In this document: piece after piece, positions 1-64,000 of the stretch
Numbering within the stretch: position 1 is the stretch's first letter
Layout: every line of letters begins with the position of its first letter
Source of the DNA: Candidatus Omnitrophota bacterium
GTDB taxonomy: Bacteria; Omnitrophota; Gorgyraeia; Zapsychrales; Aceulaceae
NCBI GenBank assembly: GCA_028693815.1
Contig: JAQUUP010000002.1
Location: 7,056-71,055 of the forward strand
Length of the DNA stretch: 64,000 nt
Reading direction: 5' to 3'
Notes under the pieces: model-generated
The model's database searches: none
Told to the model about the DNA's origin: nothing
Seen by the model: only the letters and a program-made list of their open reading frames with translations
Position numbers and translations under genes: made by a program

Positions 1-220
1 TGCCAGAAATGCTATGGTGGCATGTTCGGCCGATATTATTGTGGCTCTTCCTGGGAGCCATGGGACAAATTGTGAGATTTGCTACGGTCTTGTTTATAAA
101 AGACCTGTGATTGATCTTGGAAATTGGGGAATTGATGGTATGATAAAAGTTGAAAATTTAGAAGAAGCAAAAAATAAGATTAAAGAATATATAGACGAAA
201 TCAAGCAAGCAAGGAGTTAG
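1..220 (+). CDS. C-terminal fragment of a LOG/TIGR00725-like Rossmann-fold protein (5' partial, runs off the window start)
   Basis: ORF is open from base 1. The motif ADIIVALPGSHGTNCEI plus the PVIDLGNWG tail resembles the TIGR00725/LOG family C-terminus. Confidence 0.4.
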   Translation, partial: ARNAMVACSADIIVALPGSHGTNCEICYGLVYKRPVIDLGNWGIDGMIKVENLEEAKNKIKEYIDEIKQARS

Positions 221-225
221 ATTTT

Positions 226-912
226 ATGAAAAAACGAGTGCAAGTCGATAGCCTTATTCTATCATCCACCATTATTCTTACGGGAGCGCTCTATTTGTTT
301 CCTGGGTTGTATTCCAAAAATATTTGGTCAGATAATATTTTTGATTATTTGGGATTTTTAGCTCTACTTTTAGGTGTTTATTTACGTATGGCTGCTCGTG
401 GATATAAAAAAGAATTTTCTAGGAAAGGTCACGGGCTTGTGTCCAACGGATTGTATGCGTTTGTTCGAAATCCAATGTATTTGGGAAGTTTTTTGATGGG
501 GTCGGGATTTTTATTGATTGTTTGGCCATGGTGGGCTCTACCTATTTTTGCGCTTGCTTTTTATCGAAGATTTAACAAGCAAATGATCAAAGAAGAGAAG
601 CACCTAGAGACACTTTTTGGTGATGAATATAGAAATTATTGCAAGAAGACACCACGTCTTTTTCCTGAAATTAAGAAAATAAAAAAGTTAAAGTTTTCAG
701 AAGTATTTCCTTGGGACATCACTTGGAGCACAAAAGAAAAACGAGGGCTTTTTTTATGGCCGCTTTTAGGCATTTTGCTTGAAACATTTCAACAGCAAGT
801 TATCTTTCATCAGATTAATGTTGGGCAAACAATTAAGATTGCTGTTTTTGCAGGAATTGTTTTTGCGATCAGTTTAAAAGTGCTATACAGAAACAATAAG
901 AATTTAAAATAG
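226..912 (+). CDS. Isoprenylcysteine carboxyl methyltransferase / phospholipid methyltransferase family membrane protein
   Basis: Multi-TM protein. The motif GLYAFVRNPMYLGSFLM...EEKHLETLFGDEYRNY matches the ICMT/PEMT SAM-binding signature. Confidence 0.6.
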   Translation: MKKRVQVDSLILSSTIILTGALYLFPGLYSKNIWSDNIFDYLGFLALLLGVYLRMAARGYKKEFSRKGHGLVSNGLYAFVRNPMYLGSFLMGSGFLLIVWPWWALPIFALAFYRRFNKQMIKEEKHLETLFGDEYRNYCKKTPRLFPEIKKIKKLKFSEVFPWDITWSTKEKRGLFLWPLLGILLETFQQQVIFHQINVGQTIKIAVFAGIVFAISLKVLYRNNKNLK

Positions 913-928
913 AAAAGTCCTGCCTCTT

Positions 929-1738
929 TTGAAAGTGTTCTTAGGGCAAGATCATGGTTTCATAATTATGCTAAAAAATCAGTATCAGCTAAAAATTGCA
1001 TCAAACAAAAAGATAACAAAAAATTTGTATCATATGATCTTTTCTGGCAAAGCAATTGGCATGGATGCAAAGCCAGGTCAATTTGTCCATTTGCGCGTTA
1101 ATGATAAGCTGACACCTTTTTTCCGTCGGCCCTTTGGGGTGTTTCGCCTAAAAGATTCTCTCGAGATTCTTTATGATGTTGTGGGTTTAGGAACAACGAT
1201 ATTATCACAAAAGAAAAAGGGAGACATCTTAGATGTTATTGGTCCTTTGGGTTCATTTTTTTGTATGCCGCCCAAAGGAATAAAAACAGTTGTTTTAATT
1301 GCAGGCGGCATTGGCATTGCTCCTTTGCTTTCGCTTTCAGACGCATTGAGAAAAAAGAAATACAAAGTCGTTCTTTTGCAAGGGGGGCGCAACAAAGACC
1401 AGATTGTTGCTTCGAGTGAATTTAAGAAAAATGGTTGTGTTGTTCATGTTTCAACTGATGACGGAAGCGTTGGGATAAAGGGGAGAGTGTCAAAATTGTT
1501 TTCCAACATAAAAGGAAACTCAGATGAAATTTTTATTTATGCGTGTGGTCCTAAGCTAATGATAAAATCTGTTCAGACATTTGCAAAGAAACAAAATATT
1601 TGCGGTCAAGCATCTTTAGAAGAAGTCATGGCTTGCGGAATCGGGACATGTTTAGGCTGCTCGACAAAAACAAAAAATGGATACAAGACGGTTTGTAAAG
1701 ATGGACCGGTTTTTAGTTTGGATGAGGTTGTAATTTAG
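929..1738 (+). CDS. pyrK: Dihydroorotate dehydrogenase electron-transfer subunit PyrK (FAD/NAD-binding, 2Fe-2S)
   Basis: C-terminal CGIGTCLGCSTKTKNGYKTVCKDGPVF 2Fe-2S motif with a ferredoxin-reductase-like fold, and pyrD lies downstream. The true start may be an internal Met (~968 or ~1035). Confidence 0.8.
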   Translation: MKVFLGQDHGFIIMLKNQYQLKIASNKKITKNLYHMIFSGKAIGMDAKPGQFVHLRVNDKLTPFFRRPFGVFRLKDSLEILYDVVGLGTTILSQKKKGDILDVIGPLGSFFCMPPKGIKTVVLIAGGIGIAPLLSLSDALRKKKYKVVLLQGGRNKDQIVASSEFKKNGCVVHVSTDDGSVGIKGRVSKLFSNIKGNSDEIFIYACGPKLMIKSVQTFAKKQNICGQASLEEVMACGIGTCLGCSTKTKNGYKTVCKDGPVFSLDEVVI

Positions 1739-1748
1739 GAGGTTTGCT

Positions 1749-2108
1749 ATGCCGTATCTTTTGTACGTTTTAGTTGGATTGGTTGGTGGAATCTTTAGCG
1801 GGATTTTTGGAATTGGTGGCGGGGCGATTATGATTCCAGCGCTTGTTTATTTTTTTGGGCTTACGCAACATCAGGCGCAAGGAACATGTTTGGCGATTTT
1901 GCTTCCGCCTATTGGTATTTTAGCGGTTCTTCGCTATTATCAAGCAGGACATGTGAATTGGGTGATGGCAGGGTTTATAGCCCTTGGATTTGTTTTTGGA
2001 GCCTATTTTGGTGCAGATTGGATTCAGGCGATTCCTGGTCCGCAGCTTAAAAAAGCGTTTGGTTTGTTTTTAATCATCCTTGGTTTAAAAATGTTTTTCT
2101 TAAAATAA
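1749..2108 (+). CDS. Small TauE/SafE (DUF81)-like membrane protein, half-size single repeat
   Basis: Sequence GIGGGAIMIPALVYFFGL...LAILLPPIGILAV is the TauE/SafE signature. Only 119 aa, inserted between pyrK and pyrD. Confidence 0.5.
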   Translation: MPYLLYVLVGLVGGIFSGIFGIGGGAIMIPALVYFFGLTQHQAQGTCLAILLPPIGILAVLRYYQAGHVNWVMAGFIALGFVFGAYFGADWIQAIPGPQLKKAFGLFLIILGLKMFFLK

Positions 2109-2110
2109 TA

Positions 2111-3019
2111 ATGAAAAATCTCTCTATTAAAATCGGTAATGTCACTTTTAAAAATCCTGTCACGGTTGCTTCCGGAACATTTGGATATGTTGAGAAATAT
2201 TATAAAATAAGTGATGTTAAAAAGCTTGGTGCAATTGTTCCAAAAACAGTTACTCTTAATTCTAGAGAAGGAAACCCGTCGCCGAGGATTGTTGAAACCG
2301 CATATGGCATGATTAATGCGATTGGTATTGAGAATTTAGGCGTTGATTATTTTATCAAAGAAAGAATACCACAACTTTCAAAACTAGGCGTGCCAATTAT
2401 TGTAAGCATTTCAGCTGGTTCGAATAAAGAATTTGTTATTTTGGCGAAAAAGCTAAATCAAGTTAAGACTATTAAAGCGATTGAGCTTAATTTGTCTTGT
2501 CCGAATCTTAAAAGTAAGAAATTAATTGCTCAAGACAAAAAAGCAACTTTTGAAGTTGTGCGTGCCGTTAAAAAAGCAGTTCAAAAACCAATTATTGCTA
2601 AGTTATCTCCAAATGTGACAGATATTACAGAGATTGCTATAGCTGCTGAAAAAGGTGGAGTTGATGCTGTCAGTTTAATCAACACGTTAATGGCAACCGC
2701 GATTGATATTAAGACACGAAAATTTATCTTAGGAAATAAAACTGGAGGCTTAAGCGGTCCTGCGATTAAGCCGATTGCATTAAAGATGGTTTATGATGTT
2801 GCGCAAAAGGTTAAGATTCCGATTATTGCCATGGGCGGCATTATGACAGCTGATGATGCATTAGAGTTTATTGTTGCAGGGGCATCCATGGTTGCCGTTG
2901 GCACAGCTAGCTTTGTTGATCCGAATGCGCCTTTGGATATTTTGAAAGGGATTGACGTTTATATGAGAAAAAATAAAATCAAGTCCATAAAACAATTAAT
3001 AGGGAGTATTAACGAATAA
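2111..3019 (+). CDS. pyrD: Dihydroorotate dehydrogenase catalytic subunit, class 1B
   Basis: Motifs NPVTVASGTFGY, IVPKTVTLNSREGNPSPRI and AIGIENLG are hallmarks of class 1 DHOD. Sits adjacent to pyrK. Confidence 0.85.
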   Translation: MKNLSIKIGNVTFKNPVTVASGTFGYVEKYYKISDVKKLGAIVPKTVTLNSREGNPSPRIVETAYGMINAIGIENLGVDYFIKERIPQLSKLGVPIIVSISAGSNKEFVILAKKLNQVKTIKAIELNLSCPNLKSKKLIAQDKKATFEVVRAVKKAVQKPIIAKLSPNVTDITEIAIAAEKGGVDAVSLINTLMATAIDIKTRKFILGNKTGGLSGPAIKPIALKMVYDVAQKVKIPIIAMGGIMTADDALEFIVAGASMVAVGTASFVDPNAPLDILKGIDVYMRKNKIKSIKQLIGSINE

Positions 3020-3020
3020 C

Positions 3021-3761
3021 ATGAGCAAAGAAAAACCAAAACTTATTGTTGCTCTGGATGTTAGAACTTTTGAAGAAGCTAGAAATCTTATTGAAACGCT
3101 GTCTCCTGTTGTTGATATTTTTAAGGTAGGCAGCCAGCTTTTTACTTCTTGTGGCCCTGTTTCGGTTCGATATATTCAGGCTAAGGGCAAAGAGGTTTTT
3201 TTAGATTTAAAGTATCATGACATTCCTAACACTGTTGCTAACGCTGTAGAAGCCGCATCTTATTTGCAGCCATCTGGCAGCCCAGAGTTTAACAATAGTA
3301 ATAAAAGTATTTTAATGTATACATTGCATACCGTAGGTGGTAAAGAAATGCTTCAAAAAGCTGCCCAAATGGCTCAAAAGACTGCCCAAAATTTAGGCTT
3401 TCGAAAACCGCTAAGTTTAGGCATAACAGTCTTGACAAGCGAAGAGAATGGGGATAATATACAAAATCTTGTTGTGCAAAGAGCTCTTTTAGCTAAAGAG
3501 GCGGGTCTTGATGGTGTTGTTGCTTCTGTTCATGAAGCCGCGCTGATTCGCCAAAAGCTGGGGGAAGATTTTGTTATTGTCACTCCTGGGATTCGTCCCA
3601 AGGATTCTGATGTTGGAGATCAGAAGCGCGTGGCAACACCTTCTTTAGCTGTATCAGCCGGGAGTAATTATTTGGTTGTTGGGCGTCCGATTGTTCAATC
3701 CAAAGATCCTCTAGAGTCCGCACAAAAGATACTTGAAGAAATTCAAAACGCAAGCAAATAA
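3021..3761 (+). CDS. pyrF: Orotidine 5'-phosphate decarboxylase
   Basis: LIVALDV...FKVG...FLDLKYHDIPNTV (DxK motif) plus the C-terminal VVGRPI phosphate-binding segment. Confidence 0.85.
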   Translation: MSKEKPKLIVALDVRTFEEARNLIETLSPVVDIFKVGSQLFTSCGPVSVRYIQAKGKEVFLDLKYHDIPNTVANAVEAASYLQPSGSPEFNNSNKSILMYTLHTVGGKEMLQKAAQMAQKTAQNLGFRKPLSLGITVLTSEENGDNIQNLVVQRALLAKEAGLDGVVASVHEAALIRQKLGEDFVIVTPGIRPKDSDVGDQKRVATPSLAVSAGSNYLVVGRPIVQSKDPLESAQKILEEIQNASK

Positions 3762-3869
3762 AGTTATTTGAGAATTCAATACACAATAAACAAATAACAA
3801 ATAATATACAATTTCCAAGAATCAAAAAATAAACTTATTTGTGCTAAGTTTTTAAAATTTGTGATTTGG

Positions 3870-3904
3870 AATTTGTTTGGTGCTTATTCTTTGTGATTTA
3901 TAAT
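3870..3904 (+). promoter_or_regulatory. Putative sigma70 promoter for the V-ATPase operon, with TTTGTGATTT direct repeats
   Basis: Perfect TATAAT at 3899-3904, 24 nt upstream of the atpE ATG, with a weak -35 TTGGTG at 16-17 nt spacing. A 10-nt direct repeat TTTGTGATTT occurs at ~3858 and ~3890. Confidence 0.3.
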
Positions 3905-3927
3905 TTTTATTCTAAAGGGAGAAAAAC

Positions 3928-4539
3928 ATGGGAAGACAAGTTCAAGATTTAATCGATAAAATTAAACAAGAGGGCCTTGAGGCCGCAGAACAAAAATCTC
4001 AAGAGCTTGAACTAAAAGCACAGAAGAAAGCTGATGAGATTGTTGCCCAAGCAAAAAAAAAGGCTGCTTCAATCATTGAAAATGCTAAAGCCGAGTCTGA
4101 TAAACTTGAGGCAAGCGCAAAAACAGCTGTGACTCAAGCGTCTCGCGACATGCTTCTTGATCTTAGAAAGAAAATTCAAGAAATGCTTAATAAAATTATT
4201 CTTAAAGAAACAACACAGGCGTTAACGCCAGAGATGATTTGTGAAGTTTTAAAGACAATTATTAAAAACTCTATGGATTCAAAGGCGGATGCCAAGATTG
4301 ATATTAAGCTAAATCCAAAAGATCTTGATGCTGTTTCAAACGGTGTTGTTGCAAAGCTCAAAGAAGACGTAAGGAAAAATATTGAAATTCATGCCTCTGA
4401 AGATATTGACGTGGGATTTACCATCAGTTTTGATGCCGGCAAATCTTCGTTTGAATTTACAAATCAGAGTTTAGCAGAATACTTAAGTATTTATTTAAAT
4501 CCAAAAGTTGCAGAGCTTTTAAAAGAGTCATCAAAATAA
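3928..4539 (+). CDS. atpE: V/A-type ATP synthase subunit E
   Basis: Charged coiled-coil N-terminus (AEQKSQELELKAQKKADEIVAQAKKKA), typical of V-type subunit E, and first gene of the V-ATPase cluster. Confidence 0.7.
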   Translation: MGRQVQDLIDKIKQEGLEAAEQKSQELELKAQKKADEIVAQAKKKAASIIENAKAESDKLEASAKTAVTQASRDMLLDLRKKIQEMLNKIILKETTQALTPEMICEVLKTIIKNSMDSKADAKIDIKLNPKDLDAVSNGVVAKLKEDVRKNIEIHASEDIDVGFTISFDAGKSSFEFTNQSLAEYLSIYLNPKVAELLKESSK

Positions 4540-4545
4540 ATTTTT

Positions 4546-5094
4546 ATGAACAATCCGTACTATTATCTTATTTCGAGTTTGCCGATGTTAGACTTTGATA
4601 AAGAAGCCAATCTTTCTTATCAAGAGTTTTTTGATCTTTGCAAAGAACAGCTAAGCGATAGCGATTTTAGAATTCTAGAGAAAGCCACTTTGGATTATGA
4701 TGATCCAACGCAGGAAAACCATGTATTAAACGGTTGGGCAAAGTTTAATCGAAGATTTAGAAATGAAATGATTCGTATTCGTGCAAAAAATCAATCAAGA
4801 GATTCTTCTGATTATATTCGAGGAGATCGTTACGTAGACGCGTCTTCTATCGAAGTAATAAACCGTGCGTTAAAAGCGGAAAATCCTTTGGAAGCAGAAA
4901 AAATGTTGGATCGTTTTAAATGGAAGAGATTAAGCGAATTTATCAAGCGGGATATTTTTCATGTTGAGGCGTTGATTATTTATAGTTTGCATCTCCAAAT
5001 TTTAGAACGATACAAGACAATCAATTCTTCTCAAGGCAAAGAAAGATTCGAAGAATATAAACAATCAAAAGTACTGCAGTTAGTTTCAAAATAA
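4546..5094 (+). CDS. Hypothetical protein occupying the V-ATPase subunit C/F position (CT309/BB0095-like)
   Basis: No recognisable motif. Conserved position between atpE and atpA, as in chlamydial and spirochaetal V-ATPase operons. Confidence 0.4.
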   Translation: MNNPYYYLISSLPMLDFDKEANLSYQEFFDLCKEQLSDSDFRILEKATLDYDDPTQENHVLNGWAKFNRRFRNEMIRIRAKNQSRDSSDYIRGDRYVDASSIEVINRALKAENPLEAEKMLDRFKWKRLSEFIKRDIFHVEALIIYSLHLQILERYKTINSSQGKERFEEYKQSKVLQLVSK

Positions 5095-5097
5095 TTC

Positions 5098-5192
5098 TTA
5101 AGGAAACCCCGCGTCGCTTAAAGGCGTTCCTGGGGTAAATTCGCATAGCAACTTGCGAGCACTAACGTTCCGCAAGATTGCGTGCTCATTTA
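5098..5192 (+). repeat. Intergenic structured repeat element, copy A (5' of atpA)
   Basis: Shares the 5' module CCCCGCGTCGCTTAAA..GGGGTAAATTCGC, a hairpin CTTGCG-AGCACTAACGTTC-CGCAAG, and the 3' end GTGCTCATTTAGG with other copies. Confidence 0.5.
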
Positions 5193-5201
5193 GGAGAAAA
5201 T

Positions 5202-6947
5202 ATGTCAGATAATTTAAGAAAAGGACAAGTCATTGGTGTCAATGGCAACATGGTATCTGTTGAATTCTTGACGAATGTCATGCAAAACGAAGTGGCGTAT
5301 ATCGTGCAAGGTAGCGATCGATTAAAGTCGGAAGTTATCCGTATTCGCGGAAAGCGTGCTGAGCTTCAGGTTTTTGAGGATACCAATGATATCAAAATTG
5401 GTGATTGTGTTGAATTTTCTGGTGAGCTTTTAAGTGTTGAGTTAGGTCCAGGTCTTTTAGGGCAAGTGTTTGATGGGCTTCAAAATCCATTGCCTCGTTT
5501 AGCACAGGATCATGGATTTTTCTTAAAACGTGGTGTTTATTTAAGCGCTTTAGAAGATGATCAGCAATGGGAATTTACGCCAACTGTAAAAAAAGGAGAT
5601 AAGGTTCGATCTGGTTCAAAACTTGGATTTGTCCCAGAAAAGATATTTGAACACAGCATTATGGTTCCATTTCATCTTTCAGGTGAATTGGAAGTTGTTG
5701 AAATTGTTGCAAAAGGAAAATATAAAATAAAAGATGTTGTCGCAAAAGTAAAGAGTTTGGATGGAAAAACACACGATGTTTGTATGAAAACTATTTGGCC
5801 TGTCAAAATGCCTATTAATGCATATTCAAAAAAACTAAAACCTATAAAACCTCTTGTTTCGAAAATTCGTATTATTGACACGCTTGTCCCTGTTGCTGTG
5901 GGTGGAACATTTTGTACTCCGGGACCTTTCGGTGCTGGAAAAACTGTTTTGCAGCATTTGCTTAGTCGACACGCGGAGGTGGATGTTGTTGTCATTGCTG
6001 CTTGCGGTGAGCGTGCAGGTGAGGTAGTAGAAGTTTTGAAAACATTTCCAGAGCTTAAAGATCCTCGGACTCAAAAAACATTGATGGATAGAACGATTAT
6101 TATTTGCAACACAAGTTCTATGCCTGTTGCGGCTCGAGAGTCTAGTGTTTATACGGCTGTAACCATTGCAGAATATTATCGTCAAATGGGATTAAATGTT
6201 TTCTTGTTGGCAGATTCAACTTCCCGATGGGCGCAAGCTATGCGCGAGATGTCGGGCCGTTTAGAAGAAATTCCAGGAGAAGAAGCTTTTCCAGCGTATC
6301 TTGAGACACGTATTGCTTCTTTTTATGAGCGTGCGGGTATTGTTCAGCTAAGAGACGGAAAAACAGGTTCTGTCACTATCGGTGGTGCGGTTAGTCCGGC
6401 TGGTGGAAACTTTGAAGAGCCGGTAACGCAGGCGACTTTAAAAGTTGTTGGCGCCTTTCATGGACTTTCGCGAGATCGTGCTAATGCACGAAAATATCCG
6501 GCGATAGATCCTTTGCAAAGTTGGAGCAAATACGAAAGCTTTATTGAATTTGAAAAAGTAGAAAAAGGTATCCGCATTTTAAAAAGAAGTGATCAGATTG
6601 ATCAGATGATGAAGGTTGTTGGGGAAGAAGGCACAACGTTGGATGATTTTGTGGAGTATCTTAAAGGTGATTTTTTTGATTCTGTTTATTTGCAACAAAA
6701 TGCCTTTGATGAAGTGGACGAGGCAACGATTGCCGATAGACAAAAATATATTTTTGATATTATTGTTGAGATCATTGATAAAAAGTTTGATTTTAAAGGA
6801 AAAGAAGACGCTCGAAAGTTTTTCTTAGACTTGCGTCAGAAATTTATCAACTGGAACACAAAAAAATTTAATTCTAGCGAATTTAAGAGTCTTGAAAAAA
6901 ATGTTTTAGATCAAATACAAGTGACAAAGGTGGAGCAAAATGCATAA
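5202..6947 (+). CDS. atpA: V/A-type ATP synthase catalytic subunit A
   Basis: Walker [12 protein letters not shown] and overall A-subunit similarity. The start is re-assigned to the ATG at 5202 with an AGGAG Shine-Dalgarno; the track's TTG at 5178 lies inside the upstream repeat element. Confidence 0.9.
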
Positions 6948-8235
6948 AGTTTATAATGAAATTATTCAAATTGCTGGAGATGTTATTACGGTTGAAGCAA
7001 AGAATGTTGGTTATAACGAATTAGCTGAAGTTCAAACGCAAGGGAGCATTTCCTTAGCACAAGTTATTCGTCTTGACGGAGATCGTGTGTCTTTGCAGGT
7101 TTTATCAGGAAGCCGTGGAATTTCGACAAACGATAAGGTTCGATTTCTAAAGCACCCTATGCAAGTGTCTTTTACGCAAGATCTTTTGGGTAGAATTTTT
7201 ACCGGAAGTGGTGAGTCTAGAGACAATGGTCCTGCTTTAACAGAAAATATGATTGCTATTGGCGGGCCATCTGTTAATCCAGCTAAACGTATTATCCCGA
7301 AAAATATGATTCGAACCGGTATTCCGATGATCGATGTTTTTAATTCTTTGGTTGAATCTCAAAAACTTCCGATTTTTTCTGTGGCTGGCGAACCGTATAA
7401 TCCGTTGTTGGCCCGCATCGCGATGCAGGCCGAAGTTGACATGATTATTTTAGGCGGTATGGGATTAAAATATGATGATTATTTATTTTTTAAAGACACG
7501 CTAGAAAAACAAGGTGCATTATCTCGATCAATTTTATTTGTACACACTGCTTCAGATCCGACGGTCGAATGCTTGCTTGTGCCTGACATGTCTTTAGCGG
7601 TTGCTGAACAATTTGCTCTTGAAGGAAAGCGAGTTTTGGTATTGCTTACAGATATGACAAATTTTGCTGATGCTTTAAAAGAAATCGCTATTACCATGGA
7701 ACAGATTCCTTCAAATCGTGGATATCCGGGTGATCTTTATAGCCAGTTAGCTAAGCGTTATGAAAAAGCAGTTGATTTTGATGGAGCAGGATCAATCACG
7801 GTTTTGGCAGTTACTACGATGCCCGGTGATGATGTTACGCATCCGGTTCCGGACAACACAGGATATATTACTGAGGGACAATTTTATTTAAAAGGTGGAA
7901 GGATTGAACCTTTTGGATCTTTAAGTCGATTAAAGCAACAGGTTAATGGAGATACTCGTGACGACCATCGTACGATTATGGATCGTATGATTCAATTTTA
8001 TGCGGACTATAGAGAAACTTTAGAAAAGAAATCTATGGGTTTTCAGATGAGTGGTTGGGATAATAAGCTTTTAAAATATGGGGATCGATTTGAAAAAGAA
8101 TTAATGGCTTTGTCTGTTAACATTCCTTTAGAAAAGGCTTTGGATTTAGGATGGGAAATTTTATCAAGCACATTTGACAAATCCGAAACCGGCATCAAAG
8201 ATGCTTTGATTGAAAAATATTGGCCTAAAAAATAA
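6940..8235 (+). CDS. atpB: V/A-type ATP synthase subunit B (non-catalytic)
   Basis: B-subunit nucleotide-binding fold lacking a canonical Walker A ([14 protein letters not shown]). Overlaps atpA by 8 nt. Confidence 0.9.
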
Positions 8236-8237
8236 AT

Positions 8238-8322
8238 TAGGGAAAGCCCGCGTCGCTTAAAACCGCTTCTGCTGCTTCGTTTTGCAAGCAAAAGCGAAGC
8301 AAAGCGACAGGGGCTCATTTAA
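8238..8322 (+). repeat. Intergenic structured repeat element, copy B (5' of atpD)
   Basis: Same termini (CCCGCGTCGCTTAAA ... GGGGCTCATTTAA) but a different internal hairpin (GCTTCG-TTTTGCAAGCAAAA-GCGAAGC). Confidence 0.5.
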
Positions 8323-8325
8323 ATT

Positions 8326-8943
8326 ATGGCAAAGATTAAATTAACAAAAAGCGAACTTAAAAAACAGCGGGATAGTCTCGATCAGTTCTCGCATTATTTG
8401 CCGACGCTGCAGCTTAAGAAGCAGCAATTGCAAATTAAGGTTTTTGAGATTCGAAAATCTTTAGCAGAAAAGCAAGCAATGCTCGATTCTCTTAAAGTCA
8501 GTATTGATTCATGGATCGGTCTTTTGTCGGATCCAGGCGTTGATATTGAAGAATGGATTATTCCTCAAAACGTTTCTTTGGCGACCCACAACATTGCTGG
8601 CGCGGATATTCCTGTTTTTGAAAAGGTAGAGTTTAAAAACGTGGATTATGATCTTTATGTTATGCCTTTTTGGGTTGACGAGGGAATTGAGATTATAAAG
8701 AAGTTTTTTTCTTTTCTACTTGAAATAGAAATTATCAAGAAACAAATTGTAATTTTACAAAAAGAGCTGATGACGACAACGCAGCGTGTTAATTTGTTTG
8801 AAAAAGTAAAAATTCCAGAGTGCCTTGAAAATATCCGAAAAATAAGAATTTATTTAGGTGATCAACAGGCAAGTGCGGTGGGGGTGAGCAAGGTCGCAAA
8901 GAAAAAAATTGAGCAAGCAGTCCTTGCGGAGATGGGCGTATGA
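8326..8943 (+). CDS. atpD: V/A-type ATP synthase subunit D
   Basis: N-terminus MAKIKLTKSELKKQRDSLDQF plus a coiled-coil, typical of the central-stalk subunit D. Confidence 0.8.
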   Translation: MAKIKLTKSELKKQRDSLDQFSHYLPTLQLKKQQLQIKVFEIRKSLAEKQAMLDSLKVSIDSWIGLLSDPGVDIEEWIIPQNVSLATHNIAGADIPVFEKVEFKNVDYDLYVMPFWVDEGIEIIKKFFSFLLEIEIIKKQIVILQKELMTTTQRVNLFEKVKIPECLENIRKIRIYLGDQQASAVGVSKVAKKKIEQAVLAEMGV

Positions 8944-10706
8944 TTATTTCAATGAAGAAAATTTCTATTGTTGTTCAGAAAAAAGATGCTCAAGAAGCTT
9001 TGATGCGTTTAAGAGATATTGGTGTTGTGCATGTTCAGCATGAAAACATTCCCGAGAACGTAAGCATTTCTGAGACTAAAGAAGAAATTCAAAAGCTTCA
9101 AGACGCGATTAATTTTCTTGAAGGCCAAGGTGCCGCCCATGTGCCTCAGAGTTCAGGCCAAAAAGAAATGATCGATCGTATCATAGAGTGCATTCATCAG
9201 ATTCGTCAAATTGAAGACGATATGGCCAAGCGAAATTCTCTAATTAATCAATGGGAGCTGTGGGGAGATTTTAATCCGCAGGAATTAGAAAAATTTTCTC
9301 ATCATGGATTTTGCGCTGGGCTTTTTAAGATTCCAGTTAAAGAAGTAGAAAGTCTTCCCAAAGATGTTGTTTGCGAAAAAATCTTTGTTAAAGAAAAAAT
9401 CGCGCATTGTTTTGTTTTGTGTAAAGAAAAAAAATCTTTAGGGTTTCAGCAAGTTCATCTGCCTTCGCTAGGTTTATCTGAAATGAAGGATGTTCAAGCA
9501 AAAGACGCGCAGAAAATCCAAAACATAAAAAACGAGCTTAAGCGGTATTATCCATGTTTAAGTAGCTTTAAGCATTTTCTAGGGGAAAAACAATCAGATT
9601 TTCGTCTTAAGGAAGCGCTGGCAGGCATGGGACAAGATCAAGAGCTTTCATATCTTGTTGGGTTTTGTCCAGCCAATGTTTGCATTGAGCTTCAAAACGC
9701 TTCTCGAAAAGAAAAATGGGGCCTTGTCATCGAAGACCCATCAGATGACGATAAGATCCCAACACTTTTAAGAAATCCAAAATGGGTCAATATGATCAAG
9801 CCTGTTTTTTCGATGATGAATATTTTGCCAGGATATAAAGAATTTGATATTAGTGTATTTTTCTTAGTGTTTTTATCTGTCTTCTTTGGCATTTTAATCG
9901 GCGATGCTGGTTATGGTGCGATTTTCTTTTTAGCCACATTGATTGCGCATATTAAGTTAAACAAAAAAATGAAAGACAAAGCACCGCTATTCTTAATGTA
10001 CACATTAAGCGCGTGCGCGATTGTTTGGGGACTTTTGACAGGCACGATATTTGGTCAGGAGTGGATTAAGGGAATCTTTGATCCACTTTTGCCTTGGTTG
10101 ACAGATACAGAAAATATGCAGATGTTGTGTTTTTTAATTGGAGCGATTCATCTAAGTATCGCGCATATTTGGCGAGCGATTTTAAAAATGCCATCTTTTT
10201 CGGCTCTTTCAGAGGTGGGCTGGATTTCGATTTTGTGGGGAATGTTTTTTGTCGCTAAAATGCTTATCTTAAGCGATCCTTTGCCAGAGGTCGGTAAGCT
10301 TGCTTTGTTGGTTGGTTCCGGATTGGTTGTGTTTTTTAGTCAGCCAAAAAGAAATATTTTTAAAACAGTTGGCCTGGGGTTAGGCGAGCTTTTAATGAGC
10401 ATTGTTAATATGTTTACGGACATTGTTTCGTATATTCGACTTTTTGCTGTTGGTCTTGCAACCGTAGCTGTGGCTGATGCATTTAATCAAATGGCTTTAG
10501 GTATCGGGTTTAATAGTTTCTTTGCAGGACTTGCTACGGCGATGATTTTGGTTTTGGGGCATGTTTTAAATATTGCTTTAGGCGCTATGGCGATTTTGGT
10601 TCACGGAATACGTTTAAATGTTTTGGAATTTTCTAGCCATCTAAATATGGAATGGGCGGGCATTGCCTATAATCCGTTTCGAAAAGTAGAAGAGATTAAA
10701 AATTAA
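8940..10706 (+). CDS. atpI: V/A-type ATP synthase subunit I (membrane a-subunit)
   Basis: Soluble N-terminal half and polytopic C-terminal half with a conserved Arg-containing helix (SYIRLFAVGLA). ATGA overlap with atpD. Confidence 0.8.
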   Translation: MIISMKKISIVVQKKDAQEALMRLRDIGVVHVQHENIPENVSISETKEEIQKLQDAINFLEGQGAAHVPQSSGQKEMIDRIIECIHQIRQIEDDMAKRNSLINQWELWGDFNPQELEKFSHHGFCAGLFKIPVKEVESLPKDVVCEKIFVKEKIAHCFVLCKEKKSLGFQQVHLPSLGLSEMKDVQAKDAQKIQNIKNELKRYYPCLSSFKHFLGEKQSDFRLKEALAGMGQDQELSYLVGFCPANVCIELQNASRKEKWGLVIEDPSDDDKIPTLLRNPKWVNMIKPVFSMMNILPGYKEFDISVFFLVFLSVFFGILIGDAGYGAIFFLATLIAHIKLNKKMKDKAPLFLMYTLSACAIVWGLLTGTIFGQEWIKGIFDPLLPWLTDTENMQMLCFLIGAIHLSIAHIWRAILKMPSFSALSEVGWISILWGMFFVAKMLILSDPLPEVGKLALLVGSGLVVFFSQPKRNIFKTVGLGLGELLMSIVNMFTDIVSYIRLFAVGLATVAVADAFNQMALGIGFNSFFAGLATAMILVLGHVLNIALGAMAILVHGIRLNVLEFSSHLNMEWAGIAYNPFRKVEEIKN

Positions 10707-10724
10707 TTAAGAGGAGGGATTGTT

Positions 10725-11180
10725 ATGGAAACCGGAGTATTAATGCAATTTCAGGAATTAGGGGCTGTGGCTGCTTTGGCATTGGCGGCTATTGGCTCAG
10801 CCTTAGGAACAGGTGCTGCTGGCATGGCTGCGGTTGGTGCGTGGAAGAAATGTTTTGCGCAAAGCAAGGCTGCGCCTTTTATTTTAACAGTTTTTGTTGG
10901 TGCGCCTCTTTCGCAGACGATTTATGGAATGATTGTTATGAATTATATTGTGACAGCTGTCGCCAAGGGAAATTATTTGTGGAGCGCAGGTGTTTTAGGC
11001 GGGATTGCTATGGGCATGTCTGCTTGGATGCAGGGAAAAGCAGGAGCTGCTGCGGCAGATGCTATGGCCGAAACTGGCAAAGGATTTGGAAATTATTTAA
11101 TTGTTTTAGGCGTTATTGAAACTGTTGCTCTTTTTGTAATGGTTTTTATTATGATGGGTGCAGGAAAATTGGTCGGTTAA
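10725..11180 (+). CDS. atpK: V/A-type ATP synthase subunit K (proteolipid c subunit)
   Basis: Gly/Ala-rich four-helix proteolipid (GSALGTGAAGMAAVGA), last gene of the cluster. Confidence 0.8.
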   Translation: METGVLMQFQELGAVAALALAAIGSALGTGAAGMAAVGAWKKCFAQSKAAPFILTVFVGAPLSQTIYGMIVMNYIVTAVAKGNYLWSAGVLGGIAMGMSAWMQGKAGAAAADAMAETGKGFGNYLIVLGVIETVALFVMVFIMMGAGKLVG

Positions 11181-11217
11181 GACGTTTTTTGGTGAGCATA
11201 AGGGAAAAATAAGGCAG

Positions 11218-11246
11218 TTGACATAAATTTAATTTTATTGTAATAT
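11218..11246 (+). promoter_or_regulatory. Sigma70-type promoter of the tRNA operon
   Basis: TTGACA (11218-11223), a 17-nt spacer, then TAATAT (11241-11246), about 12 nt upstream of the tRNA-Val 5' end. Confidence 0.5.
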
Positions 11247-11258
11247 ACGTTTTCTATC

Positions 11259-11334
11259 GGGCGATTAGCTCAGTTGGTTAGAGCATCTGACTTACATTCA
11301 GAGGGTCGGGGGTTCGAGTCCTCCATTGCCCACC
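11259..11334 (+). tRNA. tRNA-Val (anticodon TAC)
   Basis: Hand-folded cloverleaf: acceptor GGGCGAT/ATTGCCC, D-stem GCTC/GAGC, anticodon stem TCTGA/TCAGA with loop CTTACAT, T-arm GGGGG-TTCGAGT-CCTCC, encoded CCA. Confidence 0.9.
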
Positions 11335-11360
11335 ATATTTTCTTTTTTTTAAAAATGCTT

Positions 11361-11438
11361 GGACCCGTGGTGTAGCTTGGTTAACATGTCAGATTGTCGA
11401 TCTGAAGATCGCGAGTTCAAATCTCGTCGGGTCCGCCA
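11361..11438 (+). tRNA. tRNA-Asp (anticodon GTC)
   Basis: Acceptor GGACCCG/CGGGTCC, anticodon stem TCAGA/TCTGA with loop TTGTCGA, T-loop TTCAAAT, encoded CCA. Confidence 0.9.
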
Positions 11439-11444
11439 TATAAA

Positions 11445-11484
11445 GAAAGCACTTGTCCCATTTGGGGCAAGTGCTTTCTTATTC
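11445..11484 (+). terminator. Rho-independent terminator after the tRNA pair
   Basis: Stem AGAAAGCACTTGTCCC / GGGCAAGTGCTTTCT with loop ATTT, followed by a T-rich tail. Confidence 0.6.
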
Positions 11485-11574
11485 GACGGTCTGACAGCTT
11501 TGAGGGTGCAAGCGAAGCTAACGAGTGACCGAGCGCAAGCGAGGGTGTCAAATCTTGAACCCTCCTTGATTTGA

Positions 11575-11700
11575 ACTTTTTAAAGGAGATCCCAATTTTT
11601 CGCTTTGCGAAAAATGGGATAAATTTGCACGGATGACTTACGAACGCTTACGCTCCGCAAATCATGTGCTCATTTAAGCGAAGGTATATAGTGCTTGAGC
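11575..11700 (+). repeat. Intergenic structured repeat element, copy E (in the long non-coding region after the tRNAs)
   Basis: Hairpin CCCAATTTTTCG/CGAAAAATGGG followed by ATAAATTTGC, then ...GTGCTCATTTAAGCG, a variant of the same family. Confidence 0.4.
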
Positions 11701-12057
11701 GAAGTGAAAGCATCAAATCTCAGACTGTCAGTGAGACAAGTTCGTAGTGATGACCCTTAGGTCATTAGCTTGAAGGTCGGGTAAAAATTTCCAGAAAATG
11801 TATCAACCTCACCATACATCTTTTAAATTTTTAGATTCATTTCGACAATTATAATAATCTTTCAAACTTTTCTTGTTGCCGTGTTAAAATGCTTGAACAA
11901 AGAAAAAGGAAGGAAAAAGAGAAAGAAGGGGTATCACCTTTTTCTTTGGAAAGATTGATCTAGGGTTGTTCTATTATAGGATATAAAGAGCTTATTATTA
12001 AGCTTATAAAACAATCACATCAGAAGTAGTCCGCTTAACAAGTTTCTGGATTTAATT

Positions 12058-12873
12058 ATGAAGAAAATTATTCATATGAGTGATTTGCATATTGGTTTCG
12101 AAGGTCTCGGCGAACGATTCCAGCGAATAATTAATAATTTGATATCTAAAAAAGGCGATAATGCTGGTGAATATGTTATTGTCATTACCGGAGATCTTGT
12201 GGATAACGCTCATCATCAGGAGAGTTATGTAGAGGTTAAATCAGGTCTAGATGTTCTAAGGCGGGCTGGTTTTGAGAATATCCTTCTTATTCCGGGGAAT
12301 CATGATTATGGAACGGGAAGCTATGGTGATAAAAAATTCGTTAACCTCTTTCAGCAAACTATTTTTGGAGATCTTACGGGTTATCCGAGAAGAAATATTA
12401 TTGAAGACGTTGCGTTTATTGGATTGGATTCTACCGCGGAGGAGTTACAATGGTATGATGCCATCTGGTCTGAAGGAGAACTTGGGATAAGCCAATTAAA
12501 TCGGTTAAGCGCCATGTTGGAGGACGATGAAGTTTGCGCTTGTAAAAAGAGAGTCGTTTATTTGCACCATCATCCTTTTGCTGCAAGGCCTTTTCATCAA
12601 CTTAAAGATTCCAAAAAGCTAGAAAAGATTTTAAGGGCAGCTTTTGATAAGGGCATATCGATTGATGTCCTTCTTTATGGCCATAATCACGAAGGGAAGG
12701 CTCATAATGGAAAATGGGGAGTTGCTCGCTGTTATGACGCGGGTTCGGCCACTAATAAGCCTCGGCCTAAGGAAGTTGAGGGCATGGCTTGGTTTCAGGT
12801 TAGATCCGCTATCCGGGTAATTGATTTTGAAAAAGAAGACGTTGGTTGTGATTATGTGCTTTCGCTTCTTTAA
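12058..12873 (+). CDS. Calcineurin-like metallophosphoesterase
   Basis: Motifs MSDLHIG, GDLVDN, GNHDYG, HHHPF and GHNHEG cover all metallophosphatase metal-ligand positions. Confidence 0.75.
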   Translation: MKKIIHMSDLHIGFEGLGERFQRIINNLISKKGDNAGEYVIVITGDLVDNAHHQESYVEVKSGLDVLRRAGFENILLIPGNHDYGTGSYGDKKFVNLFQQTIFGDLTGYPRRNIIEDVAFIGLDSTAEELQWYDAIWSEGELGISQLNRLSAMLEDDEVCACKKRVVYLHHHPFAARPFHQLKDSKKLEKILRAAFDKGISIDVLLYGHNHEGKAHNGKWGVARCYDAGSATNKPRPKEVEGMAWFQVRSAIRVIDFEKEDVGCDYVLSLL

Positions 12874-12991
12874 ATTAATGTAACAAAAGAGCTGTGGTCT
12901 TTTGACAAACTCGGCAGACGGAAGAAAAGTGACAGCCACCAACCAGGGGGCAGTCTTTGTCAATATTGGCATTAAGGATAAGGGGTTTTGA

Positions 12992-13678
12992 ATGAAGAGA
13001 ATAAAGTTTGGAAATATAATAAAAATAGTATTATTGATAGTTTTTGTTTTCTTGGGTTTTCATGGGTATTCTTTTTTTCAAAGAGCTATTTTGCGAGAAC
13101 AGGCATTGAGGAAAGTTATCTCTAGATTAAATGCGGATTCTAGAATAGCAGAAGTGCTAGTTACTGGTGTTAATTTTGATGAAAAATCTAATAAGGTGCT
13201 TACGACTATTAAATTTCTAGAATATGACTCAAAAGCAAGGCCTCTTGAGCCAAAGTATTTTACATTTTCAGGGAATATTATTCAGTTCCAATCTTTGGTT
13301 ATTAGGTTTGATGATAAATTTGTTGAAGCTAAGGATAGCTTAAAAGGAAAAAGCATTTTTCTTTTTTGGAAAGTTTTTATGTTAGATGGCAAGGATACGC
13401 AAGAGTATGAAATAACAAAAATGAATGAAGTTCCTCGAGGATACAAGTTAGATGACAATATAGATAGTTTTGAAGAAAAAATATGGGAGAAATTCTGGGA
13501 ATATGCGCTTAATAAAGATAAATCGAGCAAAATGGGCATAAAGAATGCTCAAATAGAGGCTCCAGGCACTATGTTTATGCCTGGCAATATATACACTCTA
13601 AAGATAGAGCATGACGGTGGAATAAGAATAGATGTGCTCTCCATTCCTAAGGTGCTTCAAGGAGAGAAGATATTGTAG
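12992..13678 (+). CDS. Hypothetical membrane-anchored protein
   Basis: N-terminal TM helix. No recognisable motif. Confidence 0.35.
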   Translation: MKRIKFGNIIKIVLLIVFVFLGFHGYSFFQRAILREQALRKVISRLNADSRIAEVLVTGVNFDEKSNKVLTTIKFLEYDSKARPLEPKYFTFSGNIIQFQSLVIRFDDKFVEAKDSLKGKSIFLFWKVFMLDGKDTQEYEITKMNEVPRGYKLDDNIDSFEEKIWEKFWEYALNKDKSSKMGIKNAQIEAPGTMFMPGNIYTLKIEHDGGIRIDVLSIPKVLQGEKIL

Positions 13679-13775
13679 AAAAAAGAAAAAGGGGACAGTT
13701 TTTTATCTTTTCGTTAAAATGGTTACAGAAAAGTTTTGGTTATTTTTTAATAATGTGTTTTAAAGGAGGTTAGCA

Positions 13776-14156
13776 GTGAGAGTACTTCATGTAATGTTTC
13801 GAGTTTCTGATTTAGAGAAATCGCTAAGTTTTTATATGGATGTTTTGAAGATGAAGCTTTTAAGAAAACAGGATTTTCCAGAAGGTAAATTTACGTTGGC
13901 CTTTTTAGGTTACGGCGATGAATCCGAGTCAACGGTTTTAGAGCTGACCCATAATTGGGATACGAACAAATATGACCTAGGCAATGCGTATGGGCATTTG
14001 GCTATTGGTGTTGATGATGTTTATAAGGCCTGTGAGGATATTAAGAAAAACGGAGGCAAAATAACACGTGAAGCAGGTCCGATGAAACACGGAACAACCG
14101 TCTTGGCTTTTGTCCAAGATCCTGATGGATATAAGATTGAGTTGTTGCAGGATTAA
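13776..14156 (+). CDS. gloA: Lactoylglutathione lyase (glyoxalase I)
   Basis: N-terminus [20 protein letters not shown] and HLAIGVDD...GYKIELLQ (VOC fold, GloA). GTG start 7 nt after an AAGGAGG Shine-Dalgarno. Confidence 0.85.
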
Positions 14157-14226
14157 TATTGTCTTTGCACCCATGATACCATGCCCAGCCGGGTGCAACA
14201 TTCCAGTTGTTTAAACTTTTAGAACT
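14157..14226 (-). pseudogene. Relic duplicate of the C-terminal coding end of the downstream GT-C-like membrane protein gene
   Basis: The minus-strand frame reads KSLNNWNVAPGWAWYHGCKD, matching ETFGNWGNEPGWAWYHAVKI at the C-terminus of the 14484..16112 gene. It is a 24/26-nt DNA direct repeat (14172-14197 vs 14519-14544). Confidence 0.45.
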
Positions 14227-14229
14227 TGT

Positions 14230-14487
14230 TTATACTTCTTTTAATTTACAATTAAAGATATCGAGAATCATTATTGCGGCAATTAAAATAGCGCAGAGGA
14301 CAGGAGACAAGCCTTTGCTTAAAAGAACGATTACGCCTGTGGATAAGGCGATTGCAATGCAAAGCTGTAAATCCCATTTTCTGGCAAGAGCTGCACCGCA
14401 TTTTTCGCATTTTATGTAAGGGTATGCGCGCACGCGTATCCAGAGTCTAAATGGTGATATAGGATTAGAACATCTAGGACATTTCAT
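14230..14487 (-). CDS. Small zinc-ribbon membrane protein (CxxC..CxxC plus 2 TM)
   Basis: N-terminus MKCPRCSNP...CEKCGAAL then hydrophobic helices. Its ATG (14487-14485) overlaps the TGA of the upstream gene (ATGA), implying translational coupling. Confidence 0.5.
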   Translation of the reverse strand: MKCPRCSNPISPFRLWIRVRAYPYIKCEKCGAALARKWDLQLCIAIALSTGVIVLLSKGLSPVLCAILIAAIMILDIFNCKLKEV

Positions 14488-16112
14488 TTGTTCTCCTTTC
14501 GTTTCAAAATTTTTACCGCATGATACCATGCCCACCCGGGCTCATTTCCCCAATTTCCAAATGTTTCAACAGCGGTGAAGTTTTCATCAATATATTTTTT
14601 CAAAACAGGGCAATAGGTTTTTCCAAATGTTCCAAGGCCGGCCTCTTTTGAGTCAGAGCGGCTAGACAAAACAATATAGGCAGCATTGTTTTCTTTTAAA
14701 TCAGAAATAATGGCTCGTTCTTGTTCTTGTGGAATATTAATATAATCAAAAAAGATGAGTTCTCGAGTCGGGCTTTTTTTATTTGTTAGAAAATAATAAA
14801 GCGAATCATAAGGGAGTGCAAGAAAGGTTTCATCTTTGTTCACATTTTTCTTGAGATAGTCGACAGAAGAAGTAACCGTATTAATCCAAGAAGGTGGATT
14901 TTCAATATAAACTTTTGTTTTGTTGATTTGTAGCAAATGATTATTATTTTTATACAGAGCGACGATTTTATGTTGTTGCACAGCGCTTGTTAAGGCAACA
15001 ATAAGAAAGATTATATAGATTGAGAATCTAATAACTTTAGATAAATTTTTGATGGCATATTCAATGATGAGAAAAATAAAAAGCATTTGAAAAGGGTTGA
15101 CCCAGCGCATGCGATAAACGATAGCGCTTGCAAAGAATTCGTGAAGACCAAAAAATATAAATAAAATTAAAGAAATAAGAAACAAAAAGAATTCTTTTGT
15201 TTTGTTTTCTTGACTGTTTTTTAGCATTGCTTGAATTGAACGAAAGCCGCAAAGAAAAATAATTATGGCAAAAATACGGTTGGGCAAAGACCACGATGTT
15301 ATATTCCAGAGGACGACGCGCCATAGTTTTACGAGAGACATCCAAATGCTCGCGTGAGTTGGGTCGTAGGATGGAAGATAAGGAAAACATTGTTTGATAA
15401 AATATATTGGCAAGTTTCGTGTAAGTAGCCAATAAATCAAGAACGCCAAGGCTGGAATGCCGAGCAGCGAAAGGATGTAGATTTTCTTATTTTGGATCTT
15501 TTTTTCTTTAATGTAGTCAGTTAGAGCAAAAGTTATCAGGGTGGATAACAGAAAGAAAAATCCCATGTTGGCTTTAATCAAGAAAATTGTAGAAATTGAT
15601 AACAATGTGGCATAAATAAATTTCTTCTGACAAGATTGAATGTAGTGGGCGATAAAAAACATCGTGAGAATAAAGAAAGGAATGGCACCTGTGTGATTGT
15701 AGGTATAAAAAAATTCGGGTCGAAAAGCCAAAAACCAAACTGTAGCGGCCATAGCCATCATGGGCGAGGCAAAAAGAGAAATTGTTAGATAAAAAAGAAT
15801 GCCTGCAATAAGGATGAGAAAGATTTTGGCGATCAAAATGCTTTGAATGCTTATGCCAAGAATTTTATAAGCGCTGGCATAATAATATGGCATAGCTGGT
15901 CCATAGACCCACCAGTAGTCTTCATAAGGGGTTGATCCTTCAAGGGTTGAGCGAAAGGCATAAAGATCGCGACCATGATCTCCTTGCGCTAAGATAGGCT
16001 GAAAGTTGGCGTAAGGTGCTAGGATGAATATTCCTAGAATGCAAGTAAGGACTAGAAGAAGAATTTTCTGATTTTTAGATAAAAAAGTAGATAAAAGTTG
16101 TATTTTTTTCAT
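14484..16112 (-). CDS. Polytopic membrane protein with periplasmic C-terminal domain, GT-C (ArnT/PMT-like) glycosyltransferase candidate
   Basis: Roughly 11-13 TM helices, with an acidic/aromatic first loop (QGDHGRDLY...EDYWWVYGP) and a ~150-aa soluble C-terminus. Family assignment is tentative. Start taken at MKKIQLL. Confidence 0.45.
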   Translation of the reverse strand: MKKIQLLSTFLSKNQKILLLVLTCILGIFILAPYANFQPILAQGDHGRDLYAFRSTLEGSTPYEDYWWVYGPAMPYYYASAYKILGISIQSILIAKIFLILIAGILFYLTISLFASPMMAMAATVWFLAFRPEFFYTYNHTGAIPFFILTMFFIAHYIQSCQKKFIYATLLSISTIFLIKANMGFFFLLSTLITFALTDYIKEKKIQNKKIYILSLLGIPALAFLIYWLLTRNLPIYFIKQCFPYLPSYDPTHASIWMSLVKLWRVVLWNITSWSLPNRIFAIIIFLCGFRSIQAMLKNSQENKTKEFFLFLISLILFIFFGLHEFFASAIVYRMRWVNPFQMLFIFLIIEYAIKNLSKVIRFSIYIIFLIVALTSAVQQHKIVALYKNNNHLLQINKTKVYIENPPSWINTVTSSVDYLKKNVNKDETFLALPYDSLYYFLTNKKSPTRELIFFDYINIPQEQERAIISDLKENNAAYIVLSSRSDSKEAGLGTFGKTYCPVLKKYIDENFTAVETFGNWGNEPGWAWYHAVKILKRKENK

Positions 16113-16232
16113 AGTAAACAAAGGAGTTGTCGAAGCACTGTATTTAATGGTAACATTGGCACATCTGTCATTCAAGTGCTTTTCTAAAGAAAGCCCTTGT
16201 GGTAGAATGATTCGTCAAATTTAACTTTAACA

Positions 16233-16320
16233 GAAAGGCTCCGACACGCTTCGCGTGCGGAGTTAATTCGGGCATGTAACTTATGAGCACTAGCGTTCCA
16301 TAAGTTACGCCCTTATTAAA
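16233..16320 (+). repeat. Intergenic structured repeat element, copy C (5' of the tRNA-binding protein gene)
   Basis: Hairpin CTCCG-ACACGCTTCGCGTG-CGGAG plus TTAATTCGG, then hairpin CTTATG-AGCACTAGCGTTC-CATAAG, ending ...TTATTAAAGGAG. Confidence 0.5.
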
Positions 16321-16330
16321 GGAGTTTTTT

Positions 16331-16651
16331 ATGATTAATTTTAAAGATTTTCAGAATCTTGAGCTTATTGTCGCTCAAATTGTAGAAGTTAAAGAACATC
16401 CTAACGCGGATAAGCTTTATGTGCTTAAAATCAACACAGGCAAAGAAGAAAAACAGATTGTGGCTGGAATTAGAAATGCGTATTCTAAAGAGGCTTTGCT
16501 GGGAAGAAAAATTATTGTTGTTAATAACTTAGAGCCTGTTGTACTCAGAGGTGAGGAATCAAATGGAATGCTTTTAGCCGCTTCGGATGACTTTGGCCCA
16601 TCTGTTTTATCGCCGGATCGTGATGTTAAAATCGGGAGCAGGGTTAAATAA
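16331..16651 (+). CDS. Standalone tRNA-binding domain protein (Trbp111/CsaA/MetRS-C-terminal Myf domain)
   Basis: Sequence LELIVAQIVEVKEHPNADKLYVLKINTGKEEKQIVAGIRN...IIVVNNLEPVVLRGEESNGMLLAA matches the OB-fold tRNA-binding domain consensus closely. Confidence 0.85.
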   Translation: MINFKDFQNLELIVAQIVEVKEHPNADKLYVLKINTGKEEKQIVAGIRNAYSKEALLGRKIIVVNNLEPVVLRGEESNGMLLAASDDFGPSVLSPDRDVKIGSRVK

Positions 16652-16661
16652 AAGGGTGAGT

Positions 16662-17135
16662 ATGGTTAACTTAAAACAATTTGTTGATCAAGAAACTTGT
16701 TTGGCGTGTAGGGGCTGTTGCCGATTTTATGAAGAAAAAAGTTTGTGGCGACCTAAGCTAACAAAACAAGAGGCGGCCTATGTTAGCGAAGAGATTATCG
16801 ACGAGGATTATCGTGTTAAAAGTGTTGTATCGGGTAGTCAGTATCTTTGCAGCTTTCTTGATGAAAAAACATCTCTTTGCCGAAAATATGTAGAGCGTCC
16901 TTTTGAATGCGTGCTTTATCCCTTCGTTTTAGTTAAAGATAATGATAAGGTAATGGTCGCTGTGCATTTAGCCTGTCCGTTTGTTCAAGAAAAAAGAGCG
17001 TCAGGTGAGTTTTCGCAATATCGTGAAAATCTAAAGAATTTTTTTAGTAGTGTTGAAGATAAGTCTGATATTAGCGCGTTGGCACAAGCGTATCCAGACG
17101 CTAGCCAAGAACTAGACATTTTATTCTCGATATGA
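16662..17135 (+). CDS. YkgJ-family (UPF0153) cysteine-cluster protein, putative Fe-S or Zn binding
   Basis: CLACRGCCRF plus the downstream Cys residues (LCSF, LCRKY, ECVLYPF, LACPF) typical of the YkgJ family. Start at MVNLKQ after a GGGTGAG Shine-Dalgarno. Confidence 0.6.
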   Translation: MVNLKQFVDQETCLACRGCCRFYEEKSLWRPKLTKQEAAYVSEEIIDEDYRVKSVVSGSQYLCSFLDEKTSLCRKYVERPFECVLYPFVLVKDNDKVMVAVHLACPFVQEKRASGEFSQYRENLKNFFSSVEDKSDISALAQAYPDASQELDILFSI

Positions 17136-18028
17136 GCCAAGACATATTTGCGCAAAGAAAAATTGTTGATCAGTTTTTGCAAAAGACTGGCTTTGAGCTT
17201 TCATCGTATTCATTTATTAATATTTTTGCATGGCAAGATTTCTTTGATTTTGAGTTTCAAGTGATAGATGAAAGACTGCTTGTTTTTGCTGGTAATGACT
17301 TGGGAAGCTTTCTTTATTTACCTCCTTTAGGGAAAGGCATTTCAAGAGAATGCGTTGACACCTGTTTCAGAATTTTAAATGAGAAAAATAATGGTAAAGG
17401 CGTTGGGCGTATTGAGAATGTGGAAGAAAAGGACTTGGGCCTTTTTGGTGAAAAAGATTTTGTTAGATTTGAGAAATCTAGAGAAACGGTTTATTCTCGA
17501 TGTGATATTGCAAACCTCCAAGGTAATCGATTTAAATCAAAGAGATCGTCTTATAATCATTTTGTTAAAAATTATAAGTTTGAATTTTGCCCGTATCGCG
17601 ACAGCATGAAAAAGAATTGTTTTTTGCTCTATGATCAATGGACAAAAAAGCGAAAAAAGAGAAATAGTGACGAGATCTATCAACAGATGATCGATGAAAG
17701 CGGTGTTGCTTTAAGACGTTGTTTAAATAATTTTCAAAATCTCGGTTTGATTGGATGTGTTGTTTTTGTTGAAGGTAGAATCGTTGGCTACAGTTTTGGG
17801 TTTGCTCTTAAGCAGGATGTTTTTTGCATTCTTTTTGAGATTGCTGATCTAGAAATGAAGGGACTTTCGACTTATCTTTTTAGTGAATTTTGTAAAATGA
17901 AGGCTGTTGAGTCGTTTAATTTTATAAATGTTATGGATGACTTTTCTCTAGACAATGTTCGGTCAACAAAATTATCGTTTAAACCGGCTAAGCAAATTAA
18001 AACGTATACTATTTCACAAAAGGATTAA
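17132..18028 (+). CDS. DUF2156-like protein (homolog of MprF C-terminal aminoacyl-tRNA-dependent transferase domain), tentative
   Basis: A ~300-aa soluble protein with SYSFINIFAWQDFFDF...FLYLPPLG, resembling the LPG_synthase_C/DUF2156 family. Assignment from memory of the family, not verified. ATGA overlap with the upstream gene. Confidence 0.4.
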   Translation: MSQDIFAQRKIVDQFLQKTGFELSSYSFINIFAWQDFFDFEFQVIDERLLVFAGNDLGSFLYLPPLGKGISRECVDTCFRILNEKNNGKGVGRIENVEEKDLGLFGEKDFVRFEKSRETVYSRCDIANLQGNRFKSKRSSYNHFVKNYKFEFCPYRDSMKKNCFLLYDQWTKKRKKRNSDEIYQQMIDESGVALRRCLNNFQNLGLIGCVVFVEGRIVGYSFGFALKQDVFCILFEIADLEMKGLSTYLFSEFCKMKAVESFNFINVMDDFSLDNVRSTKLSFKPAKQIKTYTISQKD

Positions 18029-18031
18029 TTG

Positions 18032-18586
18032 ATGCAAGATATTTTAGATAAAGAGTTTGTTATCTTTGACGTAGAAACAACAGGATTGTCGCCGGTAGGG
18101 GGAGACCGTATTGTTGAGATTGCAGCGCTGAAAGTAAGAAATTTAGAGCCTGTGGAGCGATTTCATTCTTTGATTAATCCGGATCGTTCTATTTCTCCCG
18201 GCGCGTTTGAAGTGAATCGGATTTCAGAGTCGATGCTTATCGATGCTCCAAGAAGCCATGAGATTTTACCAGCATTTCTAGAGTTTCTAGGAGATGCCAT
18301 TATCGTTGGGCACAACATCAATTTTGATTTAGGTTTTTTACGAAACGAGCTTAATTTAGCAGGTCTTGTGCCTGCAGAATCGTTTAATGCAGTAGACACT
18401 ATCCGGATTTCGAAGCGTGTGATGCCGCACTTAAAGCGATATCCTTTATGGTTTGTAGCAAGCAGCCTCGGTGTTGAGCGTAAACAATCTCATCGGGCTA
18501 TGGCGGATGTTGAAATGACATTTGAGGTTTTTTATAAACTTGTTCATCTTGCAAAAGAACAAAATATTTTATCCCAGATTTTGTGA
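18032..18586 (+). CDS. DEDDh-family 3'-5' exonuclease (DnaQ/RNase T-like)
   Basis: Exo I FVIFDVETTG, Exo II HNINFDLGFL, Exo III HRAMADVEMT. Starts immediately after the upstream stop. Confidence 0.8.
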   Translation: MQDILDKEFVIFDVETTGLSPVGGDRIVEIAALKVRNLEPVERFHSLINPDRSISPGAFEVNRISESMLIDAPRSHEILPAFLEFLGDAIIVGHNINFDLGFLRNELNLAGLVPAESFNAVDTIRISKRVMPHLKRYPLWFVASSLGVERKQSHRAMADVEMTFEVFYKLVHLAKEQNILSQIL

Positions 18587-18690
18587 AAGAAATAATGGTA
18601 ACCGGGATTACCTAACGCTTTTTTGATAAAATACTAGGGAAGGCTAATTTTGAACAATACGCAAAATTTGGGATTAAAGGAGATTTCTTT

Positions 18691-20103
18691 TTGAAAAAAA
18701 CGTTTTCGAAAACATATGATTTCTCAGGAAAAAGTGAGGATATTTTCTTGGCTTTTTCAGATGAACCGATGTTGTTTTTTTTAGATAGCAGTTTGAGCCA
18801 GCCGAGTCGAGGACGATTTTCTTTTATTGGATTTAAGCCTTTTGATATTGTTTCAGCAAGCGGAAAGAATTCTTTAGAAATGCTTCAAGATAAATTTGAT
18901 CAACATCAGATTTGTCTCGACAATCAATTAACACCTTTTTCTTCAGGGGCTGTTGGATTTTTAGGTTATGAACTTGGGGGTCAGTGGGAAGATATCCTTT
19001 TGCGTGAAAAGCCAGGGATATCTTTGCCAGATTGTTTTTTTGGATTTTATAATGGCGTTATTGCCATTGATCATGTTTTAAATAAGCTACATATTATTAC
19101 AACGGGAATTCCAGAGAAAAATGATTTGTTGAGAGAAAAGAAAGCCTTGGAAGATTTGCGCTATATTGAGAATCGGCTTAACAAAGAATATAAAGAAGAA
19201 AAAAAACAAGTTGTTGATTTTGATTTTTCAGAGGAATATTCGCAGTCTTCTGAGTTTTCAAGTAATTTTACGAAAGAAAAATATTTAGAAGCTGTTGATC
19301 GTGCGCTTGAATATATTCGTCAGGGCGATATTTATCAAGTCAATCTATCTCAAAGGTTTTTGCTTAAAAAGGATTTCTCAAATACTAAAGATTTGGCAAG
19401 GTTATATGTTTTTTTAAGAGCGATTTCTCCGTCGAGCTTTGGCTCTTATTTTGATGCAGGAGATTTTCAGATTATTAGCAGTTCCCCAGAAGAATTTTTG
19501 TGTAAGCGAGGCCAGCACATTGAAACAACGCCAATGAAAGGAACGCGGCCGCGATCACAAAATATTATTGATGATGAGATTTTTAAGCGAGATCTTTTAG
19601 AGAGCCCTAAGGAAAAGGCAGAGCTTTTGATGGTGACTGATTTAGAGCGTAACGATTTAGGAAAAGTGTGCTTGCCGGGTTCGGTTCGTGTTCGATCGAT
19701 GCGAACACTCGAAGAATATAGAACTGTTTTTCAGACAACATCAACCGTCGAGGGTGTGTTGGCAGAGAATAAAAATGTATTTGATATTTTAAGGGCATGT
19801 TTTCCATCTGGATCTGTAACGGGATGCCCAAAGATTCGTGCCATGCAAATTATTAATGAGCTTGAGCCTAATAAACGAGAAGCGTATACGGGATCTTTTG
19901 GGTATATTGGATTTGATGAGTCGATGGATTTTAATATTCTTATTCGAACTCTTGTTGCGAAAAAAGACAAATTGTCTTTTCATGTGGGTGGTGGTATTGT
20001 TGCTGATTCTATCGCGGAGAACGAATATGACGAAACGCTTTTAAAGGCACTTGCTTTGCGAAAAAGTATTTCTAGCATTTTCTTGGAGAAATTAGGAGTT
20101 TAA
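18691..20103 (+). CDS. pabB: Aminodeoxychorismate synthase component I (chorismate-binding enzyme)
   Basis: GDIYQVNLSQRF, MKGTRPR, LLMVTDLERNDLGKV and SGSVTGCPKIRAMQII are chorismate-utilising enzyme motifs. Probable TTG start after AAAGGAG. Confidence 0.75.
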   Translation: MKKTFSKTYDFSGKSEDIFLAFSDEPMLFFLDSSLSQPSRGRFSFIGFKPFDIVSASGKNSLEMLQDKFDQHQICLDNQLTPFSSGAVGFLGYELGGQWEDILLREKPGISLPDCFFGFYNGVIAIDHVLNKLHIITTGIPEKNDLLREKKALEDLRYIENRLNKEYKEEKKQVVDFDFSEEYSQSSEFSSNFTKEKYLEAVDRALEYIRQGDIYQVNLSQRFLLKKDFSNTKDLARLYVFLRAISPSSFGSYFDAGDFQIISSSPEEFLCKRGQHIETTPMKGTRPRSQNIIDDEIFKRDLLESPKEKAELLMVTDLERNDLGKVCLPGSVRVRSMRTLEEYRTVFQTTSTVEGVLAENKNVFDILRACFPSGSVTGCPKIRAMQIINELEPNKREAYTGSFGYIGFDESMDFNILIRTLVAKKDKLSFHVGGGIVADSIAENEYDETLLKALALRKSISSIFLEKLGV

Positions 20104-20106
20104 TTG

Positions 20107-20949
20107 ATGGAGAAAAAAGTTATTTTTTTAGATGGGTTTATGATTCCGGTAACGCATTCATGGTCTAAGATGTTGTCTCCAGGGATTTTGTCTGGTGCTG
20201 GCGTTTTTGAAACGATGCGTTCTTATCAAGGAGAGGTGTTTGCTTTTGAAGAACATTTAAAAAGGCTTTACGATGGGCTCAAGACATTAAAAATGATCGC
20301 ACCTTGCACAAAAAAGGAGATGATCAAATATCTTAAAGCATCTCTTGAGGCAAACAAATTAAAGAATGCGCGCATTCGTCTCATGGTTTGGAAGGCAAAG
20401 GAAAAGACAAGAATTTCAATAGCTGTTTTTCCCTATCATCCTTTTTCAAAAGATAAATATAATCAAGGGCTTAAGGCTATTTTTTCAGATATTCGAAGAG
20501 ATGAAGAATCAGTTACTTCAAGGATTAAAACAGTTAACTATTTACCGCTTTTAATGGCACAAAGAAAAGCAAAAGCACGCGGCAATGATGAAGCCATTCT
20601 TTTGAATCGCAAAGGATTTGTTGTTGAAGGTAGTAAGAGCAATATCTTTTTTGTGAAAGACCAGAAACTTTATACGCCGGCGCTTAAAAGTGGCTGTCTC
20701 AATGGGATTACCCGTCAGATTATTATAAAGATTGCGCACAAGATGGATATGGACTGCAAGGAGGTTTTAGTTCTTCCAGATGATTTGATTGAGGCGAAGG
20801 AGGCTTTTTTGACTAATTCTTTGATGGAAATTATGCCTTTGACATTTGTGCAAGGGAAAATGATTGGCTCTGGAAAAGCGGGACCGGTTACCAATAAAAT
20901 TCTTCGTGCTTATCGAAAAGAAATCCGTAGCCGCTTGCATCAGATTTAA
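20107..20949 (+). CDS. pabC: Aminodeoxychorismate lyase / class IV aminotransferase
   Basis: Class IV PLP fold (ETMRSYQGEVFAFEEHLKRL, NIFFVKDQKLYTP), adjacent to pabB. Confidence 0.65.
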   Translation: MEKKVIFLDGFMIPVTHSWSKMLSPGILSGAGVFETMRSYQGEVFAFEEHLKRLYDGLKTLKMIAPCTKKEMIKYLKASLEANKLKNARIRLMVWKAKEKTRISIAVFPYHPFSKDKYNQGLKAIFSDIRRDEESVTSRIKTVNYLPLLMAQRKAKARGNDEAILLNRKGFVVEGSKSNIFFVKDQKLYTPALKSGCLNGITRQIIIKIAHKMDMDCKEVLVLPDDLIEAKEAFLTNSLMEIMPLTFVQGKMIGSGKAGPVTNKILRAYRKEIRSRLHQI

Positions 20950-21011
20950 AAGCTAGATTTTTTGTTTGCGTTGTTTTTACGACAGTATATAATATATTTA
21001 TATATTTTCTT

Positions 21012-22340
21012 ATGTATATTAAAAAAAATATGAAAAAATATCTATTTATACTTTTCTTTATATTCTACATTTCTTCTTTGTCTTTCGGCCAAACTATCTC
21101 TGACGGCGATATTGATGAGGTTATTTCTTCTGAAGAATCGATGAAGGATATTTATCAGACATTAAAAAAGCAGGCAAGAGCTCTTTTAGAGAAAAATAGA
21201 ATAATTAGCAGTGAAAATGATTTATACGAAGAGAAAAAGTCCGCATTAGTTGAAGAGCTTAGGGTTTTATCGGACAAAGAGAGCAGGCTTCAAGCAGAGC
21301 CTTTGAGAAGAAAGAAGAAGATAGAAAAGCTCAAAGAGCGAGCAAAGGATTTGGCCGCAGAGATAAAAGATACTGAAAATCAGATTGTTTCAATGAACTC
21401 GAATAGTTTGAGTGACCAAAAAAAGATTTTTGATGCGGAGAAAAAGAATTCTGATCTTATGAAAACATTGAGCAATATAAGCCAGCAGAAAGATCAGATG
21501 TTAGCAGCGCTTCATTCGCAGCCTCGCTTTGATGCTCGGGAGTTTGGTCAGCAGCTTGATCAGCTTAAAAGAGACTTGCTGAAAAGCCAAAATGAGCTCA
21601 AGCAAGAGCAAAAGGAGTTTCAGGAAAAACAAGAAGCTTTATCTACGCTCAAAGCTATGATTAGAGATTCACTTAATCAAAATTTATCAGACGAAAGTTT
21701 TAAAATATCTTCATTTGATGAAAATCCAGATTTTAAGGAAATTGTTGATCTAAAGAAGGATTTTGATCAGACATCCCAAGATATTACGAGTCTTTTTAAA
21801 AAGGCTGAAAAGGAAGGGTTGTTTCTTGATCGGGAAGCAAAAGAGACCAGAAATACAATATCTTTTAGTTATTCGTTGACAGATTTTCGTTATCAAAAAC
21901 AAAAACTTTTGGCGTCTATTAATGATCTTGAAAGCGAGATTGAAGACTTAAAACAGCGTCCTGAAAGAGAACGTTTTGAAAGAGACCAAAAGATTATAAT
22001 TCTTCAAAAGGATATAGCAGGACTTAAAGAGCAAATTTTAAAGAAGCAAAATGAACAAGAAGAGATTATTTGCGAACAAGAAGACAAGCTGTTGACTCGT
22101 GTAGAAGACTTGAAAGTTATCAATCTTTCTTTAAGCAGTCAAGTATTTGATTTAAATAGGCAAATACAGAAGACGGAAAAACAGAGAGCGACTTTATCTG
22201 GATTGTTGAGCACAACAACTGAGGCGTCGCCTCCCTTGAAGCCTAGCGAAAATGATGCATGCAAGGATGTCGAGTGTGACCGGCCGAATAATAGTGTTTT
22301 GCCAAAATCGCTTTTTAAGACACCAGAGATTTTAAAATAG
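21012..22340 (+). CDS. Secreted or membrane-anchored coiled-coil protein
   Basis: Signal-peptide-like N-terminus followed by ~400 aa of heptad-rich E/K/Q/L sequence. Confidence 0.4.
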   Translation: MYIKKNMKKYLFILFFIFYISSLSFGQTISDGDIDEVISSEESMKDIYQTLKKQARALLEKNRIISSENDLYEEKKSALVEELRVLSDKESRLQAEPLRRKKKIEKLKERAKDLAAEIKDTENQIVSMNSNSLSDQKKIFDAEKKNSDLMKTLSNISQQKDQMLAALHSQPRFDAREFGQQLDQLKRDLLKSQNELKQEQKEFQEKQEALSTLKAMIRDSLNQNLSDESFKISSFDENPDFKEIVDLKKDFDQTSQDITSLFKKAEKEGLFLDREAKETRNTISFSYSLTDFRYQKQKLLASINDLESEIEDLKQRPERERFERDQKIIILQKDIAGLKEQILKKQNEQEEIICEQEDKLLTRVEDLKVINLSLSSQVFDLNRQIQKTEKQRATLSGLLSTTTEASPPLKPSENDACKDVECDRPNNSVLPKSLFKTPEILK

Positions 22341-22365
22341 ATGATGTTCGGAAATTTAAAAGTTA

Positions 22366-22528
22366 ATACTTCGACACGTTTCACGTGCGGAGTAAATTCG
22401 CAGTTCTAAGTTATAGGTTTTTTTAGATCTTAGAGTTTAATTGCTCATTAGCCCCGCTTAGCGGGGTAAATTCGCCCAGCAAACTTACGCTCACTAACGC
22501 TCGCGTAAGCTTGGGGCTCATTTAAGGA
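22366..22528 (+). repeat. Two tandem copies (D1, D2) of the intergenic structured repeat element, 5' of lrp
   Basis: D1: CTTCG-ACACGTTTCACGTG-CGGAG plus TAAATTCGC ... TTGCTCATTA. D2: GCCCCGC-TTAG-CGGGG plus TAAATTCGC, hairpin CTTACG-CTCACTAACGCTCG-CGTAAG, ending GGGGCTCATTTAAGGAGG. Confidence 0.5.
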
Positions 22529-22534
22529 GGAAAC

Positions 22535-23020
22535 ATGAATGAAATTCTAGAAATCTTGGCTCAAGATGCGCGTATTCGAGCAGAGGAAATTGCAAAGTTA
22601 GTGGGGCAAAGCGTTGCCTCTGTTAAGAAAGCGATCCAAAAGTTTGAAAAAAATGGCGTTATTGTTAAATATAAGACCGTCATCAACAAAGACCTCGTTG
22701 AAGAAGAAACTTCTTTTGTTCGCGCTCTTATTGAAGTGAGCATGACACCTAAAAAAGATGTGGGATTCGATTATATTGCAGAGCGTATTTATCGTTTTCC
22801 AGAAGTTAAAAGTTGTTATTTGCTTTCTGGATCGTACGATCTTCTTTTGGAAGTTGAAGGAAGCAGCGTTCAGATGGTTGCAAGTTTTGTTGCCTCAAAA
22901 TTATCTGCCATGCCAGATGTGCGAAGTACAGTGACACATTTTTTGCTGAAGAAATACAAAGAGGACGGGCACGTTCTTAAGAAACAAAAACAGAAACAGA
23001 AATTAAATATTTCATATTAA
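22535..23020 (+). CDS. Lrp/AsnC-family transcriptional regulator
   Basis: N-terminal HTH (ILEILAQDARIRAEEIAKLVGQSVASV) plus a C-terminal RAM domain (YLLSGSYDLLLEV). Confidence 0.85.
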   Translation: MNEILEILAQDARIRAEEIAKLVGQSVASVKKAIQKFEKNGVIVKYKTVINKDLVEEETSFVRALIEVSMTPKKDVGFDYIAERIYRFPEVKSCYLLSGSYDLLLEVEGSSVQMVASFVASKLSAMPDVRSTVTHFLLKKYKEDGHVLKKQKQKQKLNISY

Positions 23021-23037
23021 AGTAAGGTATTCATAAA

Positions 23038-24186
23038 ATGGAAATTTCAAAAAAGGTTGAACAATTAAAACCTTCGGGGATACGGGTCTTTTTCGATTTA
23101 GTATTAAACATGAAAGAGGTTATTTCTCTGGGCGTTGGTGAGCCGGATTTTGTCACGCCTTGGAGAATTCGAGAAAAAGCTATTTTTTCTCTCGAACAAG
23201 GATATACGTCGTACACTTCAAATAAAGGAATGGCCGAGCTTAGAAAGCGTATCGTTGATTTCTTAGATCGACGTTATGGCTTAAAATATGATTTTGATGA
23301 GGAGACTTTGATTACGGTCGGTGTTAGTGAGGGTCTTGATTTAGCTGTACGAGCTATTCTAAACCCAGGAGAAACGGTGCTTATTCCAGAGCCTTGTTAT
23401 GTTTCGTATGGGCCTGTTGTTGATTTGGCTGGTGGCAAACCAGTTTTTCTAAAAACAAGCGTTAAAGATGGGTTTAAAATTTCTTCTGAGCAAATCGAAA
23501 AAGCATGTACAAAAAATACTAAAGCGCTACTTCTTAATTATCCGTGTAATCCAACAGGAGCTTCTTATACCAAAAAAGAACTTCAGGATATTGCTCGTGT
23601 TGTTAAAAAGAAGAATTTAATTGTTATTAGCGACGAAGTTTACGATGAACTGACATATGATTTTCAGCATATGCCTTTATCAAGTTTATCGGGTATGAAA
23701 AATCATGTGATTTATTTGAACGGTTTTTCGAAATCTTATGCAATGACTGGATTTCGTTTAGCATGGGCTTGTGGGCCAGCTAAAATTATTGCTGCGATGA
23801 CAAAGATCCATCAGTATACAATGCTTTGTGCTCCGATTACAAGTCAGGTCGCTGGTATTGAGGCTTTGAGATTTGGGCTTTCTGACGTCTTAGAGATGAA
23901 AAAAGAATATATGCGAAGGCGACGTTTCGTTGTGAGCCGCTTGAATGAAATTGGATTAGATTGCCATATGCCGCAAGGGGCTTTTTATGTTTTTCCTTCC
24001 ATTAAACGATTTAATAAAAGTTCGTTAGATTTTGCAAACGATTTATTGAAAAAGAAAAAAGTTGCTTTGGTGCCAGGCGTAGCTTTTGGTGATTCTGCCG
24101 AAGGCCACGTTAGAATTTCATATGCATCAAGTTACGAAAATCTAAAAGAAGCTTTATTGCGAATAGAGCAATATTTAGGAAAATAA
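23038..24186 (+). CDS. PLP-dependent aminotransferase, class I (aspartate/aromatic family)
   Basis: Motifs GEPDF, YVSYGP, NYPCNPTG and the SKSYAMTGFRLAW lysine motif. Confidence 0.8.
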   Translation: MEISKKVEQLKPSGIRVFFDLVLNMKEVISLGVGEPDFVTPWRIREKAIFSLEQGYTSYTSNKGMAELRKRIVDFLDRRYGLKYDFDEETLITVGVSEGLDLAVRAILNPGETVLIPEPCYVSYGPVVDLAGGKPVFLKTSVKDGFKISSEQIEKACTKNTKALLLNYPCNPTGASYTKKELQDIARVVKKKNLIVISDEVYDELTYDFQHMPLSSLSGMKNHVIYLNGFSKSYAMTGFRLAWACGPAKIIAAMTKIHQYTMLCAPITSQVAGIEALRFGLSDVLEMKKEYMRRRRFVVSRLNEIGLDCHMPQGAFYVFPSIKRFNKSSLDFANDLLKKKKVALVPGVAFGDSAEGHVRISYASSYENLKEALLRIEQYLGK

Positions 24187-24229
24187 TTCCTTCCGCTTCC
24201 GAAATATAATAATTAGCAAGAGAGGTAGA

Positions 24230-26617
24230 ATGCTTAAGAAATACACATTGCTCCTTTTAGGGGTTGTTTTAGTTTTTTGTGCGTGCTCTTGTCAGAAGGC
24301 TGAGCAGGTAGAAGAAAACAATATATTTAAAGAAAAGGCAAAAGTTTTTGCTGAAAGGTCTAAGAAGTATTATGAGCAGGCTGTTGAAAGTTATAAGAAA
24401 GCCCTTGAGTCTGGCGATGACCCTGAGGACATTTATTACAAATTAGGTTCTTTGTATTATGATCATGGTCAATATGAAAAAGCGGCGGATGCGTTGAGGA
24501 AAACTAATTCCGATTTTGCGAAGAAATTGTTGGCTATTTGTTTTTATAAAGCAGGAAACAACACAGATGCCTTGTCTATTTTTGAGAAATTTGAACAAGA
24601 TGATGATAGTGAATATCTTTATTATCATGGTTTGACATGTGAAGAGCATAATTTGCACACAAAGGCTTTAGAGCTATACGAAAGAATTACTGCTGAACCT
24701 TTTGCGTCAAAAGCACAGCAGCGTATTAATGATATTAATGCGTTAAAAGAAAAGATAACGCTTGAAGGCCTTGATTCAAAAATTCGTGATTTGATTCTTA
24801 GTGCACCGTCACAAGAAGATTTTCCGCAGGCCGGGGCTGTTATTTTGCTTGCTGAAGAAAGTATAGAGGTTCGTGAAGATCACTCTGTTTATTCCGAGGA
24901 ACATTATTTGATTAAAATTCTTAACGAGCGAGGTAAGCGACTTGGGGAGATTCAAGTTCCGTATGATTCAACTTATGGAAAAGTTGAGATTGAGTTTGCG
25001 CGCACTATCAAGCCAGATGGTGAAGTTGTTTCCGTTGGTTCGAAGCATATCCGAGATGTTTCGCGATATCTTAATTTTCCGCTTTATAGCAATGCCCGTG
25101 TAAAAATTATTTCTATGCCAGAGGTTACTGTTGGCGCTGTTTTAGAATATAAGGTAAAGACTTTTGAAAACAAAATGGTTGCTAATGACAAGCTTGGTGC
25201 ATCGTATTTTGTTCAGAGCGCAGAACCGATTCAAAATGCTCAATTCCAGATCAGTTTGCCTAAAGGCCAAGAACTGCAAACACGTATCATTAACCAGGAA
25301 TTGAATCAACAAAATTTTGATTTTGAGCCTAAAATTACGCAAGGGGAGAAAACAACAACGTATTCTTGGGTTTTTCAAAATGTCGATCAAATTATTCCTG
25401 AGCCTTTGATGCCTCCTTTTTCTGAGTCGGCAGCAGCAATTTTGATGACGACATTTAAAAGTTGGGATGAAATTTATACCTGGTGGTGGGATTTGGCAAA
25501 AGATAAAATAAAGGCTAATGAAGACATCAAGGAGAAAGTAGCAGAGCTTACAAAAGGGCTTGAGACACCGAAAGAAAAAGCGAAAGCGATCTATACTTTT
25601 TGTGCGCGAGATATTCGCTATGTTGGTATTGAATATGGACAGGCCGGATACGAGCCTCATCAGGCAGCAGAAATCTTTTCTAATAAGTATGGAGATTGTA
25701 AAGATCAAGCCATTTTGCTTATTGCCATGCTTCGAGAAGCTGGCATTGCCTCTTATCCTGTTTTGATCGGGACGCGAGATGTTCCAAGTTTGGCAGAAGA
25801 GTTTCCGTCACTTCTTTTTAATCACTGCATTGCTGTGGCACAAATTGACGGGGAGTATATTTTTCTTGATCCGACGGGAGAAGTTGTTTTGTTTGGGGAT
25901 CTTCCGCGTGGTGATCAGGGAAGAGACGTTTTTGTTTGTTTCGAAAACGAAGGTCGTATCTTAACTGTTCCAAAGTTTTCCTATTCGCATAATAAAATTG
26001 AGAAGTCTATGCGCCTTGTCTTTGATGAAAAAGAAAAAGTATCTGGATCTCGTCGCGTTAATACAACAGGATTTTTTGATCAGATGCAAAGAGGATGGTT
26101 ACGCTATACGATGCCAATTTTGGTCAAAGAGTCTTTGCAGGAGAAGATTCAGGGAATTGTTCCAGGCTCGGTGCTTATATCTTATGATGTTGAGAATTTA
26201 GGTGAGATGAAAAACGATATTATTTTATCTTATCTTTTTTCAGGATCAGATTTCCTTTTGAGAGCAGGAAAATCGATACGCGTTATTCCACAATTAACAA
26301 AGATTGATTTAGAGATTGTTTCAAAGCCAAGTCGAGTGTATGCCATTGATCTTATTGTTCCGCAGCAAGAAGAAAATATATTTGAGATTGTTTTGCCGAG
26401 CAATTATCGGATTAAATCTCTTCCAGATTCCGTGATTAGCGAAACACCGTGGTATCGTTATGAGAATATTTATCAGAAAGAAAATAATAAGATTATTTTT
26501 AAGGAAAGCAATATTGTGAAGATAGATCGTATTGATCCTTCTGATTATGTGTCTTACAAAGAAAGCTTAGAAGATCTTTCGACGAAAGTTCGTCAAAGTA
26601 TTGTTTTGGAGAAATAA
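24230..26617 (+). CDS. Lipoprotein with N-terminal TPR repeats and transglutaminase-like cysteine-protease domain (DUF3857/TGase architecture)
   Basis: Lipobox LVFCAC. TPR-like helical repeats, then YGDCKDQAILLIAMLREAGIASYPVLIGTRD (the transglutaminase-like Cys core). Confidence 0.6.
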   Translation: MLKKYTLLLLGVVLVFCACSCQKAEQVEENNIFKEKAKVFAERSKKYYEQAVESYKKALESGDDPEDIYYKLGSLYYDHGQYEKAADALRKTNSDFAKKLLAICFYKAGNNTDALSIFEKFEQDDDSEYLYYHGLTCEEHNLHTKALELYERITAEPFASKAQQRINDINALKEKITLEGLDSKIRDLILSAPSQEDFPQAGAVILLAEESIEVREDHSVYSEEHYLIKILNERGKRLGEIQVPYDSTYGKVEIEFARTIKPDGEVVSVGSKHIRDVSRYLNFPLYSNARVKIISMPEVTVGAVLEYKVKTFENKMVANDKLGASYFVQSAEPIQNAQFQISLPKGQELQTRIINQELNQQNFDFEPKITQGEKTTTYSWVFQNVDQIIPEPLMPPFSESAAAILMTTFKSWDEIYTWWWDLAKDKIKANEDIKEKVAELTKGLETPKEKAKAIYTFCARDIRYVGIEYGQAGYEPHQAAEIFSNKYGDCKDQAILLIAMLREAGIASYPVLIGTRDVPSLAEEFPSLLFNHCIAVAQIDGEYIFLDPTGEVVLFGDLPRGDQGRDVFVCFENEGRILTVPKFSYSHNKIEKSMRLVFDEKEKVSGSRRVNTTGFFDQMQRGWLRYTMPILVKESLQEKIQGIVPGSVLISYDVENLGEMKNDIILSYLFSGSDFLLRAGKSIRVIPQLTKIDLEIVSKPSRVYAIDLIVPQQEENIFEIVLPSNYRIKSLPDSVISETPWYRYENIYQKENNKIIFKESNIVKIDRIDPSDYVSYKESLEDLSTKVRQSIVLEK

Positions 26618-26618
26618 T

Positions 26619-27014
26619 ATGGATTGCAAAGAAGTAAAAAACAAAAAGAAAAATGAACAATTTGAAATCCAATTCTTCGAAGGGGTTTTAGAAAAGAGTC
26701 CAAATTTTATTGAAGCATTGGTTGCTTTAGGTGATTTGTATACAAAGCACGGATTTTATGAAAAAGGACTTTATGTTGACCAGAAACTTGTTCGACTTAA
26801 GCCAGATGATCCGATTATTCTATATAATTTAGCGTGCAGCTATTCACTGTTGGGAAGTCTTGAGAAATCATTTTGTGTTATTCAGATGGCTGTTGCACGC
26901 GGATATGATGAATTTGATTTTATGCAAAAAGATAGTGATTTGAAGAATTTGAGGCATTATTTACCTTTTAAAAATTTTTTATGTCAGTTAAAATCCGCTA
27001 AGGCAAAAGTTTAA
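26619..27014 (+). CDS. Small TPR-like protein
   Basis: ALVALGDLYTKHGFYEKG...ILYNLACSYSLLG helical repeats. Start at MDCKEV. Confidence 0.4.
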   Translation: MDCKEVKNKKKNEQFEIQFFEGVLEKSPNFIEALVALGDLYTKHGFYEKGLYVDQKLVRLKPDDPIILYNLACSYSLLGSLEKSFCVIQMAVARGYDEFDFMQKDSDLKNLRHYLPFKNFLCQLKSAKAKV

Positions 27015-27059
27015 GAATTGATATATTTTAAGTGAAGCCATGATGGATAGGTGATATTT

Positions 27060-27476
27060 ATGAAAAGTTACAAACAAGAGCTTTGGTTTTCAACGGAACA
27101 AAGGCGAGAATATATTAATATTACGGATGTTGTTCAAAAGGCAATTGATAAAAGCGGAATCAAAGAAGGGCTGTGTCTTGTCAATGCCATGCATATCACT
27201 TCTAGCGTTTTTATTAATGATGATGAGCGTGGCCTTATTCAGGATTTTGATGATTGGCTTGAAAAGCTTGCTCCGCACGAGCCGGTTTCAAGTTATCGGC
27301 ACAATACAGGAGAAGATAACGCTGATGGTCATATGAAGCGTCAGATTATGGGGCGAGAAGTGGTTGTGGCTGTGACGCAAGGACGTCTTGATTTTGGCCC
27401 GTGGGAGCAGATTTTCTATGGGGAATTTGATGGGCGAAGGAAAAAGAGGGCGTTGATAAAAATTATTGGTGAATAA
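27060..27476 (+). CDS. yjbQ: YjbQ/UPF0047 family protein (secondary thiamine-phosphate synthase-like)
   Basis: Sequence [18 protein letters not shown]...[35 protein letters not shown] is the YjbQ signature. Confidence 0.75.
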
Positions 27477-27660
27477 TTTAATAAAACAACAATAACCAAG
27501 ATACAAAAACCAAATAAATTCTAAATACTAAAATTTAACGACTTTTAAATACATAAATTTATGATTTTATTAATGTTTGAGATATTGGATATTTGAATAT
27601 TGGATATTGTTTGATGTTTGTTTTTTTGGTTATTGGTTATTATTTAAGGAGTCAAAATCG

Positions 27661-28566
27661 ATGAGTTTATTAGTTTCAGGAACAGTTGCGTTAGATAGCA
27701 TTAAAACACCTTTTGGGCTTCGACCTCGTTTGTTGGGAGGTTCAGCGTCTCATTTTTGCATGAGCGCATCCTTGTTTACAGAAGTTTCTCTTTCGGGAGT
27801 GATTGGAAAAGATTTCCCAAAGAAATATTTGAAGCTATTTGAGTCAAAAAAGATTAATTTAGATTCTTTGGTTTATAAGGATGGAAAAACATTTCATTGG
27901 AATGGAGAATACAAAAAAGGAGATTTTAATAACGCAGTGACAAATGCAACTGAGCTCGGTGTCTTGGAAGGCTTTATTCCAAATATTGTTTCAGCGCATA
28001 GATTGATCCCAAATGTATTTTTAGCCAATGATGACCCTGAGATTCAAAGAAAAGTTTTAGAGTCGATGAAATGCCCAAGATTAGTTGGGCTGGATAGCAT
28101 GAATTTGTGGATAGAACATAAAAAGAGTTCTTTGTTGAAACTTATTAAAAAAGTTGATCTATTTGTTGCCAACGATGCTGAAGCAAGAGCATTGTCTGGG
28201 GAAGACAATTTAATTAAAGCGGCTAAGGCGTTACGAAAATTGGGACCAAAGATGATTATTGTTAAAAAAGGGGAGCATGGTGTTTTGTTTTATAGTGATA
28301 ATCTTATGTTTTCTTATTCTGCATATCCTATTGAGAAGGTGGTTGATCCGACGGGCGCAGGAGATACTTTTGCCGGTGGGTTGATGGGATATTTGAGTCG
28401 GGCCAAAACACTAAACCATCAATCGCTTAAACAAGCGCTTTGTTATGCAACGATATTGTCATCCTTTAATGTTGAAGGTTTTGGAGTCGCTCGGACATCA
28501 AAGTTGACAATGGCAGAAGTCAACGAAAGGAAGAAAAAGTTTATAGAATTCATTTCTTACAAGTAA
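27661..28566 (+). CDS. PfkB-family carbohydrate/nucleoside kinase (ribokinase-like)
   Basis: C-terminal DPTGAGDTFAGGLMGYL anion-hole motif. Start re-assigned to MSLLVSG after an AAGGAG Shine-Dalgarno; the track ORF begins inside an upstream repeat tract. Confidence 0.75.
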   Translation: MSLLVSGTVALDSIKTPFGLRPRLLGGSASHFCMSASLFTEVSLSGVIGKDFPKKYLKLFESKKINLDSLVYKDGKTFHWNGEYKKGDFNNAVTNATELGVLEGFIPNIVSAHRLIPNVFLANDDPEIQRKVLESMKCPRLVGLDSMNLWIEHKKSSLLKLIKKVDLFVANDAEARALSGEDNLIKAAKALRKLGPKMIIVKKGEHGVLFYSDNLMFSYSAYPIEKVVDPTGAGDTFAGGLMGYLSRAKTLNHQSLKQALCYATILSSFNVEGFGVARTSKLTMAEVNERKKKFIEFISYK

Positions 28567-28570
28567 TGTT

Positions 28571-29539
28571 ATGAATAAAAAAGAATTTCAGAAAAACTTA
28601 AAAGCAACAGTGAAATTGATTCGAAAGAGTCAGAGGATTATTTTGGCTTGCCATATGAATCCGGATGGAGATGCGATCGGGTCTATGATGGGATTAGGTC
28701 TTGGCTTGGCTAAGATAAGCAAAAAGGTTATTTTTCTTTGCCCAGATGCTATTCCTGCCCGATACGAAGCGCTTCCTGGCGTTAAGCAGGTAAGGAGCCA
28801 ATGCAAGGATGTGGGAGATTTGGCGATTACTCTTGATTGCGCAAGTATTACGCAGCTGCCTCGCATTGATCGAATTCTTGAGAAATCAAGATATATCGTT
28901 GAGATTGACCATCATATTTACCGTAATCAATTTGGTGATATTCAGTTGATTTCAGAAAACGCTTCTTCGGTTGGAGAAATTGTACTTAAGCTTTTGAATT
29001 GTTTGAGAATTAAAATAGATAAAAGAATTGCAGAATGTCTTTTGACATCGGCGATCGTTGAAACATGTTCTTTTAGCGGAGAGAGCGTTAGCAGCGATAC
29101 TTTTGAGACTTGTGCTAAATTGATTCAAACGGGTGTTGATTTTAATAAAATTTCACAACGCTATTATTGGAAAAAGAATTTACCGGCCATGCATTTAACG
29201 GGACTTGCTTATTTAAGGGTTAAGATAGTGAAAAACAGCAATGTAGTCTGGTCGATTATTTATAAGGAAGATTTTAAGAAATTTAATGGAAAGCAAGAAG
29301 ACGTGGATCCTGTGGCTGACGATATTCTCGTGACGGGTGAAGCAAAGATTTCGTTATTTTTTAGAGAAATAGAAAATAACATGATGCGCGTTAGTCTTCG
29401 CTCTAAAGGAATAATTGATGTTGGGCGTCTGGCTACAACTTATGGCGGCGGTGGGCATCAAAATGTATCGAGTTGTCGGATTCATAACACAAAGCGAGCA
29501 ATTGAGAAATTGATAAAAAAAGCGGCACAACTAACGTAG
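28571..29539 (+). CDS. nrnA: DHH/DHHA1 phosphoesterase, NrnA-like oligoribonuclease/pAp phosphatase
   Basis: CHMNPDGDAIGS, VEIDHH and the C-terminal GGGH DHHA1 motif. Confidence 0.8.
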   Translation: MNKKEFQKNLKATVKLIRKSQRIILACHMNPDGDAIGSMMGLGLGLAKISKKVIFLCPDAIPARYEALPGVKQVRSQCKDVGDLAITLDCASITQLPRIDRILEKSRYIVEIDHHIYRNQFGDIQLISENASSVGEIVLKLLNCLRIKIDKRIAECLLTSAIVETCSFSGESVSSDTFETCAKLIQTGVDFNKISQRYYWKKNLPAMHLTGLAYLRVKIVKNSNVVWSIIYKEDFKKFNGKQEDVDPVADDILVTGEAKISLFFREIENNMMRVSLRSKGIIDVGRLATTYGGGGHQNVSSCRIHNTKRAIEKLIKKAAQLT

Positions 29540-29548
29540 TAAGAAAAT

Positions 29549-29821
29549 ATGGACGAGACATTGATTCAAAAAGTAGGATTGATTGCTGCGATTGCTTTGC
29601 CTTTCTGGAACATTCCTTTAGTGATTCGAATTATTAAGAGGAAATCATCTAAGGATATTAGTCTTTTGTGGGTGATTGGGGTTTGGATTTGTTTGATTTT
29701 GATGGCCCCATCCGGATTTGCTTCCGAGGATATTGTTTGGAAAGTGTTTAATATTGTTAATTTGGTATTGTTTTCATTAGTTTTTGTTGTTGCACTTATT
29801 TATCATAAAGGGAGATCATGA
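29549..29821 (+). CDS. Small 3-TM membrane protein, hypothetical
   Basis: Three hydrophobic helices. ATGA overlap with era. Confidence 0.35.
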   Translation: MDETLIQKVGLIAAIALPFWNIPLVIRIIKRKSSKDISLLWVIGVWICLILMAPSGFASEDIVWKVFNIVNLVLFSLVFVVALIYHKGRS

Positions 29822-30741
29822 GCGATTCTGTTGATAAAGATTTTAAAGCTGGGTTTGTTTCAATTGTCGGGAGGCCTAATGTTGGAAAATCAACATTGCT
29901 CAATGCGATTGTTGGACAAAAAGTTGCGATTGTCTCACGCGTTCCTCAGACAACGCGTAATCAAATTCGGGGTATTTATAATGAGGATAGAGGGCAAATT
30001 GTTTTTATTGATACGCCTGGGCTTATGCGAGGAAAAGATCAGCTTGACCAATTTATGAGACAGTCTTCATTTGGATCATTGGGAGATGTTGATTGCGTGA
30101 TTCATCTTGTGGATGCCAACAAAGCTCTAGGGGAGGGCGAGCAAATGATTATGGAGCGTCTTGCTAAAATGAAAGAGCCTTTGATCTTAGGATTAAATAA
30201 AGTTGATTTGAAAGGTAAGAGAGTTCCGGAGTATATTGAGGCATATCAACAAAAGCTAGAGGAAAAGTTTGGTGATTCAAAGAAATTTATTATCCTTCCT
30301 CTTTCAGGTGAGACAGGATTTAATATCGATAAGTTGACAGATCTTATATTTGATTTTCTACCCGTTAGCCCGCCGCTTTATCCTCGAGATATGGTTTCGG
30401 ATGTTCCGCAGAAAATTGCTATTTCAGATATTATTCGAGAAAAATTGCTTGCGCTTATGCGAGATGAGATTCCTTATTCGCTTGCGGTTGATATTGTGCA
30501 GATGGAGCGAAGAAAAAATAAACTTTTCTATATTGAGGCTGTTATCTTGGTCTCGGAATCAACGCATAAGGAAATTGTGATCGGTAAAAAAGGACAAAAC
30601 TTAAAAACGGTTGGAACGCTTGCGCGAGAAGATCTTGAAAAGATTTTGGATAGACGTGTTTTTCTTGATTTAAATGTTAAGGTTCAAAAAAAGTGGAGAG
30701 ACAATATTTCTGTTTTAACAGATTTGGGTTATGTTAATTAA
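29818..30741 (+). CDS. era: GTPase Era
   Basis: G1 GRPNVGKS, G3 DTPG, G4 NKVD, plus a C-terminal KH domain. Confidence 0.9.
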   Translation: MSDSVDKDFKAGFVSIVGRPNVGKSTLLNAIVGQKVAIVSRVPQTTRNQIRGIYNEDRGQIVFIDTPGLMRGKDQLDQFMRQSSFGSLGDVDCVIHLVDANKALGEGEQMIMERLAKMKEPLILGLNKVDLKGKRVPEYIEAYQQKLEEKFGDSKKFIILPLSGETGFNIDKLTDLIFDFLPVSPPLYPRDMVSDVPQKIAISDIIREKLLALMRDEIPYSLAVDIVQMERRKNKLFYIEAVILVSESTHKEIVIGKKGQNLKTVGTLAREDLEKILDRRVFLDLNVKVQKKWRDNISVLTDLGYVN

Positions 30742-30808
30742 AGGCATTATTTATGGAACGAAGAGAGATAAGTAGGGCCCCGAAATTATAGCCAAAGGGT
30801 ATTTAGGA

Positions 30809-31498
30809 ATGAAAGCTTTTGCCACAAAGCAAGTACAGCGTTTAGATAGAATTGCGATTGAAAAATTTGGTATTCCATCGATTGTTTTGATGGAAAATGC
30901 AGGACGTTTAACCGCATCTGAAATTATGCAGATGCTTAAAAATCCCAAAGATCATTTTGTTTGTGTTGTTTGTGGTGCGGGTAATAATGGCGGTGATGGA
31001 TTTGTTGTTGCTCGACATTTGATTAGTTGTGGATATCGCGTAAAGGTATTTTTGATTGGGTCCGCTTACAAGCTTAAGAATGATGCAGCGGTTAATTATA
31101 AAATCTTAAAGAAATTAAAATGTTCGATTCAAAGTGTTCGTGGTTTGAATCGCGATATGTTAAAAGATTTTAAGAAAACAACGCTAATTGTGGATGCGAT
31201 TTTTGGCGTTGGATTAAGCCGAGCGATAAGCAATCCTTTTAAGGACATTATAGAGGCGATTAACATATCAAAAAAACGTGTGATTGCTGTCGACGTTCCT
31301 TCTGGATTAGACGCAACGACAGGGCGCACTTGTGGTGCTTGTATCAAAGCATATCGAACTATTACTTTTGCTGTTTTGAAAAAAGGATTATTAGGATTTG
31401 ATGGTTTGACGCATGCGGGAAAAATTAAGGTTGTTGATATCGGCATCCCAAAGCAAATTGAAAAAGAGATTTTAGGCAATGGTTCAGCTGTCAGATAA
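30809..31498 (+). CDS. nnrE: NAD(P)H-hydrate epimerase (YjeF N-terminal domain)
   Basis: VVCGAGNNGGDGFVVARHL is the YjeF_N signature. Confidence 0.75.
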   Translation: MKAFATKQVQRLDRIAIEKFGIPSIVLMENAGRLTASEIMQMLKNPKDHFVCVVCGAGNNGGDGFVVARHLISCGYRVKVFLIGSAYKLKNDAAVNYKILKKLKCSIQSVRGLNRDMLKDFKKTTLIVDAIFGVGLSRAISNPFKDIIEAINISKKRVIAVDVPSGLDATTGRTCGACIKAYRTITFAVLKKGLLGFDGLTHAGKIKVVDIGIPKQIEKEILGNGSAVR

Positions 31499-32147
31499 AA
31501 AACGTATTGATAAGATTGTTTGTTTGCTTCGCAAGGCTGTTAAGAATTTGAGTGAACCGTCTGTGACCCTTGTAGGCAAGAAATGGAATGACCCATTTTT
31601 AGTTCTTGTTTCTTGTATTTTAAGTTTACGAACAAAAGACGAGACAACGCTTTTAGCATCTCAAAGGTTGTTCGAATTAGCCATGAATCCTAAGGCGATG
31701 TTGACGCTGTCGGTTTTGCAGATTGAAAAGGCCATTTATCCGGTTGGATTTTATAAAACAAAGGCACGCAACATTAAGGGGATGTGTAAGGATATTCTAG
31801 AGAAGTTTGGCGGCAGGGTGCCGGATGAAATTGAGGACTTGCTTACCCTCAAAGGAGTCGGAAGAAAAACTGCTAATCTGGTTTTAACGGAAGGGTATGG
31901 TAAGCTCGGTATCTGTGTTGATACCCATGTTCACCGAATATCAAATCGACTAGGATATATAAAAACAAAGAATCCAGAGCAGACAGAAATGGCTTTAAGA
32001 AAAAAATTGCCAAAAAAGTTTTGGATAGAGTATAATGCGCTGCTTGTCACGTGGGGACAAAATGTGTGTCGGCCAATATCGCCAAGATGTACTGAATGCG
32101 CGATTTCAGAATTGTGCTCAAAGAAAAGCGTGACAACGAAAAGATAA
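31479..32147 (+). CDS. nth: Endonuclease III (HhH-GPD DNA glycosylase, 4Fe-4S)
   Basis: LKGVGRKTANLVL helix-hairpin-helix, catalytic D, and C-terminal CRPISPRCTECAISELC cluster. Confidence 0.85.
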   Translation: MVQLSDKKRIDKIVCLLRKAVKNLSEPSVTLVGKKWNDPFLVLVSCILSLRTKDETTLLASQRLFELAMNPKAMLTLSVLQIEKAIYPVGFYKTKARNIKGMCKDILEKFGGRVPDEIEDLLTLKGVGRKTANLVLTEGYGKLGICVDTHVHRISNRLGYIKTKNPEQTEMALRKKLPKKFWIEYNALLVTWGQNVCRPISPRCTECAISELCSKKSVTTKR

Positions 32148-32150
32148 ATC

Positions 32151-32359
32151 AACTTATAAGTTTTAAGTTGTAAGTTTTAAGTTTAAAGAAGGCATTTAGG
32201 GAATTGTCAGCATTGACAAGGAAAAAGGTCTAGCGGATAATTATTCTTTTTGCGTTTTATTCACAGCGCACCTTTTAGTAAAAACTTGTTTTATTTAGAA
32301 CCTAACACTTAACACTTAATACTTATAACTTATAACTTAACGCTTACATCTTACAACTT
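32151..32359. promoter_or_regulatory. Symmetric repeat/operator region: TAAGTT-type repeats, palindrome TTGTCAgcatTGACAA, then a tandem AACTTAA-type heptamer array
   Basis: 12-nt perfect palindrome AACTTATAAGTT at 32151-32162, followed by TAAGTT repeats to ~32188. TTGTCAGCATTGACAA at 32204-32219. About 8 degenerate heptamers (cACTTAA / tACTTAT / aACTTAa) from 32303 to 32359, ending 5 nt before the ATG. Confidence 0.4.
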
Positions 32360-32364
32360 TTATT

Positions 32365-33651
32365 ATGGACCTTTTTATTTTTTTCTCAGAAATTTTAGGC
32401 AGGAAAGTTATTGACCAAAACAATGACTGCATAGGGACTTTGTGTGATATTGGGATGAATGTCGGAAAAGAGGTTTATCCTAAGTCTAGCTATCTTGTTG
32501 TTAAAAGAGGTTTTTTTGGCAAACGCTTTGCCCAAGTTCCTTGGGAAAAGGTGTATGATCTAAGCAAGGCGTTTAGGGTTTCTGTTGTAAAAAGTGAGAT
32601 TCAATATCAGAAGCAACGACCTCAATATGAGCTTACGCTTTGCCGGGATGTTTTAGATCAGCAGGTTGTTGATACGGATGATCAAAAAGTTGTGCGTGTC
32701 AATGATGTGAGTTTTTTAAAAGTTGATAATTTTCTTTATATGGCGCATATGGATGTTGGGTTGCGCGGACTTGCTCGACGGTTGGGTTGGGCAAAAATGA
32801 TCGATAATTTCTTAAAATCATTCTTTCCTAACGTTTTATATTTAACAAAAGAAGATTTTATTCCTTGGAAAAATACACAAATTCTAACGCTTGGGCGCAC
32901 GAAGAATGTTTTGCGTCTTAATATTGCACGAGAAAAATTATCTCAAATTCCTCCAGCTGAATTAGCCGAGATTATGGAGGATTTGGATATTTTTGAGAAA
33001 TATTCCTTATTTAAATCATTTGAGCCTCTTGTTCAGCAGCGAGTGTTTTCTGATCTGTCCACTTCTGAACAAGAAGAAATTATTGATCAAATGAGTGATG
33101 AGGAGGCAGGAAAACTTCTTGAGAGTATTCCGTCTGATGATGCGGTTGATCTTTTGCTGAGTTTGCCAAAAGAGAAGACTTCTGTTTTGATGCGCTTGAT
33201 GGGAACAAAGAAATCTAAGAAATTGCGTGAACTTCTAGATTTTGAAAGAGATTCGGCGGGCGGCTTGATGACCACAGAATATTTATTTTTGCCGCAAAAT
33301 GCATTAGTTAAAGACGCGATGAAAAAAATTCAAGACAATGTGCAATCATCGGCAAATATTTATTATATTTATATTGTTGATGAAAAACATCATTTGCTAG
33401 GGTTCACATCATTGCGTAATTTTATTAATAAAGATTCGTGGATACCAATATTAGATACGTGTTATCCAAAAAACGTTTTTGTACGCACAGATGATGGCAT
33501 GGAAGAAATTGCTCTTCTTTTAGAAAAATATAAGTTTTCCGTGATTCCTGTTTTAGATGAAAACGATGTTTTAAAAGGTGTTATTACCATCGACGATGTT
33601 TTAGAAGAGCTAATTTCTATTGCATGGGGTAAATATAAGGAAAAATTATAA
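32365..33651 (+). CDS. Soluble PRC-barrel + MgtE N-terminal domain + tandem CBS protein (MgtE cytoplasmic Mg2+-sensing module without a TM domain)
   Basis: MgtE_N signature PAELAEIMEDLD...SDDAVDLLLSLP...DSAGGLMTTE, then a CBS pair. No hydrophobic segment. Confidence 0.8.
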   Translation: MDLFIFFSEILGRKVIDQNNDCIGTLCDIGMNVGKEVYPKSSYLVVKRGFFGKRFAQVPWEKVYDLSKAFRVSVVKSEIQYQKQRPQYELTLCRDVLDQQVVDTDDQKVVRVNDVSFLKVDNFLYMAHMDVGLRGLARRLGWAKMIDNFLKSFFPNVLYLTKEDFIPWKNTQILTLGRTKNVLRLNIAREKLSQIPPAELAEIMEDLDIFEKYSLFKSFEPLVQQRVFSDLSTSEQEEIIDQMSDEEAGKLLESIPSDDAVDLLLSLPKEKTSVLMRLMGTKKSKKLRELLDFERDSAGGLMTTEYLFLPQNALVKDAMKKIQDNVQSSANIYYIYIVDEKHHLLGFTSLRNFINKDSWIPILDTCYPKNVFVRTDDGMEEIALLLEKYKFSVIPVLDENDVLKGVITIDDVLEELISIAWGKYKEKL

Positions 33652-34919
33652 TGAAGATTATTGAGCGGATAAAAAACACAAAAATGGTCAGGAACTTTTT
33701 TATATTCTTGGCGATTATGGGGCCAGGAATTATAACGGCAAATGTCGATAATGATGCGGGTGGTATTGCGACTTATTCTTTGGCAGGAGCTCATTTTGGC
33801 TATACGCTTTTGTGGTCGCTTATTCCGATTATGATTGCTTTGATTATTATTCAGGAAATGTGTGCGCGCATGGCTGTTGCGACAGGCAAGGGCTTGGCTG
33901 ATCTTATTCGCGAAAATTTTGGCGTTAAGATTACGTTTCATTTGATGTGGATCTTGCTCGTGGTTAATCTTTTAAACGTTATGGCAGAATTTGCTGGTGT
34001 TGCTGCAAGTCTTGAAATTTTTCATGTGAACAAACTTATTTCTGTTCCCTTGGCGGCATTATTTGTTTGGATGCTCGTGGTTAAAGGGACATATAAGTCA
34101 GTGGAAAAAATATTTTTGACAGCTTGTTTGTTTTATGTGACATATGTTTTTTCTGGATTCATCGCAAAGCCAGAATGGACCGAAGTTCTTAAGCAAACCA
34201 TAGCTCCTGAGTTTACATTTGATTTTAAATATTCTGTCATGTTAGTCGGTATTATTGGAACAACGATTGCTCCTTGGATGCAGTTTTATTTGCAATCATC
34301 AATTGTTGATAAAGGGGTCAGTGTTGAAGAATACAAGCATGTGCGCATGGATGTTGTTGGAGGAAGCATCATCGCTCCAGTGGTTGCTTTTTTTATTGTG
34401 GTAGCGTGTGCAGCGACGTTGTTTAAAGCCGGGATTACGATCGAAAGCGCTAAAGATGCGGCAATGGCTCTTGAGCCGTTGGCAGGACAAAATGCAAAAT
34501 GGTTGTTTGCTTTTGGTCTTTTTAATGCGTCTATTTTTGCAGCGTCTGTTTTGCCGTTATCAACGGCGTATTGTATTTGTGAAGGAATGGGATGGGACAC
34601 TGGCGTTGATAAGCGTTTTGAAGAAGCGCCTCAATTCTTCGGTCTTTATACAGCTTTGATTATTATTGGTGCTGGCGTTGTTTTGATTCCTAATTTTCCT
34701 TTGCTTAAAATTATGTATTTTTCTCAGGTTGGAAACGGCATCTTGCTTCCATTTATTCTGATTTTCATGTTGCTTTTAATTAATGATAAGAAATTGATGG
34801 GAGACTTTATTAATAATCGATTCCTAAATATTATCACGTGGATAACGGTTGTATTGATTATTGTGCTAACAGTATTGATGGTTGTTTTTTCTTTGTTGAA
34901 TCCTGGTCAGTTGATATAA
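33651..34919 (+). CDS. Nramp-related transporter with non-canonical metal site (NRMT-like, putative Mg2+ transporter)
   Basis: Nramp/LeuT-fold topology. TM1 has VDNDAGG instead of DPGN and TM6 has APW instead of MPH (Asn to Gly, Met to Ala), as reported for Nramp-related Mg2+ transporters. TAATG overlap with the upstream gene. Confidence 0.75.
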   Translation: MKIIERIKNTKMVRNFFIFLAIMGPGIITANVDNDAGGIATYSLAGAHFGYTLLWSLIPIMIALIIIQEMCARMAVATGKGLADLIRENFGVKITFHLMWILLVVNLLNVMAEFAGVAASLEIFHVNKLISVPLAALFVWMLVVKGTYKSVEKIFLTACLFYVTYVFSGFIAKPEWTEVLKQTIAPEFTFDFKYSVMLVGIIGTTIAPWMQFYLQSSIVDKGVSVEEYKHVRMDVVGGSIIAPVVAFFIVVACAATLFKAGITIESAKDAAMALEPLAGQNAKWLFAFGLFNASIFAASVLPLSTAYCICEGMGWDTGVDKRFEEAPQFFGLYTALIIIGAGVVLIPNFPLLKIMYFSQVGNGILLPFILIFMLLLINDKKLMGDFINNRFLNIITWITVVLIIVLTVLMVVFSLLNPGQLI

Positions 34920-35275
34920 AAGAGTATAAGTTTTTCAAAAATGAGCATCTTTTCGATATTGGATTCTTGTTTTTTACATGAATGTATTGACAACGGTTCC
35001 TCAGTATGTTAAAAAAAATATAAAGAAAGTTAACGTAGGTTCTTAAAATTATGATTTTATTCATGAACAAGTACGAAAATTTAGGTATTTCCTTTTCAAG
35101 GATTTTTGTCTTCTTAACAAGGCGGGCAAGTCCTGCTGCTCGAGGTTTGTGGATGGGAACAACGGCTTTAGCGAGTGGGCTTCATTGACATACTATGTCC
35201 ATCAAATAAGATTTTCAAACGAAAGGATTTCATAAAAGAATTATAACTTAAACTTATAATTCTTTTTTTTTGATC

Positions 35276-36289
35276 ATGACAATGATAATTGGTTTGACAT
35301 ATGATGCAAAAGAAGATTGTCCTGTACGCCAAGGTCAGCCTATTGATTTTAATGCTGAACTAGATCCGCCGGATACGATCAATGGTATTATCGCGGCGCT
35401 AGAGTCTGGTGGGCACAAAGTTAAGAAAATAGGAAATTTTAGAAATCTTCTTTCACAGATTGATTGTCTTTGTGTTGACATTGTTTTTAATATTTCTGAA
35501 GGGTTGGTTGGAAGAAACAGAGAATCGCAGATTCCAATGTTGCTTGAGCTGTATGATATTCCATATATTGGATCAGATGCGCTAACGCTTGGAATAACGT
35601 TGGACAAGATGGTTTCCAAAAAATGCTTTGTTGCTGATAATATTCCAACAGCGCGATCATTGATCGCAAGGTCAGTTGAGGACCTAAAAGATCTTGGAGG
35701 CCTTCAGTTTCCTTTGATGGTTAAACCGTGCTATGAAGGAACATCCAAAGGGATTACATCATTATCGCGAGTTGAGAATTCAGAATCACTAGAGACCCAG
35801 GTAAGGTTTGTTACCAACCAATATCATCAGCCAGCGATCGTTGAGGAGTTCATCAAAGGAAGAGAGTGCACGGTTGTTGTTTTAGGAAATGATGAGCCTA
35901 TCCCTATGCCTATTGTGCAATATCAGATTGATGACCAGCTTGATGGAGATGCTTTTTATACTTCTGAGCATGTGCGCAAAGAAAGTGTTAATTATATTTG
36001 TCCTGCACAAATAAGCCCAGAGTTGACTTCTCGGCTGCAAGAGCTAGCTGTTAAAGTTTATAAAAGTGTTGGATGCCGCGATTTTGGCCGAGTTGATTTT
36101 CGGATTGACGAGAACGACAATCCGTATGTTCTTGAGATTAATCCGTTGCCGTGTTTAGCACGAAAAGATACTTTTTCGTTTGTTGCCAAAGAGATAGGCA
36201 AATCGTTTGAAGAAATGATTCTTTGGGTTTTGGACGAAGGACTAAAAAGATTAAAAATGGATAAACAAACAATAGGAACTTGCGCATGA
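35276..36289 (+). CDS. Ddl-like ATP-grasp ligase (non-canonical N-terminus)
   Basis: IPYIGSDALTLGITLDKMVSKK, EEFIKGRECTVVVLGN and GRVDFRIDENDNPYVLEINPLP parallel D-Ala-D-Ala ligase motifs, but the N-terminal GGxSxExxVS motif is absent. Confidence 0.65.
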   Translation: MTMIIGLTYDAKEDCPVRQGQPIDFNAELDPPDTINGIIAALESGGHKVKKIGNFRNLLSQIDCLCVDIVFNISEGLVGRNRESQIPMLLELYDIPYIGSDALTLGITLDKMVSKKCFVADNIPTARSLIARSVEDLKDLGGLQFPLMVKPCYEGTSKGITSLSRVENSESLETQVRFVTNQYHQPAIVEEFIKGRECTVVVLGNDEPIPMPIVQYQIDDQLDGDAFYTSEHVRKESVNYICPAQISPELTSRLQELAVKVYKSVGCRDFGRVDFRIDENDNPYVLEINPLPCLARKDTFSFVAKEIGKSFEEMILWVLDEGLKRLKMDKQTIGTCA

Positions 36290-37467
36290 ACCCAATTAAT
36301 GAAACAACTCAACAGGCTCAAGAAAAAGCGATTGCGCTAAGAGTTAGTTTATCTTCTAAAGAGAATCGTTTTATTAATTTCTTTGAGAATGCTACTCCGA
36401 TTGATTGGGAAGATTGGACTTGGCAAATTAGTCATCGTATTAGGACTAAAGAAACTTTGTCTGAGATGCTTGATTTAACTTCTGAAGAAATTCAAGGCAT
36501 CGAAGGGTGTGGGCAAAAACTAACTATGGCAATTCCTCCTTATTTTGCTTCGTTAATCGATCCGAACGATTCTAATTGTCCAATTCGAAGGCAATGTATT
36601 CCTGTCAAAGATGAGTTGATAAAATCTGCCAATGAGCTAGAAGACCCATGCGCAGAAGATAATCATTCTCCTGTGCCAGGGCTTGTACATCGATATCCGG
36701 ATCGAGTTTTGTTTTTAGTTAGCGAAATGTGTGCGATGTATTGCCGTCATTGTACGCGTTCGCGCATGGTTGGAGAAGGAAGGCGCAAGAGAAAAACGTC
36801 TCATTATGAAGATGCATATAATTATATTCGATCAAATAAAAAAATTCGTGATGTTTTAATTTCTGGCGGAGATCCATTGATGCTAAGCGATGAAACGCTC
36901 GAAGACATTATCAAGAACATTAAAGCTATTGCGCATGTGGAGCTTGTCCGCATTGGAACAAGGGTGCCTGTTACGATGCCGCAGCGGATCACTGGCAACT
37001 TAGTGGCTATGCTAAAGAAATATAGTCCTCTTTGGATGAGTATTCATTTTAATCATCCTAAAGAAATTACTAAACGTGTGCGTTTTGCTTGTGAGCTTTT
37101 ATCTGACAATGGTATTCCTTTGGGGAGTCAGACTGTGCTTTTAAAAGGAATTAATGACAAGCCGTATATTATGAAAAAATTAATGCACGAGCTTCTCAAA
37201 ATTCGCGTTCGTCCATATTATATTTATCAATGTGATCCGATTGTCGGGTCTAGCCATTTTCGCACACCAATTTCAACAGGAATTGGCATTATTGATAAAT
37301 TGCGGGGGCATACTACCGGGTACGCAGTTCCCAAGTATGTTATTGACGCGCCCGGCGGCGGTGGCAAAATTCCTATCGAACCGAATGCCATTATTTCTCA
37401 AGATCAGAATACATATGTTTTGCGGAATTTTGCCGGAGAACAATATACTCATCACGATCCACAATAA
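36286..37467 (+). CDS. kamA: Lysine 2,3-aminomutase family radical-SAM enzyme (KamA-like)
   Basis: CAMYCRHCTRSR (CxxxCxxC) plus KamA-family flanks. At 395 aa it is longer than EpmB. ATGA overlap with the ATP-grasp gene. Confidence 0.8.
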   Translation: MNPINETTQQAQEKAIALRVSLSSKENRFINFFENATPIDWEDWTWQISHRIRTKETLSEMLDLTSEEIQGIEGCGQKLTMAIPPYFASLIDPNDSNCPIRRQCIPVKDELIKSANELEDPCAEDNHSPVPGLVHRYPDRVLFLVSEMCAMYCRHCTRSRMVGEGRRKRKTSHYEDAYNYIRSNKKIRDVLISGGDPLMLSDETLEDIIKNIKAIAHVELVRIGTRVPVTMPQRITGNLVAMLKKYSPLWMSIHFNHPKEITKRVRFACELLSDNGIPLGSQTVLLKGINDKPYIMKKLMHELLKIRVRPYYIYQCDPIVGSSHFRTPISTGIGIIDKLRGHTTGYAVPKYVIDAPGGGGKIPIEPNAIISQDQNTYVLRNFAGEQYTHHDPQ

Positions 37468-37679
37468 AGCATTGTTCTAGAATTAAATTCAATTTTTTAA
37501 AATAATTTATTTTTATGCCAAATCACAAGAATACATAAGTTATTATTTCTCAATGACTTGTATTATATATCATGGCCGTAATGAAAGCGCTTGCTTTAGA
37601 GGCCTTGGTTTCATTGAAAGATGGTGAAGATATGCTATCTTTTATAAGGTTTTAGGAGAACCATTAAAAGGAGAGTGAA

Positions 37680-40600
37680 ATGAGAAACTTGTCTAAGAAA
37701 TCAAATACTTTTCGCTATGTCACAATTTTTACTTTGGTGTCTTTCTTTTTTCTTTCTGTCATTCCATCTCAAGCTTTAGCGCAAGGGGTGCTGGGTCTGC
37801 CCCAGCCGGGCGCAATGGTTAATTTAAGCCCTTCGTTTCATCCGGCTCTCCTAAGAGGTATTCAAATCCAGCCCAATGATCCTTTGCGCTTTGATTTTAT
37901 TGTGGATACCGGGGAAACAGGCCTTGAAGGCAAAGCCTTTGAAGTCGAAGCCACCAAGCTCATCAAGTATTTTCTCGCTTCCCTCACCATTCCTGAAGAA
38001 CAGTTTTGGGTCAACCTGTCTCCTTATGAGAAAGAGCGTATCATTGCCGATTCCTTAGGGGAGACCGAGATGGGCCGTGACCTTTTAGCTCAAGATTATG
38101 TTTTAAAGCAATTAACTGCCACCCTTGTGGATCCCAATAGTGATTTAGGCAAGAAGTTCTGGGAGCGTGTTTATAAAAAGGCCTATGAGATGTATGGCAC
38201 AACCCAGATGCCAGCCAATACCTTTAATAAGATATGGATTATTCCAGATGAGGCTGTTGTTTACGAAGAAGGCAACATCGCATTTGTTGGAGAAAGACAT
38301 TTAAAGGTGATGCTCGAAGAAGATTATCTTTCCCTTCAAAGCAATGCCAAGCGAGAAGACTTAGGCGTTAGCAAGCTCCAAGACGAAGAAATGAAGAAAC
38401 TCGCCGCGGTTTCTTCTGGCGTTGTCCGTGATGTCCTTGTTCCTGAAATAGAGAAAGAAGTCAACGGCGGTAAGCTCTTTGCTAATTTGCGACAGATCTT
38501 TGATGCCTTGATCTTGGCCACATGGTATAAGAAAACCCTTAAAGATAGTCTTTTAGGCCAGGTCTATGTGGATAAAAACAAGACGAAGGGTGTCGATGTT
38601 GATGATAAAACGATTAAAGATCAGATTTATCAGCAATACCTTGAGTCCTTTAAGAAGGGTGTCTTTAACATGATCAAGGTTGAAAAGGATGCTGTCTCTG
38701 GTAAGAATATCCCGCGCAAGTACTTTTCAGGTGGTATCACCACGGGTTCATCTGTTCTGAGTATCAAAAAATTGGTTGTCAAGAAAATAAGGTTTTTAGG
38801 AAAAGAAGTTAGAAATCTTTTTATGTCATTTGATGAAAAGGGCAGAATGTTCAAAGTCGGCGCAGGTGTTGGGACGAGTCAAGGTTTTCCTCCTAGAGCG
38901 CCTACCTTAGGAGAACGACAGGAAGAGAGGTACGAAAATCTTTTGGCTTCTTTGCCGAATGCAACGGGAGAAAATGCTCGTACAATTTTCTTGCAGTTAG
39001 CCGGAAGGGTTGTGGAAAATCCCGGAGAATGGTGGCACCGTGTCGCTTTGTATATGAGCAATGAATTATTTCCTTCGGCGGTTGACGCATTGATAATGGA
39101 AGCTGACTCTCTTTTAAAAATTAAAAAGGAGTTATCAAGTGTACAAGATTATTCTAGAAAGAATATGCCGTATGTCAATAATCTTACACAGCAAGAAAGA
39201 AAATCAGGCAGAGCTATCAATCAATTGCTTATGATTCTGCTGAGATCCATCGACATAAAGACAGTAAGCCTTGTAAGCGATTCTGATCTCGATAAATTAG
39301 ATCAGTTAAAGAGAAATGCTCCGGGGGAAGGTATTCTTCAAGGTGGAGAGCAGGAATATCTTAGTGGCCTTATCTTTCGTGCGAGAAACATGAATGCTCA
39401 GGCAGAGCTTCTTAAATTAAAGGGGCTGGCCGGGACATATAATCGGATCGGAGATTCTCGCCAAGCAGACCCTCAAAAAAGTGCTCCAACATTGAAGGAA
39501 TTACAAACTCGATTATTGCCTTATTTAGAGGGAATTAACTTAAATTTAGCTGAAGCCCTAGAGTCTTGGGGCGACAGAGATGGGTTTGTATTGATCGAGC
39601 TCATGCTCCGCGAGGAAGAAGGAGCTAGAGTTTTCAATCAAGCAGTTGGCAAACAGCCAGCGGAAGAAATTTCTACAATGACAGGTGAAGGGCTGATACG
39701 TTTTCTTTATGATCAAGGCTTGAGCGAACATACAAGCAGTGAAGTTCGCAAGGCCGGCTCGGCGATTATCGAGCGAGTAAAAGATATTTTAGAGGAAAAC
39801 TATCCAACTCTTATGAGCAAAGGTCTTTATTTTAAAGAAGTAGCAACCAACAAGGGGAATGCCCTTTTATTATCATCTTATCATGAAGAAGGATCGTTAA
39901 TGATATATCAAGATATGTCCAATGAAGTTGATGGCCAGCAAAATGTTGTAATTCAACAAATAGTAAAGCTGCTTGAACTACCAGATGAAGAAGAAATAGG
40001 AGGGGTAAGTGGCGTAAAGAGGTATTTTATTAACTCAAGATATAATATACTTTTTGAAAGAAATGTTAACAGAACTACTGATGAAGACATTAAGAATGTT
40101 ATTGATCTTTTTATTAAGGACAAAGGGAGAGTCGCTTCGTCAGGGGTGAGCGTTACAACTAATAGGGTTTTAAGAGTTTTGAATACTTATGCCTTGCAAA
40201 AGAGAGGCATTGAGCGAAAAATTATAAATCTTCTTTCTGGCCCTAAGGCAGTATTTATATTCAGGTCAGGCCAAAGCTCAAAAGAGGGAGGCTTATTCTT
40301 TTATGAAGGGAAAAATGGGATTTCTTATATTAAAAGAGGAAGAGCTTATGTTGTTATTCCGGATTTTGTTTCAGATCCCTTAAGCATAATTGCTTCAAGA
40401 AAAACTGTAAAGATGAATGTGAGTGATTTAACAGAAGAAAAGATTCGAGAGGTTATTGATGAATTTCTTGCAGAAGATTCACAAAAAGAACAAGAATTTA
40501 AGAAATTAAAAGATGAGTTATCTCAAAAAGATAAAGAAAAAATGGATTCTTTAATACGGGGCCTTTTGGTATTTACAGAGCACTGTAAGGAAATTGAAGA

Positions 40601-42242
40601 AGATTCCGGTCCGCTGCTGGTAAGAACTGCCTTAAGCAAAGAGATTGACAGGATCGATGGCGATCTTTTTACTTTGCATGAAGGATATCAAGGATTTCCG
40701 CAGGCTCAACAAAAGATTGATTCCGCTAGAAATATTTTTAAAGAATTTCAAACTGATTTAATCGGGTCTCTCACGCTTTCCAATCCAAAAGATACTGCGT
40801 TTGATAGGACCATGCGATCTAAATCGTATGTTTATAATCGAGCTATTTCTAACCTTAGATCTTTGACTGGATCATCATCGCTTACTTTTAATCAAGCAAA
40901 GCAATGGGTTTTAAAAATTTTGAAAGAGGATGCCAATAGTCGAAATCCTGTCTTTTTAGAGGGCGAGATTGAGCGAGTTAGTAAAGTTGAAACCATACTA
41001 GGTTTACAAGTTGTTAGCCTTAGATTGCTTCGAGATCTTGACAAAATGAACGCTGAAGATGTGCAAAATCCTCTAGGGCTTATCAACGCAAAAGAAGCCT
41101 TAGTTGATTTTCGTTATGCAGTCCGAGAAGCACGAAATCAAAAACGGGGGAGTGTGGGCTCTAAACAAGATTATTTTAATAAGAAATATTCTGTCATGAC
41201 TCGAACTGAAGCACGCGATGAAATCTTAGCTATCATGAACACAATTAAAGAGCGAGATCCTAATAATGCGCTTGCCTGGAGAGAAAATAGAATGGAACAA
41301 CAAGTAGGAGATTTTCTCACCTTCCATAGTTTATATAATTTTGCCTCTGAATTTTTAGATGACGCTGAGTCTGATTTAAAAGAAAATCCTCCAGAGACTC
41401 TTGAAGATGAACATTTAATTTATGAGGTTATTGTTCGCCTAAACAATCTTCTTTATAGTATTGAAGATCAGGCAAGGCAAGAGCTTGGAGACGAGCTAGT
41501 GGAGGAAGATGGGTTACAGGGCTTAACTTTTGCTAATGGACGAATAGCAGATAGCGCTGATAAGGCCTCATCAGGCGATATTGATTTAAATGCAGATGGC
41601 ACCGGCCAAGGTACCGCCGGCTCGGCGATCACGCTGGATCAGGCAAAAAAGATGGTCATGGGAGAAATAGCAAGGCTTAAGCAGCCAGGCAATGAAGGAG
41701 AGCGAACGATCTTTCCTGATAAAATACGAAATCAATCGGTCGTGATTAATAAGAATGGCATAGCCATGCTTGCCTTTGGTGGGTTGATAGGCCAGGATCA
41801 GGCGCCGAGTACCCAGTATGATTTCTTAGAAATTGCGTCTGATTTGTTGGTGGAACTTTCAGAGAATCTTGAAAATCCAGATAAAATTATAGAGACGTTG
41901 GTAAGCGGAAAGGAGATCAAGATTAAGGATTTTGTGGGCAATGCCAAAGAGATCGATATTCAAAGCCTAACTTCAAGACAGCAAGATGTTTTTAGGACTG
42001 TTATAGCGGCCAGAGCCGAAAAGCAGACGGTTGGTGGTATTGATTTAGGTCAGGCAAGTTCGGTATTGCAAATCAAGCGTGATGGAAACGGAATGGTGTT
42101 ACCGCTTAATCAGCAGTCGTTGGAATTTCAGAATATTCAAGGATTTACACCGTTTATTATTAATGTGACAACGTTTAATCCCGCAGCCTTATTAAGTCAG
42201 ATTGAGTCTGGAGGTAGCGAGGTTGCATCGTTGGATACGTAA
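37680..42242 (+). CDS. Giant secreted protein (1520 aa), hypothetical
   Basis: Signal peptide with no recognisable catalytic motif. The N-terminal ~1.5 kb is markedly GC-richer than the rest of the gene and the genome. Confidence 0.5.
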   Translation: MRNLSKKSNTFRYVTIFTLVSFFFLSVIPSQALAQGVLGLPQPGAMVNLSPSFHPALLRGIQIQPNDPLRFDFIVDTGETGLEGKAFEVEATKLIKYFLASLTIPEEQFWVNLSPYEKERIIADSLGETEMGRDLLAQDYVLKQLTATLVDPNSDLGKKFWERVYKKAYEMYGTTQMPANTFNKIWIIPDEAVVYEEGNIAFVGERHLKVMLEEDYLSLQSNAKREDLGVSKLQDEEMKKLAAVSSGVVRDVLVPEIEKEVNGGKLFANLRQIFDALILATWYKKTLKDSLLGQVYVDKNKTKGVDVDDKTIKDQIYQQYLESFKKGVFNMIKVEKDAVSGKNIPRKYFSGGITTGSSVLSIKKLVVKKIRFLGKEVRNLFMSFDEKGRMFKVGAGVGTSQGFPPRAPTLGERQEERYENLLASLPNATGENARTIFLQLAGRVVENPGEWWHRVALYMSNELFPSAVDALIMEADSLLKIKKELSSVQDYSRKNMPYVNNLTQQERKSGRAINQLLMILLRSIDIKTVSLVSDSDLDKLDQLKRNAPGEGILQGGEQEYLSGLIFRARNMNAQAELLKLKGLAGTYNRIGDSRQADPQKSAPTLKELQTRLLPYLEGINLNLAEALESWGDRDGFVLIELMLREEEGARVFNQAVGKQPAEEISTMTGEGLIRFLYDQGLSEHTSSEVRKAGSAIIERVKDILEENYPTLMSKGLYFKEVATNKGNALLLSSYHEEGSLMIYQDMSNEVDGQQNVVIQQIVKLLELPDEEEIGGVSGVKRYFINSRYNILFERNVNRTTDEDIKNVIDLFIKDKGRVASSGVSVTTNRVLRVLNTYALQKRGIERKIINLLSGPKAVFIFRSGQSSKEGGLFFYEGKNGISYIKRGRAYVVIPDFVSDPLSIIASRKTVKMNVSDLTEEKIREVIDEFLAEDSQKEQEFKKLKDELSQKDKEKMDSLIRGLLVFTEHCKEIEEDSGPLLVRTALSKEIDRIDGDLFTLHEGYQGFPQAQQKIDSARNIFKEFQTDLIGSLTLSNPKDTAFDRTMRSKSYVYNRAISNLRSLTGSSSLTFNQAKQWVLKILKEDANSRNPVFLEGEIERVSKVETILGLQVVSLRLLRDLDKMNAEDVQNPLGLINAKEALVDFRYAVREARNQKRGSVGSKQDYFNKKYSVMTRTEARDEILAIMNTIKERDPNNALAWRENRMEQQVGDFLTFHSLYNFASEFLDDAESDLKENPPETLEDEHLIYEVIVRLNNLLYSIEDQARQELGDELVEEDGLQGLTFANGRIADSADKASSGDIDLNADGTGQGTAGSAITLDQAKKMVMGEIARLKQPGNEGERTIFPDKIRNQSVVINKNGIAMLAFGGLIGQDQAPSTQYDFLEIASDLLVELSENLENPDKIIETLVSGKEIKIKDFVGNAKEIDIQSLTSRQQDVFRTVIAARAEKQTVGGIDLGQASSVLQIKRDGNGMVLPLNQQSLEFQNIQGFTPFIINVTTFNPAALLSQIESGGSEVASLDT

Positions 42243-42307
42243 ACCCCATTAGAGAATAAAGATCTCTAATAGGGCAAGATGAAAAATTTAAAGGTTGGTG
42301 ATTAAAT

Positions 42308-42347
42308 GGGGCAGTTTCGCCTTTTGGCGAGACTGCCCTTATTGTTT
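42308..42347 (+). terminator. Rho-independent terminator after the giant gene
   Basis: GGGCAGTTTCGCC-TTTT-GGCGAGACTGCCC followed by TTATTGTTTT. Confidence 0.6.
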
Positions 42348-42541
42348 TATCCATCCTTTTTTGGCATTTTTTAGCCGTTTTTTCCCCTTTACATTTTATT
42401 AAATTATAATATAATGATGGCTTGAGAATTCCGGGAAATAGATCCCGAGCCTTCCAGGCTTCGAGATGAACCATTAGGAGAGGAGGTCTTGATGTTGTCC
42501 CAATGGTTCATAATCAAAAAAGAAAAAGAGGTGATTTACCA

Positions 42542-42703
42542 ATGGCGGAAGTCAAAGTAACTGACAGTTTCGAAAAAGCCATGAGAGTTTTTAAAAAGCA
42601 ATGCCAACGCGAAGGTTTTTTGATGCAGATCAAAGAAAAGCGTTATTACTCTAAGCCTTCAGAAATTAAAAGACGTAAAAAAGCAAAAAGTAAAAGAGCA
42701 TAA
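42542..42703 (+). CDS. rpsU: 30S ribosomal protein S21
   Basis: MAEVKVTDSFEKAMRVFKKQCQREGFL...KRRKKAKSKRA matches S21. Start at MAEV after an AAGAGG Shine-Dalgarno. Confidence 0.8.
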   Translation: MAEVKVTDSFEKAMRVFKKQCQREGFLMQIKEKRYYSKPSEIKRRKKAKSKRA

Positions 42704-42772
42704 GGTTTTTTAGAGAGACCTGGCACAATTAAGCGTTTAAATCCAATCACTAAATCTGAATTATATTAAGAT

Positions 42773-44329
42773 ATGTTGAAAGTAAAGCGTGCACTGATAA
42801 GTGTTTCTGACAAGACTGGTCTTGTTGAATTCGCTAAAGGTCTGTCTGCCCTTGGTATTGAAATCATATCAACCGGCGGGACAGCCAAGCTTTTAAAGAA
42901 TTCTGGCATTGCCGTCAAAGAGGTTTCGGATTACACTGGTTTTCCAGAAATGCTTGATGGGCGCGTGAAGACGCTGCATCCCAAAATTCACGGAGGGCTT
43001 TTAGCTGTTCGTAGCGACCCTTCCCACATGCAACAAATTCAAGAGCATGATATTGGATTGATTGATTTGGTTGTTATCAATCTATATCCTTTTGAAAAAG
43101 TAATTGCAAAAAAGAACGTTAGCCTAGAAGAGGCGATTGAGAATATAGATATCGGCGGGCCTTCTATGCTGAGGTCTGGGGCAAAGAACTTTAAAAGCGT
43201 TGGCGTTGTTTGTAACCCAAAGCGTTATCAGGAAATTTTAAAAGAATTGGATGCTAATAGCGGTATTTTGCCAGATCGTTTTTTGATCAATCTGGCTGTT
43301 GAAGCTTTTGGCACGACAGCGCGCTATGATCGCATTATTTATGATTTTCTGAGTTGCCGCTTTAAGAGTAGTGATTTGTCACCTCTTCCACAAGAGCTAG
43401 TTTTTCGATTTTCTAAAGCTCAAGATCTTCGCTACGGAGAAAATCCTCATCAATCGGCTGCTTTCTATCATCAATCTGACGACTTAACTGGTTTAGCAAA
43501 GATGCAACAGTTAAGCGGAAAAGAACTTTCGTACAACAACATTCTTGATTTAAACAATGCTATTGATGTGGTCAAAGATTTTAGTTCTCCTGCGGCAACG
43601 ATCATCAAACACAATAATCCAACAGGTGTGGCAGAGGACAAAGATTTAGCTAAAGCTTATTTGATGGCACACAAGTGCGATCCTCTTTCGGCTTTTGGTG
43701 GCATTGTGGGATTAAACCGAAAAGTGGACGCAAAGACAGCAGAATTAATTTTTAAAAGTGGTTTTATGGAATGTGTGGTGGCGCCTGGATATGCAGTGGC
43801 TGCTTTGAAGATTTTAAAGAAAAAAAAGAATTTAAGAATTATTGAGCTTGATTTTAAAGATGTTCAGAAGAAAGATTTTGATTTTAAGAAAGTCAAAGGG
43901 GGCCTTTTGGTTCAAGATCAGGACGCTCTTAAAGTTGGTTTGAAGGATTTAAAAGTTGTCACAAAACGTAAGCCTACAACAGCACAGTTAGAGTCTTTGC
44001 TTTTTGGATGGAATGTTGTCAAGAATATCAAGTCCAACGCAATTGTTTTGGTTAAAGGTAAAAAAACAGTTGGCATCGGATGTGGCCAGACGAGTCGGGT
44101 GGGAAGTGTTGCCATTGCTATTGAAAAAGCAGGCAAGAATGCTAAAGGCTCACTTTTGGTTTCGGATGCATTTATTCCAAAAATAGACAATATCCAGATT
44201 GCTGCAAAGGCAGGTATCAAAGCCATTATTCAAACCGGCGGTTCTATCGCCGATCAAGACGTCATTAAAGAGGCCGATTACAAGAATATTGTGATGGTCA
44301 TGACTGGCGTTAGACATTTTAAGCATTAA
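42773..44329 (+). CDS. purH: Bifunctional AICAR transformylase / IMP cyclohydrolase
   Basis: N-terminal MGS-like domain (RALISVSDKTGLVEFAKGLSALGIEIISTGGTAK) plus a C-terminal AICARFT domain. Confidence 0.9.
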   Translation: MLKVKRALISVSDKTGLVEFAKGLSALGIEIISTGGTAKLLKNSGIAVKEVSDYTGFPEMLDGRVKTLHPKIHGGLLAVRSDPSHMQQIQEHDIGLIDLVVINLYPFEKVIAKKNVSLEEAIENIDIGGPSMLRSGAKNFKSVGVVCNPKRYQEILKELDANSGILPDRFLINLAVEAFGTTARYDRIIYDFLSCRFKSSDLSPLPQELVFRFSKAQDLRYGENPHQSAAFYHQSDDLTGLAKMQQLSGKELSYNNILDLNNAIDVVKDFSSPAATIIKHNNPTGVAEDKDLAKAYLMAHKCDPLSAFGGIVGLNRKVDAKTAELIFKSGFMECVVAPGYAVAALKILKKKKNLRIIELDFKDVQKKDFDFKKVKGGLLVQDQDALKVGLKDLKVVTKRKPTTAQLESLLFGWNVVKNIKSNAIVLVKGKKTVGIGCGQTSRVGSVAIAIEKAGKNAKGSLLVSDAFIPKIDNIQIAAKAGIKAIIQTGGSIADQDVIKEADYKNIVMVMTGVRHFKH

Positions 44330-44335
44330 CTTCCT

Positions 44336-45796
44336 ATGGTTTTTAAAAAAACCACCGATTATCTCGATTCCCTTATTAATTATGAACAAAAAGGTCTTCC
44401 CTACAAAAGCCGTACGTTTAAACTTTCCCGTGTTAAGAAACTTCTCAAAACTTTAAATCATCCTGAAAAGAATTTTTCTGTTATCCATATTGCCGGCACT
44501 AAAGGCAAGGGGTCGACAGCTGCTTTTGCTGCTTATATTTTAAGAGAAGCCGGATTAAAAGTCGGGCTTTATACCTCTCCTCATCTTTTTAGCCGAAGAG
44601 AACGTATCCGTATTTTAAAACCAAATGTTTCAAAGAGTAAGCTTTGCAGTGATTTAGAAGGATGTATTTCTGAAAAAAGTTTGAATATAGCGATCTCTGA
44701 TATTTTGGAGAAGGCAAAAGAAGAAAGCATTATCGCAAAAAAACGTATTAGTTTCTTTGAATTCTTCACCATCTTAGCTTTTTATTATTTTGCACAACAA
44801 AAAATAGATGTTGCTGTTGTTGAGGTAGGATTAGGCGGACGATTAGATGCAACCAATGTTTTAGATTCGGATATTTGCGGGATAACGCCAATTGGCCTTG
44901 AGCACACTGAACAACTTGGAAATTCTATTTTAGAAATCGCACAAGAAAAAGCTGCTATTATTAAGAATCAAACAAAGATGGTTGTTGTTTCTCCTCAGAA
45001 AAAACAAGCCTTGGATGCGATCAAAAAACAAGCCCAGAAAACAAACACTCCTATTTTGGTAGCAGGAAAAGATTTTACTTATAAGCTGTTGGAAGTTGAT
45101 ATTAAAAAACAAACGTTTTGCTTGTCTATGAAAAAGAAGAAGGATATTGTTTTGTGCACGCAGCTTTTAGGGTCGCATCAAATTGTTAATGCGTCTGTTG
45201 CGGCAGTCATGGTACAATATTTTTTATCAGAAAGCTTTAAGAATATAGCGGGTGATCTGTCGAAGAATATTTCGTGCTTAAATAGCCGACTAAAGTTGCA
45301 AACTCGCGCGGAACATTTATCGATAATTCACTCAACGACTGAAAATTTAGAGAAATATATTGTTGATGGCATAAAAAATACATGTTGGCCTGCGCGTTTC
45401 GAAATTCTTTCGAAAAGACCATTTGTTGTCGTTGATAGCGCGCATACAAAAGATTCCGCGCAAAAACTTGTTGAAGCTGTTAGGAGTATTTTTCCTAAAC
45501 AAAAAGTTATTTTAGTTTTAGGAGCTTCAAGAGATAAAGATGTTAGAGGTATTTGCTCAGAGCTAAAAAGTATTGCTAAAGAAATAATCTTAACAAAATC
45601 AAAACACCCAAGAGCATTTTTGTTTTCTCAAGATTTTTCTAAAAAACTTTTTAGTGATAAAGAAATTGTAATTGAGCCGAATGCAAAAACGGCATTGGCT
45701 CAAGCGCTAAGCAGGGCTAGAAAAAGAGATGTTGTTTTAGTTGCAGGCTCTGTTTTTCTTGCTGCCGAGATAAGAAGGCAATTGATTAAAGGGTAA
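44336..45796 (+). CDS. folC: Folylpolyglutamate synthase / dihydrofolate synthase (Mur-ligase family)
   Basis: IHIAGTKGKGST P-loop and YTSPHL motif. Confidence 0.85.
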   Translation: MVFKKTTDYLDSLINYEQKGLPYKSRTFKLSRVKKLLKTLNHPEKNFSVIHIAGTKGKGSTAAFAAYILREAGLKVGLYTSPHLFSRRERIRILKPNVSKSKLCSDLEGCISEKSLNIAISDILEKAKEESIIAKKRISFFEFFTILAFYYFAQQKIDVAVVEVGLGGRLDATNVLDSDICGITPIGLEHTEQLGNSILEIAQEKAAIIKNQTKMVVVSPQKKQALDAIKKQAQKTNTPILVAGKDFTYKLLEVDIKKQTFCLSMKKKKDIVLCTQLLGSHQIVNASVAAVMVQYFLSESFKNIAGDLSKNISCLNSRLKLQTRAEHLSIIHSTTENLEKYIVDGIKNTCWPARFEILSKRPFVVVDSAHTKDSAQKLVEAVRSIFPKQKVILVLGASRDKDVRGICSELKSIAKEIILTKSKHPRAFLFSQDFSKKLFSDKEIVIEPNAKTALAQALSRARKRDVVLVAGSVFLAAEIRRQLIKG

Positions 45797-45888
45797 TGCA
45801 TACTGATTCTTTGTAATTTGTTTTATAGTTTTAAAGAATTTTATCAAATCAGTATATTCTTAAGGAAATTTTTAATAGTAGAGGAAAA

Positions 45889-47286
45889 ATGTATCAAGAA
45901 AGTTTAAACGACACAATTTCAGCAATCTCAACGCCTCAAGGACAAGGGGGAATTGGAATTGTGCGCCTAAGTGGCAAAGAAGCTTTAAAAATTGCGGATA
46001 AAATCTTTGTTGCCAAAAATAACAAAAAACCATCCAGTTTCTCTACCTATAGTGTTCATTACGGAAAAGTTATTGATGCTAATGATGATGCACAAGTTAT
46101 TGACGAGGCATTGATTATTGTGATGAAGGCTCCAAAAAGTTATACGGCTGAAGATGTTGTTGAGATTAGTTGTCATGGTGGGATTGCATCTTTAAAGAAG
46201 ATTTTGAGTCTGACTCTTGAAAGTGGTGCGCGTTTAGCTCAGCCCGGAGAATTTACAAAAAGAGCTTTTTTAAATGGCCGCATGGATTTAACACAAGCTG
46301 AAGCGGTTTTGGATGTTATTCAGGCAAAAACAGAGGCATTCTTAAGAACGAGCGTTAATCAACTTAAGGGGGATTTGACGTTTGAGCTTGAATCAATTCG
46401 AGAACTTTTAATGAATGTGTATATCGAAATTGAGGCGATTGTTAATTTTCCAGAAGATGATATTGATACTTTGAGTCGTCAGGGATTGATGGATCGCATT
46501 GATTCTGTTATCAAAAGAGTTGATGTGCTGTTACTTTCGAGTGAGCAGGGACGTATTATGAAAGAGGGGGTAAAGGTTGTTATCTGTGGAAAACCTAATG
46601 TTGGAAAATCTTCTTTGCTTAATGTCTTATTGCGCACGCCGCGCGCAATTGTAAGTGATGTTAAAGGGACGACACGCGACACGATTGAAGAATTTGCTCA
46701 AATTAAAGGAATCCCTTTGCAGCTTGTGGATACGGCAGGGATTTTACATCCGCGTAATTCAATTGAAAGAGAAGCTGTCCGTCGGAGTCATCTTAATATT
46801 GATCAGGCAGAGCTTGTTCTTTTTATGGTTGATATTTCTGAGCGCATTTCTAAAGAAGACCAACAGATTATCGATAAAATAAAAGGAAAGAATGTTATTG
46901 TTGTTTTAAACAAGAGTGACAAAAAGATGCGTGCGGATGTTGAAACGATCAAGAAACAATTAGAAAGCAGTTTGCAGGTTAAGATTTCTGCTGTAAACAA
47001 GCAAGGCATTGATGTCTTAGAAGAAAGCCTTGTTAGAAATATTCTGCATGGAACAGAGTTTCAAGATTCTAGAATTATGATTAGCAATGTTCGCCAGATT
47101 GAATCTCTCAAGAAATGCTTATTTTCTATTCAAAATGCCAAACAACATTTTTTTGACCAGTTATCTTTAGAATTTGTATCTGAGGAAATCAAGTTGGCTA
47201 TTGATTTTTTGGATGAAATAACAGGAAAGAATATCTCCCAAGATCTTTTAGATAAGATCTTCTCTTCATTTTGTATCGGAAAATAA
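45889..47286 (+). CDS. mnmE: tRNA modification GTPase MnmE
   Basis: N-terminal THF-binding domain, G-domain GKPNVGKSSLLN/DTAG/NKSD, and C-terminal CIGK. Confidence 0.9.
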   Translation: MYQESLNDTISAISTPQGQGGIGIVRLSGKEALKIADKIFVAKNNKKPSSFSTYSVHYGKVIDANDDAQVIDEALIIVMKAPKSYTAEDVVEISCHGGIASLKKILSLTLESGARLAQPGEFTKRAFLNGRMDLTQAEAVLDVIQAKTEAFLRTSVNQLKGDLTFELESIRELLMNVYIEIEAIVNFPEDDIDTLSRQGLMDRIDSVIKRVDVLLLSSEQGRIMKEGVKVVICGKPNVGKSSLLNVLLRTPRAIVSDVKGTTRDTIEEFAQIKGIPLQLVDTAGILHPRNSIEREAVRRSHLNIDQAELVLFMVDISERISKEDQQIIDKIKGKNVIVVLNKSDKKMRADVETIKKQLESSLQVKISAVNKQGIDVLEESLVRNILHGTEFQDSRIMISNVRQIESLKKCLFSIQNAKQHFFDQLSLEFVSEEIKLAIDFLDEITGKNISQDLLDKIFSSFCIGK

Positions 47287-47292
47287 TTTGGG

Positions 47293-48048
47293 TTACTTTT
47301 CAAAAAGGTCTTCGGAGTTTTCTTTAAGGATTGTTGAGTATAGTCCCATGATGTTTTGGGTAAAATCTTTGTCTTGAAGAAGTTTTTGAATTTTTGGATC
47401 ATTGACAAGAGCAGTGATGTCGCGATTTTCGATTTTTTCCTTTAAAGCGGCATCGTTAACGATTTCTTGCAGCGATTCGTTTTGAGAGATATTTTGAAAT
47501 TCTTTGCTTGCTCGAAAAACTTTTATTTGTTTTTCGCTGATGTTGATAGGAAGATTGTCTATCAGTGAGGTAGAATCATTTTGTGTTCTTTGTTTGATAA
47601 ATTTTTGAAATAGTGGAATACGATTTGCGATATTCATATATGTAAAAGATTGAAAGATGTTTGTTTTTATTTCTTGAGCTAAGGGAGTGTTAAGCGGAAG
47701 AATTAAGATTGAGAAAATGACTATCAGTGCAATCCAGAGTCCCCAGCTTAGTCCAAGAATGCTGCCAAGCACTCGACTTAGAGCGGCGGGTGTTTTTGAG
47801 TGGCTAATTTTTTTATTCCAGATTTTTAAAAGAATGGACAATGCCACAGCAAGGCCAATGGATCCAAATATTAAAATAGCAATGCTTTGCAAGATGTTTT
47901 GAGTTGCGCTAAAATGATAGAGGGAAAATGCAGCTCCCAAAAACATGGCAATAAATTTAAGAGAAACGCGCACAATGCCTTTTCGCCAGCCTGAGGCAAA
48001 AAAGAAGAGGACAAAAATAAAGATAATAATATCGACTGAATTAATCAT
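47293..48048 (-). CDS. CvpA-family membrane protein with C-terminal soluble extension
   Basis: Four-TM N-terminal half resembling CvpA, then a ~100-aa hydrophilic tail. Confidence 0.55.
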   Translation of the reverse strand: MINSVDIIIFIFVLFFFASGWRKGIVRVSLKFIAMFLGAAFSLYHFSATQNILQSIAILIFGSIGLAVALSILLKIWNKKISHSKTPAALSRVLGSILGLSWGLWIALIVIFSILILPLNTPLAQEIKTNIFQSFTYMNIANRIPLFQKFIKQRTQNDSTSLIDNLPINISEKQIKVFRASKEFQNISQNESLQEIVNDAALKEKIENRDITALVNDPKIQKLLQDKDFTQNIMGLYSTILKENSEDLFEK

Positions 48049-48132
48049 AGAGTTTTTAGTAATATGTGCTTACTATATCGTAAATTAAAGGTTAACGCAA
48101 TAATCATGGTTTAAATTTTATAAGGAGAAAAT

Positions 48133-48510
48133 ATGCAAGCGGAACAGCTTCACGTTATTGATGCAAATATTTTTAAAGGCAAAAGAAAGATTGTTTTTTT
48201 TGTGTGCGTTATCGTTTTGCTGGCGGGATTATTTTTTACGCGAGGAAAGCTATATGTAATTTATTTGTCCTTAAAAGCTTCATCTGCAACTAATGCGGGA
48301 AACTTTGAAAAAGCTGAGGCTCTTTATCAGGAAATCATTACCTTAGATCCAAAGGCGGCAGAACCTTATTGGCAGTTAGGTGTTGTTTATATAAGTACAA
48401 ATAATGAGCTTGGGGTTTCAAGGCAAATTGTAAAATTAAAGCAAATGGGACGTTCTGATTTAGCCGTTTCATTAAGGAAACTATTTCAAGCCAAAGAAGT
48501 GAGATATTAG
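48133..48510 (+). CDS. Small membrane-anchored TPR-like protein, hypothetical
   Basis: One TM helix plus EALYQEIITLDPKAAEPYWQLGVVY. Confidence 0.35.
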   Translation: MQAEQLHVIDANIFKGKRKIVFFVCVIVLLAGLFFTRGKLYVIYLSLKASSATNAGNFEKAEALYQEIITLDPKAAEPYWQLGVVYISTNNELGVSRQIVKLKQMGRSDLAVSLRKLFQAKEVRY

Positions 48511-48515
48511 GTCTT

Positions 48516-48755
48516 TTATTTAGGTGCAGTTGCCAACATAAAAGCAAAATAAGCCATAACGCAGAAAGAGAGAGCAGCAAAAATCAGGCCTATAGAGGTA
48601 AAAATTTTGCTGATAAGTTTTTTTTGTTTTTTATTTTTTTGATGTAGCTCGATGTCTTTTTGCCTTTGAGCTTGGTAGTCTTTGAAGTCCACCTGTTCAA
48701 CATCGGGGAGCAAAGCTTTTTTCTTTTGTTCTTGATTTTCGGTATTTTCAGTCAT
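48516..48755 (-). CDS. Small membrane protein, hypothetical
   Basis: Charged N-terminus followed by one C-terminal TM helix. Confidence 0.3.
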   Translation of the reverse strand: MTENTENQEQKKKALLPDVEQVDFKDYQAQRQKDIELHQKNKKQKKLISKIFTSIGLIFAALSFCVMAYFAFMLATAPK

Positions 48756-48959
48756 TGGTATCCTGTTGTGTATAAAGGGGTTATTTCTTTTTGATGGGAT
48801 TCAATATATCATAGGGAAAAAAGAGAATCAATCTTTTTATTATTTTGATTATTTCATTTCAATCTCTTGATTATCGCTCATAGATATGTTATATTTATCT
48901 TAGCCACGAAGCCACGAGAGTAATAAATTCATAATTCTTAATAATGGGATGATAAAAAT

Positions 48960-49274
48960 ATGAATAAAAGACTAAATGCTCGCTATGAGTGTCGTGTTCC
49001 TTTGTTGGATGAAAAGAGAGAAGTTCTCTCTAGTAGCCAGACTACTGATATTAGCAAGTCTGGTGTTGGTTTCGTTTCTGCTTGTTTTATCCCCGCGAAT
49101 ACTAATATGATGGTTGAACTTTCGCTGACAAGAGACGGCTCGCCTGTCTTGGTTCAGGGAAGAGTAAAATGGGTTGAAAGAATGAAAAATTCTTCGAATT
49201 TTCGTGTTGGCATGGTTTTTCCAGACATATCACCGCAAGCGGAGTCCCGTATAGAGAATTGTTTTAAAGATTAG
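48960..49274 (+). CDS. PilZ-domain protein (c-di-GMP receptor candidate)
   Basis: RYECR (RxxxR) and DISKSGVGF (DxSxxG) motifs. Confidence 0.65.
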   Translation: MNKRLNARYECRVPLLDEKREVLSSSQTTDISKSGVGFVSACFIPANTNMMVELSLTRDGSPVLVQGRVKWVERMKNSSNFRVGMVFPDISPQAESRIENCFKD

Positions 49275-49321
49275 AAGTTTATCACATCGCGTATTAAAGC
49301 CACGGAGAAAGAGAGTTTGAG

Positions 49322-49651
49322 GTGACCAAGGGTTATCAGGATCAACGTCTTTTTGATCGTGTCAATATTCGATTTCCGGTTAGGCTTTCAAGAGAAAATT
49401 CTCATGACTGTTGCAATACGGTTGTTCGAGATGTTTCGGCACAAGGAGTTAGGATCTATTCACCTGAAAAACTCTCTATTTTTGATAGACTTTCTTTATC
49501 TGTTGATATCCCTGGTTCGTCCGAACCTTTAGGGGTTGATGGGCACGTTGTTTGGGCTTCTGGTGAATCAACAAATTCTTGGCAAGCTGGAGTTAAGTTT
49601 GATTACCCGAACTTAATGAAAACAGGAATAATTCTGCACGCCTTCCAGTAG
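49322..49651 (+). CDS. PilZ-domain protein, second copy
   Basis: RLFDR and DVSAQGVRI motifs, with a probable GTG start. Confidence 0.6.
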   Translation: MTKGYQDQRLFDRVNIRFPVRLSRENSHDCCNTVVRDVSAQGVRIYSPEKLSIFDRLSLSVDIPGSSEPLGVDGHVVWASGESTNSWQAGVKFDYPNLMKTGIILHAFQ

Positions 49652-49780
49652 GATCTAAAGCAATACACAATTAATGCAAATAAAAACTTGACCCGCTGAT
49701 ATTTTCCGTGTTAAACTCGTTTTTCTAAAATTGTCATTAAATAATAACACTATTATAGAATTTATAAAATAGGGGAACTT

Positions 49781-52201
49781 ATGAAATACGGTCATTTTTC
49801 TAAAGATAATCTCGAATATATTGTTACCGCGCCAGAAACACCATATCCTTGGATTAATTATTTAACCAACGAAACATATTGTTCGATTATTTCACAATGT
49901 GCAGGTGGATATAGCTTTTATCGTGATTGCCGCACGAATCGTGTTACGCGTTGGCATCCAGAAGATTATCATCTTGATCGACCTGGAAAATATATTTTTG
50001 TTCGTGAAGATAAAAAAGCCTACTCGCTCACATATCAGCCTTTGCGTGCAAAACCATCTTATTATGCTTGTCATCATGGATTAGGCTATACTTCTATCGA
50101 TGCTGTCAATAGAGGATTAAAATCAAATGTCACTTATTTTGTTCCTGAAAAAGATCATTGTGAGGTCTGGATTGCAACGTTAACAAATCAGACAAAAAAG
50201 ACAAAGAACTTGGAAGTGTTTCCTTATGTTGAGTTTTTAATTGGTGATTATCACGAAGAGCTGCGTTATCGCAATATTATGAATCTTTATAATCGCGTTT
50301 GGTTTGATAAAAAGGAAAAAGCGATTTTTGCAAAAAAAACAGCACAGTGGCAAGGAATGAATATTCAGCCGTTTTCAAGCCAAATCTTTTTTGCTTCATC
50401 TTTAAATGTGGTAAGTGTTTGCACGCAAAAAGAAGCTTTTCTCGGTCGTTACAATAATGAAGAAAAACCAGATGCTGTTTTAAAAGAAAATGGATTTAAA
50501 GATTTTCCTGTTTGCTCTGGAGAGGATGGCATCGGATCGTTTAAGCATGTGATAAGCTTGAAACCAGGTGAGACAAAAGAATTTACGATTGTTTTAGGTC
50601 AGACAGAAAAGATGTCGGATATTAAGAGAATTTTAAAGAATTATAAAAAAGTTTCTTACGCTAAAGCACAATTAAAGAAAACTAAGAAAATATGGCAAGA
50701 CAGAATCATAGATAATATTGAGATTAAAACACCAGACAAAGATTTTGATACAATGGCCAACGTTTGGTTGAAATATCAAACATATATTTGTAATTTATGG
50801 TCAAGATCGCCAAGTTTTTTTCATGAAGGCTCTGGAGGCCGAGGGTATCGTGATTCTTGTCAAGATTCCGAAGCGATTGTTTCGATTAATTCAGAATTGG
50901 CTAAAAATAAGATTTTTAAGATTGCTTCTTTAATCCGACGAGACGGCACGTCTGCTCCTGGCTGGTCTGAAACAGACGGGCCACATAAATTTTTGCCTAA
51001 TAAAGATCATCAGATTTGGCTGACAACAACTGTTTGCGCATATGTTAAAGAAACAGGAGACAAAGCGATTCTTTCGACTAAATTGCCATATCTTAAGGAT
51101 CGATGGATCAAGGGATGGAAAATTGATACTAGTTGGAAAGGTGGGGCAAAGCAAGATGGTGAAGGAACATTGCTTGAGCATTTAGAGGCAAATTTGACAT
51201 TTTGTTTTAATGATGTTGGTGTTAAAGGATTCCCAAAGATTGGTCATGCTGATTGGAATGATGCGATTGATGCTGCTGGTATCAAGCATAAAGGCGAGAG
51301 CGTTTGGTTGGCACAGGCTTTGGTTCGATCGCTTAGAATATTGGCGGAACTTTGTGATTTTATTGGTGATCAGAATAAGAAAAATAAATACTTAAAGATG
51401 GCTGATGTTATGGATGCGCGCGTTAATGAAAAAGGATGGGATGGTCAGTGGTATGTGCGCGGATTTGATGACAATGGCCAAGTTTATGGAACGAAAAAAG
51501 ATAAAGAAGGAAAGATTTTTTTGAATGCGCAATCTTGGGCGGTTTTGTCGGGTATTGCTAAAAAAGATCGTCTTAAAAAAGTTTTAGATTCTGTCGACAA
51601 ACATTTAAATGGGCCGCATGGATTGGCTTTATTTGCGCCTGCTTATTCGTTTTGGGTCAAGCGGTTGGGACGCATTAGCATGTTTTCAGAAGGGACAAAA
51701 GAAAATGCTGCTGTTTTTTGTCATGCGGCAACATTTATGGCTGTGGCGTATGCAATGAGTGGTTGTGGTGACAAGGCTTATGAAGCGATTAAAAAGATTA
51801 TGCCAAATAAACAAGAAGATATGGAGCTGTACCGAACAGAGCCATATGTTTTTGCTGAATATTTAGTAGGTCCTCAAAATCCTTATCGATACGGGGAAGG
51901 TGCTTTTACTTGGATTACTGGAACAGCTGGATGGAATTTTATGGCTGCCACCGAATGGATCCTTGGTGTCCGACGAGATTTTAATGGACTTCGTATTGAT
52001 CCGAGCATCCCTTGTTCATGGAAAAAGTGTTTTGTTCGTCGTCCTTTTAGGGGTAGTATTTATGAAATCGAAATTCAAAACCTGAACGGCAAGCAAAGCG
52101 GAGTAAAACAAATTACTGTTGATGGAAAAGAAATAGAAGGAAATATTCTTCCTGTTTTCGCCGACAAAAAGACACATAAAGTTATTGTCACGCTCGGCTA
52201 A
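49781..52201 (+). CDS. GH94 disaccharide phosphorylase (cellobiose/chitobiose phosphorylase family)
   Basis: The N-terminus MKYGHFSKDNLEYIVTAPETPYPWINYL...AGGYSFYRD matches the conserved GH94 N-terminus, and the ~800 aa length fits. Confidence 0.8.
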   Translation: MKYGHFSKDNLEYIVTAPETPYPWINYLTNETYCSIISQCAGGYSFYRDCRTNRVTRWHPEDYHLDRPGKYIFVREDKKAYSLTYQPLRAKPSYYACHHGLGYTSIDAVNRGLKSNVTYFVPEKDHCEVWIATLTNQTKKTKNLEVFPYVEFLIGDYHEELRYRNIMNLYNRVWFDKKEKAIFAKKTAQWQGMNIQPFSSQIFFASSLNVVSVCTQKEAFLGRYNNEEKPDAVLKENGFKDFPVCSGEDGIGSFKHVISLKPGETKEFTIVLGQTEKMSDIKRILKNYKKVSYAKAQLKKTKKIWQDRIIDNIEIKTPDKDFDTMANVWLKYQTYICNLWSRSPSFFHEGSGGRGYRDSCQDSEAIVSINSELAKNKIFKIASLIRRDGTSAPGWSETDGPHKFLPNKDHQIWLTTTVCAYVKETGDKAILSTKLPYLKDRWIKGWKIDTSWKGGAKQDGEGTLLEHLEANLTFCFNDVGVKGFPKIGHADWNDAIDAAGIKHKGESVWLAQALVRSLRILAELCDFIGDQNKKNKYLKMADVMDARVNEKGWDGQWYVRGFDDNGQVYGTKKDKEGKIFLNAQSWAVLSGIAKKDRLKKVLDSVDKHLNGPHGLALFAPAYSFWVKRLGRISMFSEGTKENAAVFCHAATFMAVAYAMSGCGDKAYEAIKKIMPNKQEDMELYRTEPYVFAEYLVGPQNPYRYGEGAFTWITGTAGWNFMAATEWILGVRRDFNGLRIDPSIPCSWKKCFVRRPFRGSIYEIEIQNLNGKQSGVKQITVDGKEIEGNILPVFADKKTHKVIVTLG

Positions 52202-52233
52202 GAAAATTGTTAAAAATAAATAATTTTAGATCG

Positions 52234-55200
52234 CTAGAATCTTTTTTTGTAGAAAAGACGAAAGATGTTTTGTGTATCGATTGTAGGCGTTGTGCTTCCC
52301 ATGTATGGCGTTGAAGACGCATAGGCGCTATAAATTGACGGGCCTACACCATAGCTGAAACTTAGCTTACTATCTTCATCAAATAAATACTGTGCTTCAA
52401 AAAAGATGTTGTGATGATCTTTCATCACGATGTCTTCACTTCCGTTATAAACAACATCGTTAACATTTTTTAAGCGACTCCAAGTATATTTTGCGAAGAA
52501 CCCAAGTTTTTTTGTTGCAAGATAAGAAGCCGCAAGGCCAATATGATTCATGTTGTCATCAATTGGGCCTGCGTATTCGTATGGATTGCGGGCAAAGTCT
52601 AGATAGATATTCCATTGATCGTTAGGTGTGATTTCAATTCCTGTTCTAAAAATGTGGTGATATTCGTAAGGCGGCAAAGGAAAATTTCCTTGATCATAAA
52701 GATATGAATAAGTTCTTCTGTAGATGTTGTCATAGCTTTCGTATGTTGTTGTGCCGATATCGTTTAGAATCCCGCGAGGAAAGTTGTCGACTCCGGCAGC
52801 AAAATCATTGGTGTGTTCCCATGCTCCGTTCCAAGAAAGATATTTTGAGAAATCGTATTTTAATCCAATGGAGGTCGTGTATCCGCTTGGGTCGACCCCG
52901 TCTTCGATGGCGTCATTTAAAACAGGTTCACCGTTTGCATCTGTAATGTAAGGATCAACCCCTCCGGTTGTTTTTGGCAGATGGTGTCCAATAAGTAAGA
53001 GGCGTGTTTCTAACTTATCGGTTGCTTGATATGACCATTCCGTGCGTGCGACGGTTTCGATATACTTATTTGAGCTCGTGGCATGTGCGTTTCGGATATC
53101 TGTTAGTCCTTTTAATCTTCCAGACCAGAAAGAAGAATCTGTTCGCCAATTAATCACGTAACGACCATAGTCAATGCTGTTTCCAATACGAAACGGTTCG
53201 ATGTCATAATAAGAAAGGCCAGGGTAATTCATTGGATCGCGAAATGTGATGTGTCGACTCCAAAATTGATCGTCTTTGGTTTCGCGATAATTTGCTAGGG
53301 TTGATTCAAATCCGTTATCCATTCTGGTCATGCGTAATTGTGTTTTAAAAAATGTTTCTTCGTCTTTTTCTGGTTGTATTGCAAGATAGTTAGTGTCTGG
53401 AGATTCGATACCGTTAGTGGTGCCAACAATAGAAAGATCGTAAGCGTTGCCATCAGTACGTGTATTGTAATTTTCAAAAGAGCGATCTTGTTCAAGGAAA
53501 GAAAAAGCATATTCTGCTTTTATTTGAAGGCCAGGATTAATAAGCCATCCGGCATCGTAGCCACTGACGATATTGTAGGCATCAATATTACCGTTAATAA
53601 GGCCGAGATGAATATTTTCAATATTGCCAATATAGAAATTGTCGGAAACATTTTTTTGAATACGGAAACTCCCAGGAATTGCATCAAATTCGTCGTAGTC
53701 TTGCCATAGCGTTTTAGGTGAAGCGACAACCATATCAATCTGAGTGTCGTCTGTTGTCGTGTTAAGAGAGAACCCTCGTAGCGCTGTTAAGCGCTTGCCA
53801 TCACTATCTCGGGTTTGGAATGCTAAGGCATCGTTCCATCGACCTTTTGTAAAATCTTGAGGACTGTTCCATATATTGATGTGTCCAGGAGTCCAGTTAG
53901 CCAACCAAGGACTTTCTTCCCACCAGATATGGTTATTCGATAATCCCAAAGGATCATTAGAGCTTAAAGCTTTGTTTTCAAATCCGTAAGGGAAAAATTG
54001 AATCTTAGTTTCGTCTGTCGGTTGATAATCAACCCATAATTCTCTTAGAGGCCAGAAATTTTTCTTGACGTGCATGTCTGGATAAGTGAAGAAATTCACA
54101 TTTTTAGAAGTGAACATTCCTCCGGGGACTGTAGAGTTACTGACTTTAAGTTCGGGAAGCGCGATGATGTCACCGTAATCAAGTGTAAAAAGATTGCTGT
54201 TGACTGTGTAGCCCGTATTGCCCCAAGAGAGAAATTGGAGGTCAATGGTATCGACTAAGGCGTATCCTCTCAAAGTAAGCTTGTCAGTTTTTCCGGTAAA
54301 ACTCCATGGGTCAATAGTGATATTCGCGTGGTAAGAAAGCTTGCTATCTTTTGGATTAACGTCAATATCAAAGCTAAGCCGGTCGTAAATGCCTGGGTCA
54401 TAAGTATTCATTCTTTTGTTAAGCTGATCTGGTGAAATTAAACGCCAGTTTTTTTCATTTAAATCAAAATTGGCTCTGTTCCAAAGTAGATCATTGTTTT
54501 TAGCATCGTATCCAAGCCCAATACGAACTTCACCGCTAACATCTACATCCGCTTCTATTGTTTTATGTATTTTTTTTGAAGCAGCAGGATTGGGCGCTTC
54601 TTTAGATTCAGATACAGAAAGTTCTTTGGATTTGGATGAGCTATCAAGAATAGCAGTGGGTTTTGATTCGGTTATTGTTTTATTATTTCTAACACTAGCG
54701 GTATTCTTTTCTTCAGGCTTAGATAAATTATTTTTTTTAGGTTCAGATGAGACAACGGGGTCAGAAGTGGTTTTTGATATTTTTTCTGTCTTATTTGTTT
54801 TTATTTCATTGTTAGGAGCCGAAGAGCTTTTTGCTTGATATTTTCTTTCAATAGCATCGAGTTCTTTTGCTATTTTTTCTTCGATTGTTTCAATTTTTTT
54901 AGGTTTGGCAGGTTCCTTAGGTTTGGTTGCTTGTTCGGGTTTATCAAGTTGCTTTGGCGCATCAGGCTGCTTAAGTTTGTAAGAAGCTTGTTTTACAAAG
55001 CCACCTTTTTGTTCCTCAAAATCTTTAGACCATTTAATAAGTTCAACATATGCTCGAGCTTTTTGGCTAGCGGGATTGATTGCCAAGATTCTTTGAAATT
55101 CGATTAAAGCCTCATTGTATTGTCCTTTTTCGTAAAGCATGATAGCAAAATCAGTATCTACTGCAGAATCTGAAGCCAAGGTAAGAGAAGGTGAAAAAAC

Positions 55201-55266
55201 AAGAAATACCCACAATGCTATTGCACAGCAAGGCAATAGTATCATGCGCTTATGAAACGTTTTCAA
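52234..55266 (-). CDS. Large outer-membrane protein: signal peptide, short TPR-like segment, K/P/E-rich linker, ~750-aa predicted beta-barrel ending in Phe
   Basis: Cleavable N-terminus, a low-complexity KPKEPAKPKK region, alternating aromatic/Gly beta-strand-like C-terminal region, and an ...LFYKKRF terminus. Confidence 0.5.
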   Translation of the reverse strand: MKTFHKRMILLPCCAIALWVFLVFSPSLTLASDSAVDTDFAIMLYEKGQYNEALIEFQRILAINPASQKARAYVELIKWSKDFEEQKGGFVKQASYKLKQPDAPKQLDKPEQATKPKEPAKPKKIETIEEKIAKELDAIERKYQAKSSSAPNNEIKTNKTEKISKTTSDPVVSSEPKKNNLSKPEEKNTASVRNNKTITESKPTAILDSSSKSKELSVSESKEAPNPAASKKIHKTIEADVDVSGEVRIGLGYDAKNNDLLWNRANFDLNEKNWRLISPDQLNKRMNTYDPGIYDRLSFDIDVNPKDSKLSYHANITIDPWSFTGKTDKLTLRGYALVDTIDLQFLSWGNTGYTVNSNLFTLDYGDIIALPELKVSNSTVPGGMFTSKNVNFFTYPDMHVKKNFWPLRELWVDYQPTDETKIQFFPYGFENKALSSNDPLGLSNNHIWWEESPWLANWTPGHINIWNSPQDFTKGRWNDALAFQTRDSDGKRLTALRGFSLNTTTDDTQIDMVVASPKTLWQDYDEFDAIPGSFRIQKNVSDNFYIGNIENIHLGLINGNIDAYNIVSGYDAGWLINPGLQIKAEYAFSFLEQDRSFENYNTRTDGNAYDLSIVGTTNGIESPDTNYLAIQPEKDEETFFKTQLRMTRMDNGFESTLANYRETKDDQFWSRHITFRDPMNYPGLSYYDIEPFRIGNSIDYGRYVINWRTDSSFWSGRLKGLTDIRNAHATSSNKYIETVARTEWSYQATDKLETRLLLIGHHLPKTTGGVDPYITDANGEPVLNDAIEDGVDPSGYTTSIGLKYDFSKYLSWNGAWEHTNDFAAGVDNFPRGILNDIGTTTYESYDNIYRRTYSYLYDQGNFPLPPYEYHHIFRTGIEITPNDQWNIYLDFARNPYEYAGPIDDNMNHIGLAASYLATKKLGFFAKYTWSRLKNVNDVVYNGSEDIVMKDHHNIFFEAQYLFDEDSKLSFSYGVGPSIYSAYASSTPYMGSTTPTIDTQNIFRLFYKKRF

Positions 55267-55428
55267 AATAGTCTCCTTGAAAAAGTGAAAGTCATCATTT
55301 TTATTAATATATATAATAAAATGATTTGTTGAATAAGTATAGCATATAATTTCTTAGAAAATCAAGGTATCTCAAGTAAATTATTTAAAATAGATAATTT
55401 CTTGATTTTTCTTGTGTCGATTCTGATT

Positions 55429-55457
55429 TTGACAAAATAAAATCACTATGTTATACT
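55429..55457 (+). promoter_or_regulatory. Sigma70-type promoter for the sugar ABC operon
   Basis: TTGACA (55429-55434), a 17-nt spacer, then TATACT (55452-55457). An upstream 10-11-bp inverted repeat AGAAAATCAAG / CTTGATTTTTCT lies at ~55355 and ~55401. Confidence 0.45.
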
Positions 55458-55522
55458 GCCATTTCAATTAATTTGCACATTAAATTGACGATTGCTTAAA
55501 TAATGCAGAGGCAAAAATTTTA

Positions 55523-56818
55523 ATGAGAAAAATTTTTTTATTTCTTTTTTGTGTTGCTTTTTTCTTAGCAGGCTGTTCGCAGAGAAACCAAGCAAATGTT
55601 GTTAATGTTTGGCATTGGATGATTGATCGCCAAGAAACCTTCCTAGAGCTTGCTCAACAATATAAAGAACAAACAGGTATTGAAGTTAAGTTTGAACTAT
55701 ATGCTCCATCCGAGACGTATTCAAGAAAAATTATAGCTGCGGCGCAAGCACGTGTATTACCAGACATTTACGGCATTTTAGGTGACAAAAAGAAGCTCGC
55801 TTCTTTTATCAATAGTGGATTTGTGGCTGATTTAACCAAAGACTTTGAGGGCAATGGTGGAGCTTGGGAAAAAAGTATTTTTTCAAAAGCGCTAGATTCG
55901 AATCGTTTTGAAGAAGGAAATGTTTATAGTGTTAATTCAGGTATTTATGGAGTCCCGATTGATGTTATGAATATCCAAATGCTATACAACAAAGATCTTC
56001 TTGCTAAAGCTGGCATTAAGCGATATCCAAAAACTTTTACAGAATTTATGGAAGATATTGCTGCGCTTAACCGCATCGGAATTGAAGGTCTTATTTCTGG
56101 ATGGGGAGAAACTTGGATGGTTGACTGTTTTGCGTCTAACTATGCGTTTAATATTATGGGTGAAGAAAAAGTGATGGCAACATACAAAGGGGACGTTCCT
56201 TATACGGACGAAGATTGGATTAAAGTATTTACATTATTTAAAGATTTAAGAGAAAATAATGCTTTGGCTCAGGGTATTGTAACTAAAGGTAATAAGTATG
56301 CTGAGCAAGATTTTGCTTTAGGGCGTAGTGCATTTGCTTTTAATGGATCTTGGTGTGTCAATGTTTATAATGAGATGGATCAAAATTTAAATTATGGCGT
56401 GATGTTACCGCCTGTAGTTAACGAAGAAAGGCCGATGCAGATTTGGGGTGGAGCAGGGTCTTCTTTTGTTGTGAATGATAGCTCTAAGAATAAACAGCAA
56501 GCTATTAATTTTCTAAAATGGCTTACGGCTAAAGAGCAGCAGGCTTTTTTATCTAAAAAAACAAAAAATTTACCAGCTAATCGTTATGCGTTATCATCGA
56601 TTCCAGAAATTCTTTCGCAATTTGCAAGTGCAATGGACAAAACCACGCATCCTTCTATTTGGAAGTATAATGAGGACGCGATGGTTCAAGAGACGTTTGA
56701 TAGAGGGATTCAGTCAATTATTATTGGCGAAAAAACGCCTGAAGAAGTGGCCCAAGCTGTTCAAGCGATGAAAGTTCGCGAGATGGAAAAAGCTCAAAAG
56801 AGAATGAAGAGGCAATGA
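55523..56818 (+). CDS. ABC transporter sugar-binding lipoprotein (family 1 solute-binding protein)
   Basis: Lipobox FLAGCSQ, with size and composition typical of an oligosaccharide-binding protein. First gene of the permease operon. Confidence 0.8.
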   Translation: MRKIFLFLFCVAFFLAGCSQRNQANVVNVWHWMIDRQETFLELAQQYKEQTGIEVKFELYAPSETYSRKIIAAAQARVLPDIYGILGDKKKLASFINSGFVADLTKDFEGNGGAWEKSIFSKALDSNRFEEGNVYSVNSGIYGVPIDVMNIQMLYNKDLLAKAGIKRYPKTFTEFMEDIAALNRIGIEGLISGWGETWMVDCFASNYAFNIMGEEKVMATYKGDVPYTDEDWIKVFTLFKDLRENNALAQGIVTKGNKYAEQDFALGRSAFAFNGSWCVNVYNEMDQNLNYGVMLPPVVNEERPMQIWGGAGSSFVVNDSSKNKQQAINFLKWLTAKEQQAFLSKKTKNLPANRYALSSIPEILSQFASAMDKTTHPSIWKYNEDAMVQETFDRGIQSIIIGEKTPEEVAQAVQAMKVREMEKAQKRMKRQ

Positions 56819-57738
56819 AAAATAAGACGTTTGATAAGTTTTCATTTTTAAAGTTTAAAGATGCTACTGAAAACTATTTTTTTATTTTTCCTGCGCTTGC
56901 GATTTTTGCGGTTTTTTATATTTATCCATTTTTTGAGATTTTTAACTTATCTTTGCATGAGTGGAATGGAATTAGTTTAACACGTGATTTTATTGGCATA
57001 AGCAATTTTAAAGAAATTATGCAAGACAAAGTGTGGTGGTCATCGATGTGGCATGCAGGATACATCACGCTTATTGCATTAACGCTTCAAAATATGTTGG
57101 CTTTTGCCCTTGCTTTGTCATGTGATCGCGATATTCGTATGCGCAAGTTTTATCGTGTTGTTTTTTATTTGCCACCTGTTTTGTCTGAGATCGTTGTTGG
57201 TTTAATTTGGCAATGGATTTTAAATTCTGGCATGCAATCTGGTCAGCCGATTGGTCTTTTGAATTATTTCTTAACTAAGGTTCATCTGAATCATCTTGTT
57301 CATCATTGGCTTTCTGATCCTAAGACAGCCTTGACATGTATTGCTGTTGTTCATAGTTGGAAAGGATTTGGTTGGGGTTTTATTATTTTATTAGCAGGTT
57401 TGCAAACAATTGACCGCCAGCTTTATGAAGCCGCTTATGTTGATGGGGCAGGCGCATTCAGCACGTTTAAAAATATTACAGTTCCGATGATGATTCCAGT
57501 TTTTGTGATGGTTATGATTCTGACGATTTTAGGGTCGATGCAGGTTTTTGTTTTGGTGCTTTCGATGGTTGGTCAGGGACTAGTGTATCACACAGAGGTC
57601 CCGGTTACCCGCATTTTAAGTTCGATGACAGGGGCGAGTCGTTTTGGATATGCTTGTGCGCAGGGTATTGTTTTTGGTTTGATTTTAATGATGAGTGCGT
57701 TTATACTCAATAAGATATCAAAGAAAGCTAAGCAATAA
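56815..57738 (+). CDS. ABC sugar permease (MalF/UgpA type)
   Basis: 6-TM with the EAA-loop region AAYVDGAGAFSTFKNITVP. Confidence 0.8.
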   Translation: MKNKTFDKFSFLKFKDATENYFFIFPALAIFAVFYIYPFFEIFNLSLHEWNGISLTRDFIGISNFKEIMQDKVWWSSMWHAGYITLIALTLQNMLAFALALSCDRDIRMRKFYRVVFYLPPVLSEIVVGLIWQWILNSGMQSGQPIGLLNYFLTKVHLNHLVHHWLSDPKTALTCIAVVHSWKGFGWGFIILLAGLQTIDRQLYEAAYVDGAGAFSTFKNITVPMMIPVFVMVMILTILGSMQVFVLVLSMVGQGLVYHTEVPVTRILSSMTGASRFGYACAQGIVFGLILMMSAFILNKISKKAKQ

Positions 57739-57756
57739 TAAAAAAGAGGGTTTAGT

Positions 57757-58602
57757 TTGATTATTAATCGTTACAAGGCAATTAAAGTTATTGGTTCAAT
57801 CTTTACGCATACATTTTTAATGGCTGTGGCCATGACTTGCTTGTTTCCTCTTTTTTGGATGTTTCGTTCGGCGTTAATGACAAATCAGACCATATTTGTC
57901 GATAAAGGACTTATTCCAAGTTCTGTTCATTTTCAAAATTTTTATTTAGCTTGGACTAAAGGCGGCTTTGGAATGTATTTTGTGAACAGCGTTATTTATA
58001 CTGTGTGTGTTGTCTTTGGCATTGTTCTTGTTTCATCTTTAGCAGCTTATGCATTTTCACGGCTAAAATTTCCGGGAAAAAATTTCTTTTTTTATATGTT
58101 TTTAGCTGCTATGATGATTCCCTTACCTGGAAGCTTTGTTCCGCTGTATGTTTTAATGAATAAACTTCATTTGGCGAATACGCGTATTGGGTATATTTTA
58201 TGCATGATTAACGTCGGGCTTTCGTTAAGCATTTATCTGCTCAAAACGTTTTTTGATAAAATGCCATCGGATTTAGAAGATGCTGCGCGTATGGATGGAT
58301 GCTCAAAGCTTGGCATATGGCTGCACGTGGCTTTGCCTTTGGCACGTCCAGCAATTGCTGTTATTGTTATTTTTAACACGCTCAATGTTTGGAATGAGTA
58401 CGTTCTAGCCATGTTGCTTTTAAATGATAAATCGCTTATGCCTTTGCAACGTGGTTTGATGGTTTTTCAAGGGACGCATAGTGTAGATTATCCGCTTTTG
58501 ATGGCAGGCTTGACGATTACGGTTGCGCCTGTTATTTTAGTGTATCTCTTTATGCAAAAACATATTATAAAAGGTCTATCGTCAGGAGCAATTGTCGGAT
58601 GA
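57757..58602 (+). CDS. ABC sugar permease (MalG/UgpE type)
   Basis: EAA loop DLEDAARMDGCSKLGIWLHVALP. Confidence 0.8.
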   Translation: MIINRYKAIKVIGSIFTHTFLMAVAMTCLFPLFWMFRSALMTNQTIFVDKGLIPSSVHFQNFYLAWTKGGFGMYFVNSVIYTVCVVFGIVLVSSLAAYAFSRLKFPGKNFFFYMFLAAMMIPLPGSFVPLYVLMNKLHLANTRIGYILCMINVGLSLSIYLLKTFFDKMPSDLEDAARMDGCSKLGIWLHVALPLARPAIAVIVIFNTLNVWNEYVLAMLLLNDKSLMPLQRGLMVFQGTHSVDYPLLMAGLTITVAPVILVYLFMQKHIIKGLSSGAIVG

Positions 58603-60929
58603 AAAAAATATTATTTTCAAATCGTTTGTCTATCATTTTTCAAGTATTCGTTTTTTTTATTTTTTGTTTAATTTCTACGCATAGTTTGGCGCAGATAGTA
58701 AGTTCTCAAGATTATGTTTTAAAAGCATGGGAAGCTTCTTCGAGTGGAAATTTTGAAGAAATTGAGCGACTTGCCACCGAATGTATTCAAGTGTATAGAG
58801 AGGAGGCAAAACAGCAGCAAGCGATATTGAAAACTTTTCCTTTAAAAGGAACGGAAGAAGAATATAGCGTGCTTAATGGTGTAGCCACATGCTTGTTTAT
58901 TTACGCAGAAGCTTTGATGAACAAAGGCGAGACTGAAAAAGCAATGGATCTTTTTAGGCAAGTAATTTCTGAATATTCTTGGGCGCAATCTTGGGATCCT
59001 AGAGGTTGGTATTGGTCAGTTGCTGAAAAAAGTCAAGCAAGTTTAGATAAGCTGGAAGGGAAAGAACAAGAAAAAGAAGAAATTGTAATTGATCGTGGTC
59101 CTGAAACAATGCCAACGATTGCTTTTCCTGGCACTGAGGATGTAATTGATTATGAGAAGTATGGTCATTTTGAGGATATTGGAACAAAAGAATATCGGTA
59201 TGTTGCGGATGATCCTGCCGGATTGATGAAAGCTATTGGCGAAGGAATTTATCCAAATACCAGTGGTGTTTTAAAGGATCCGACGTATCAAGAATTTCAA
59301 AAAGAGGGTGCCCTTTCTAGAAGTCATTGGGATTATGTTCAAACCGATGATCTTCAAAAAGCTTTTTATAAGTGGGCGACTGCATCTGAGCCACAGGGTG
59401 TTAAGCTTTTTTATTTAGGTCTTGTTTTTGAAAAAGCTGGCATGATATATGAAGCGCTTAAAGCATATCGTGCGATTCAAATTCATTTTCCAGCTTCCAT
59501 AGGAAAAACGTATTGGAACACTCCTTGGTATCCAGGTCAAACCGCTATTGCAAAAATTCGGCATATTATTAAAATACATCCAGAGTTAGATTTAAAATAT
59601 GAGGGCGCAAAGATTCAAGTTATTAACGGATTTGATAATGATATCGCCAATGATGTTGTTTTGACTTGGCCTGGAGTTTTACAAAAGAAAACATTTTGGG
59701 ATAAAATGATCGAAAGAATTAAATCATTTCTTCCTTCTCTGATGAACAAATATCGAATTAAGGATATTAAGAAAACAATTGGCGGGCCAAAAGTTCGACT
59801 TGTTCAATCTGATGAGACCGAACATTGGCAACTTCTTGTTGATGATAAGCCATTTATGATTCAAGCGGTTACTTATCAAGCCACGAAAGTTGGGCAAAGT
59901 CCTGATAAAGGGACATTGGCTGATTGGGCCGTAGAAGATACTAATAATAATGGCCTCGCGGATGGTCCATACGATTCTTGGGTGGATAAGAATTTAAATA
60001 ATGTACAAGATGAAGACGAGCCTGTTGTTGGTGATTTTCAGCTTATGAAAGATATGGGTGTTAATACGATTCGTGTGTACAAACAACCTTATAATCCTAA
60101 CAAAGAGCTTCTTCGAAAAATGTATGAAGATTATGGCATTATGGTGATTATGGGGGATTTTTTAGGAAAATATGCTCTGGGTTCTGGCGCGACATGGTTT
60201 GAAGGAACAGATTATGAAAATCCAGAACATAAGAAGAATATGATGGCATCTGTTCGCAAGATGGTTGAAGAATTTAAAGATGAGCCATATGTTTTAATGT
60301 GGCTTTTAGGTAATGAAAATAATTATGGTTTAGGCTGTAACGCTGATAAAAAACCGTATGCGTATTATGAGTTTATTGAAGAAGTTGCACAAATGATTAA
60401 GAGCATTGATAGGAGTCATCCGGTTGCAATATCAAATGGAGATACGCTTTATTTAGATATTTTTGCAGAAAATTGCCCATCAATTGATGCATTTGCTGCC
60501 AATGCTTATCGAGGTGATTATGGATTTGGTTCTTTTTGGGAGCAAGTTTTTGGTGCTTCTGGAAAGGCTGCTTTTATTACCGAATATGGATGTCCGGCTT
60601 ATGCCAATCATTTAACTCGTGAACAAGCAGAGCAAGCCCAAGCCGATTATCATCAAGGAGCTTGGAGTGATATTATGTTGAATTCAGCAGGAACAAAAGA
60701 GGGCGCGGGTAATGCTATTGGGGGAGTTGTTTTTCAATGGATAGATGAGTGGTGGAAGAATTATGAGCCATCGGTTCATGATAAAACGGCAGGGGCTATT
60801 GGTCCTTTTCCAGATGGATATATGTATGAAGAATGGTTTGGCTTAACAGGGCAAGGAGATGGCAAAAATAGCCCATTTTTGCGCCATTTGCGTAAATCAT
60901 ACGATTATTATAAAAGTGTCTGGAATTGA
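58599..60929 (+). CDS. Secreted clan GH-A glycoside hydrolase (GH2/GH5-like TIM barrel) with an N-terminal novel helical domain
   Basis: Signal peptide. The N-terminal ~140 aa are homologous to the repeat units of the 61028 protein. The catalytic region has VNTIRVY, LGNENNYG (acid/base NE) and ITEYGCP (nucleophile E). Confidence 0.6.
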   Translation: MKKILFSNRLSIIFQVFVFFIFCLISTHSLAQIVSSQDYVLKAWEASSSGNFEEIERLATECIQVYREEAKQQQAILKTFPLKGTEEEYSVLNGVATCLFIYAEALMNKGETEKAMDLFRQVISEYSWAQSWDPRGWYWSVAEKSQASLDKLEGKEQEKEEIVIDRGPETMPTIAFPGTEDVIDYEKYGHFEDIGTKEYRYVADDPAGLMKAIGEGIYPNTSGVLKDPTYQEFQKEGALSRSHWDYVQTDDLQKAFYKWATASEPQGVKLFYLGLVFEKAGMIYEALKAYRAIQIHFPASIGKTYWNTPWYPGQTAIAKIRHIIKIHPELDLKYEGAKIQVINGFDNDIANDVVLTWPGVLQKKTFWDKMIERIKSFLPSLMNKYRIKDIKKTIGGPKVRLVQSDETEHWQLLVDDKPFMIQAVTYQATKVGQSPDKGTLADWAVEDTNNNGLADGPYDSWVDKNLNNVQDEDEPVVGDFQLMKDMGVNTIRVYKQPYNPNKELLRKMYEDYGIMVIMGDFLGKYALGSGATWFEGTDYENPEHKKNMMASVRKMVEEFKDEPYVLMWLLGNENNYGLGCNADKKPYAYYEFIEEVAQMIKSIDRSHPVAISNGDTLYLDIFAENCPSIDAFAANAYRGDYGFGSFWEQVFGASGKAAFITEYGCPAYANHLTREQAEQAQADYHQGAWSDIMLNSAGTKEGAGNAIGGVVFQWIDEWWKNYEPSVHDKTAGAIGPFPDGYMYEEWFGLTGQGDGKNSPFLRHLRKSYDYYKSVWN

Positions 60930-61027
60930 TGAAATTTTCGGCAAAACCGAAAAAAGTATGCTATACTTCATTTAAATTGGTTGAGCATAGTCATATTAAA
61001 CTATAAAGTAAAAAGGGAGGATAAGTT

Positions 61028-61882
61028 ATGAGAAAAATTTTAATTTGTGCCTTGTTAGTTCTGGGCCTTGGGTTTGTTAGCCCTGCGATTTCATCGGCCT
61101 ATAATTATGGTGATTATCGATCAGTCACACTAGCAACAAAGGCTTGGGATGCACTTTCAAAAGGGGATATTGAAGCTGTTTTGGCATACACAAATAAGTG
61201 CGTTGAGCTTTATGGGGCGCAAGCTAGTAAAATGCAAGCATCGTTAAGCGGTTATGTTGAAGGTCCAAAGGAAGAGATTTTTAAGAAATGGGCTTTAAAT
61301 GATGTTGCAGTATGTCTTTTTGTTCAAGCAGAAGCTTATCGTAAAGCAAATATGATGGATGAGGCTAAAGAAGCATATCGAAAAATTATTGATAATTTTT
61401 CTTATGGTCAATGTTGGGATAATGGTGGATGGTTCTGGAAGCCGGCTGAAGCTGCGCAAGAAAAATTAGATGCAATCGAATCTGGCTTGGATGCAGATTT
61501 TAGCGATTCGACGTCTTCAGGTCTTACAGGTAAAGCTTGGGAAGCCTATGCAAACGATGATCTAGAAACTGTTTTGTTCTATACAAATAAATGTATGAAA
61601 TTGTATGGGGAAAAAGCAAAGGAGATGCAGGCTTCTTTGACAGAATTTCCATGGGAAACAAACGAAGAAATTTTTTCATATTGGGCTCTTAATGATGTTG
61701 GCGCTTGTCTTTTTATTCAGGGAGAAGCTTATAAAAAAGCCGGAATGCTTGAAGAGGCTAAAGCAGCGTTTAATGAGTTGATTAAAGATTATTATTTTGC
61801 ACAATGCTGGGATCCACAAGGATGGTTTTGGAAGCCGGCTGAAGCTGCAGAGCAAAGACTTCTTGAAATTGAAGAAATGTAA
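61028..61882 (+). CDS. Secreted protein made of two tandem copies of a novel ~140-aa domain
   Basis: Signal peptide. Repeat 1 (KAWDALSKGDIEAVLAYTNKC...GQCWDNGGWFWKPAEAAQEKL) and repeat 2 (KAWEAYANDDLETVLFYTNKC...AQCWDPQGWFWKPAEAAEQRL) are near-identical, with DNA-level identity in places (GGAAGCCGGCTGAAGCTGC). Confidence 0.5.
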   Translation: MRKILICALLVLGLGFVSPAISSAYNYGDYRSVTLATKAWDALSKGDIEAVLAYTNKCVELYGAQASKMQASLSGYVEGPKEEIFKKWALNDVAVCLFVQAEAYRKANMMDEAKEAYRKIIDNFSYGQCWDNGGWFWKPAEAAQEKLDAIESGLDADFSDSTSSGLTGKAWEAYANDDLETVLFYTNKCMKLYGEKAKEMQASLTEFPWETNEEIFSYWALNDVGACLFIQGEAYKKAGMLEEAKAAFNELIKDYYFAQCWDPQGWFWKPAEAAEQRLLEIEEM

Positions 61883-61950
61883 TTATTGTTTTAGAGTAAT
61901 CGAAGCAAATTCCATGGCAAAGATGTAAAAAGTTTTTTGAAAGGGGACGT

Positions 61951-62586
61951 ATGAGCAAAATACTCAAGGTCCTTTTTCTGCTTATGTTTGTTGTTGTCGC
62001 CGGATGTAGTCAGTCAGGCGCTCCTGTAGCAGAAAAAGAAACGCAAATACCTCAGGCTAATAATTCTTTTAATCCGTTTCCGATTTATACCAACATTGGA
62101 TCTCGGGACAATCATTTTGTTCCCTCTGGTTTTATGCCAGATGGGGCATGCATTGAATTTTCTGATCGATGGATAGAAAATTGTCATTCTGAAAAAACGT
62201 GTATTCGAGCGGATTATGATGTTGAATGCTCAAGACAAGGTGAGCGGTGGGTTGGTGTTTATTGGCAAAATCCAGCTAACAATTGGGGCAATCGAAAAGG
62301 TGGTTTTGATTTAAGCGGGGCAACAAAATTAACGTTTTGGGCTAAAGGAGAAAACGGTGGGGAGCGCATCGAAGAGTTCAAAATGGGTGGCATTACCGGA
62401 GATTATCCAGACACAGATACAGCATTTATTGGTCCTGTCGTTTTGACGCCAGAATGGAAACAGTACACTATTGATTTGCGAGGAAAAGACCTTTCATATG
62501 TTAGCGGAGGTTTTTCCTGGTCAACTAATGTTGACGTTAATCCTGAGAATTGTACATTTTATTTAGATGACATTCGATACGAATAA
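61951..62586 (+). CDS. Lipoprotein with C-terminal beta-sandwich, carbohydrate-binding-module-like domain
   Basis: Lipobox VVAGCSQ, with C-terminal WVGVYWQNPANNWG...TFYLDDIRYE resembling a CBM fold. Confidence 0.4.
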   Translation: MSKILKVLFLLMFVVVAGCSQSGAPVAEKETQIPQANNSFNPFPIYTNIGSRDNHFVPSGFMPDGACIEFSDRWIENCHSEKTCIRADYDVECSRQGERWVGVYWQNPANNWGNRKGGFDLSGATKLTFWAKGENGGERIEEFKMGGITGDYPDTDTAFIGPVVLTPEWKQYTIDLRGKDLSYVSGGFSWSTNVDVNPENCTFYLDDIRYE

Positions 62587-62611
62587 GTTTTTAGAAAACA
62601 ATATTTAAAAA

Positions 62612-62645
62612 AAGGGGCAACAAATGTTGCCCCTTTTTATTTTGT
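62612..62645 (+). terminator. Rho-independent terminator of the glycan locus
   Basis: AAAGGGGCAACAAATGTTGCCCCTTTTTATTTT. A second hairpin GAGAGAAATTTT-CTAT-AAAAATTTCTCTC follows at 62653-62681. Confidence 0.6.
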
Positions 62646-62895
62646 ATTTTGTGAGAGAAATTTTCTATAAAAATTTCTCTCATTAATTTTAAAAAAGAAT
62701 AGAAATAGACCAGAAACATTTTATTTTTTATATCTATTTTTAATTAATTTTTTAGTTTTTATTTAAAGATGAATAAAAAAAACATACTTTCCCTTGTTTT
62801 CTATTTAATAGTTTGATATATTACAATTAATAATATAAGTGTTCTTATAATGTAATTTTTAATATTATCTAACTTTTAATACGAAGAGGGGAATT

Positions 62896-64000
62896 ATGTC
62901 CAAAGCAGCAAAACAAGTTATTTTTATTTTATGTTTGCTTTTAGCCGTAAGCGTTTTTGTCGCTCTGTCGACATTTAATCAGAAATCTGCTTTTGAAGAA
63001 GAAAATGCTCAGTTGCAAGGACAGGTCGTCGAGAATAAGAAAAAAGCAGCAGATTATGAGCAAAAACATAAAGCGGCTTTAGACGAGTCGGCTGAGCTTA
63101 AAAGAAAAGCTGATGCACTTTTAGCTCAGAAAAAAGATTTAGAAGATGAGATCGATGCTTTTTCTGGTCGGATGGAAGACCTAAAGTCACGCGTTGAAGA
63201 GGCTACTCAAGAAAAAGAAGAATGGCGTTCTCGCTATCAAGCAGTGCAAAGAGAGCGAGATGATGCGATTGCGAAATTGCAAGTAGTGCAAAAACAACAA
63301 GCTGCTGCTGCAACAAGAGAGCCCGTCGTTGTTCGTGGTCCTGAGGTTGGCTCTATGAATGAAAAAGACACTGAGCAGCATTGGGCAAATATTTTAAAAG
63401 AAAGAACAGAGCTTGAAATTCGAATCGGTAAACTCGAGTCTGAGCTAGATCAAAGTGCCTTAGACATTGAAGAACTCCGGAAAAAGAATTCTGATTTAGA
63501 TCTTGAAATTGGACATCTGAACAATTCACGAGAGGAAGCAGAAAGAAAATTAACATATAATAATGAAATTATTGATAACTTGTCGATTGCTCTTGTTCGC
63601 GAAAAGAACGATAAGAAATATATTAACGAACGATTAGAAGCAATTAAAGAGGAAAACTTGATGTTGCGCGCACAAGTGAAACAGCTTAGCAACGTTAAGA
63701 TTGCACTTGAAAAAAGTGTGTCAAAAGTTCAAGAGGAAAAGGCGAAAGTTGAAAAAAGACTGGCTGAAACTGAAATTATTGTTCAGGATCGTATCGATGA
63801 AGTCATGGATATTAAGATGAATATTGATGAAAGATTGCGTAAAGATACGTTTTTAGATGATAAGAATGAAATTATGTTGCCACCAATTATTGTTAATGGT
63901 TCTTCCTCATCGAATAATGAAGAGTCTTCAGAGGCTCCATTTGTTTTGATGTCGTCTGGGGAAATTATTAGTGTGAATGATGATAATAATTTTGTTATTA
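62896..64000 (+). CDS. Membrane-anchored coiled-coil protein (3' partial, runs off the window end)
   Basis: Checked by eye: ATG at 62896, an N-terminal TM helix (VIFILCLLLAVSVFVAL), then a heptad-rich E/K/Q/L frame open to base 64000. Not in the ORF track because it has no stop codon. Confidence 0.45.
   Translation, partial: MSKAAKQVIFILCLLLAVSVFVALSTFNQKSAFEEENAQLQGQVVENKKKAADYEQKHKAALDESAELKRKADALLAQKKDLEDEIDAFSGRMEDLKSRVEEATQEKEEWRSRYQAVQRERDDAIAKLQVVQKQQAAAATREPVVVRGPEVGSMNEKDTEQHWANILKERTELEIRIGKLESELDQSALDIEELRKKNSDLDLEIGHLNNSREEAERKLTYNNEIIDNLSIALVREKNDKKYINERLEAIKEENLMLRAQVKQLSNVKIALEKSVSKVQEEKAKVEKRLAETEIIVQDRIDEVMDIKMNIDERLRKDTFLDDKNEIMLPPIIVNGSSSSNNEESSEAPFVLMSSGEIISVNDDNNFVI

What the first reader, a model, noticed from the sequence alone, without database searches (positions are those of the whole stretch)
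35276..37467. Ddl-like ATP-grasp ligase translationally coupled (ATGA) to lysine 2,3-aminomutase
KamA-family radical-SAM enzymes make beta-lysine. Their known partners are EpmA (EF-P beta-lysylation) or an acetyltransferase (N-epsilon-acetyl-beta-lysine osmolyte).
- Here the partner is a D-Ala-D-Ala-ligase-type ATP-grasp that lacks the canonical Ddl N-terminal motif.
- It could ligate beta-lysine to an amino acid or amine acceptor, giving a beta-lysyl dipeptide/amide compatible solute or a modification precursor.
- I am not aware of this pairing being described.
- A GC-richer ~100-nt patch at 35096-35200, upstream of the pair in an otherwise AT-rich spacer, might be a structured leader.
Basis: inference. 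Interest (0 to 1): 0.6.

Follow-up and report, generated by a model that had tools for sequence, protein, structure and literature searches.

The report
Beta-lysine maker paired with ATP-grasp ligase
Two overlapping genes in an Omnitrophota bacterium encode an enzyme that turns lysine into beta-lysine and a D-Ala-D-Ala-ligase-like enzyme that is not a cell-wall ligase; the same pair recurs across this phylum and is fused into one protein in many archaea and bacteria, which points to a widespread, uncharacterised pathway that builds a beta-lysine-containing amide or peptide.

Summary
An ATP-grasp gene (35276-36289) overlaps a KamA-family gene (36286-37467) by ATGA.

The aminomutase keeps the lysine-specific residues of Clostridium LAM: Arg134, Asp293, Asp330 and Lys337. 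It lacks the C-terminal zinc region.

The ATP-grasp has the Ddl fold and the full catalytic core. It fails every NCBI Ddl cut-off, and Ser281 is replaced by Asp.

The pairing is not coincidental:
- KamA follows the ligase in 79 of the 85 loci then held (about 80 distinct); the other 6 end at a contig edge.
- About half of those loci carry a second ligase paralog between the two genes.
- More than 100 protein clusters from archaea and bacteria are KamA-ATP-grasp fusions. One fusion has the opposite domain order.
- The fuller operon elsewhere is two ATP-grasp genes, a GNAT gene and KamA.

Occurrence in wall-less, EF-P-less archaea argues against cell-wall and EF-P roles. The best reading is ATP-dependent ligation of beta-lysine into a small amide or peptide. 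The product is unknown, and I found no description of the system.

The GC-rich patch is real but is not a structured RNA. The conserved upstream elements are a promoter-like box and a terminator-like hairpin next to the start codon.

The parts
35276..36289 (+). Ddl-fold ATP-grasp carboxylate-amine ligase (337 aa), here called paralog 1. It is not a D-Ala-D-Ala ligase.
   Evidence: - Pfam PF07478 scores 115 bits, and no Ddl N-terminal domain is found.
- The best NCBIfam Ddl model gives 174.6 bits against a cut-off of 243.
- The AF2 model has pLDDT 89, and Foldseek's top PDB hits are Ddl at 21-24% identity.
- The catalytic residues K97, K144, E180, E187, R255, D257, E270 and N272 (DdlB numbering) are kept in 86/86 sequences.
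- Ser281 is replaced by Asp in 84/86, and Lys215/Tyr216 are lost.
36286..37467 (+). KamA-family radical-SAM/PLP lysine 2,3-aminomutase (393 aa), a LAM/AblA type that lacks the C-terminal zinc region.
   Evidence: - It matches 2A5H (C. subterminale LAM) at E=1e-143.
- The alignment keeps the Cys cluster CxxxCxxC, Arg134, Asp293, Asp330 and the PLP lysine Lys337.
- Cys268 is Lys, and the protein ends at LAM residue 368.
- TIGR00238 passes at 344 against 199. TIGR03820 AblA gives 514 against 525.4, and EpmB gives 250 against 369.
36286..36289 (+). ATGA overlap of the ligase stop codon and the aminomutase start codon, indicating translational coupling.
   Evidence: Read directly from the sequence.
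35234..35271 (+). Terminator-like hairpin (arms 35238-35246 and 35254-35262, extendable by A/U pairs) followed by a run of nine T (35263-35271). It ends 4 nt before ATG 35276, and no Shine-Dalgarno sequence lies between.
   Evidence: - A 13-bp hairpin appears in both the MFE and centroid folds.
- 58 of 81 distinct homologous leaders have a hairpin (dG <= -6) plus T6 within 100 nt of the start, against 47 of 1600 random windows.
- Stem sequences differ between lineages while pairing is kept.
34987..35015 (+). Promoter-like element P1: TTGACA, a 17-nt spacer, then TGT-TAAAAA (an extended -10).
   Evidence: - Read from the sequence.
- The same [CT]TTGAC[AT] box with a TG-n-TAAAAA element lies upstream of the leader in 50 of 68 distinct homologous leaders.
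- The consensus scan tool does not list it, because its second hexamer lacks the final T.
35185..35212 (+). Second promoter-like site P2: TTGACA, a 16-nt spacer, then TAAGAT. It lies between the GC-rich patch and the hairpin.
   Evidence: - It is the top-scoring site (10/12) in the consensus scan, although the total number of sites is not above the shuffles.
- It is conserved in Ca. Aceula lacicola (L006).
35096..35200 (+). It contains an 11-codon ORF (35153-35188). It is not supported as a structured RNA.
   Evidence: - GC is 0.49 against 0.23-0.30 in the flanks.
- The fold z-score is -0.08 for the patch and -1.2 for 35080-35275.
- No Rfam hit appears at E<=10.
- The homologous position in L001 and L006 holds a 19-codon ORF, MCGxNxIY[ED]xWxxMxGEFY.

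Best explanation
The two translationally coupled genes form one pathway.

**Step 1.** The KamA enzyme, which uses radical SAM, PLP and a [4Fe-4S] cluster, converts free L-lysine to beta-lysine. By its similarity to LAM/AblA this is probably the 3S isomer.

**Step 2.** The Ddl-fold ATP-grasp enzyme uses ATP to activate a carboxylate as an acyl-phosphate and joins it to an amine. This incorporates beta-lysine into an amide or short peptide.

**Variation between lineages.** Half of Omnitrophota add a second ligase, which suggests a second amide bond. Many other lineages also add a GNAT, which suggests N-acetylation. The window therefore carries the minimal version of a cross-domain module that makes a small beta-lysine-containing molecule.

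**Proposed substrates.** My preferred sub-hypothesis is that beta-lysine is the acyl donor, as beta-alanine is in carnosine synthase. In this paralog the acceptor would be an amine that carries a further positive charge rather than an alpha-carboxylate, because the Ser that holds the D-Ala2 carboxylate in Ddl is Asp here.

**Proposed role.** The likely role is a cytoplasmic solute or counter-ion of the compatible-solute kind.

**What is shown and what is inferred.**
- Shown: the enzyme families, the residue patterns, the conserved linkage and the fusions.
- Inferred: the order of steps, the acyl donor, the acceptor and the physiological role.
For: **Linkage.**
- ATGA overlap.
- KamA follows the ligase in 79 of the 85 loci then held; the remaining 6 are truncated.
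- The pair stays together while flanking genes change.
- Rosetta-stone fusions occur in both orders, P0185 and P0220.
- More than 100 clusters of KamA-ATP-grasp fusions come from Thermoplasmatota, Methanocellales, Woesearchaeota, Nanoarchaeota, Spirochaetales and Deltaproteobacteria.

**Substrate of KamA.** Arg134, Asp293, Asp330 and Lys337 of LAM are kept. The best equivalog is AblA.

**Ligase competence.** All ATP, Mg and catalytic residues are invariant in 86 paralog-1 sequences and 43 paralog-2 sequences.

**Not Ddl.** The ligase is below all Ddl cut-offs, and Ser281 is Asp with the omega-loop Lys/Tyr lost.

**Small-molecule reading.**
- Fuller operons are G-G-N-K, KG-GN or KG-G-G, that is several ligases plus a GNAT. 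This resembles the GNAT plus ATP-grasp logic of N-acetylglutaminylglutamine amide synthesis (established knowledge).
- Two archaeal loci sit beside MscL, Na+/H+ exchangers, Na+/Ca2+ exchanger, CorA or TrkA_N genes.
- Two close relatives of the ligase that have no KamA nearby are followed by a Peptidase_S58 (DmpA/BapA family) gene. Characterised members of that family cleave N-terminal beta- or D-aminoacyl residues (the family property is from established knowledge).
Against: - No product is known and no acceptor can be named.
- The pocket argument rests on a sequence alignment with DdlB, not on a docked model.
- The N-terminal part of that alignment (Glu15 to Asp) is unstable.
- Phylum-wide retention in freshwater and groundwater organisms with small genomes is not typical of an osmolyte pathway.
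- The window lacks the second ligase and the GNAT of the fuller module, so its product may differ, or the missing parts may lie elsewhere in the genome.
- The ortholog of the KamA-fused ligase domain is paralog 2, not the paralog present in the window (a rough NJ tree).
- The GNATs are generic and not AblB-like.
Confidence: 0.6

Rival explanations
1. Protein modification. The ATP-grasp replaces EpmA and attaches beta-lysine to elongation factor P, or to another protein such as a ribosomal protein in the manner of RimK.
For: - KamA-family EpmB plus a ligase is the known route to beta-lysyl-EF-P (established knowledge).
- The operon sits among housekeeping and translation genes: era, rpsU, mnmE, purH and folC.
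- It is retained phylum-wide in reduced genomes.
- No epmA-like gene is found in the window.
Against: - The aminomutase is LAM/AblA-like, not EpmB-like (EpmB model 250 bits against a cut-off of 369).
- The same module is common as a fusion in archaea, which use aIF5A with hypusine and have no EF-P (established knowledge).
- One to three ligases plus a GNAT is more than a single-residue modification needs.
- ATP-grasp protein modifiers normally activate the protein's carboxylate, not the free amino acid's (established knowledge).
- No efp gene lies in the window or in any of the loci.
Confidence: 0.08
2. Cell-envelope role. The Ddl-like ligases add beta-lysine, or a beta-lysyl dipeptide, to a peptidoglycan precursor, as D-aspartate ligase does in Enterococcus.
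For: The closest solved structures and sequence families are all Ddl/Van ligases. ATP-grasp ligases that decorate stem peptides are known (established knowledge).
Against: - Fused and clustered orthologous modules occur in Thermoplasmatota and DPANN archaea, which have no peptidoglycan (established knowledge).
- No mur, ddl or fts genes lie in the window or in the flanks of about 80 loci.
- The ligase pocket lacks the Ser that binds the carboxylate of the incoming D-Ala.
Confidence: 0.06
3. Coincidence. The ATP-grasp is the organism's divergent housekeeping D-Ala-D-Ala ligase and merely sits next to kamA.
For: JGI and some NCBI records name family members 'D-alanine-D-alanine ligase'. No other ddl is present in the 64-kb window.
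Against: - It is below every curated Ddl cut-off.
- Ser281 is Asp, and Lys215/Tyr216 are lost.
- Adjacency is kept in every informative locus and becomes a fusion elsewhere, including in wall-less archaea.
- A long branch separates the whole family from DdlB.
Confidence: 0.03
4. Reversed or different chemistry. Either the ligase acts first on lysine and the aminomutase then isomerises the lysyl moiety of the product, or the module is a secondary-metabolite (antibiotic) route such as an oligo-beta-lysine polycation.
For: - The ligase gene comes first in Omnitrophota.
- One fusion (P0185) has Gln at the Asp293 position and sits beside a GntC/VioD-like PLP enzyme and a RaSEA-like radical SAM enzyme, a natural-product-like setting.
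- A KamA-like gene next to an ATP-grasp gene is listed in the Pbo cluster of Pseudomonas syringae (PMC8473136).
- Asp in the acceptor pocket would suit a cationic acceptor such as another beta-lysine.
Against: - The window's KamA keeps Arg134, which binds the free alpha-carboxylate, and both Asp residues that bind the free epsilon-ammonium. This favours free lysine as substrate.
- The housekeeping context and vertical, phylum-wide inheritance are unlike a typical antibiotic cluster.
- No transporter or resistance gene is linked in Omnitrophota.
Confidence: 0.15

Closest known systems
AblA/AblB pathway for N-epsilon-acetyl-beta-lysine (methanogens and others)
   Same: - The KamA enzyme is LAM/AblA-type, and AblA is its best equivalog.
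- It is coupled to one tailoring enzyme in a two-gene unit.
- Fuller versions of the module elsewhere also contain a GNAT.
   Different: - The partner in the window is an ATP-grasp ligase, not an acetyltransferase.
- The GNATs of related modules do not match AblB (TIGR03827 at most 17.7 bits against a cut-off of 205).
- The KamA lacks the C-terminal ~50 residues.
EpmA/EpmB beta-lysylation of EF-P
   Same: A KamA-family aminomutase supplies beta-lysine to an ATP-dependent ligase.
   Different: - The ligase is an ATP-grasp (acyl-phosphate chemistry), not a class II aaRS paralog (acyl-adenylate chemistry).
- The aminomutase is not EpmB-type.
- The module also occurs in archaea.
D-alanine-D-alanine ligase (DdlB, 2DLN/1IOV) and Van ligases
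   Same: Same fold (TM 0.75-0.86), and the same ATP-binding, Mg-binding and catalytic residues.
   Different: - 21-24% identity.
- No GGxSxE N-terminal motif, and no Pfam Dala_Dala_lig_N match.
- His63 is Glu, Val152 is Lys, the omega-loop Lys215/Tyr216 are absent, Gly276 is Ser/Cys/Asn, and Ser281 is Asp.
Ngg (GNAT plus ATP-grasp) of N-acetylglutaminylglutamine amide synthesis; carnosine synthase (ATP-grasp, beta-alanyl-histidine)
   Same: - ATP-grasp ligases make small cytoplasmic peptides.
- In Ngg the ligase is fused to a GNAT, as in the KG-GN loci.
- In carnosine synthase the acyl donor is a beta-amino acid (established knowledge).
   Different: There is no sequence-level membership: the weak TIGR03103 hit scores 17 bits against a cut-off of 569. 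The building block here is beta-lysine made in situ by a radical SAM enzyme.
pboF/pboG of the Pseudomonas syringae Pbo cluster
   Same: A lysine-2,3-aminomutase-like radical SAM gene lies next to an ATP-grasp gene (PMC8473136, table).
   Different: The ATP-grasp there is reported as L-amino-acid-ligase-like, not Ddl-like. It belongs to a 16-gene thermoregulated toxin-related island, and its product and the roles of both genes are uncharacterised.

Membership tests
KamA family / lysine 2,3-aminomutase | Family-level HMM above the curated cut-off | tested here: met
   TIGR00238 scores 344.3 bits against a cut-off of 199.2.
KamA family / lysine 2,3-aminomutase | CxxxCxxC cluster motif, PLP-binding Lys337, carboxylate-binding Arg134, and epsilon-ammonium-binding Asp293 and Asp330 (C. 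subterminale numbering) | tested here: met
   All are conserved in the alignment with 2A5H. The roles of these residues are taken from established knowledge of the 2A5H structure.
KamA family / lysine 2,3-aminomutase | AblA equivalog cut-off, and the C-terminal zinc site (Cys268 plus the C-terminal Cys triad) | tested here: not met
   - TIGR03820 scores 514 bits against a cut-off of 525.4.
- Only profile positions 4-361 of 417 are covered.
- Cys268 is Lys, and the protein ends at LAM residue 368.
EpmB (EF-P beta-lysylation aminomutase) | Equivalog HMM cut-off | tested here: not met
   TIGR03821 scores 250 bits against a cut-off of 369.3.
Glutamate 2,3-aminomutase | Equivalog cut-off, and replacement of Asp293/Asp330 by Lys/Asn | tested here: not met
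   TIGR04368 scores 467 bits against a cut-off of 650. Both Asp residues are retained.
ATP-grasp superfamily (Ddl-like branch) | ATP-grasp domain HMM and the nucleotide-binding, Mg-binding and catalytic residues | tested here: met
   - PF07478 scores 115 bits against a cut-off of 24.
- K97, K144, E180, E187, R255, D257, E270 and N272 are invariant.
- The fold matches Ddl structures.
D-alanine-D-alanine ligase (Ddl) | Curated family cut-offs | tested here: not met
   The best scores are 174.6 bits (NF002378, cut-off 243) and 147.7 bits (TIGR01205, cut-off 245.65).
D-alanine-D-alanine ligase (Ddl) | Substrate residues: the Glu15-Ser150-Tyr216 triad, Lys215, Ser281/Leu282, and the N-terminal domain PF01820 | tested here: not met
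   - No PF01820 hit.
- Lys215 and Tyr216 are not conserved.
- Ser281 is Asp in 84/86 sequences.
D-alanine-D-alanine ligase (Ddl) | Being the only ddl of the genome, or sitting in a mur/fts context | not testable with these tools
   Only 64 kb of the genome is held. It contains no other ddl and no mur/fts genes.
AblA/AblB N-acetyl-beta-lysine system | An adjacent AblB-type GNAT | tested here: not met
   - No GNAT is found among window ORFs of at least 150 aa.
- The GNATs in related modules score at most 17.7 bits on TIGR03827 against a cut-off of 205.
Known riboswitch or leader families (Rfam) | A covariance-model match in the leader | tested here: not met
   Nothing is found at E<=10 in 34800-35400. 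No leader hit appears in 10 related loci at gathering thresholds.

The most novel reading that the evidence does not exclude
The window holds the minimal form of an undescribed module that spans both domains of life. The module consists of KamA, one to three Ddl-like ATP-grasp ligases and often a GNAT, and it makes a new class of non-ribosomal, non-NRPS beta-lysine peptide.

In Omnitrophota a lineage-specific ligase with an Asp in the acceptor pocket would join beta-lysine to a cationic amine, giving for example beta-lysyl-beta-lysine oligomers or a beta-lysyl-polyamine. Expression would be gated by a conserved leader in which a Shine-Dalgarno-like box, a UUG mini-ORF with lysine codons, and a terminator abutting the start codon act as a ribosome-dependent attenuator that senses lysine supply.
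Probability: 0.35. Interest if true: 0.75.

Novelty: new variant of a known kind. Interest (0 to 1): 0.62.

Why it matters
Beta-lysine has three established fates:
- fermentation;
- N-acetylation to an osmolyte;
- attachment to EF-P or to NRPS products.

A fourth route is ligation by Ddl-like ATP-grasp enzymes. It appears to be common: 581 Omnitrophota-type hits in a scan of one genome per species, 567 hits in metagenomes, and more than 100 fusion-protein clusters in archaea and bacteria. Databases call these proteins only 'D-alanine-D-alanine ligase', 'ATP-grasp domain-containing protein' or 'KamA family radical SAM protein'.

Consequences:
- The 'Ddl' annotation would mislead any inference about peptidoglycan in Omnitrophota and DPANN genomes.
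- The module is small and self-contained, and it needs only lysine, SAM and ATP. Its product could therefore be found by simple heterologous expression.
- That would define a new metabolite of ultra-small, uncultured organisms and add beta-amino-acid ligases to the enzyme toolbox.

Tried and rejected
- **Riboswitch or structured leader.** Rfam at E<=10 on the window leader and at gathering thresholds on 10 loci found nothing in the leaders. Folding the GC patch gave z=-0.08, and folding 35080-35275 gave z=-1.2. RNAalifold on 33 well-aligned leaders found only the terminator hairpin.
- **Promoter/terminator scan tool.** It misses the AT-rich hairpin, which has fewer than 3 GC pairs, and it misses P1. 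Its site counts are not above the shuffles. I therefore counted hairpin-plus-T-run sites against random windows myself.
- **Conserved leader peptide.** A UUG mini-ORF often follows the GGAG box at 9-14 nt and often has Lys codons. Its length and stop codon are not conserved, so coding is unproven.
- **EF-P link.** No efp gene is found in the window or in the loci.
- **Canonical ddl.** None is found in the window or loci.
- **Defence system.** PADLOC gave only a noise-level viperin hit for the radical SAM domain.
- **Taxonomy of the ligase relatives.** The cluster look-up returned no organism names.
- **AblB-type GNAT in related modules.** Not supported.
- **Literature.** Six searches and three papers were opened. 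Nothing describes this system. My memory that blasticidin BlsG (arginine aminomutase) is paired with an ATP-grasp-type ligase could not be checked in the held papers, so I do not use it as evidence.
Full report
**What is in the window.** The window comes from a Candidatus Omnitrophica/Omnitrophota MAG: the ligase is 100% identical to an NCBI protein of that origin. Two ORFs on the + strand match the finding.
- The first is a 337-aa protein from ATG 35276 to TGA 36289. Alternative starts are TTG 35270 and ATG 35282. ATG 35276 aligns with the start of the nearest homologue.
- The second is a 393-aa protein from ATG 36286 to TAA 37467.
- They overlap as ATGA at 36286-36289.
- The neighbours are housekeeping genes:
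  - era, a YjeF_N protein and nth;
  - an MgtE_N/CBS protein coupled to an Nramp transporter;
  - then the pair;
  - a 1520-aa ORF with no Pfam domain;
  - rpsU, purH, folC and mnmE.

**The aminomutase.**
- It matches C. subterminale lysine 2,3-aminomutase (2A5H) at E=1e-143 over residues 27-392.
- In that alignment the following are all conserved:
  - the CxxxCxxC cluster;
  - Arg134, which binds the substrate carboxylate;
  - Asp293 and Asp330, which bind the lysine epsilon-ammonium;
  - Lys337, which binds PLP.
- The roles of these residues come from established knowledge of 2A5H. By the same knowledge, glutamate 2,3-aminomutases replace the two Asp residues.
- NCBIfam ranks AblA first (514 bits, cut-off 525.4). 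Next come glutamate 2,3-aminomutase (467/650), arginine 2,3-aminomutase (404/600) and EpmB (250/369). The KamA family model passes (344/199).
- The narrow miss on AblA has a simple cause. The protein ends at LAM residue 368 and covers only positions 4-361 of the 417-position profile, and Cys268 is Lys.
- The zinc site that links LAM subunits (Cys268 plus a C-terminal Cys triad, from my memory of the 2A5H paper) is therefore absent.
- All Omnitrophota homologues end at the same place. The KamA part of the fusion proteins also ends there, immediately before the ligase domain begins.

**The ligase.**
- Pfam finds only the C-terminal Ddl domain and generic ATP-grasp models.
- All Ddl and Van models of NCBIfam hit, and all are far below their cut-offs. 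The best is 174.6 against 243.
- An AlphaFold model built on 30 homologues is confident (pLDDT 89). Its best PDB matches are Ddl enzymes at 21-24% identity with TM 0.75-0.86.
- I confirmed that my remembered E. coli DdlB sequence is identical to 1IOV/2DLN. I then mapped its functional residues onto 86 sequences of the window's type (paralog 1) and 43 of the second Omnitrophota paralog.
- Both paralogs keep K97, K144, E180, E187, R255, D257, E270 and N272, so both should be active ligases.
- Both have Glu for His63, and Lys for Val152. Arg stands for Glu68 in paralog 1, and Arg or Lys in paralog 2.
- An Asp aligns with Glu15. The N-terminal alignment is not robust, and it shifted in a second alignment.
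- Paralog 1 differs further:
  - the omega-loop Lys215/Tyr216 are not conserved;
  - Gly276 is Ser, Cys or Asn;
  - Ser281, which holds the carboxylate of the incoming D-Ala in Ddl (established knowledge), is Asp in 84 of 86 sequences.
- Paralog 2, the KamA-fused ligase domains and the ligases of other operon types keep Lys215 and have Ser or Ala at 281. The Asp pocket is therefore peculiar to the type present in the window.

The best 80 were all Omnitrophota-type MAGs. Some carried automatic 'Planctomycetales' labels and one a 'Patescibacteria' label.
- KamA lies downstream on the same strand in 79 of the 85 loci held at that point. These were the 80 scan loci plus 5 from earlier look-ups, a few of which are duplicate records of one place.
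- In the 6 exceptions the contig ends first; five of them break off inside a second ligase gene.
- Two layouts occur.
  - In the first, the ligase is followed by KamA with a gap of 0-387 nt. The window belongs to this group.
  - In the second, seen in about 45 loci, a 330-aa paralogous ligase sits between them. It is about 38% identical to the first.
- The flanks vary. The MgtE_N/CBS and Nramp genes may be present or absent, and the downstream gene may be the 1520-aa ORF, a DJ-1 gene or rpsU. The pair stays intact throughout.

**Fusions.** A full HMM search of 1.84 billion representatives gave 2804 relatives at E<=1e-30, many with two ligase domains in one chain. Two representatives carry an aminomutase domain instead.
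- P0185 has the ligase at the N-terminus and the KamA-like domain at the C-terminus, as a single verified ORF.
- P0220 has KamA at the N-terminus and the ligase at the C-terminus.

Searching with P0220 returned more than 100 distinct 90%-identity clusters of full-length fusions (680-880 aa, 38-82% identity).
- Where named, they come from Thermoplasmatota, Methanocellales, Woesearchaeota, Nanoarchaeota, Spirochaetales and Deltaproteobacteria.
- All are labelled only 'KamA family radical SAM protein' or 'lysine 2,3-aminomutase'.
- Fusion in both orders, together with conserved adjacency and translational coupling, is strong evidence that the two activities act in one pathway.

**The larger module.** Loci around the fusions always carry more ligases:
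- Woesearchaeota: KG-G.
- Two Thermoplasmatota-like loci: KG-GN, where the second ligase is fused to a GNAT.
- A deltaproteobacterium: KG-G-G.

Here K is KamA, G is a Ddl-like ligase and N is a GNAT.

A metagenome scan with an alignment of fusions gave 567 relatives. I classified the domains in 84 loci, namely the 80 from that scan plus the four fusion loci L090-L093; many are truncated. The commonest layouts were G-G-N-K (23), G-G-K (9), G-N-K (5), K-G (5), KG-GN (3) and G-K (3).
- The GNATs are generic. RimI-like models score best, and AblB scores at most 17.7 bits against a cut-off of 205.
- A rough neighbour-joining tree puts Omnitrophota paralog 2 with the KamA-fused ligase domains, paralog 1 in its own clade, and the GNAT-fused ligases in a third clade.
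- The window therefore carries a reduced G-K version that retains the lineage-specific ligase. Paralog 2 is not in the 64-kb window, and whether it lies elsewhere in the genome is unknown.

**What it most likely does.** The enzyme families, residue patterns and linkage are shown. Everything else below is inferred.
- Free L-lysine is converted to beta-lysine. The ligase or ligases then use ATP to form one or more amide bonds involving it, and a GNAT acetylates the product where present.
- A small-molecule product fits best, for four reasons.
  - Thermoplasmatota and DPANN archaea have neither peptidoglycan nor EF-P (established knowledge). A cell-wall or EF-P role cannot be the common function.
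  - Several ligases plus an acetyltransferase mirror the GNAT/ATP-grasp logic of N-acetylglutaminylglutamine amide synthesis (established knowledge).
  - Two archaeal loci lie among MscL, Na+/H+ exchanger, Na+/Ca2+ exchanger, CorA or TrkA_N genes.
  - Two close ligase relatives without KamA are followed by a Peptidase_S58 gene. Characterised members of that family (DmpA, BapA) remove N-terminal beta- or D-aminoacyl residues (established knowledge).
- The last point, together with the carnosine synthase precedent, makes me favour beta-lysine as the acyl donor.
- The Asp at position 281 suggests that the acceptor of the window's ligase carries a positive charge rather than an alpha-carboxylate.
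- These last two steps are low-confidence inferences from alignment.
- Phylum-wide retention in freshwater and groundwater nanobacteria does not fit a classical osmolyte well. The role may instead be a general cytoplasmic cation or counter-ion, or something not yet imagined.

**The leader.**
- The GC-rich patch is real. It folds no better than shuffled sequence, has no Rfam match, and has diverged even from the closest relatives.
- In those relatives the equivalent position holds a 19-codon ORF, conserved between two Aceula species with synonymous changes. The window has an 11-codon ORF that ends at the same TGA.
- Two things are conserved across the phylum.
  - A [CT]TTGAC[AT] box with a TG-n-TAAAAA extended -10 is present in 50 of 68 distinct leaders. 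In the window it lies at 34987-35015.
  - A hairpin followed by at least six T lies within 100 nt of the ligase start in 58 of 81 distinct leaders, against 2.9% of random windows. Its stem sequences differ between lineages. In the window it is 35234-35271 and ends 4 nt before the ATG, with no Shine-Dalgarno sequence.
- Between these two elements, the clade with two ligases has a conserved primary sequence, GGAGG..AUAAAYUAAGUUGGAAAAAAUUGGAUAGA, but no conserved structure.
- That sequence reads as a Shine-Dalgarno-like box followed 9-14 nt later by a UUG mini-ORF. The mini-ORF often has Lys codons, but its length is not conserved.
- This looks like an attenuator that depends on a ribosome or a protein rather than a riboswitch. 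It could also be a separate short transcript. I did not resolve this.

**Novelty.**
- No paper in the searchable library combines an aminomutase with an ATP-grasp ligase in this sense.
- The one adjacency I found is a table entry for pboF/pboG in a Pseudomonas syringae cluster. Both genes are uncharacterised, and the ATP-grasp is of the L-amino-acid-ligase type (PMC8473136).
- The main genomic survey of Omnitrophota does not mention lysine, peptidoglycan or osmolytes (PMC10066038).
- Both enzyme families and the general chemistry are known, so I rate this a new variant of a known kind: an undescribed but widespread fate for beta-lysine.

**Verdict.** The functional pairing is strongly supported, and the ligase is not Ddl. 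The product and role are unknown. Interest is 0.62.

Noticed in passing
window 37680-42242 (+): A 1520-aa ORF with a signal-peptide-like N-terminus and no Pfam or PADLOC match lies between kamA and rpsU. It is absent at this position in every related locus inspected, so it looks like a lineage-specific insertion into conserved synteny.
   Followed up: partly
window 32365-33651 and 33651-34919 (+): A soluble protein with PRC-barrel, MgtE_N and CBS domains but no MgtE membrane domain overlaps by one base the start of an Nramp transporter gene. The same pair occurs in Ca. Aceula meridiana (L001); L004 carries the soluble protein alone, with no Nramp gene next to it. This suggests an MgtE-type cytoplasmic sensor recruited to regulate an Nramp metal transporter.
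   Followed up: no
L016 about 5840-5885 and the equivalent position in about 25 other two-ligase loci: An inverted repeat brackets the -10 element of the operon promoter (ATATTGTG...N17-19...CACAATAT). Both arms change together in some species (ATGTTGT/ACAACAT in L052; G-U-compatible variants in L079). It could be an operator or a DNA/RNA hairpin overlapping the promoter. It was seen by eye and was not quantified.
   Followed up: no
L001 about 5866-5925; L006 about 5033-5092; window 35153-35188: A small ORF lies in the leader of the Aceula clade: MCGMNWIYEMWRVMSGEFY in L001 and MCGFNTIYDVWQEMCGEFY in L006. The two share 11 of 19 residues and show synonymous changes. In the window it is shortened to MGTTALASGLH. 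The stop codon overlaps a TTGACA box.
   Followed up: partly
L086 6001-9432; L089 676-3811: Proteins with two fused Ddl-like ATP-grasp domains (675-724 aa) are followed by a Peptidase_S58 (DmpA/BapA family) gene in two unrelated contexts with no KamA nearby. This may be a synthesis and hydrolysis pair for a peptide with an N-terminal beta- or D-amino acid.
   Followed up: partly
L088 3618-8088: An ATP-grasp-aminomutase fusion has Gln at the LAM Asp293 position. It is preceded by a RaSEA-like radical SAM protein and a PLP enzyme closest to GntC and capreomycidine synthase VioD. This suggests a cluster for a cyclic-arginine-derived beta-amino acid product.
   Followed up: partly
L002 2831-2918 (-); L066 10493-10578 (+): c-di-GMP-I class riboswitch aptamers score above Rfam gathering thresholds in two Omnitrophota loci, a few kb from the ligase-kamA operon. 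In L002 the aptamer lies just upstream of a minus-strand gene encoding a Hint-domain protein.
   Followed up: no
window 17132-18028 (+): A stand-alone 298-aa protein matches only the C-terminal (aminoacyl-tRNA transferase) domain of phosphatidylglycerol lysyltransferase (LPG_synthase_C). It has no membrane flippase part and is another possible consumer of activated lysine in this genome.
   Followed up: no
window 5178-11180 (+): A V/A-type ATPase operon (A, B, D, I-like and c subunits) is present rather than an F-type ATP synthase. A DUF2764 protein lies just upstream.
   Followed up: no
window 52234-55266 (-) and 14484-16175 (-): Two large ORFs on the minority strand (1010 aa and 563 aa) have no Pfam match. 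The first sits between a GH94 phosphorylase gene and a sugar ABC transporter operon.
   Followed up: no

Follow-up and report, generated by a model that had tools for sequence, protein, structure and literature searches.

The window, by which we mean the whole 64,000-nucleotide stretch of Omnitrophota DNA that was analysed, contains a group of sugar-utilisation genes around a gene for a predicted outer-membrane protein of 1010 aa. The latter is convergent with a GH94 phosphorylase gene across a 32-bp gap and divergent from an operon encoding an ABC importer and a GH158-like enzyme. All genes listed for positions 49781-62645 in a preliminary description were found where it had placed them. The conserved cluster is wider than that interval, as it includes a pair of PilZ genes upstream and a coiled-coil gene, cc403, beyond the terminator. 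Its features are:

48960-49274 and 49322-49651, plus strand: two small single-domain PilZ genes (c-di-GMP receptor-type), upstream of GH94
49688-49717, plus strand: promoter-like site of GH94 (TTGACC-18-TAAACT)
49781-52201, plus strand: GH94 disaccharide phosphorylase, cellobiose-phosphorylase-like (Pfam, PDB)
52234-55266, minus strand: gene of the predicted 1010-aa outer-membrane protein (ORF, AlphaFold, Foldseek, family alignment)
residues 1-31 of this protein: signal peptide MKTFHKRMILLPCCAIALWVFLVFSPSLTLA, followed by SD (read from sequence)
55161-55000, residues 36-89: three TPR-type helices (AlphaFold, helices at 39-89; weak TPR_2 match)
54999-54556, residues 90-237: disordered Lys/Ser/Glu/Pro linker of about 150 residues (pLDDT 25-35)
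54555-52237, residues 238-1010: predicted barrel of about 770 residues and about 30 strands (AlphaFold)
55336-55365, minus strand: promoter-like site of the outer-membrane protein gene (TTGATT-18-TATACT with an upstream TG)
55429-55457, plus strand: promoter-like site of the ABC/GH158-like operon (TTGACA-17-TATACT, 11/12 positions)
55523-56818, plus strand: sugar-binding lipoprotein of the ABC importer (SBP_bac_8, E 8.9e-36; SBP_bac_1, E 1.8e-30)
56815-57738 and 57757-58602, plus strand: two ABC permeases of the MalF/MalG-UgpA/UgpE type (BPD_transp_1; NCBIfam UgpA/UgpE/MalG-like)
58599-60929, plus strand: secreted 776-aa GH158-like clan GH-A enzyme (Glyco_hydro_2_C, E 1.4e-14)
61028-61882, plus strand: secreted 284-aa protein with two TPR_6-containing modules
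61951-62586, plus strand: 211-aa lipoprotein (lipobox VVAGC)
62609-62638, plus strand: intrinsic-terminator-like hairpin (13-bp stem, then a T run) ending the ABC/GH158-like operon
62896-64000 (window end), plus strand: 5' part (368 of 423 codons) of the membrane-anchored coiled-coil gene cc403 (tblastn)

The phosphorylase carries both GH94 domains in Pfam (catalytic, E 5.5e-106; supersandwich, E 9.8e-65), and its best solved relative is the Clostridium thermocellum cellobiose phosphorylase 3qde (E 4.6e-145). The lipobox of the substrate-binding protein reads FLAGC in the sequence. As had been described, no ABC ATPase gene is present within the cluster. The GH-A enzyme consists of a signal peptide, one or more TPR_6-type helical modules and a clan GH-A TIM barrel. 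Its best solved relative belongs to GH158, a family of endo-β-1,3-glucanases, in a match confined to residues 535-664 (PDB 9oro, E 4.4e-13). The 284-aa protein, previously thought to contain a novel domain, turned out to be a tandem pair of TPR_6-containing helical modules of about 125 residues each, and the GH158-like enzyme has the same module at its N-terminus (40% identity, E 6e-24). For the 211-aa lipoprotein, described earlier as CBM-like, we found no Pfam family or PDB relative and a weak match to the NCBIfam 'choice-of-anchor J' model (E 0.005); its gene accompanies the outer-membrane protein gene in 12 of the 80 genomes surveyed below. The two PilZ genes were identified through Pfam PilZ matches of their L002 and L003 orthologues, with orthology determined by tblastn. 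The cc403 gene is 68% identical to its L009 orthologue (tblastn) and corresponds to the identical full-length protein P0135, which is not TonB- or TolA-like by model and Foldseek. Elsewhere cc403 is a neighbour of the outer-membrane protein gene with a LacI regulator gene behind it; sister genomes likewise have LacI after cc403.

Translation of the 1010-aa protein starts at a TTG codon at 55266, with AGGAG 6 nt upstream. The same arrangement is kept in loci L001 and L013, which argues that the length of 1010 aa is right and that the 1003-aa database version, P0001, was probably called short at its start. By eye, the signal peptide has a positive n-region (K, H, K, R), a hydrophobic core and a TLA end before SD, and residues 2-24 are helical in the AlphaFold model. 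The TPR content that follows amounts to about 1.5 repeats. TPR_2 was matched weakly by the window protein (Pfam, E 0.0038) and by 40 of 47 homologues. Lys (20%), Ser (13%), Glu (11%) and Pro (9%) dominate the linker, which is disordered in the model apart from a lone helix at residues 128-147. The final residue is a Phe that is nearly invariant in the family alignment. The layout of signal peptide, TPR segment, linker, giant β-region and terminal Phe given in the preliminary description was thus found both in the sequence and in the AlphaFold model.

AlphaFold models residues 241-1010 as β-rich, with a pLDDT of about 90, and arranges them as a meander of about 30 long strands of transmembrane length. 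In the model, nearly all periplasmic turns span 2-6 residues and both termini are periplasmic. The best 50 Foldseek matches were all outer-membrane barrels with 22-26 strands (E about 1e-8 to 1e-10). These matches, to TonB-dependent transporters, LptD and MtrB, are loose (TM 0.2-0.39, always <0.4), and Foldseek found no PDB structure sharing the fold at TM >=0.5. No β-helix or S-layer fold was among these 50 matches. We therefore predict an unusually large outer-membrane barrel of about 30 strands. PgaA/BcsC-type barrels have 16, so the earlier statement that this barrel is much larger is upheld by the model.

No Pfam, NCBIfam or PDB sequence relative was found to cover the barrel region, and on the profile searches the family is new to both Pfam and NCBIfam, neither of which holds a model for it. 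We scanned 47 homologues against Pfam at E<=1 and listed the 25 most frequently matched families. OMP_b-brl was matched by 12 of the 47, SlpA_C weakly by one (E 0.01), and Porin_2, Porin_4 or BBP2 by a few. Neither Plug nor TonB_dep_Rec was matched by the window protein in Pfam or NCBIfam or occurred among the 25 commonest families, and the same held in Pfam for OstA_N and LptD. The families listed from the scans of the protein and its 47 homologues also included no BCSC_C or PgaA-type profile, no LamB or OprB, and no SLH, OmpA_C or other peptidoglycan-binding domain, and those listed for the 47 members included no POTRA, Omp85 or DUF560. Within the family alignment, conservation was higher in the outward loops (0.60-0.74) than in the strands (0.58) and lowest in the periplasmic turns (mostly 0.34-0.53), and the outward loops were nearly gap-free. 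Conserved outward loops are as expected for a specific constriction and unlike the exposed loops of porins.

The promoter-like block of the outer-membrane protein gene is kept in the orthologous intergenic regions of L001, L003, L009 and L011-L014. That of the ABC operon is kept in L001, L003, L009 and L012-L014, the L011 extract stopping short of it. A search for an operator common to the outer-membrane protein and sugar-gene promoters found none. Judged from the sequence, the window gene has its own conserved promoter-like site and is not co-transcribed with the adjacent sugar genes.

The protein belongs to a sharply bounded Omnitrophota family, whose best 80 genomic loci came from 80 different genomes, with one copy per genome among these loci. 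Identity is about 40% across the phylum, with many residues invariant. These comparisons mark the gene as part of the vertically inherited core, present phylum-wide, and much of its synteny therefore reflects clade-wide inheritance and does not count as independent evidence. In P0231, a family member of 2721 aa, a β-helix 'passenger' precedes the barrel at the N-terminus. The homologue in Velamenicoccus archaeovorus, QAT16845.1, was detected as a protein at 12-14 ppm riBAQ, and many proteins of this organism are found at 100-10000 ppm (PMC12583861 Table S1). Abundance this low is more in keeping with a specialised channel than with a bulk porin.

Flanks were surveyed at these best 80 loci, one in each of the 80 genomes. 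A sugar or β-glucan gene lay in the examined flanks in 51 of the 80 and no more than two genes away in 46, in at least five clades and at least six arrangements (GH161, GH94, GH116, ABC with GH158-like, ROK, LacI). The glycan-catabolic context first described for the window thus recurs in several unrelated arrangements, and the link is firmer than a single locus could have made it. The divergent ABC/GH158-like operon and convergent GH94 gene are the arrangement of the window clade. Three separate clades share a co-directional order of binding protein, permease, permease, GH158-like enzyme, lipoprotein, (TPR), outer-membrane protein, ROK, coiled-coil protein and LacI. The gap between the outer-membrane protein and ROK genes is 0-5 bp in L045, L054, L085 and L066, and a GH116 gene overlaps or is fused with the outer-membrane protein gene in L007 and P0202. 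In 25 genomes the gene is convergent with one for a GH161 β-1,3-glucan phosphorylase (PDB 9qqk, E 1e-234), a family active on β-glucan (PMC6484121). All enzymes near the outer-membrane protein genes (GH94, GH161, GH158-like, GH116) are of β-glucan-acting types.

About 29 of the 80 genomes have no sugar neighbour. In the Velamenicoccia, an arrangement of response regulator, outer-membrane protein, HD-GYP and MshEN takes the place of the sugar genes. PilZ lies directly upstream in L047 and L058, and a PilZ gene pair is nearby in the window clade and in L026/L027. Envelope-lipid neighbourhoods, each limited to one clade, comprise the order PgsA, PlsY, small ORF, outer-membrane protein (18 genomes), the order Lnt, LpxL-like, outer-membrane protein (7 genomes) and a DUF748 (AsmA-like) gene that follows at a gap of 0 bp (L029, L050). 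In L008, the third gene downstream is SurA-like. In L026, L027 and the P0025 contig, the outer-membrane protein gene is flanked by Ddl-like/LAM-like genes on one side and purH-folC-mnmE on the other, and L026 and L027 have GH94 at a distance of eight genes. From this context, GH94 seems to have become its neighbour in the window through a local rearrangement. No glycosyltransferase or synthase was found among the annotated recurrent neighbour clusters of the 80 genomes, some recurrent clusters being unannotated.

Because the family is usually found beside β-glucan genes, a sugar-uptake channel is plausible, and we tentatively propose that the protein is a specific outer-membrane channel for β-glucan oligosaccharides. 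A Sec signal peptide, a small periplasmic TPR module, a flexible tether of 150 residues and a barrel of about 30 strands would make up its anatomy, with the long, highly conserved outward loops probably folding back into the lumen. The secreted GH158-like glucanase would produce β-glucan oligosaccharides outside the cell or at its surface. The channel would admit laminari- or cello-oligosaccharides to the periplasm, where they would be captured by the lipoprotein binding protein and taken up by the ABC importer with its two permeases. Cytoplasmic phosphorylases, GH94 in the window genome and GH161 in other clades, would then cleave them. The TPR module may serve as a docking site in the periplasm, for instance for the proteins with TPR_6 modules or for the coiled-coil protein with its membrane anchor. 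A wider proposal, to be held more tentatively still, is that Omnitrophota possess a phylum-specific, TPR-tethered import gate of about 30 strands for β-glucan oligosaccharides that depends on neither TonB nor SusC.

Gene content, domain layout, family distribution and synteny are established here, the barrel and its strand number are predictions, and we infer that the protein is a channel, what it carries and in which direction, and its partners. The channel reading draws on the barrel prediction, the sugar-gene synteny across differing arrangements, the β-glucan enzymes, the loop conservation and the low abundance in V. archaeovorus. As a precedent, lamB, chiP and similar sugar porin genes are located in, or regulated with, their own uptake regulons, and chiP is controlled by the ROK-family repressor NagC. 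Counting against a channel, 30 strands are, to our knowledge, far beyond any known sugar porin. The window gene also runs opposite to the sugar genes, with its own promoter and no common operator found, and there are sugar-free loci and recurring envelope-lipid neighbours. The reading of the preliminary description is supported in part, namely for the layout, the predicted barrel and the link to glycans. A role special to this locus is not supported: the family is phylum-wide, the gene has its own promoter, without co-transcription with the sugar genes in the window, and it is kept beside c-di-GMP or envelope-lipid genes elsewhere.

The protein could also be a housekeeping machine of envelope biogenesis, namely one peculiar to this lineage that translocates or inserts outer-membrane lipids, LPS or lipoproteins (LptD/TamA/Slam-like), beside which the sugar genes would be inherited synteny without functional meaning. 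We consider this unlikely, albeit deserving of serious weight. The single copy per genome among the best 80 loci, the identity of about 40% phylum-wide and the many invariant residues and conserved loops agree with it, and the low abundance in V. archaeovorus is as expected of a machine. Three envelope-lipid neighbourhoods (PgsA-PlsY; Lnt-LpxL-like; DUF748) point in the same direction, but they occur in one clade each, whereas the sugar contexts extend over at least five clades and six arrangements. The SurA-like gene in L008 and the presence of LptD among the best Foldseek matches would also suit a machine. However, the likeness to LptD is no better than that to TonB-dependent transporters or MtrB, and the Pfam families listed for the 47 members include no OstA_N, LptD, POTRA, Omp85 or DUF560. 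The operon-tight links to a ROK-type regulator and to GH116 would be hard to explain.

It is improbable that the protein serves as a general diffusion pore and/or outer-membrane tether, analogous to Deinococcus SlpA or the OmpM proteins. An anchor module joined by a long spacer to a barrel with about 30 strands would match such a role, as would phylum-wide occurrence once per genome among the best 80 loci, one SlpA_C match and the few Porin_2, Porin_4 or BBP2 matches. Yet the V. archaeovorus homologue reaches just 12-14 ppm, peptidoglycan-binding domains including SLH and OmpA_C are absent in the scans, loop conservation is atypical of exposed general porins, and SlpA is missing from the best 50 Foldseek matches. 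About as improbable, though still a live alternative, is a c-di-GMP-controlled export pore for exopolysaccharide (β-glucan) or adhesin, a giant analogue of BcsC/PgaA/PelB: a single polypeptide with TPR then barrel, recurrent c-di-GMP neighbours (PilZ; the Velamenicoccia response regulator-HD-GYP-MshEN operons) and the P0231 passenger are in its favour, but the annotated recurrent neighbour clusters contain no glycosyltransferase or synthase, the nearby sugar genes are catabolic or for uptake (ABC importer, phosphorylases, repressors), BCSC_C and PgaA-type Pfam matches are lacking, and about 1.5 TPR repeats compare with 7-19 in TPR-barrel exopolysaccharide exporters.

Omnitrophota are an abundant, ultra-small and almost entirely uncultured phylum of the PVC group. 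Many are inferred from genome surveys to ferment sugars (PMC10066038), and in the literature searched we found no account of the route that sugars take across their outer membrane. The present family is a concrete candidate for this passage. If it is a glycan channel, small sugar porins and SusC/TonB transporters would be joined by a third way of taking glycans up through the outer membrane. If the import gate is real, it would constitute a new class of glycan importer and be among the largest single-chain barrels for nutrient uptake. An envelope-biogenesis machine would be equally important for understanding the Omnitrophota envelope. Should its strand count hold, the protein would join LptD, MtrB, SlpA and SprA among the largest single-chain outer-membrane barrels.

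Among known systems, Deinococcus SlpA and OmpM-type tethering porins are built similarly, with a periplasmic module at the N-terminus, then a long spacer and a giant barrel (about 30 strands; 30 in SlpA). Where these have an SLH domain and coiled coil, the Omnitrophota protein has TPR helices and a disordered linker, its abundance in V. archaeovorus is low, and the sole sequence link is the one marginal SlpA_C match. LptD (26 strands) is likewise a very large barrel of low abundance, encoded once per genome, and our family has envelope-lipid neighbours in some clades; LptD structures 5iv9, 4q35 and 4n4r were among the best Foldseek matches, with target-normalised TM up to 0.38. Here, however, the TPR module and disordered tether replace the OstA_N jellyroll, and no LptE-like neighbour was identified. 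BcsC, PgaA and PelB (AlgK/AlgE) share the signal peptide, N-terminal TPR, C-terminal barrel and nearby c-di-GMP genes, and differ from the three TPR helices on a disordered tether, the about 30 strands (against 16-18) and the catabolic/uptake context described here.

SusC/TonB-dependent transporters are comparable in length (about 1000 aa), in their large barrel and in their polysaccharide-utilisation clusters, and the TonB-dependent PirA, PfeA, Cir and BtuB were the best Foldseek matches (E about 1e-9 to 1e-10, TM 0.2-0.35). They have 22 strands against about 30, the protein has no Plug, TonB_dep_Rec or CarboxypepD_reg match, and no SusD-like neighbour was found among the cluster genes with Pfam or NCBIfam. 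The porins LamB/ScrY, ChiP, CymA and OprB would, by analogy, be alike in having the channel gene in or beside an ABC sugar cluster with sugar-responsive repressors, and in conserved loops expected to fold inward as a specific constriction. Known sugar porins have 14-18 strands and 400-550 aa without a periplasmic TPR or tether, and those of the LamB/OprB/ChiP type form trimeric barrels of 16-18 strands. The Omnitrophota protein, in contrast, has about 30 predicted strands, shares no sequence or Pfam similarity with them and is the product of a phylum-wide core gene.

The gene for the predicted outer-membrane protein (OMP, 1010 aa) lies among genes for sugar use, and ORF prediction with Pfam and NCBIfam searches reproduced the gene list of the preliminary description for this region exactly. 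The OMP ORF is convergent with a GH94 gene and divergent from a sugar operon that encodes, in order, a lipoprotein substrate-binding protein (SBP), two permeases, a secreted 776-aa clan GH-A enzyme, a 284-aa protein and a 211-aa lipoprotein. As the description had also stated, no ATPase for the ABC importer is encoded in this operon. The main features are as follows.

49781-52201, forward strand: GH94 gene with both GH94 Pfam domains; closest solved relative cellobiose phosphorylase 3qde (E 4.6e-145)
52234-55266, reverse strand: OMP ORF
55365 to 55336, reverse strand: the OMP gene's own, conserved promoter-like site, TTGATT-18-TATACT
55429-55457: ABC operon promoter, TTGACA-17-TATACT, ~65 bp away from the OMP promoter-like site
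62609-62638: strong terminator-like hairpin closing the sugar operon

The OMP gene starts with TTG, and because a conserved AGGAG lies 6 nt upstream, the length of 1010 aa originally assigned to the protein holds. Inspection of orthologous intergenic regions, a scan for cre-like patterns and a palindrome scan revealed no consistent LacI- or ROK-type operator common to the OMP and sugar promoters. A GC-rich palindrome, CTGCCTGCCGGCAGGCAG, is identical in three AT-rich Omnitrophota genomes (L012 9586-9603, L076 9315-9332 and L081 8113-8130, all loci of OMP homologues) and absent from the window. It lies between genes in L012 and L076, as does a close variant in L044.

The best solved relative of the 776-aa enzyme is a GH158 protein (E 4.4e-13, the match being limited to residues 535-664). 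GH158 is a family of endo-beta-1,3-glucanases. The 284-aa protein, first described as having a novel domain, is present; rather than a novel single domain it consists of two copies of a ~125-residue TPR_6-type module, which also forms the N-terminus of the GH158-like enzyme. This helical module is present in two copies in the 284-aa protein (61028-61882), and the N-terminal part of the enzyme (58599-60929) has one or two. Its end carries a conserved motif, which reads AQCWDPQGWFWKPAE in the second of the two copies in the 284-aa protein, and Pfam detects a single TPR_6 repeat per copy. Searches of Pfam, NCBIfam and the PDB found no family or relative for the 211-aa lipoprotein, so that its suggested CBM-like character is putative.

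An AlphaFold model of the OMP, built on a 47-sequence alignment (mean pLDDT 78, pTM 0.72), predicts a signal-peptide helix and three further parts.

Residues 39-89: three TPR helices
Residues 90-237: disordered stretch with one short helix inside (K 20%, S 13%, E 11%, P 9%)
Residues 241-1010: beta region (pLDDT ~90)

The DSSP string of the model contains 30 long strands in the beta region. Almost every inward turn spans 2-6 residues, and the region begins and ends on the periplasmic side; this predicted pattern is characteristic of a transmembrane beta-meander. We infer from the model that the barrel closes and how many strands it has. The giant barrel-like beta region proposed from the sequence is thus predicted by AlphaFold, and the 50 best Foldseek matches in the PDB were all outer-membrane barrels, namely TonB-dependent transporters, LptD and MtrB (E ~1e-8 to 1e-10, TM 0.2-0.39, identity 7-11%). 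As modelled, the OMP resembles large outer-membrane barrels as a class and no one family specifically. Strand amphipathicity lends modest support to a barrel, with an alternating hydrophobicity of 1.95 in predicted strands versus 1.22 (sd 0.88) in control segments. Conservation of the long outward loops (255-295, 319-406, 429-494 and 650-701) is 0.60-0.74, above that of the strands (0.58) and of the periplasmic turns (mostly 0.34-0.53). These loops are almost without gaps and bear the signature motifs of the family; we take this to mean that they fold into the lumen or form an ordered cap and that their function is conserved.

The barrel itself had no match in Pfam, NCBIfam or a PDB sequence profile search. 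When 47 homologues were searched singly against Pfam, 12 matched the generic OMP_b-brl profile and a few matched porin profiles, all weakly, the remaining matches being to TPR. A word-indexed search returned over 326 homologues. Almost all carry an Omnitrophota label or are metagenome proteins without a label, and their database names are 'hypothetical' or 'TPR repeat protein'; the closest relatives are from Omnitrophota, Candidatus Aceula lacicola included. Scanning one genome per GTDB species identified 235 relatives. The best 80 of these 235 loci each represent a separate genome, one of which is the complete Ca. Velamenicoccus archaeovorus genome, and within this set the family appears as one copy per genome. 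A phmmer search with the barrel domain found 161 matches among 1.84 billion representative proteins, 100 of these matches at E<=1e-30; among the 150 matches listed there was no bridge to a known family, and all look like family members or fragments. Few matches and an Omnitrophota-wide spread therefore point to a sharply bounded, phylum-wide family, of which we found no published description in the searchable literature.

The region before the barrel varies across the family. It is mostly TPR plus linker; in variants there is nothing, a Pom-like domain or a 1900-residue beta-helix/Ig-like extension. Beta-helix/NosD, CarboxypepD_reg and SdrD_B domains precede the barrel in one relative (P0231, 2721 aa), giving an autotransporter-like layout, and a Protochlamydia Pom porin domain precedes it in another (P0212, 1090 aa). 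In a third (P0202, 1490 aa, MBI4431992.1), GH116 is fused in frame to the signal peptide and barrel, without TPR.

For a survey of genomic context, ORFs were called in 88 loci and clustered, and recurrent clusters were annotated. The following arrangements were found.

Arrangement A, window clade: LacI-coiled-coil-lipoprotein-TPR_6 protein-GH158-like-permeases-SBP, divergent from the OMP gene; on its other side, the OMP gene converges on GH94, beyond which are two PilZ genes
Arrangement B, three separate clades, single strand: SBP-permeases-GH158-like-lipoprotein-(TPR protein)-OMP-ROK-coiled-coil-LacI
Arrangement C: OMP-(ROK)-coiled-coil-LacI, with OMP-ROK gaps of 0-5 bp in four genomes
Arrangement D, 25 genomes: OMP gene convergent with a GH161 beta-1,3-glucan phosphorylase gene (PDB 9qqk, E 1e-234)
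Clade D: lepA-lepB-pgsA-plsY also upstream of the OMP gene
One C clade: prfB-secA-lnt-lpxL-like genes upstream of the OMP gene
L029 and L050: DUF748 (AsmA-like) gene beginning at the OMP stop codon
Velamenicoccia: response regulator-OMP-HD-GYP-MshEN
Further group: unrelated neighbours, e.g. rho, rlmI, an ABC-F gene, ribF, clpB and recG

The beta-1,3-glucan phosphorylase activity of GH161 enzymes is established (PMC6484121). At locus L007, a GH116 gene overlaps the OMP start. Sugar genes occur in the examined flanks of the OMP gene in 51 of the 80 genomes, and within two genes of it in 46. Genes related to c-di-GMP also recur beside it: the window has two single-domain PilZ genes (48960-49651, forward strand), and the operon of Velamenicoccia-type genomes (L005, L006, L046 and others) has gaps of 2-26 bp.

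Comparison of the window with L026, L027 and the contig of protein record P0025 showed that the OMP gene has moved within a conserved block. The order in these three is Ddl-like, LAM-like, OMP, purH, folC, mnmE, and the two PilZ genes and GH94 lie farther along the same block in L026 and L027. It therefore seems that a rearrangement specific to this lineage brought GH94 next to the OMP gene in the window. The window carries the D-Ala-D-Ala-ligase-like ATP-grasp gene followed by the lysine-2,3-aminomutase-like radical SAM gene at 35270-37467 (forward strand). This pair is directly upstream of the OMP gene in L026 and the P0025 contig, and close upstream in L027. In the window, the position after the pair, which the OMP gene occupies in L026, L027 and the P0025 contig, is filled by a 1520-aa ORF (37680-42242, forward strand) without a Pfam match at E<=1e-5. 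Two further ORFs have no Pfam match (14484-16175, reverse strand, 563 aa; 21012-22340, forward strand, 442 aa). Elsewhere in the window are V/A-type ATPase genes for catalytic A and B subunits with an I-subunit-like gene (5178-10706, forward strand), a TPR-DUF3857-transglutaminase protein (24230-26617) and an MgtE_N/CBS gene adjoining an Nramp gene (32365-34919).

The coiled-coil gene at the window's end (62896-64000, forward strand) occurs in the examined OMP flanks of 20 of the 80 genomes, with a LacI regulator gene next in 19 of those 20. Judging only from sister genomes, a LacI gene probably follows it past the window end as well. Protein record P0135 (locus tag PHY73_01010, labelled 'Candidatus Omnitrophica bacterium' by NCBI) is identical to its product over the part that the window covers, and the AlphaFold model predicts a membrane anchor, a pair of very long helices (residues 3-140 and 156-317) and, at the C-terminus, a small beta-barrel. 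The sole structure matches, both marginal, were the FlgT C-terminal domain and the F1-ATPase crown domain (E ~1e-3). A role as TonB- or TolA-like energy coupler is unsupported, because the C-terminus is a small barrel with just marginally FlgT-like similarity.

The V. archaeovorus orthologue of the OMP (BU251_03395, QAT16845.1) has 10.3 TPM and riBAQ values of 14.3, 0 and 12.0 ppm in three metaproteomes, and many other proteins of this organism reach 100-10000 ppm (PMC12583861 Table S1). It is made, yet it is no bulk outer-membrane protein, and the idea of a major abundant porin is weakened by these low values.

As context types follow clades on a neighbour-joining tree of the barrel, genome counts overstate the independence of the contexts, and the relevant measure is how many distinct arrangements there are: at least six with sugar genes, about three with envelope-lipid genes and about three with c-di-GMP genes. 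The best-supported reading, which we put forward tentatively, is that the OMP is a substrate-specific outer-membrane channel serving the uptake of beta-glucan oligosaccharides. This would explain the repeated association with GH94, GH161, GH158-like and GH116 enzymes, an ABC importer and ROK/LacI regulators, as well as conserved loops and low abundance. It leaves unexplained why the barrel is so large and why lipid and c-di-GMP genes neighbour it in some clades. A lineage-specific envelope-biogenesis translocon, to which the lipid neighbourhoods could point, seems less likely beside the more numerous sugar arrangements. We consider it improbable that the OMP is a general pore or, like SlpA/OmpM proteins, a tether of the outer membrane, an alternative that low abundance weakens. 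About as improbable is a c-di-GMP-controlled exporter of polysaccharide or adhesin, for which the few c-di-GMP arrangements speak.

The initial observation is thus confirmed and its interpretation partly supported: the OMP is a real, unnamed, phylum-wide protein predicted to form a giant barrel, whose link to beta-glucan uptake is suggestive but unproven. Among known systems, its mode of action would come closest to that of a sugar porin encoded within its regulon. TPR-barrel exporters are nearest to it in looks, and TonB-dependent transporters, LptD and MtrB are its best matches in the fold search. By their defining sequence and domain tests it belongs to none of these, and it is most aptly classed as a new family among outer-membrane barrel channels.
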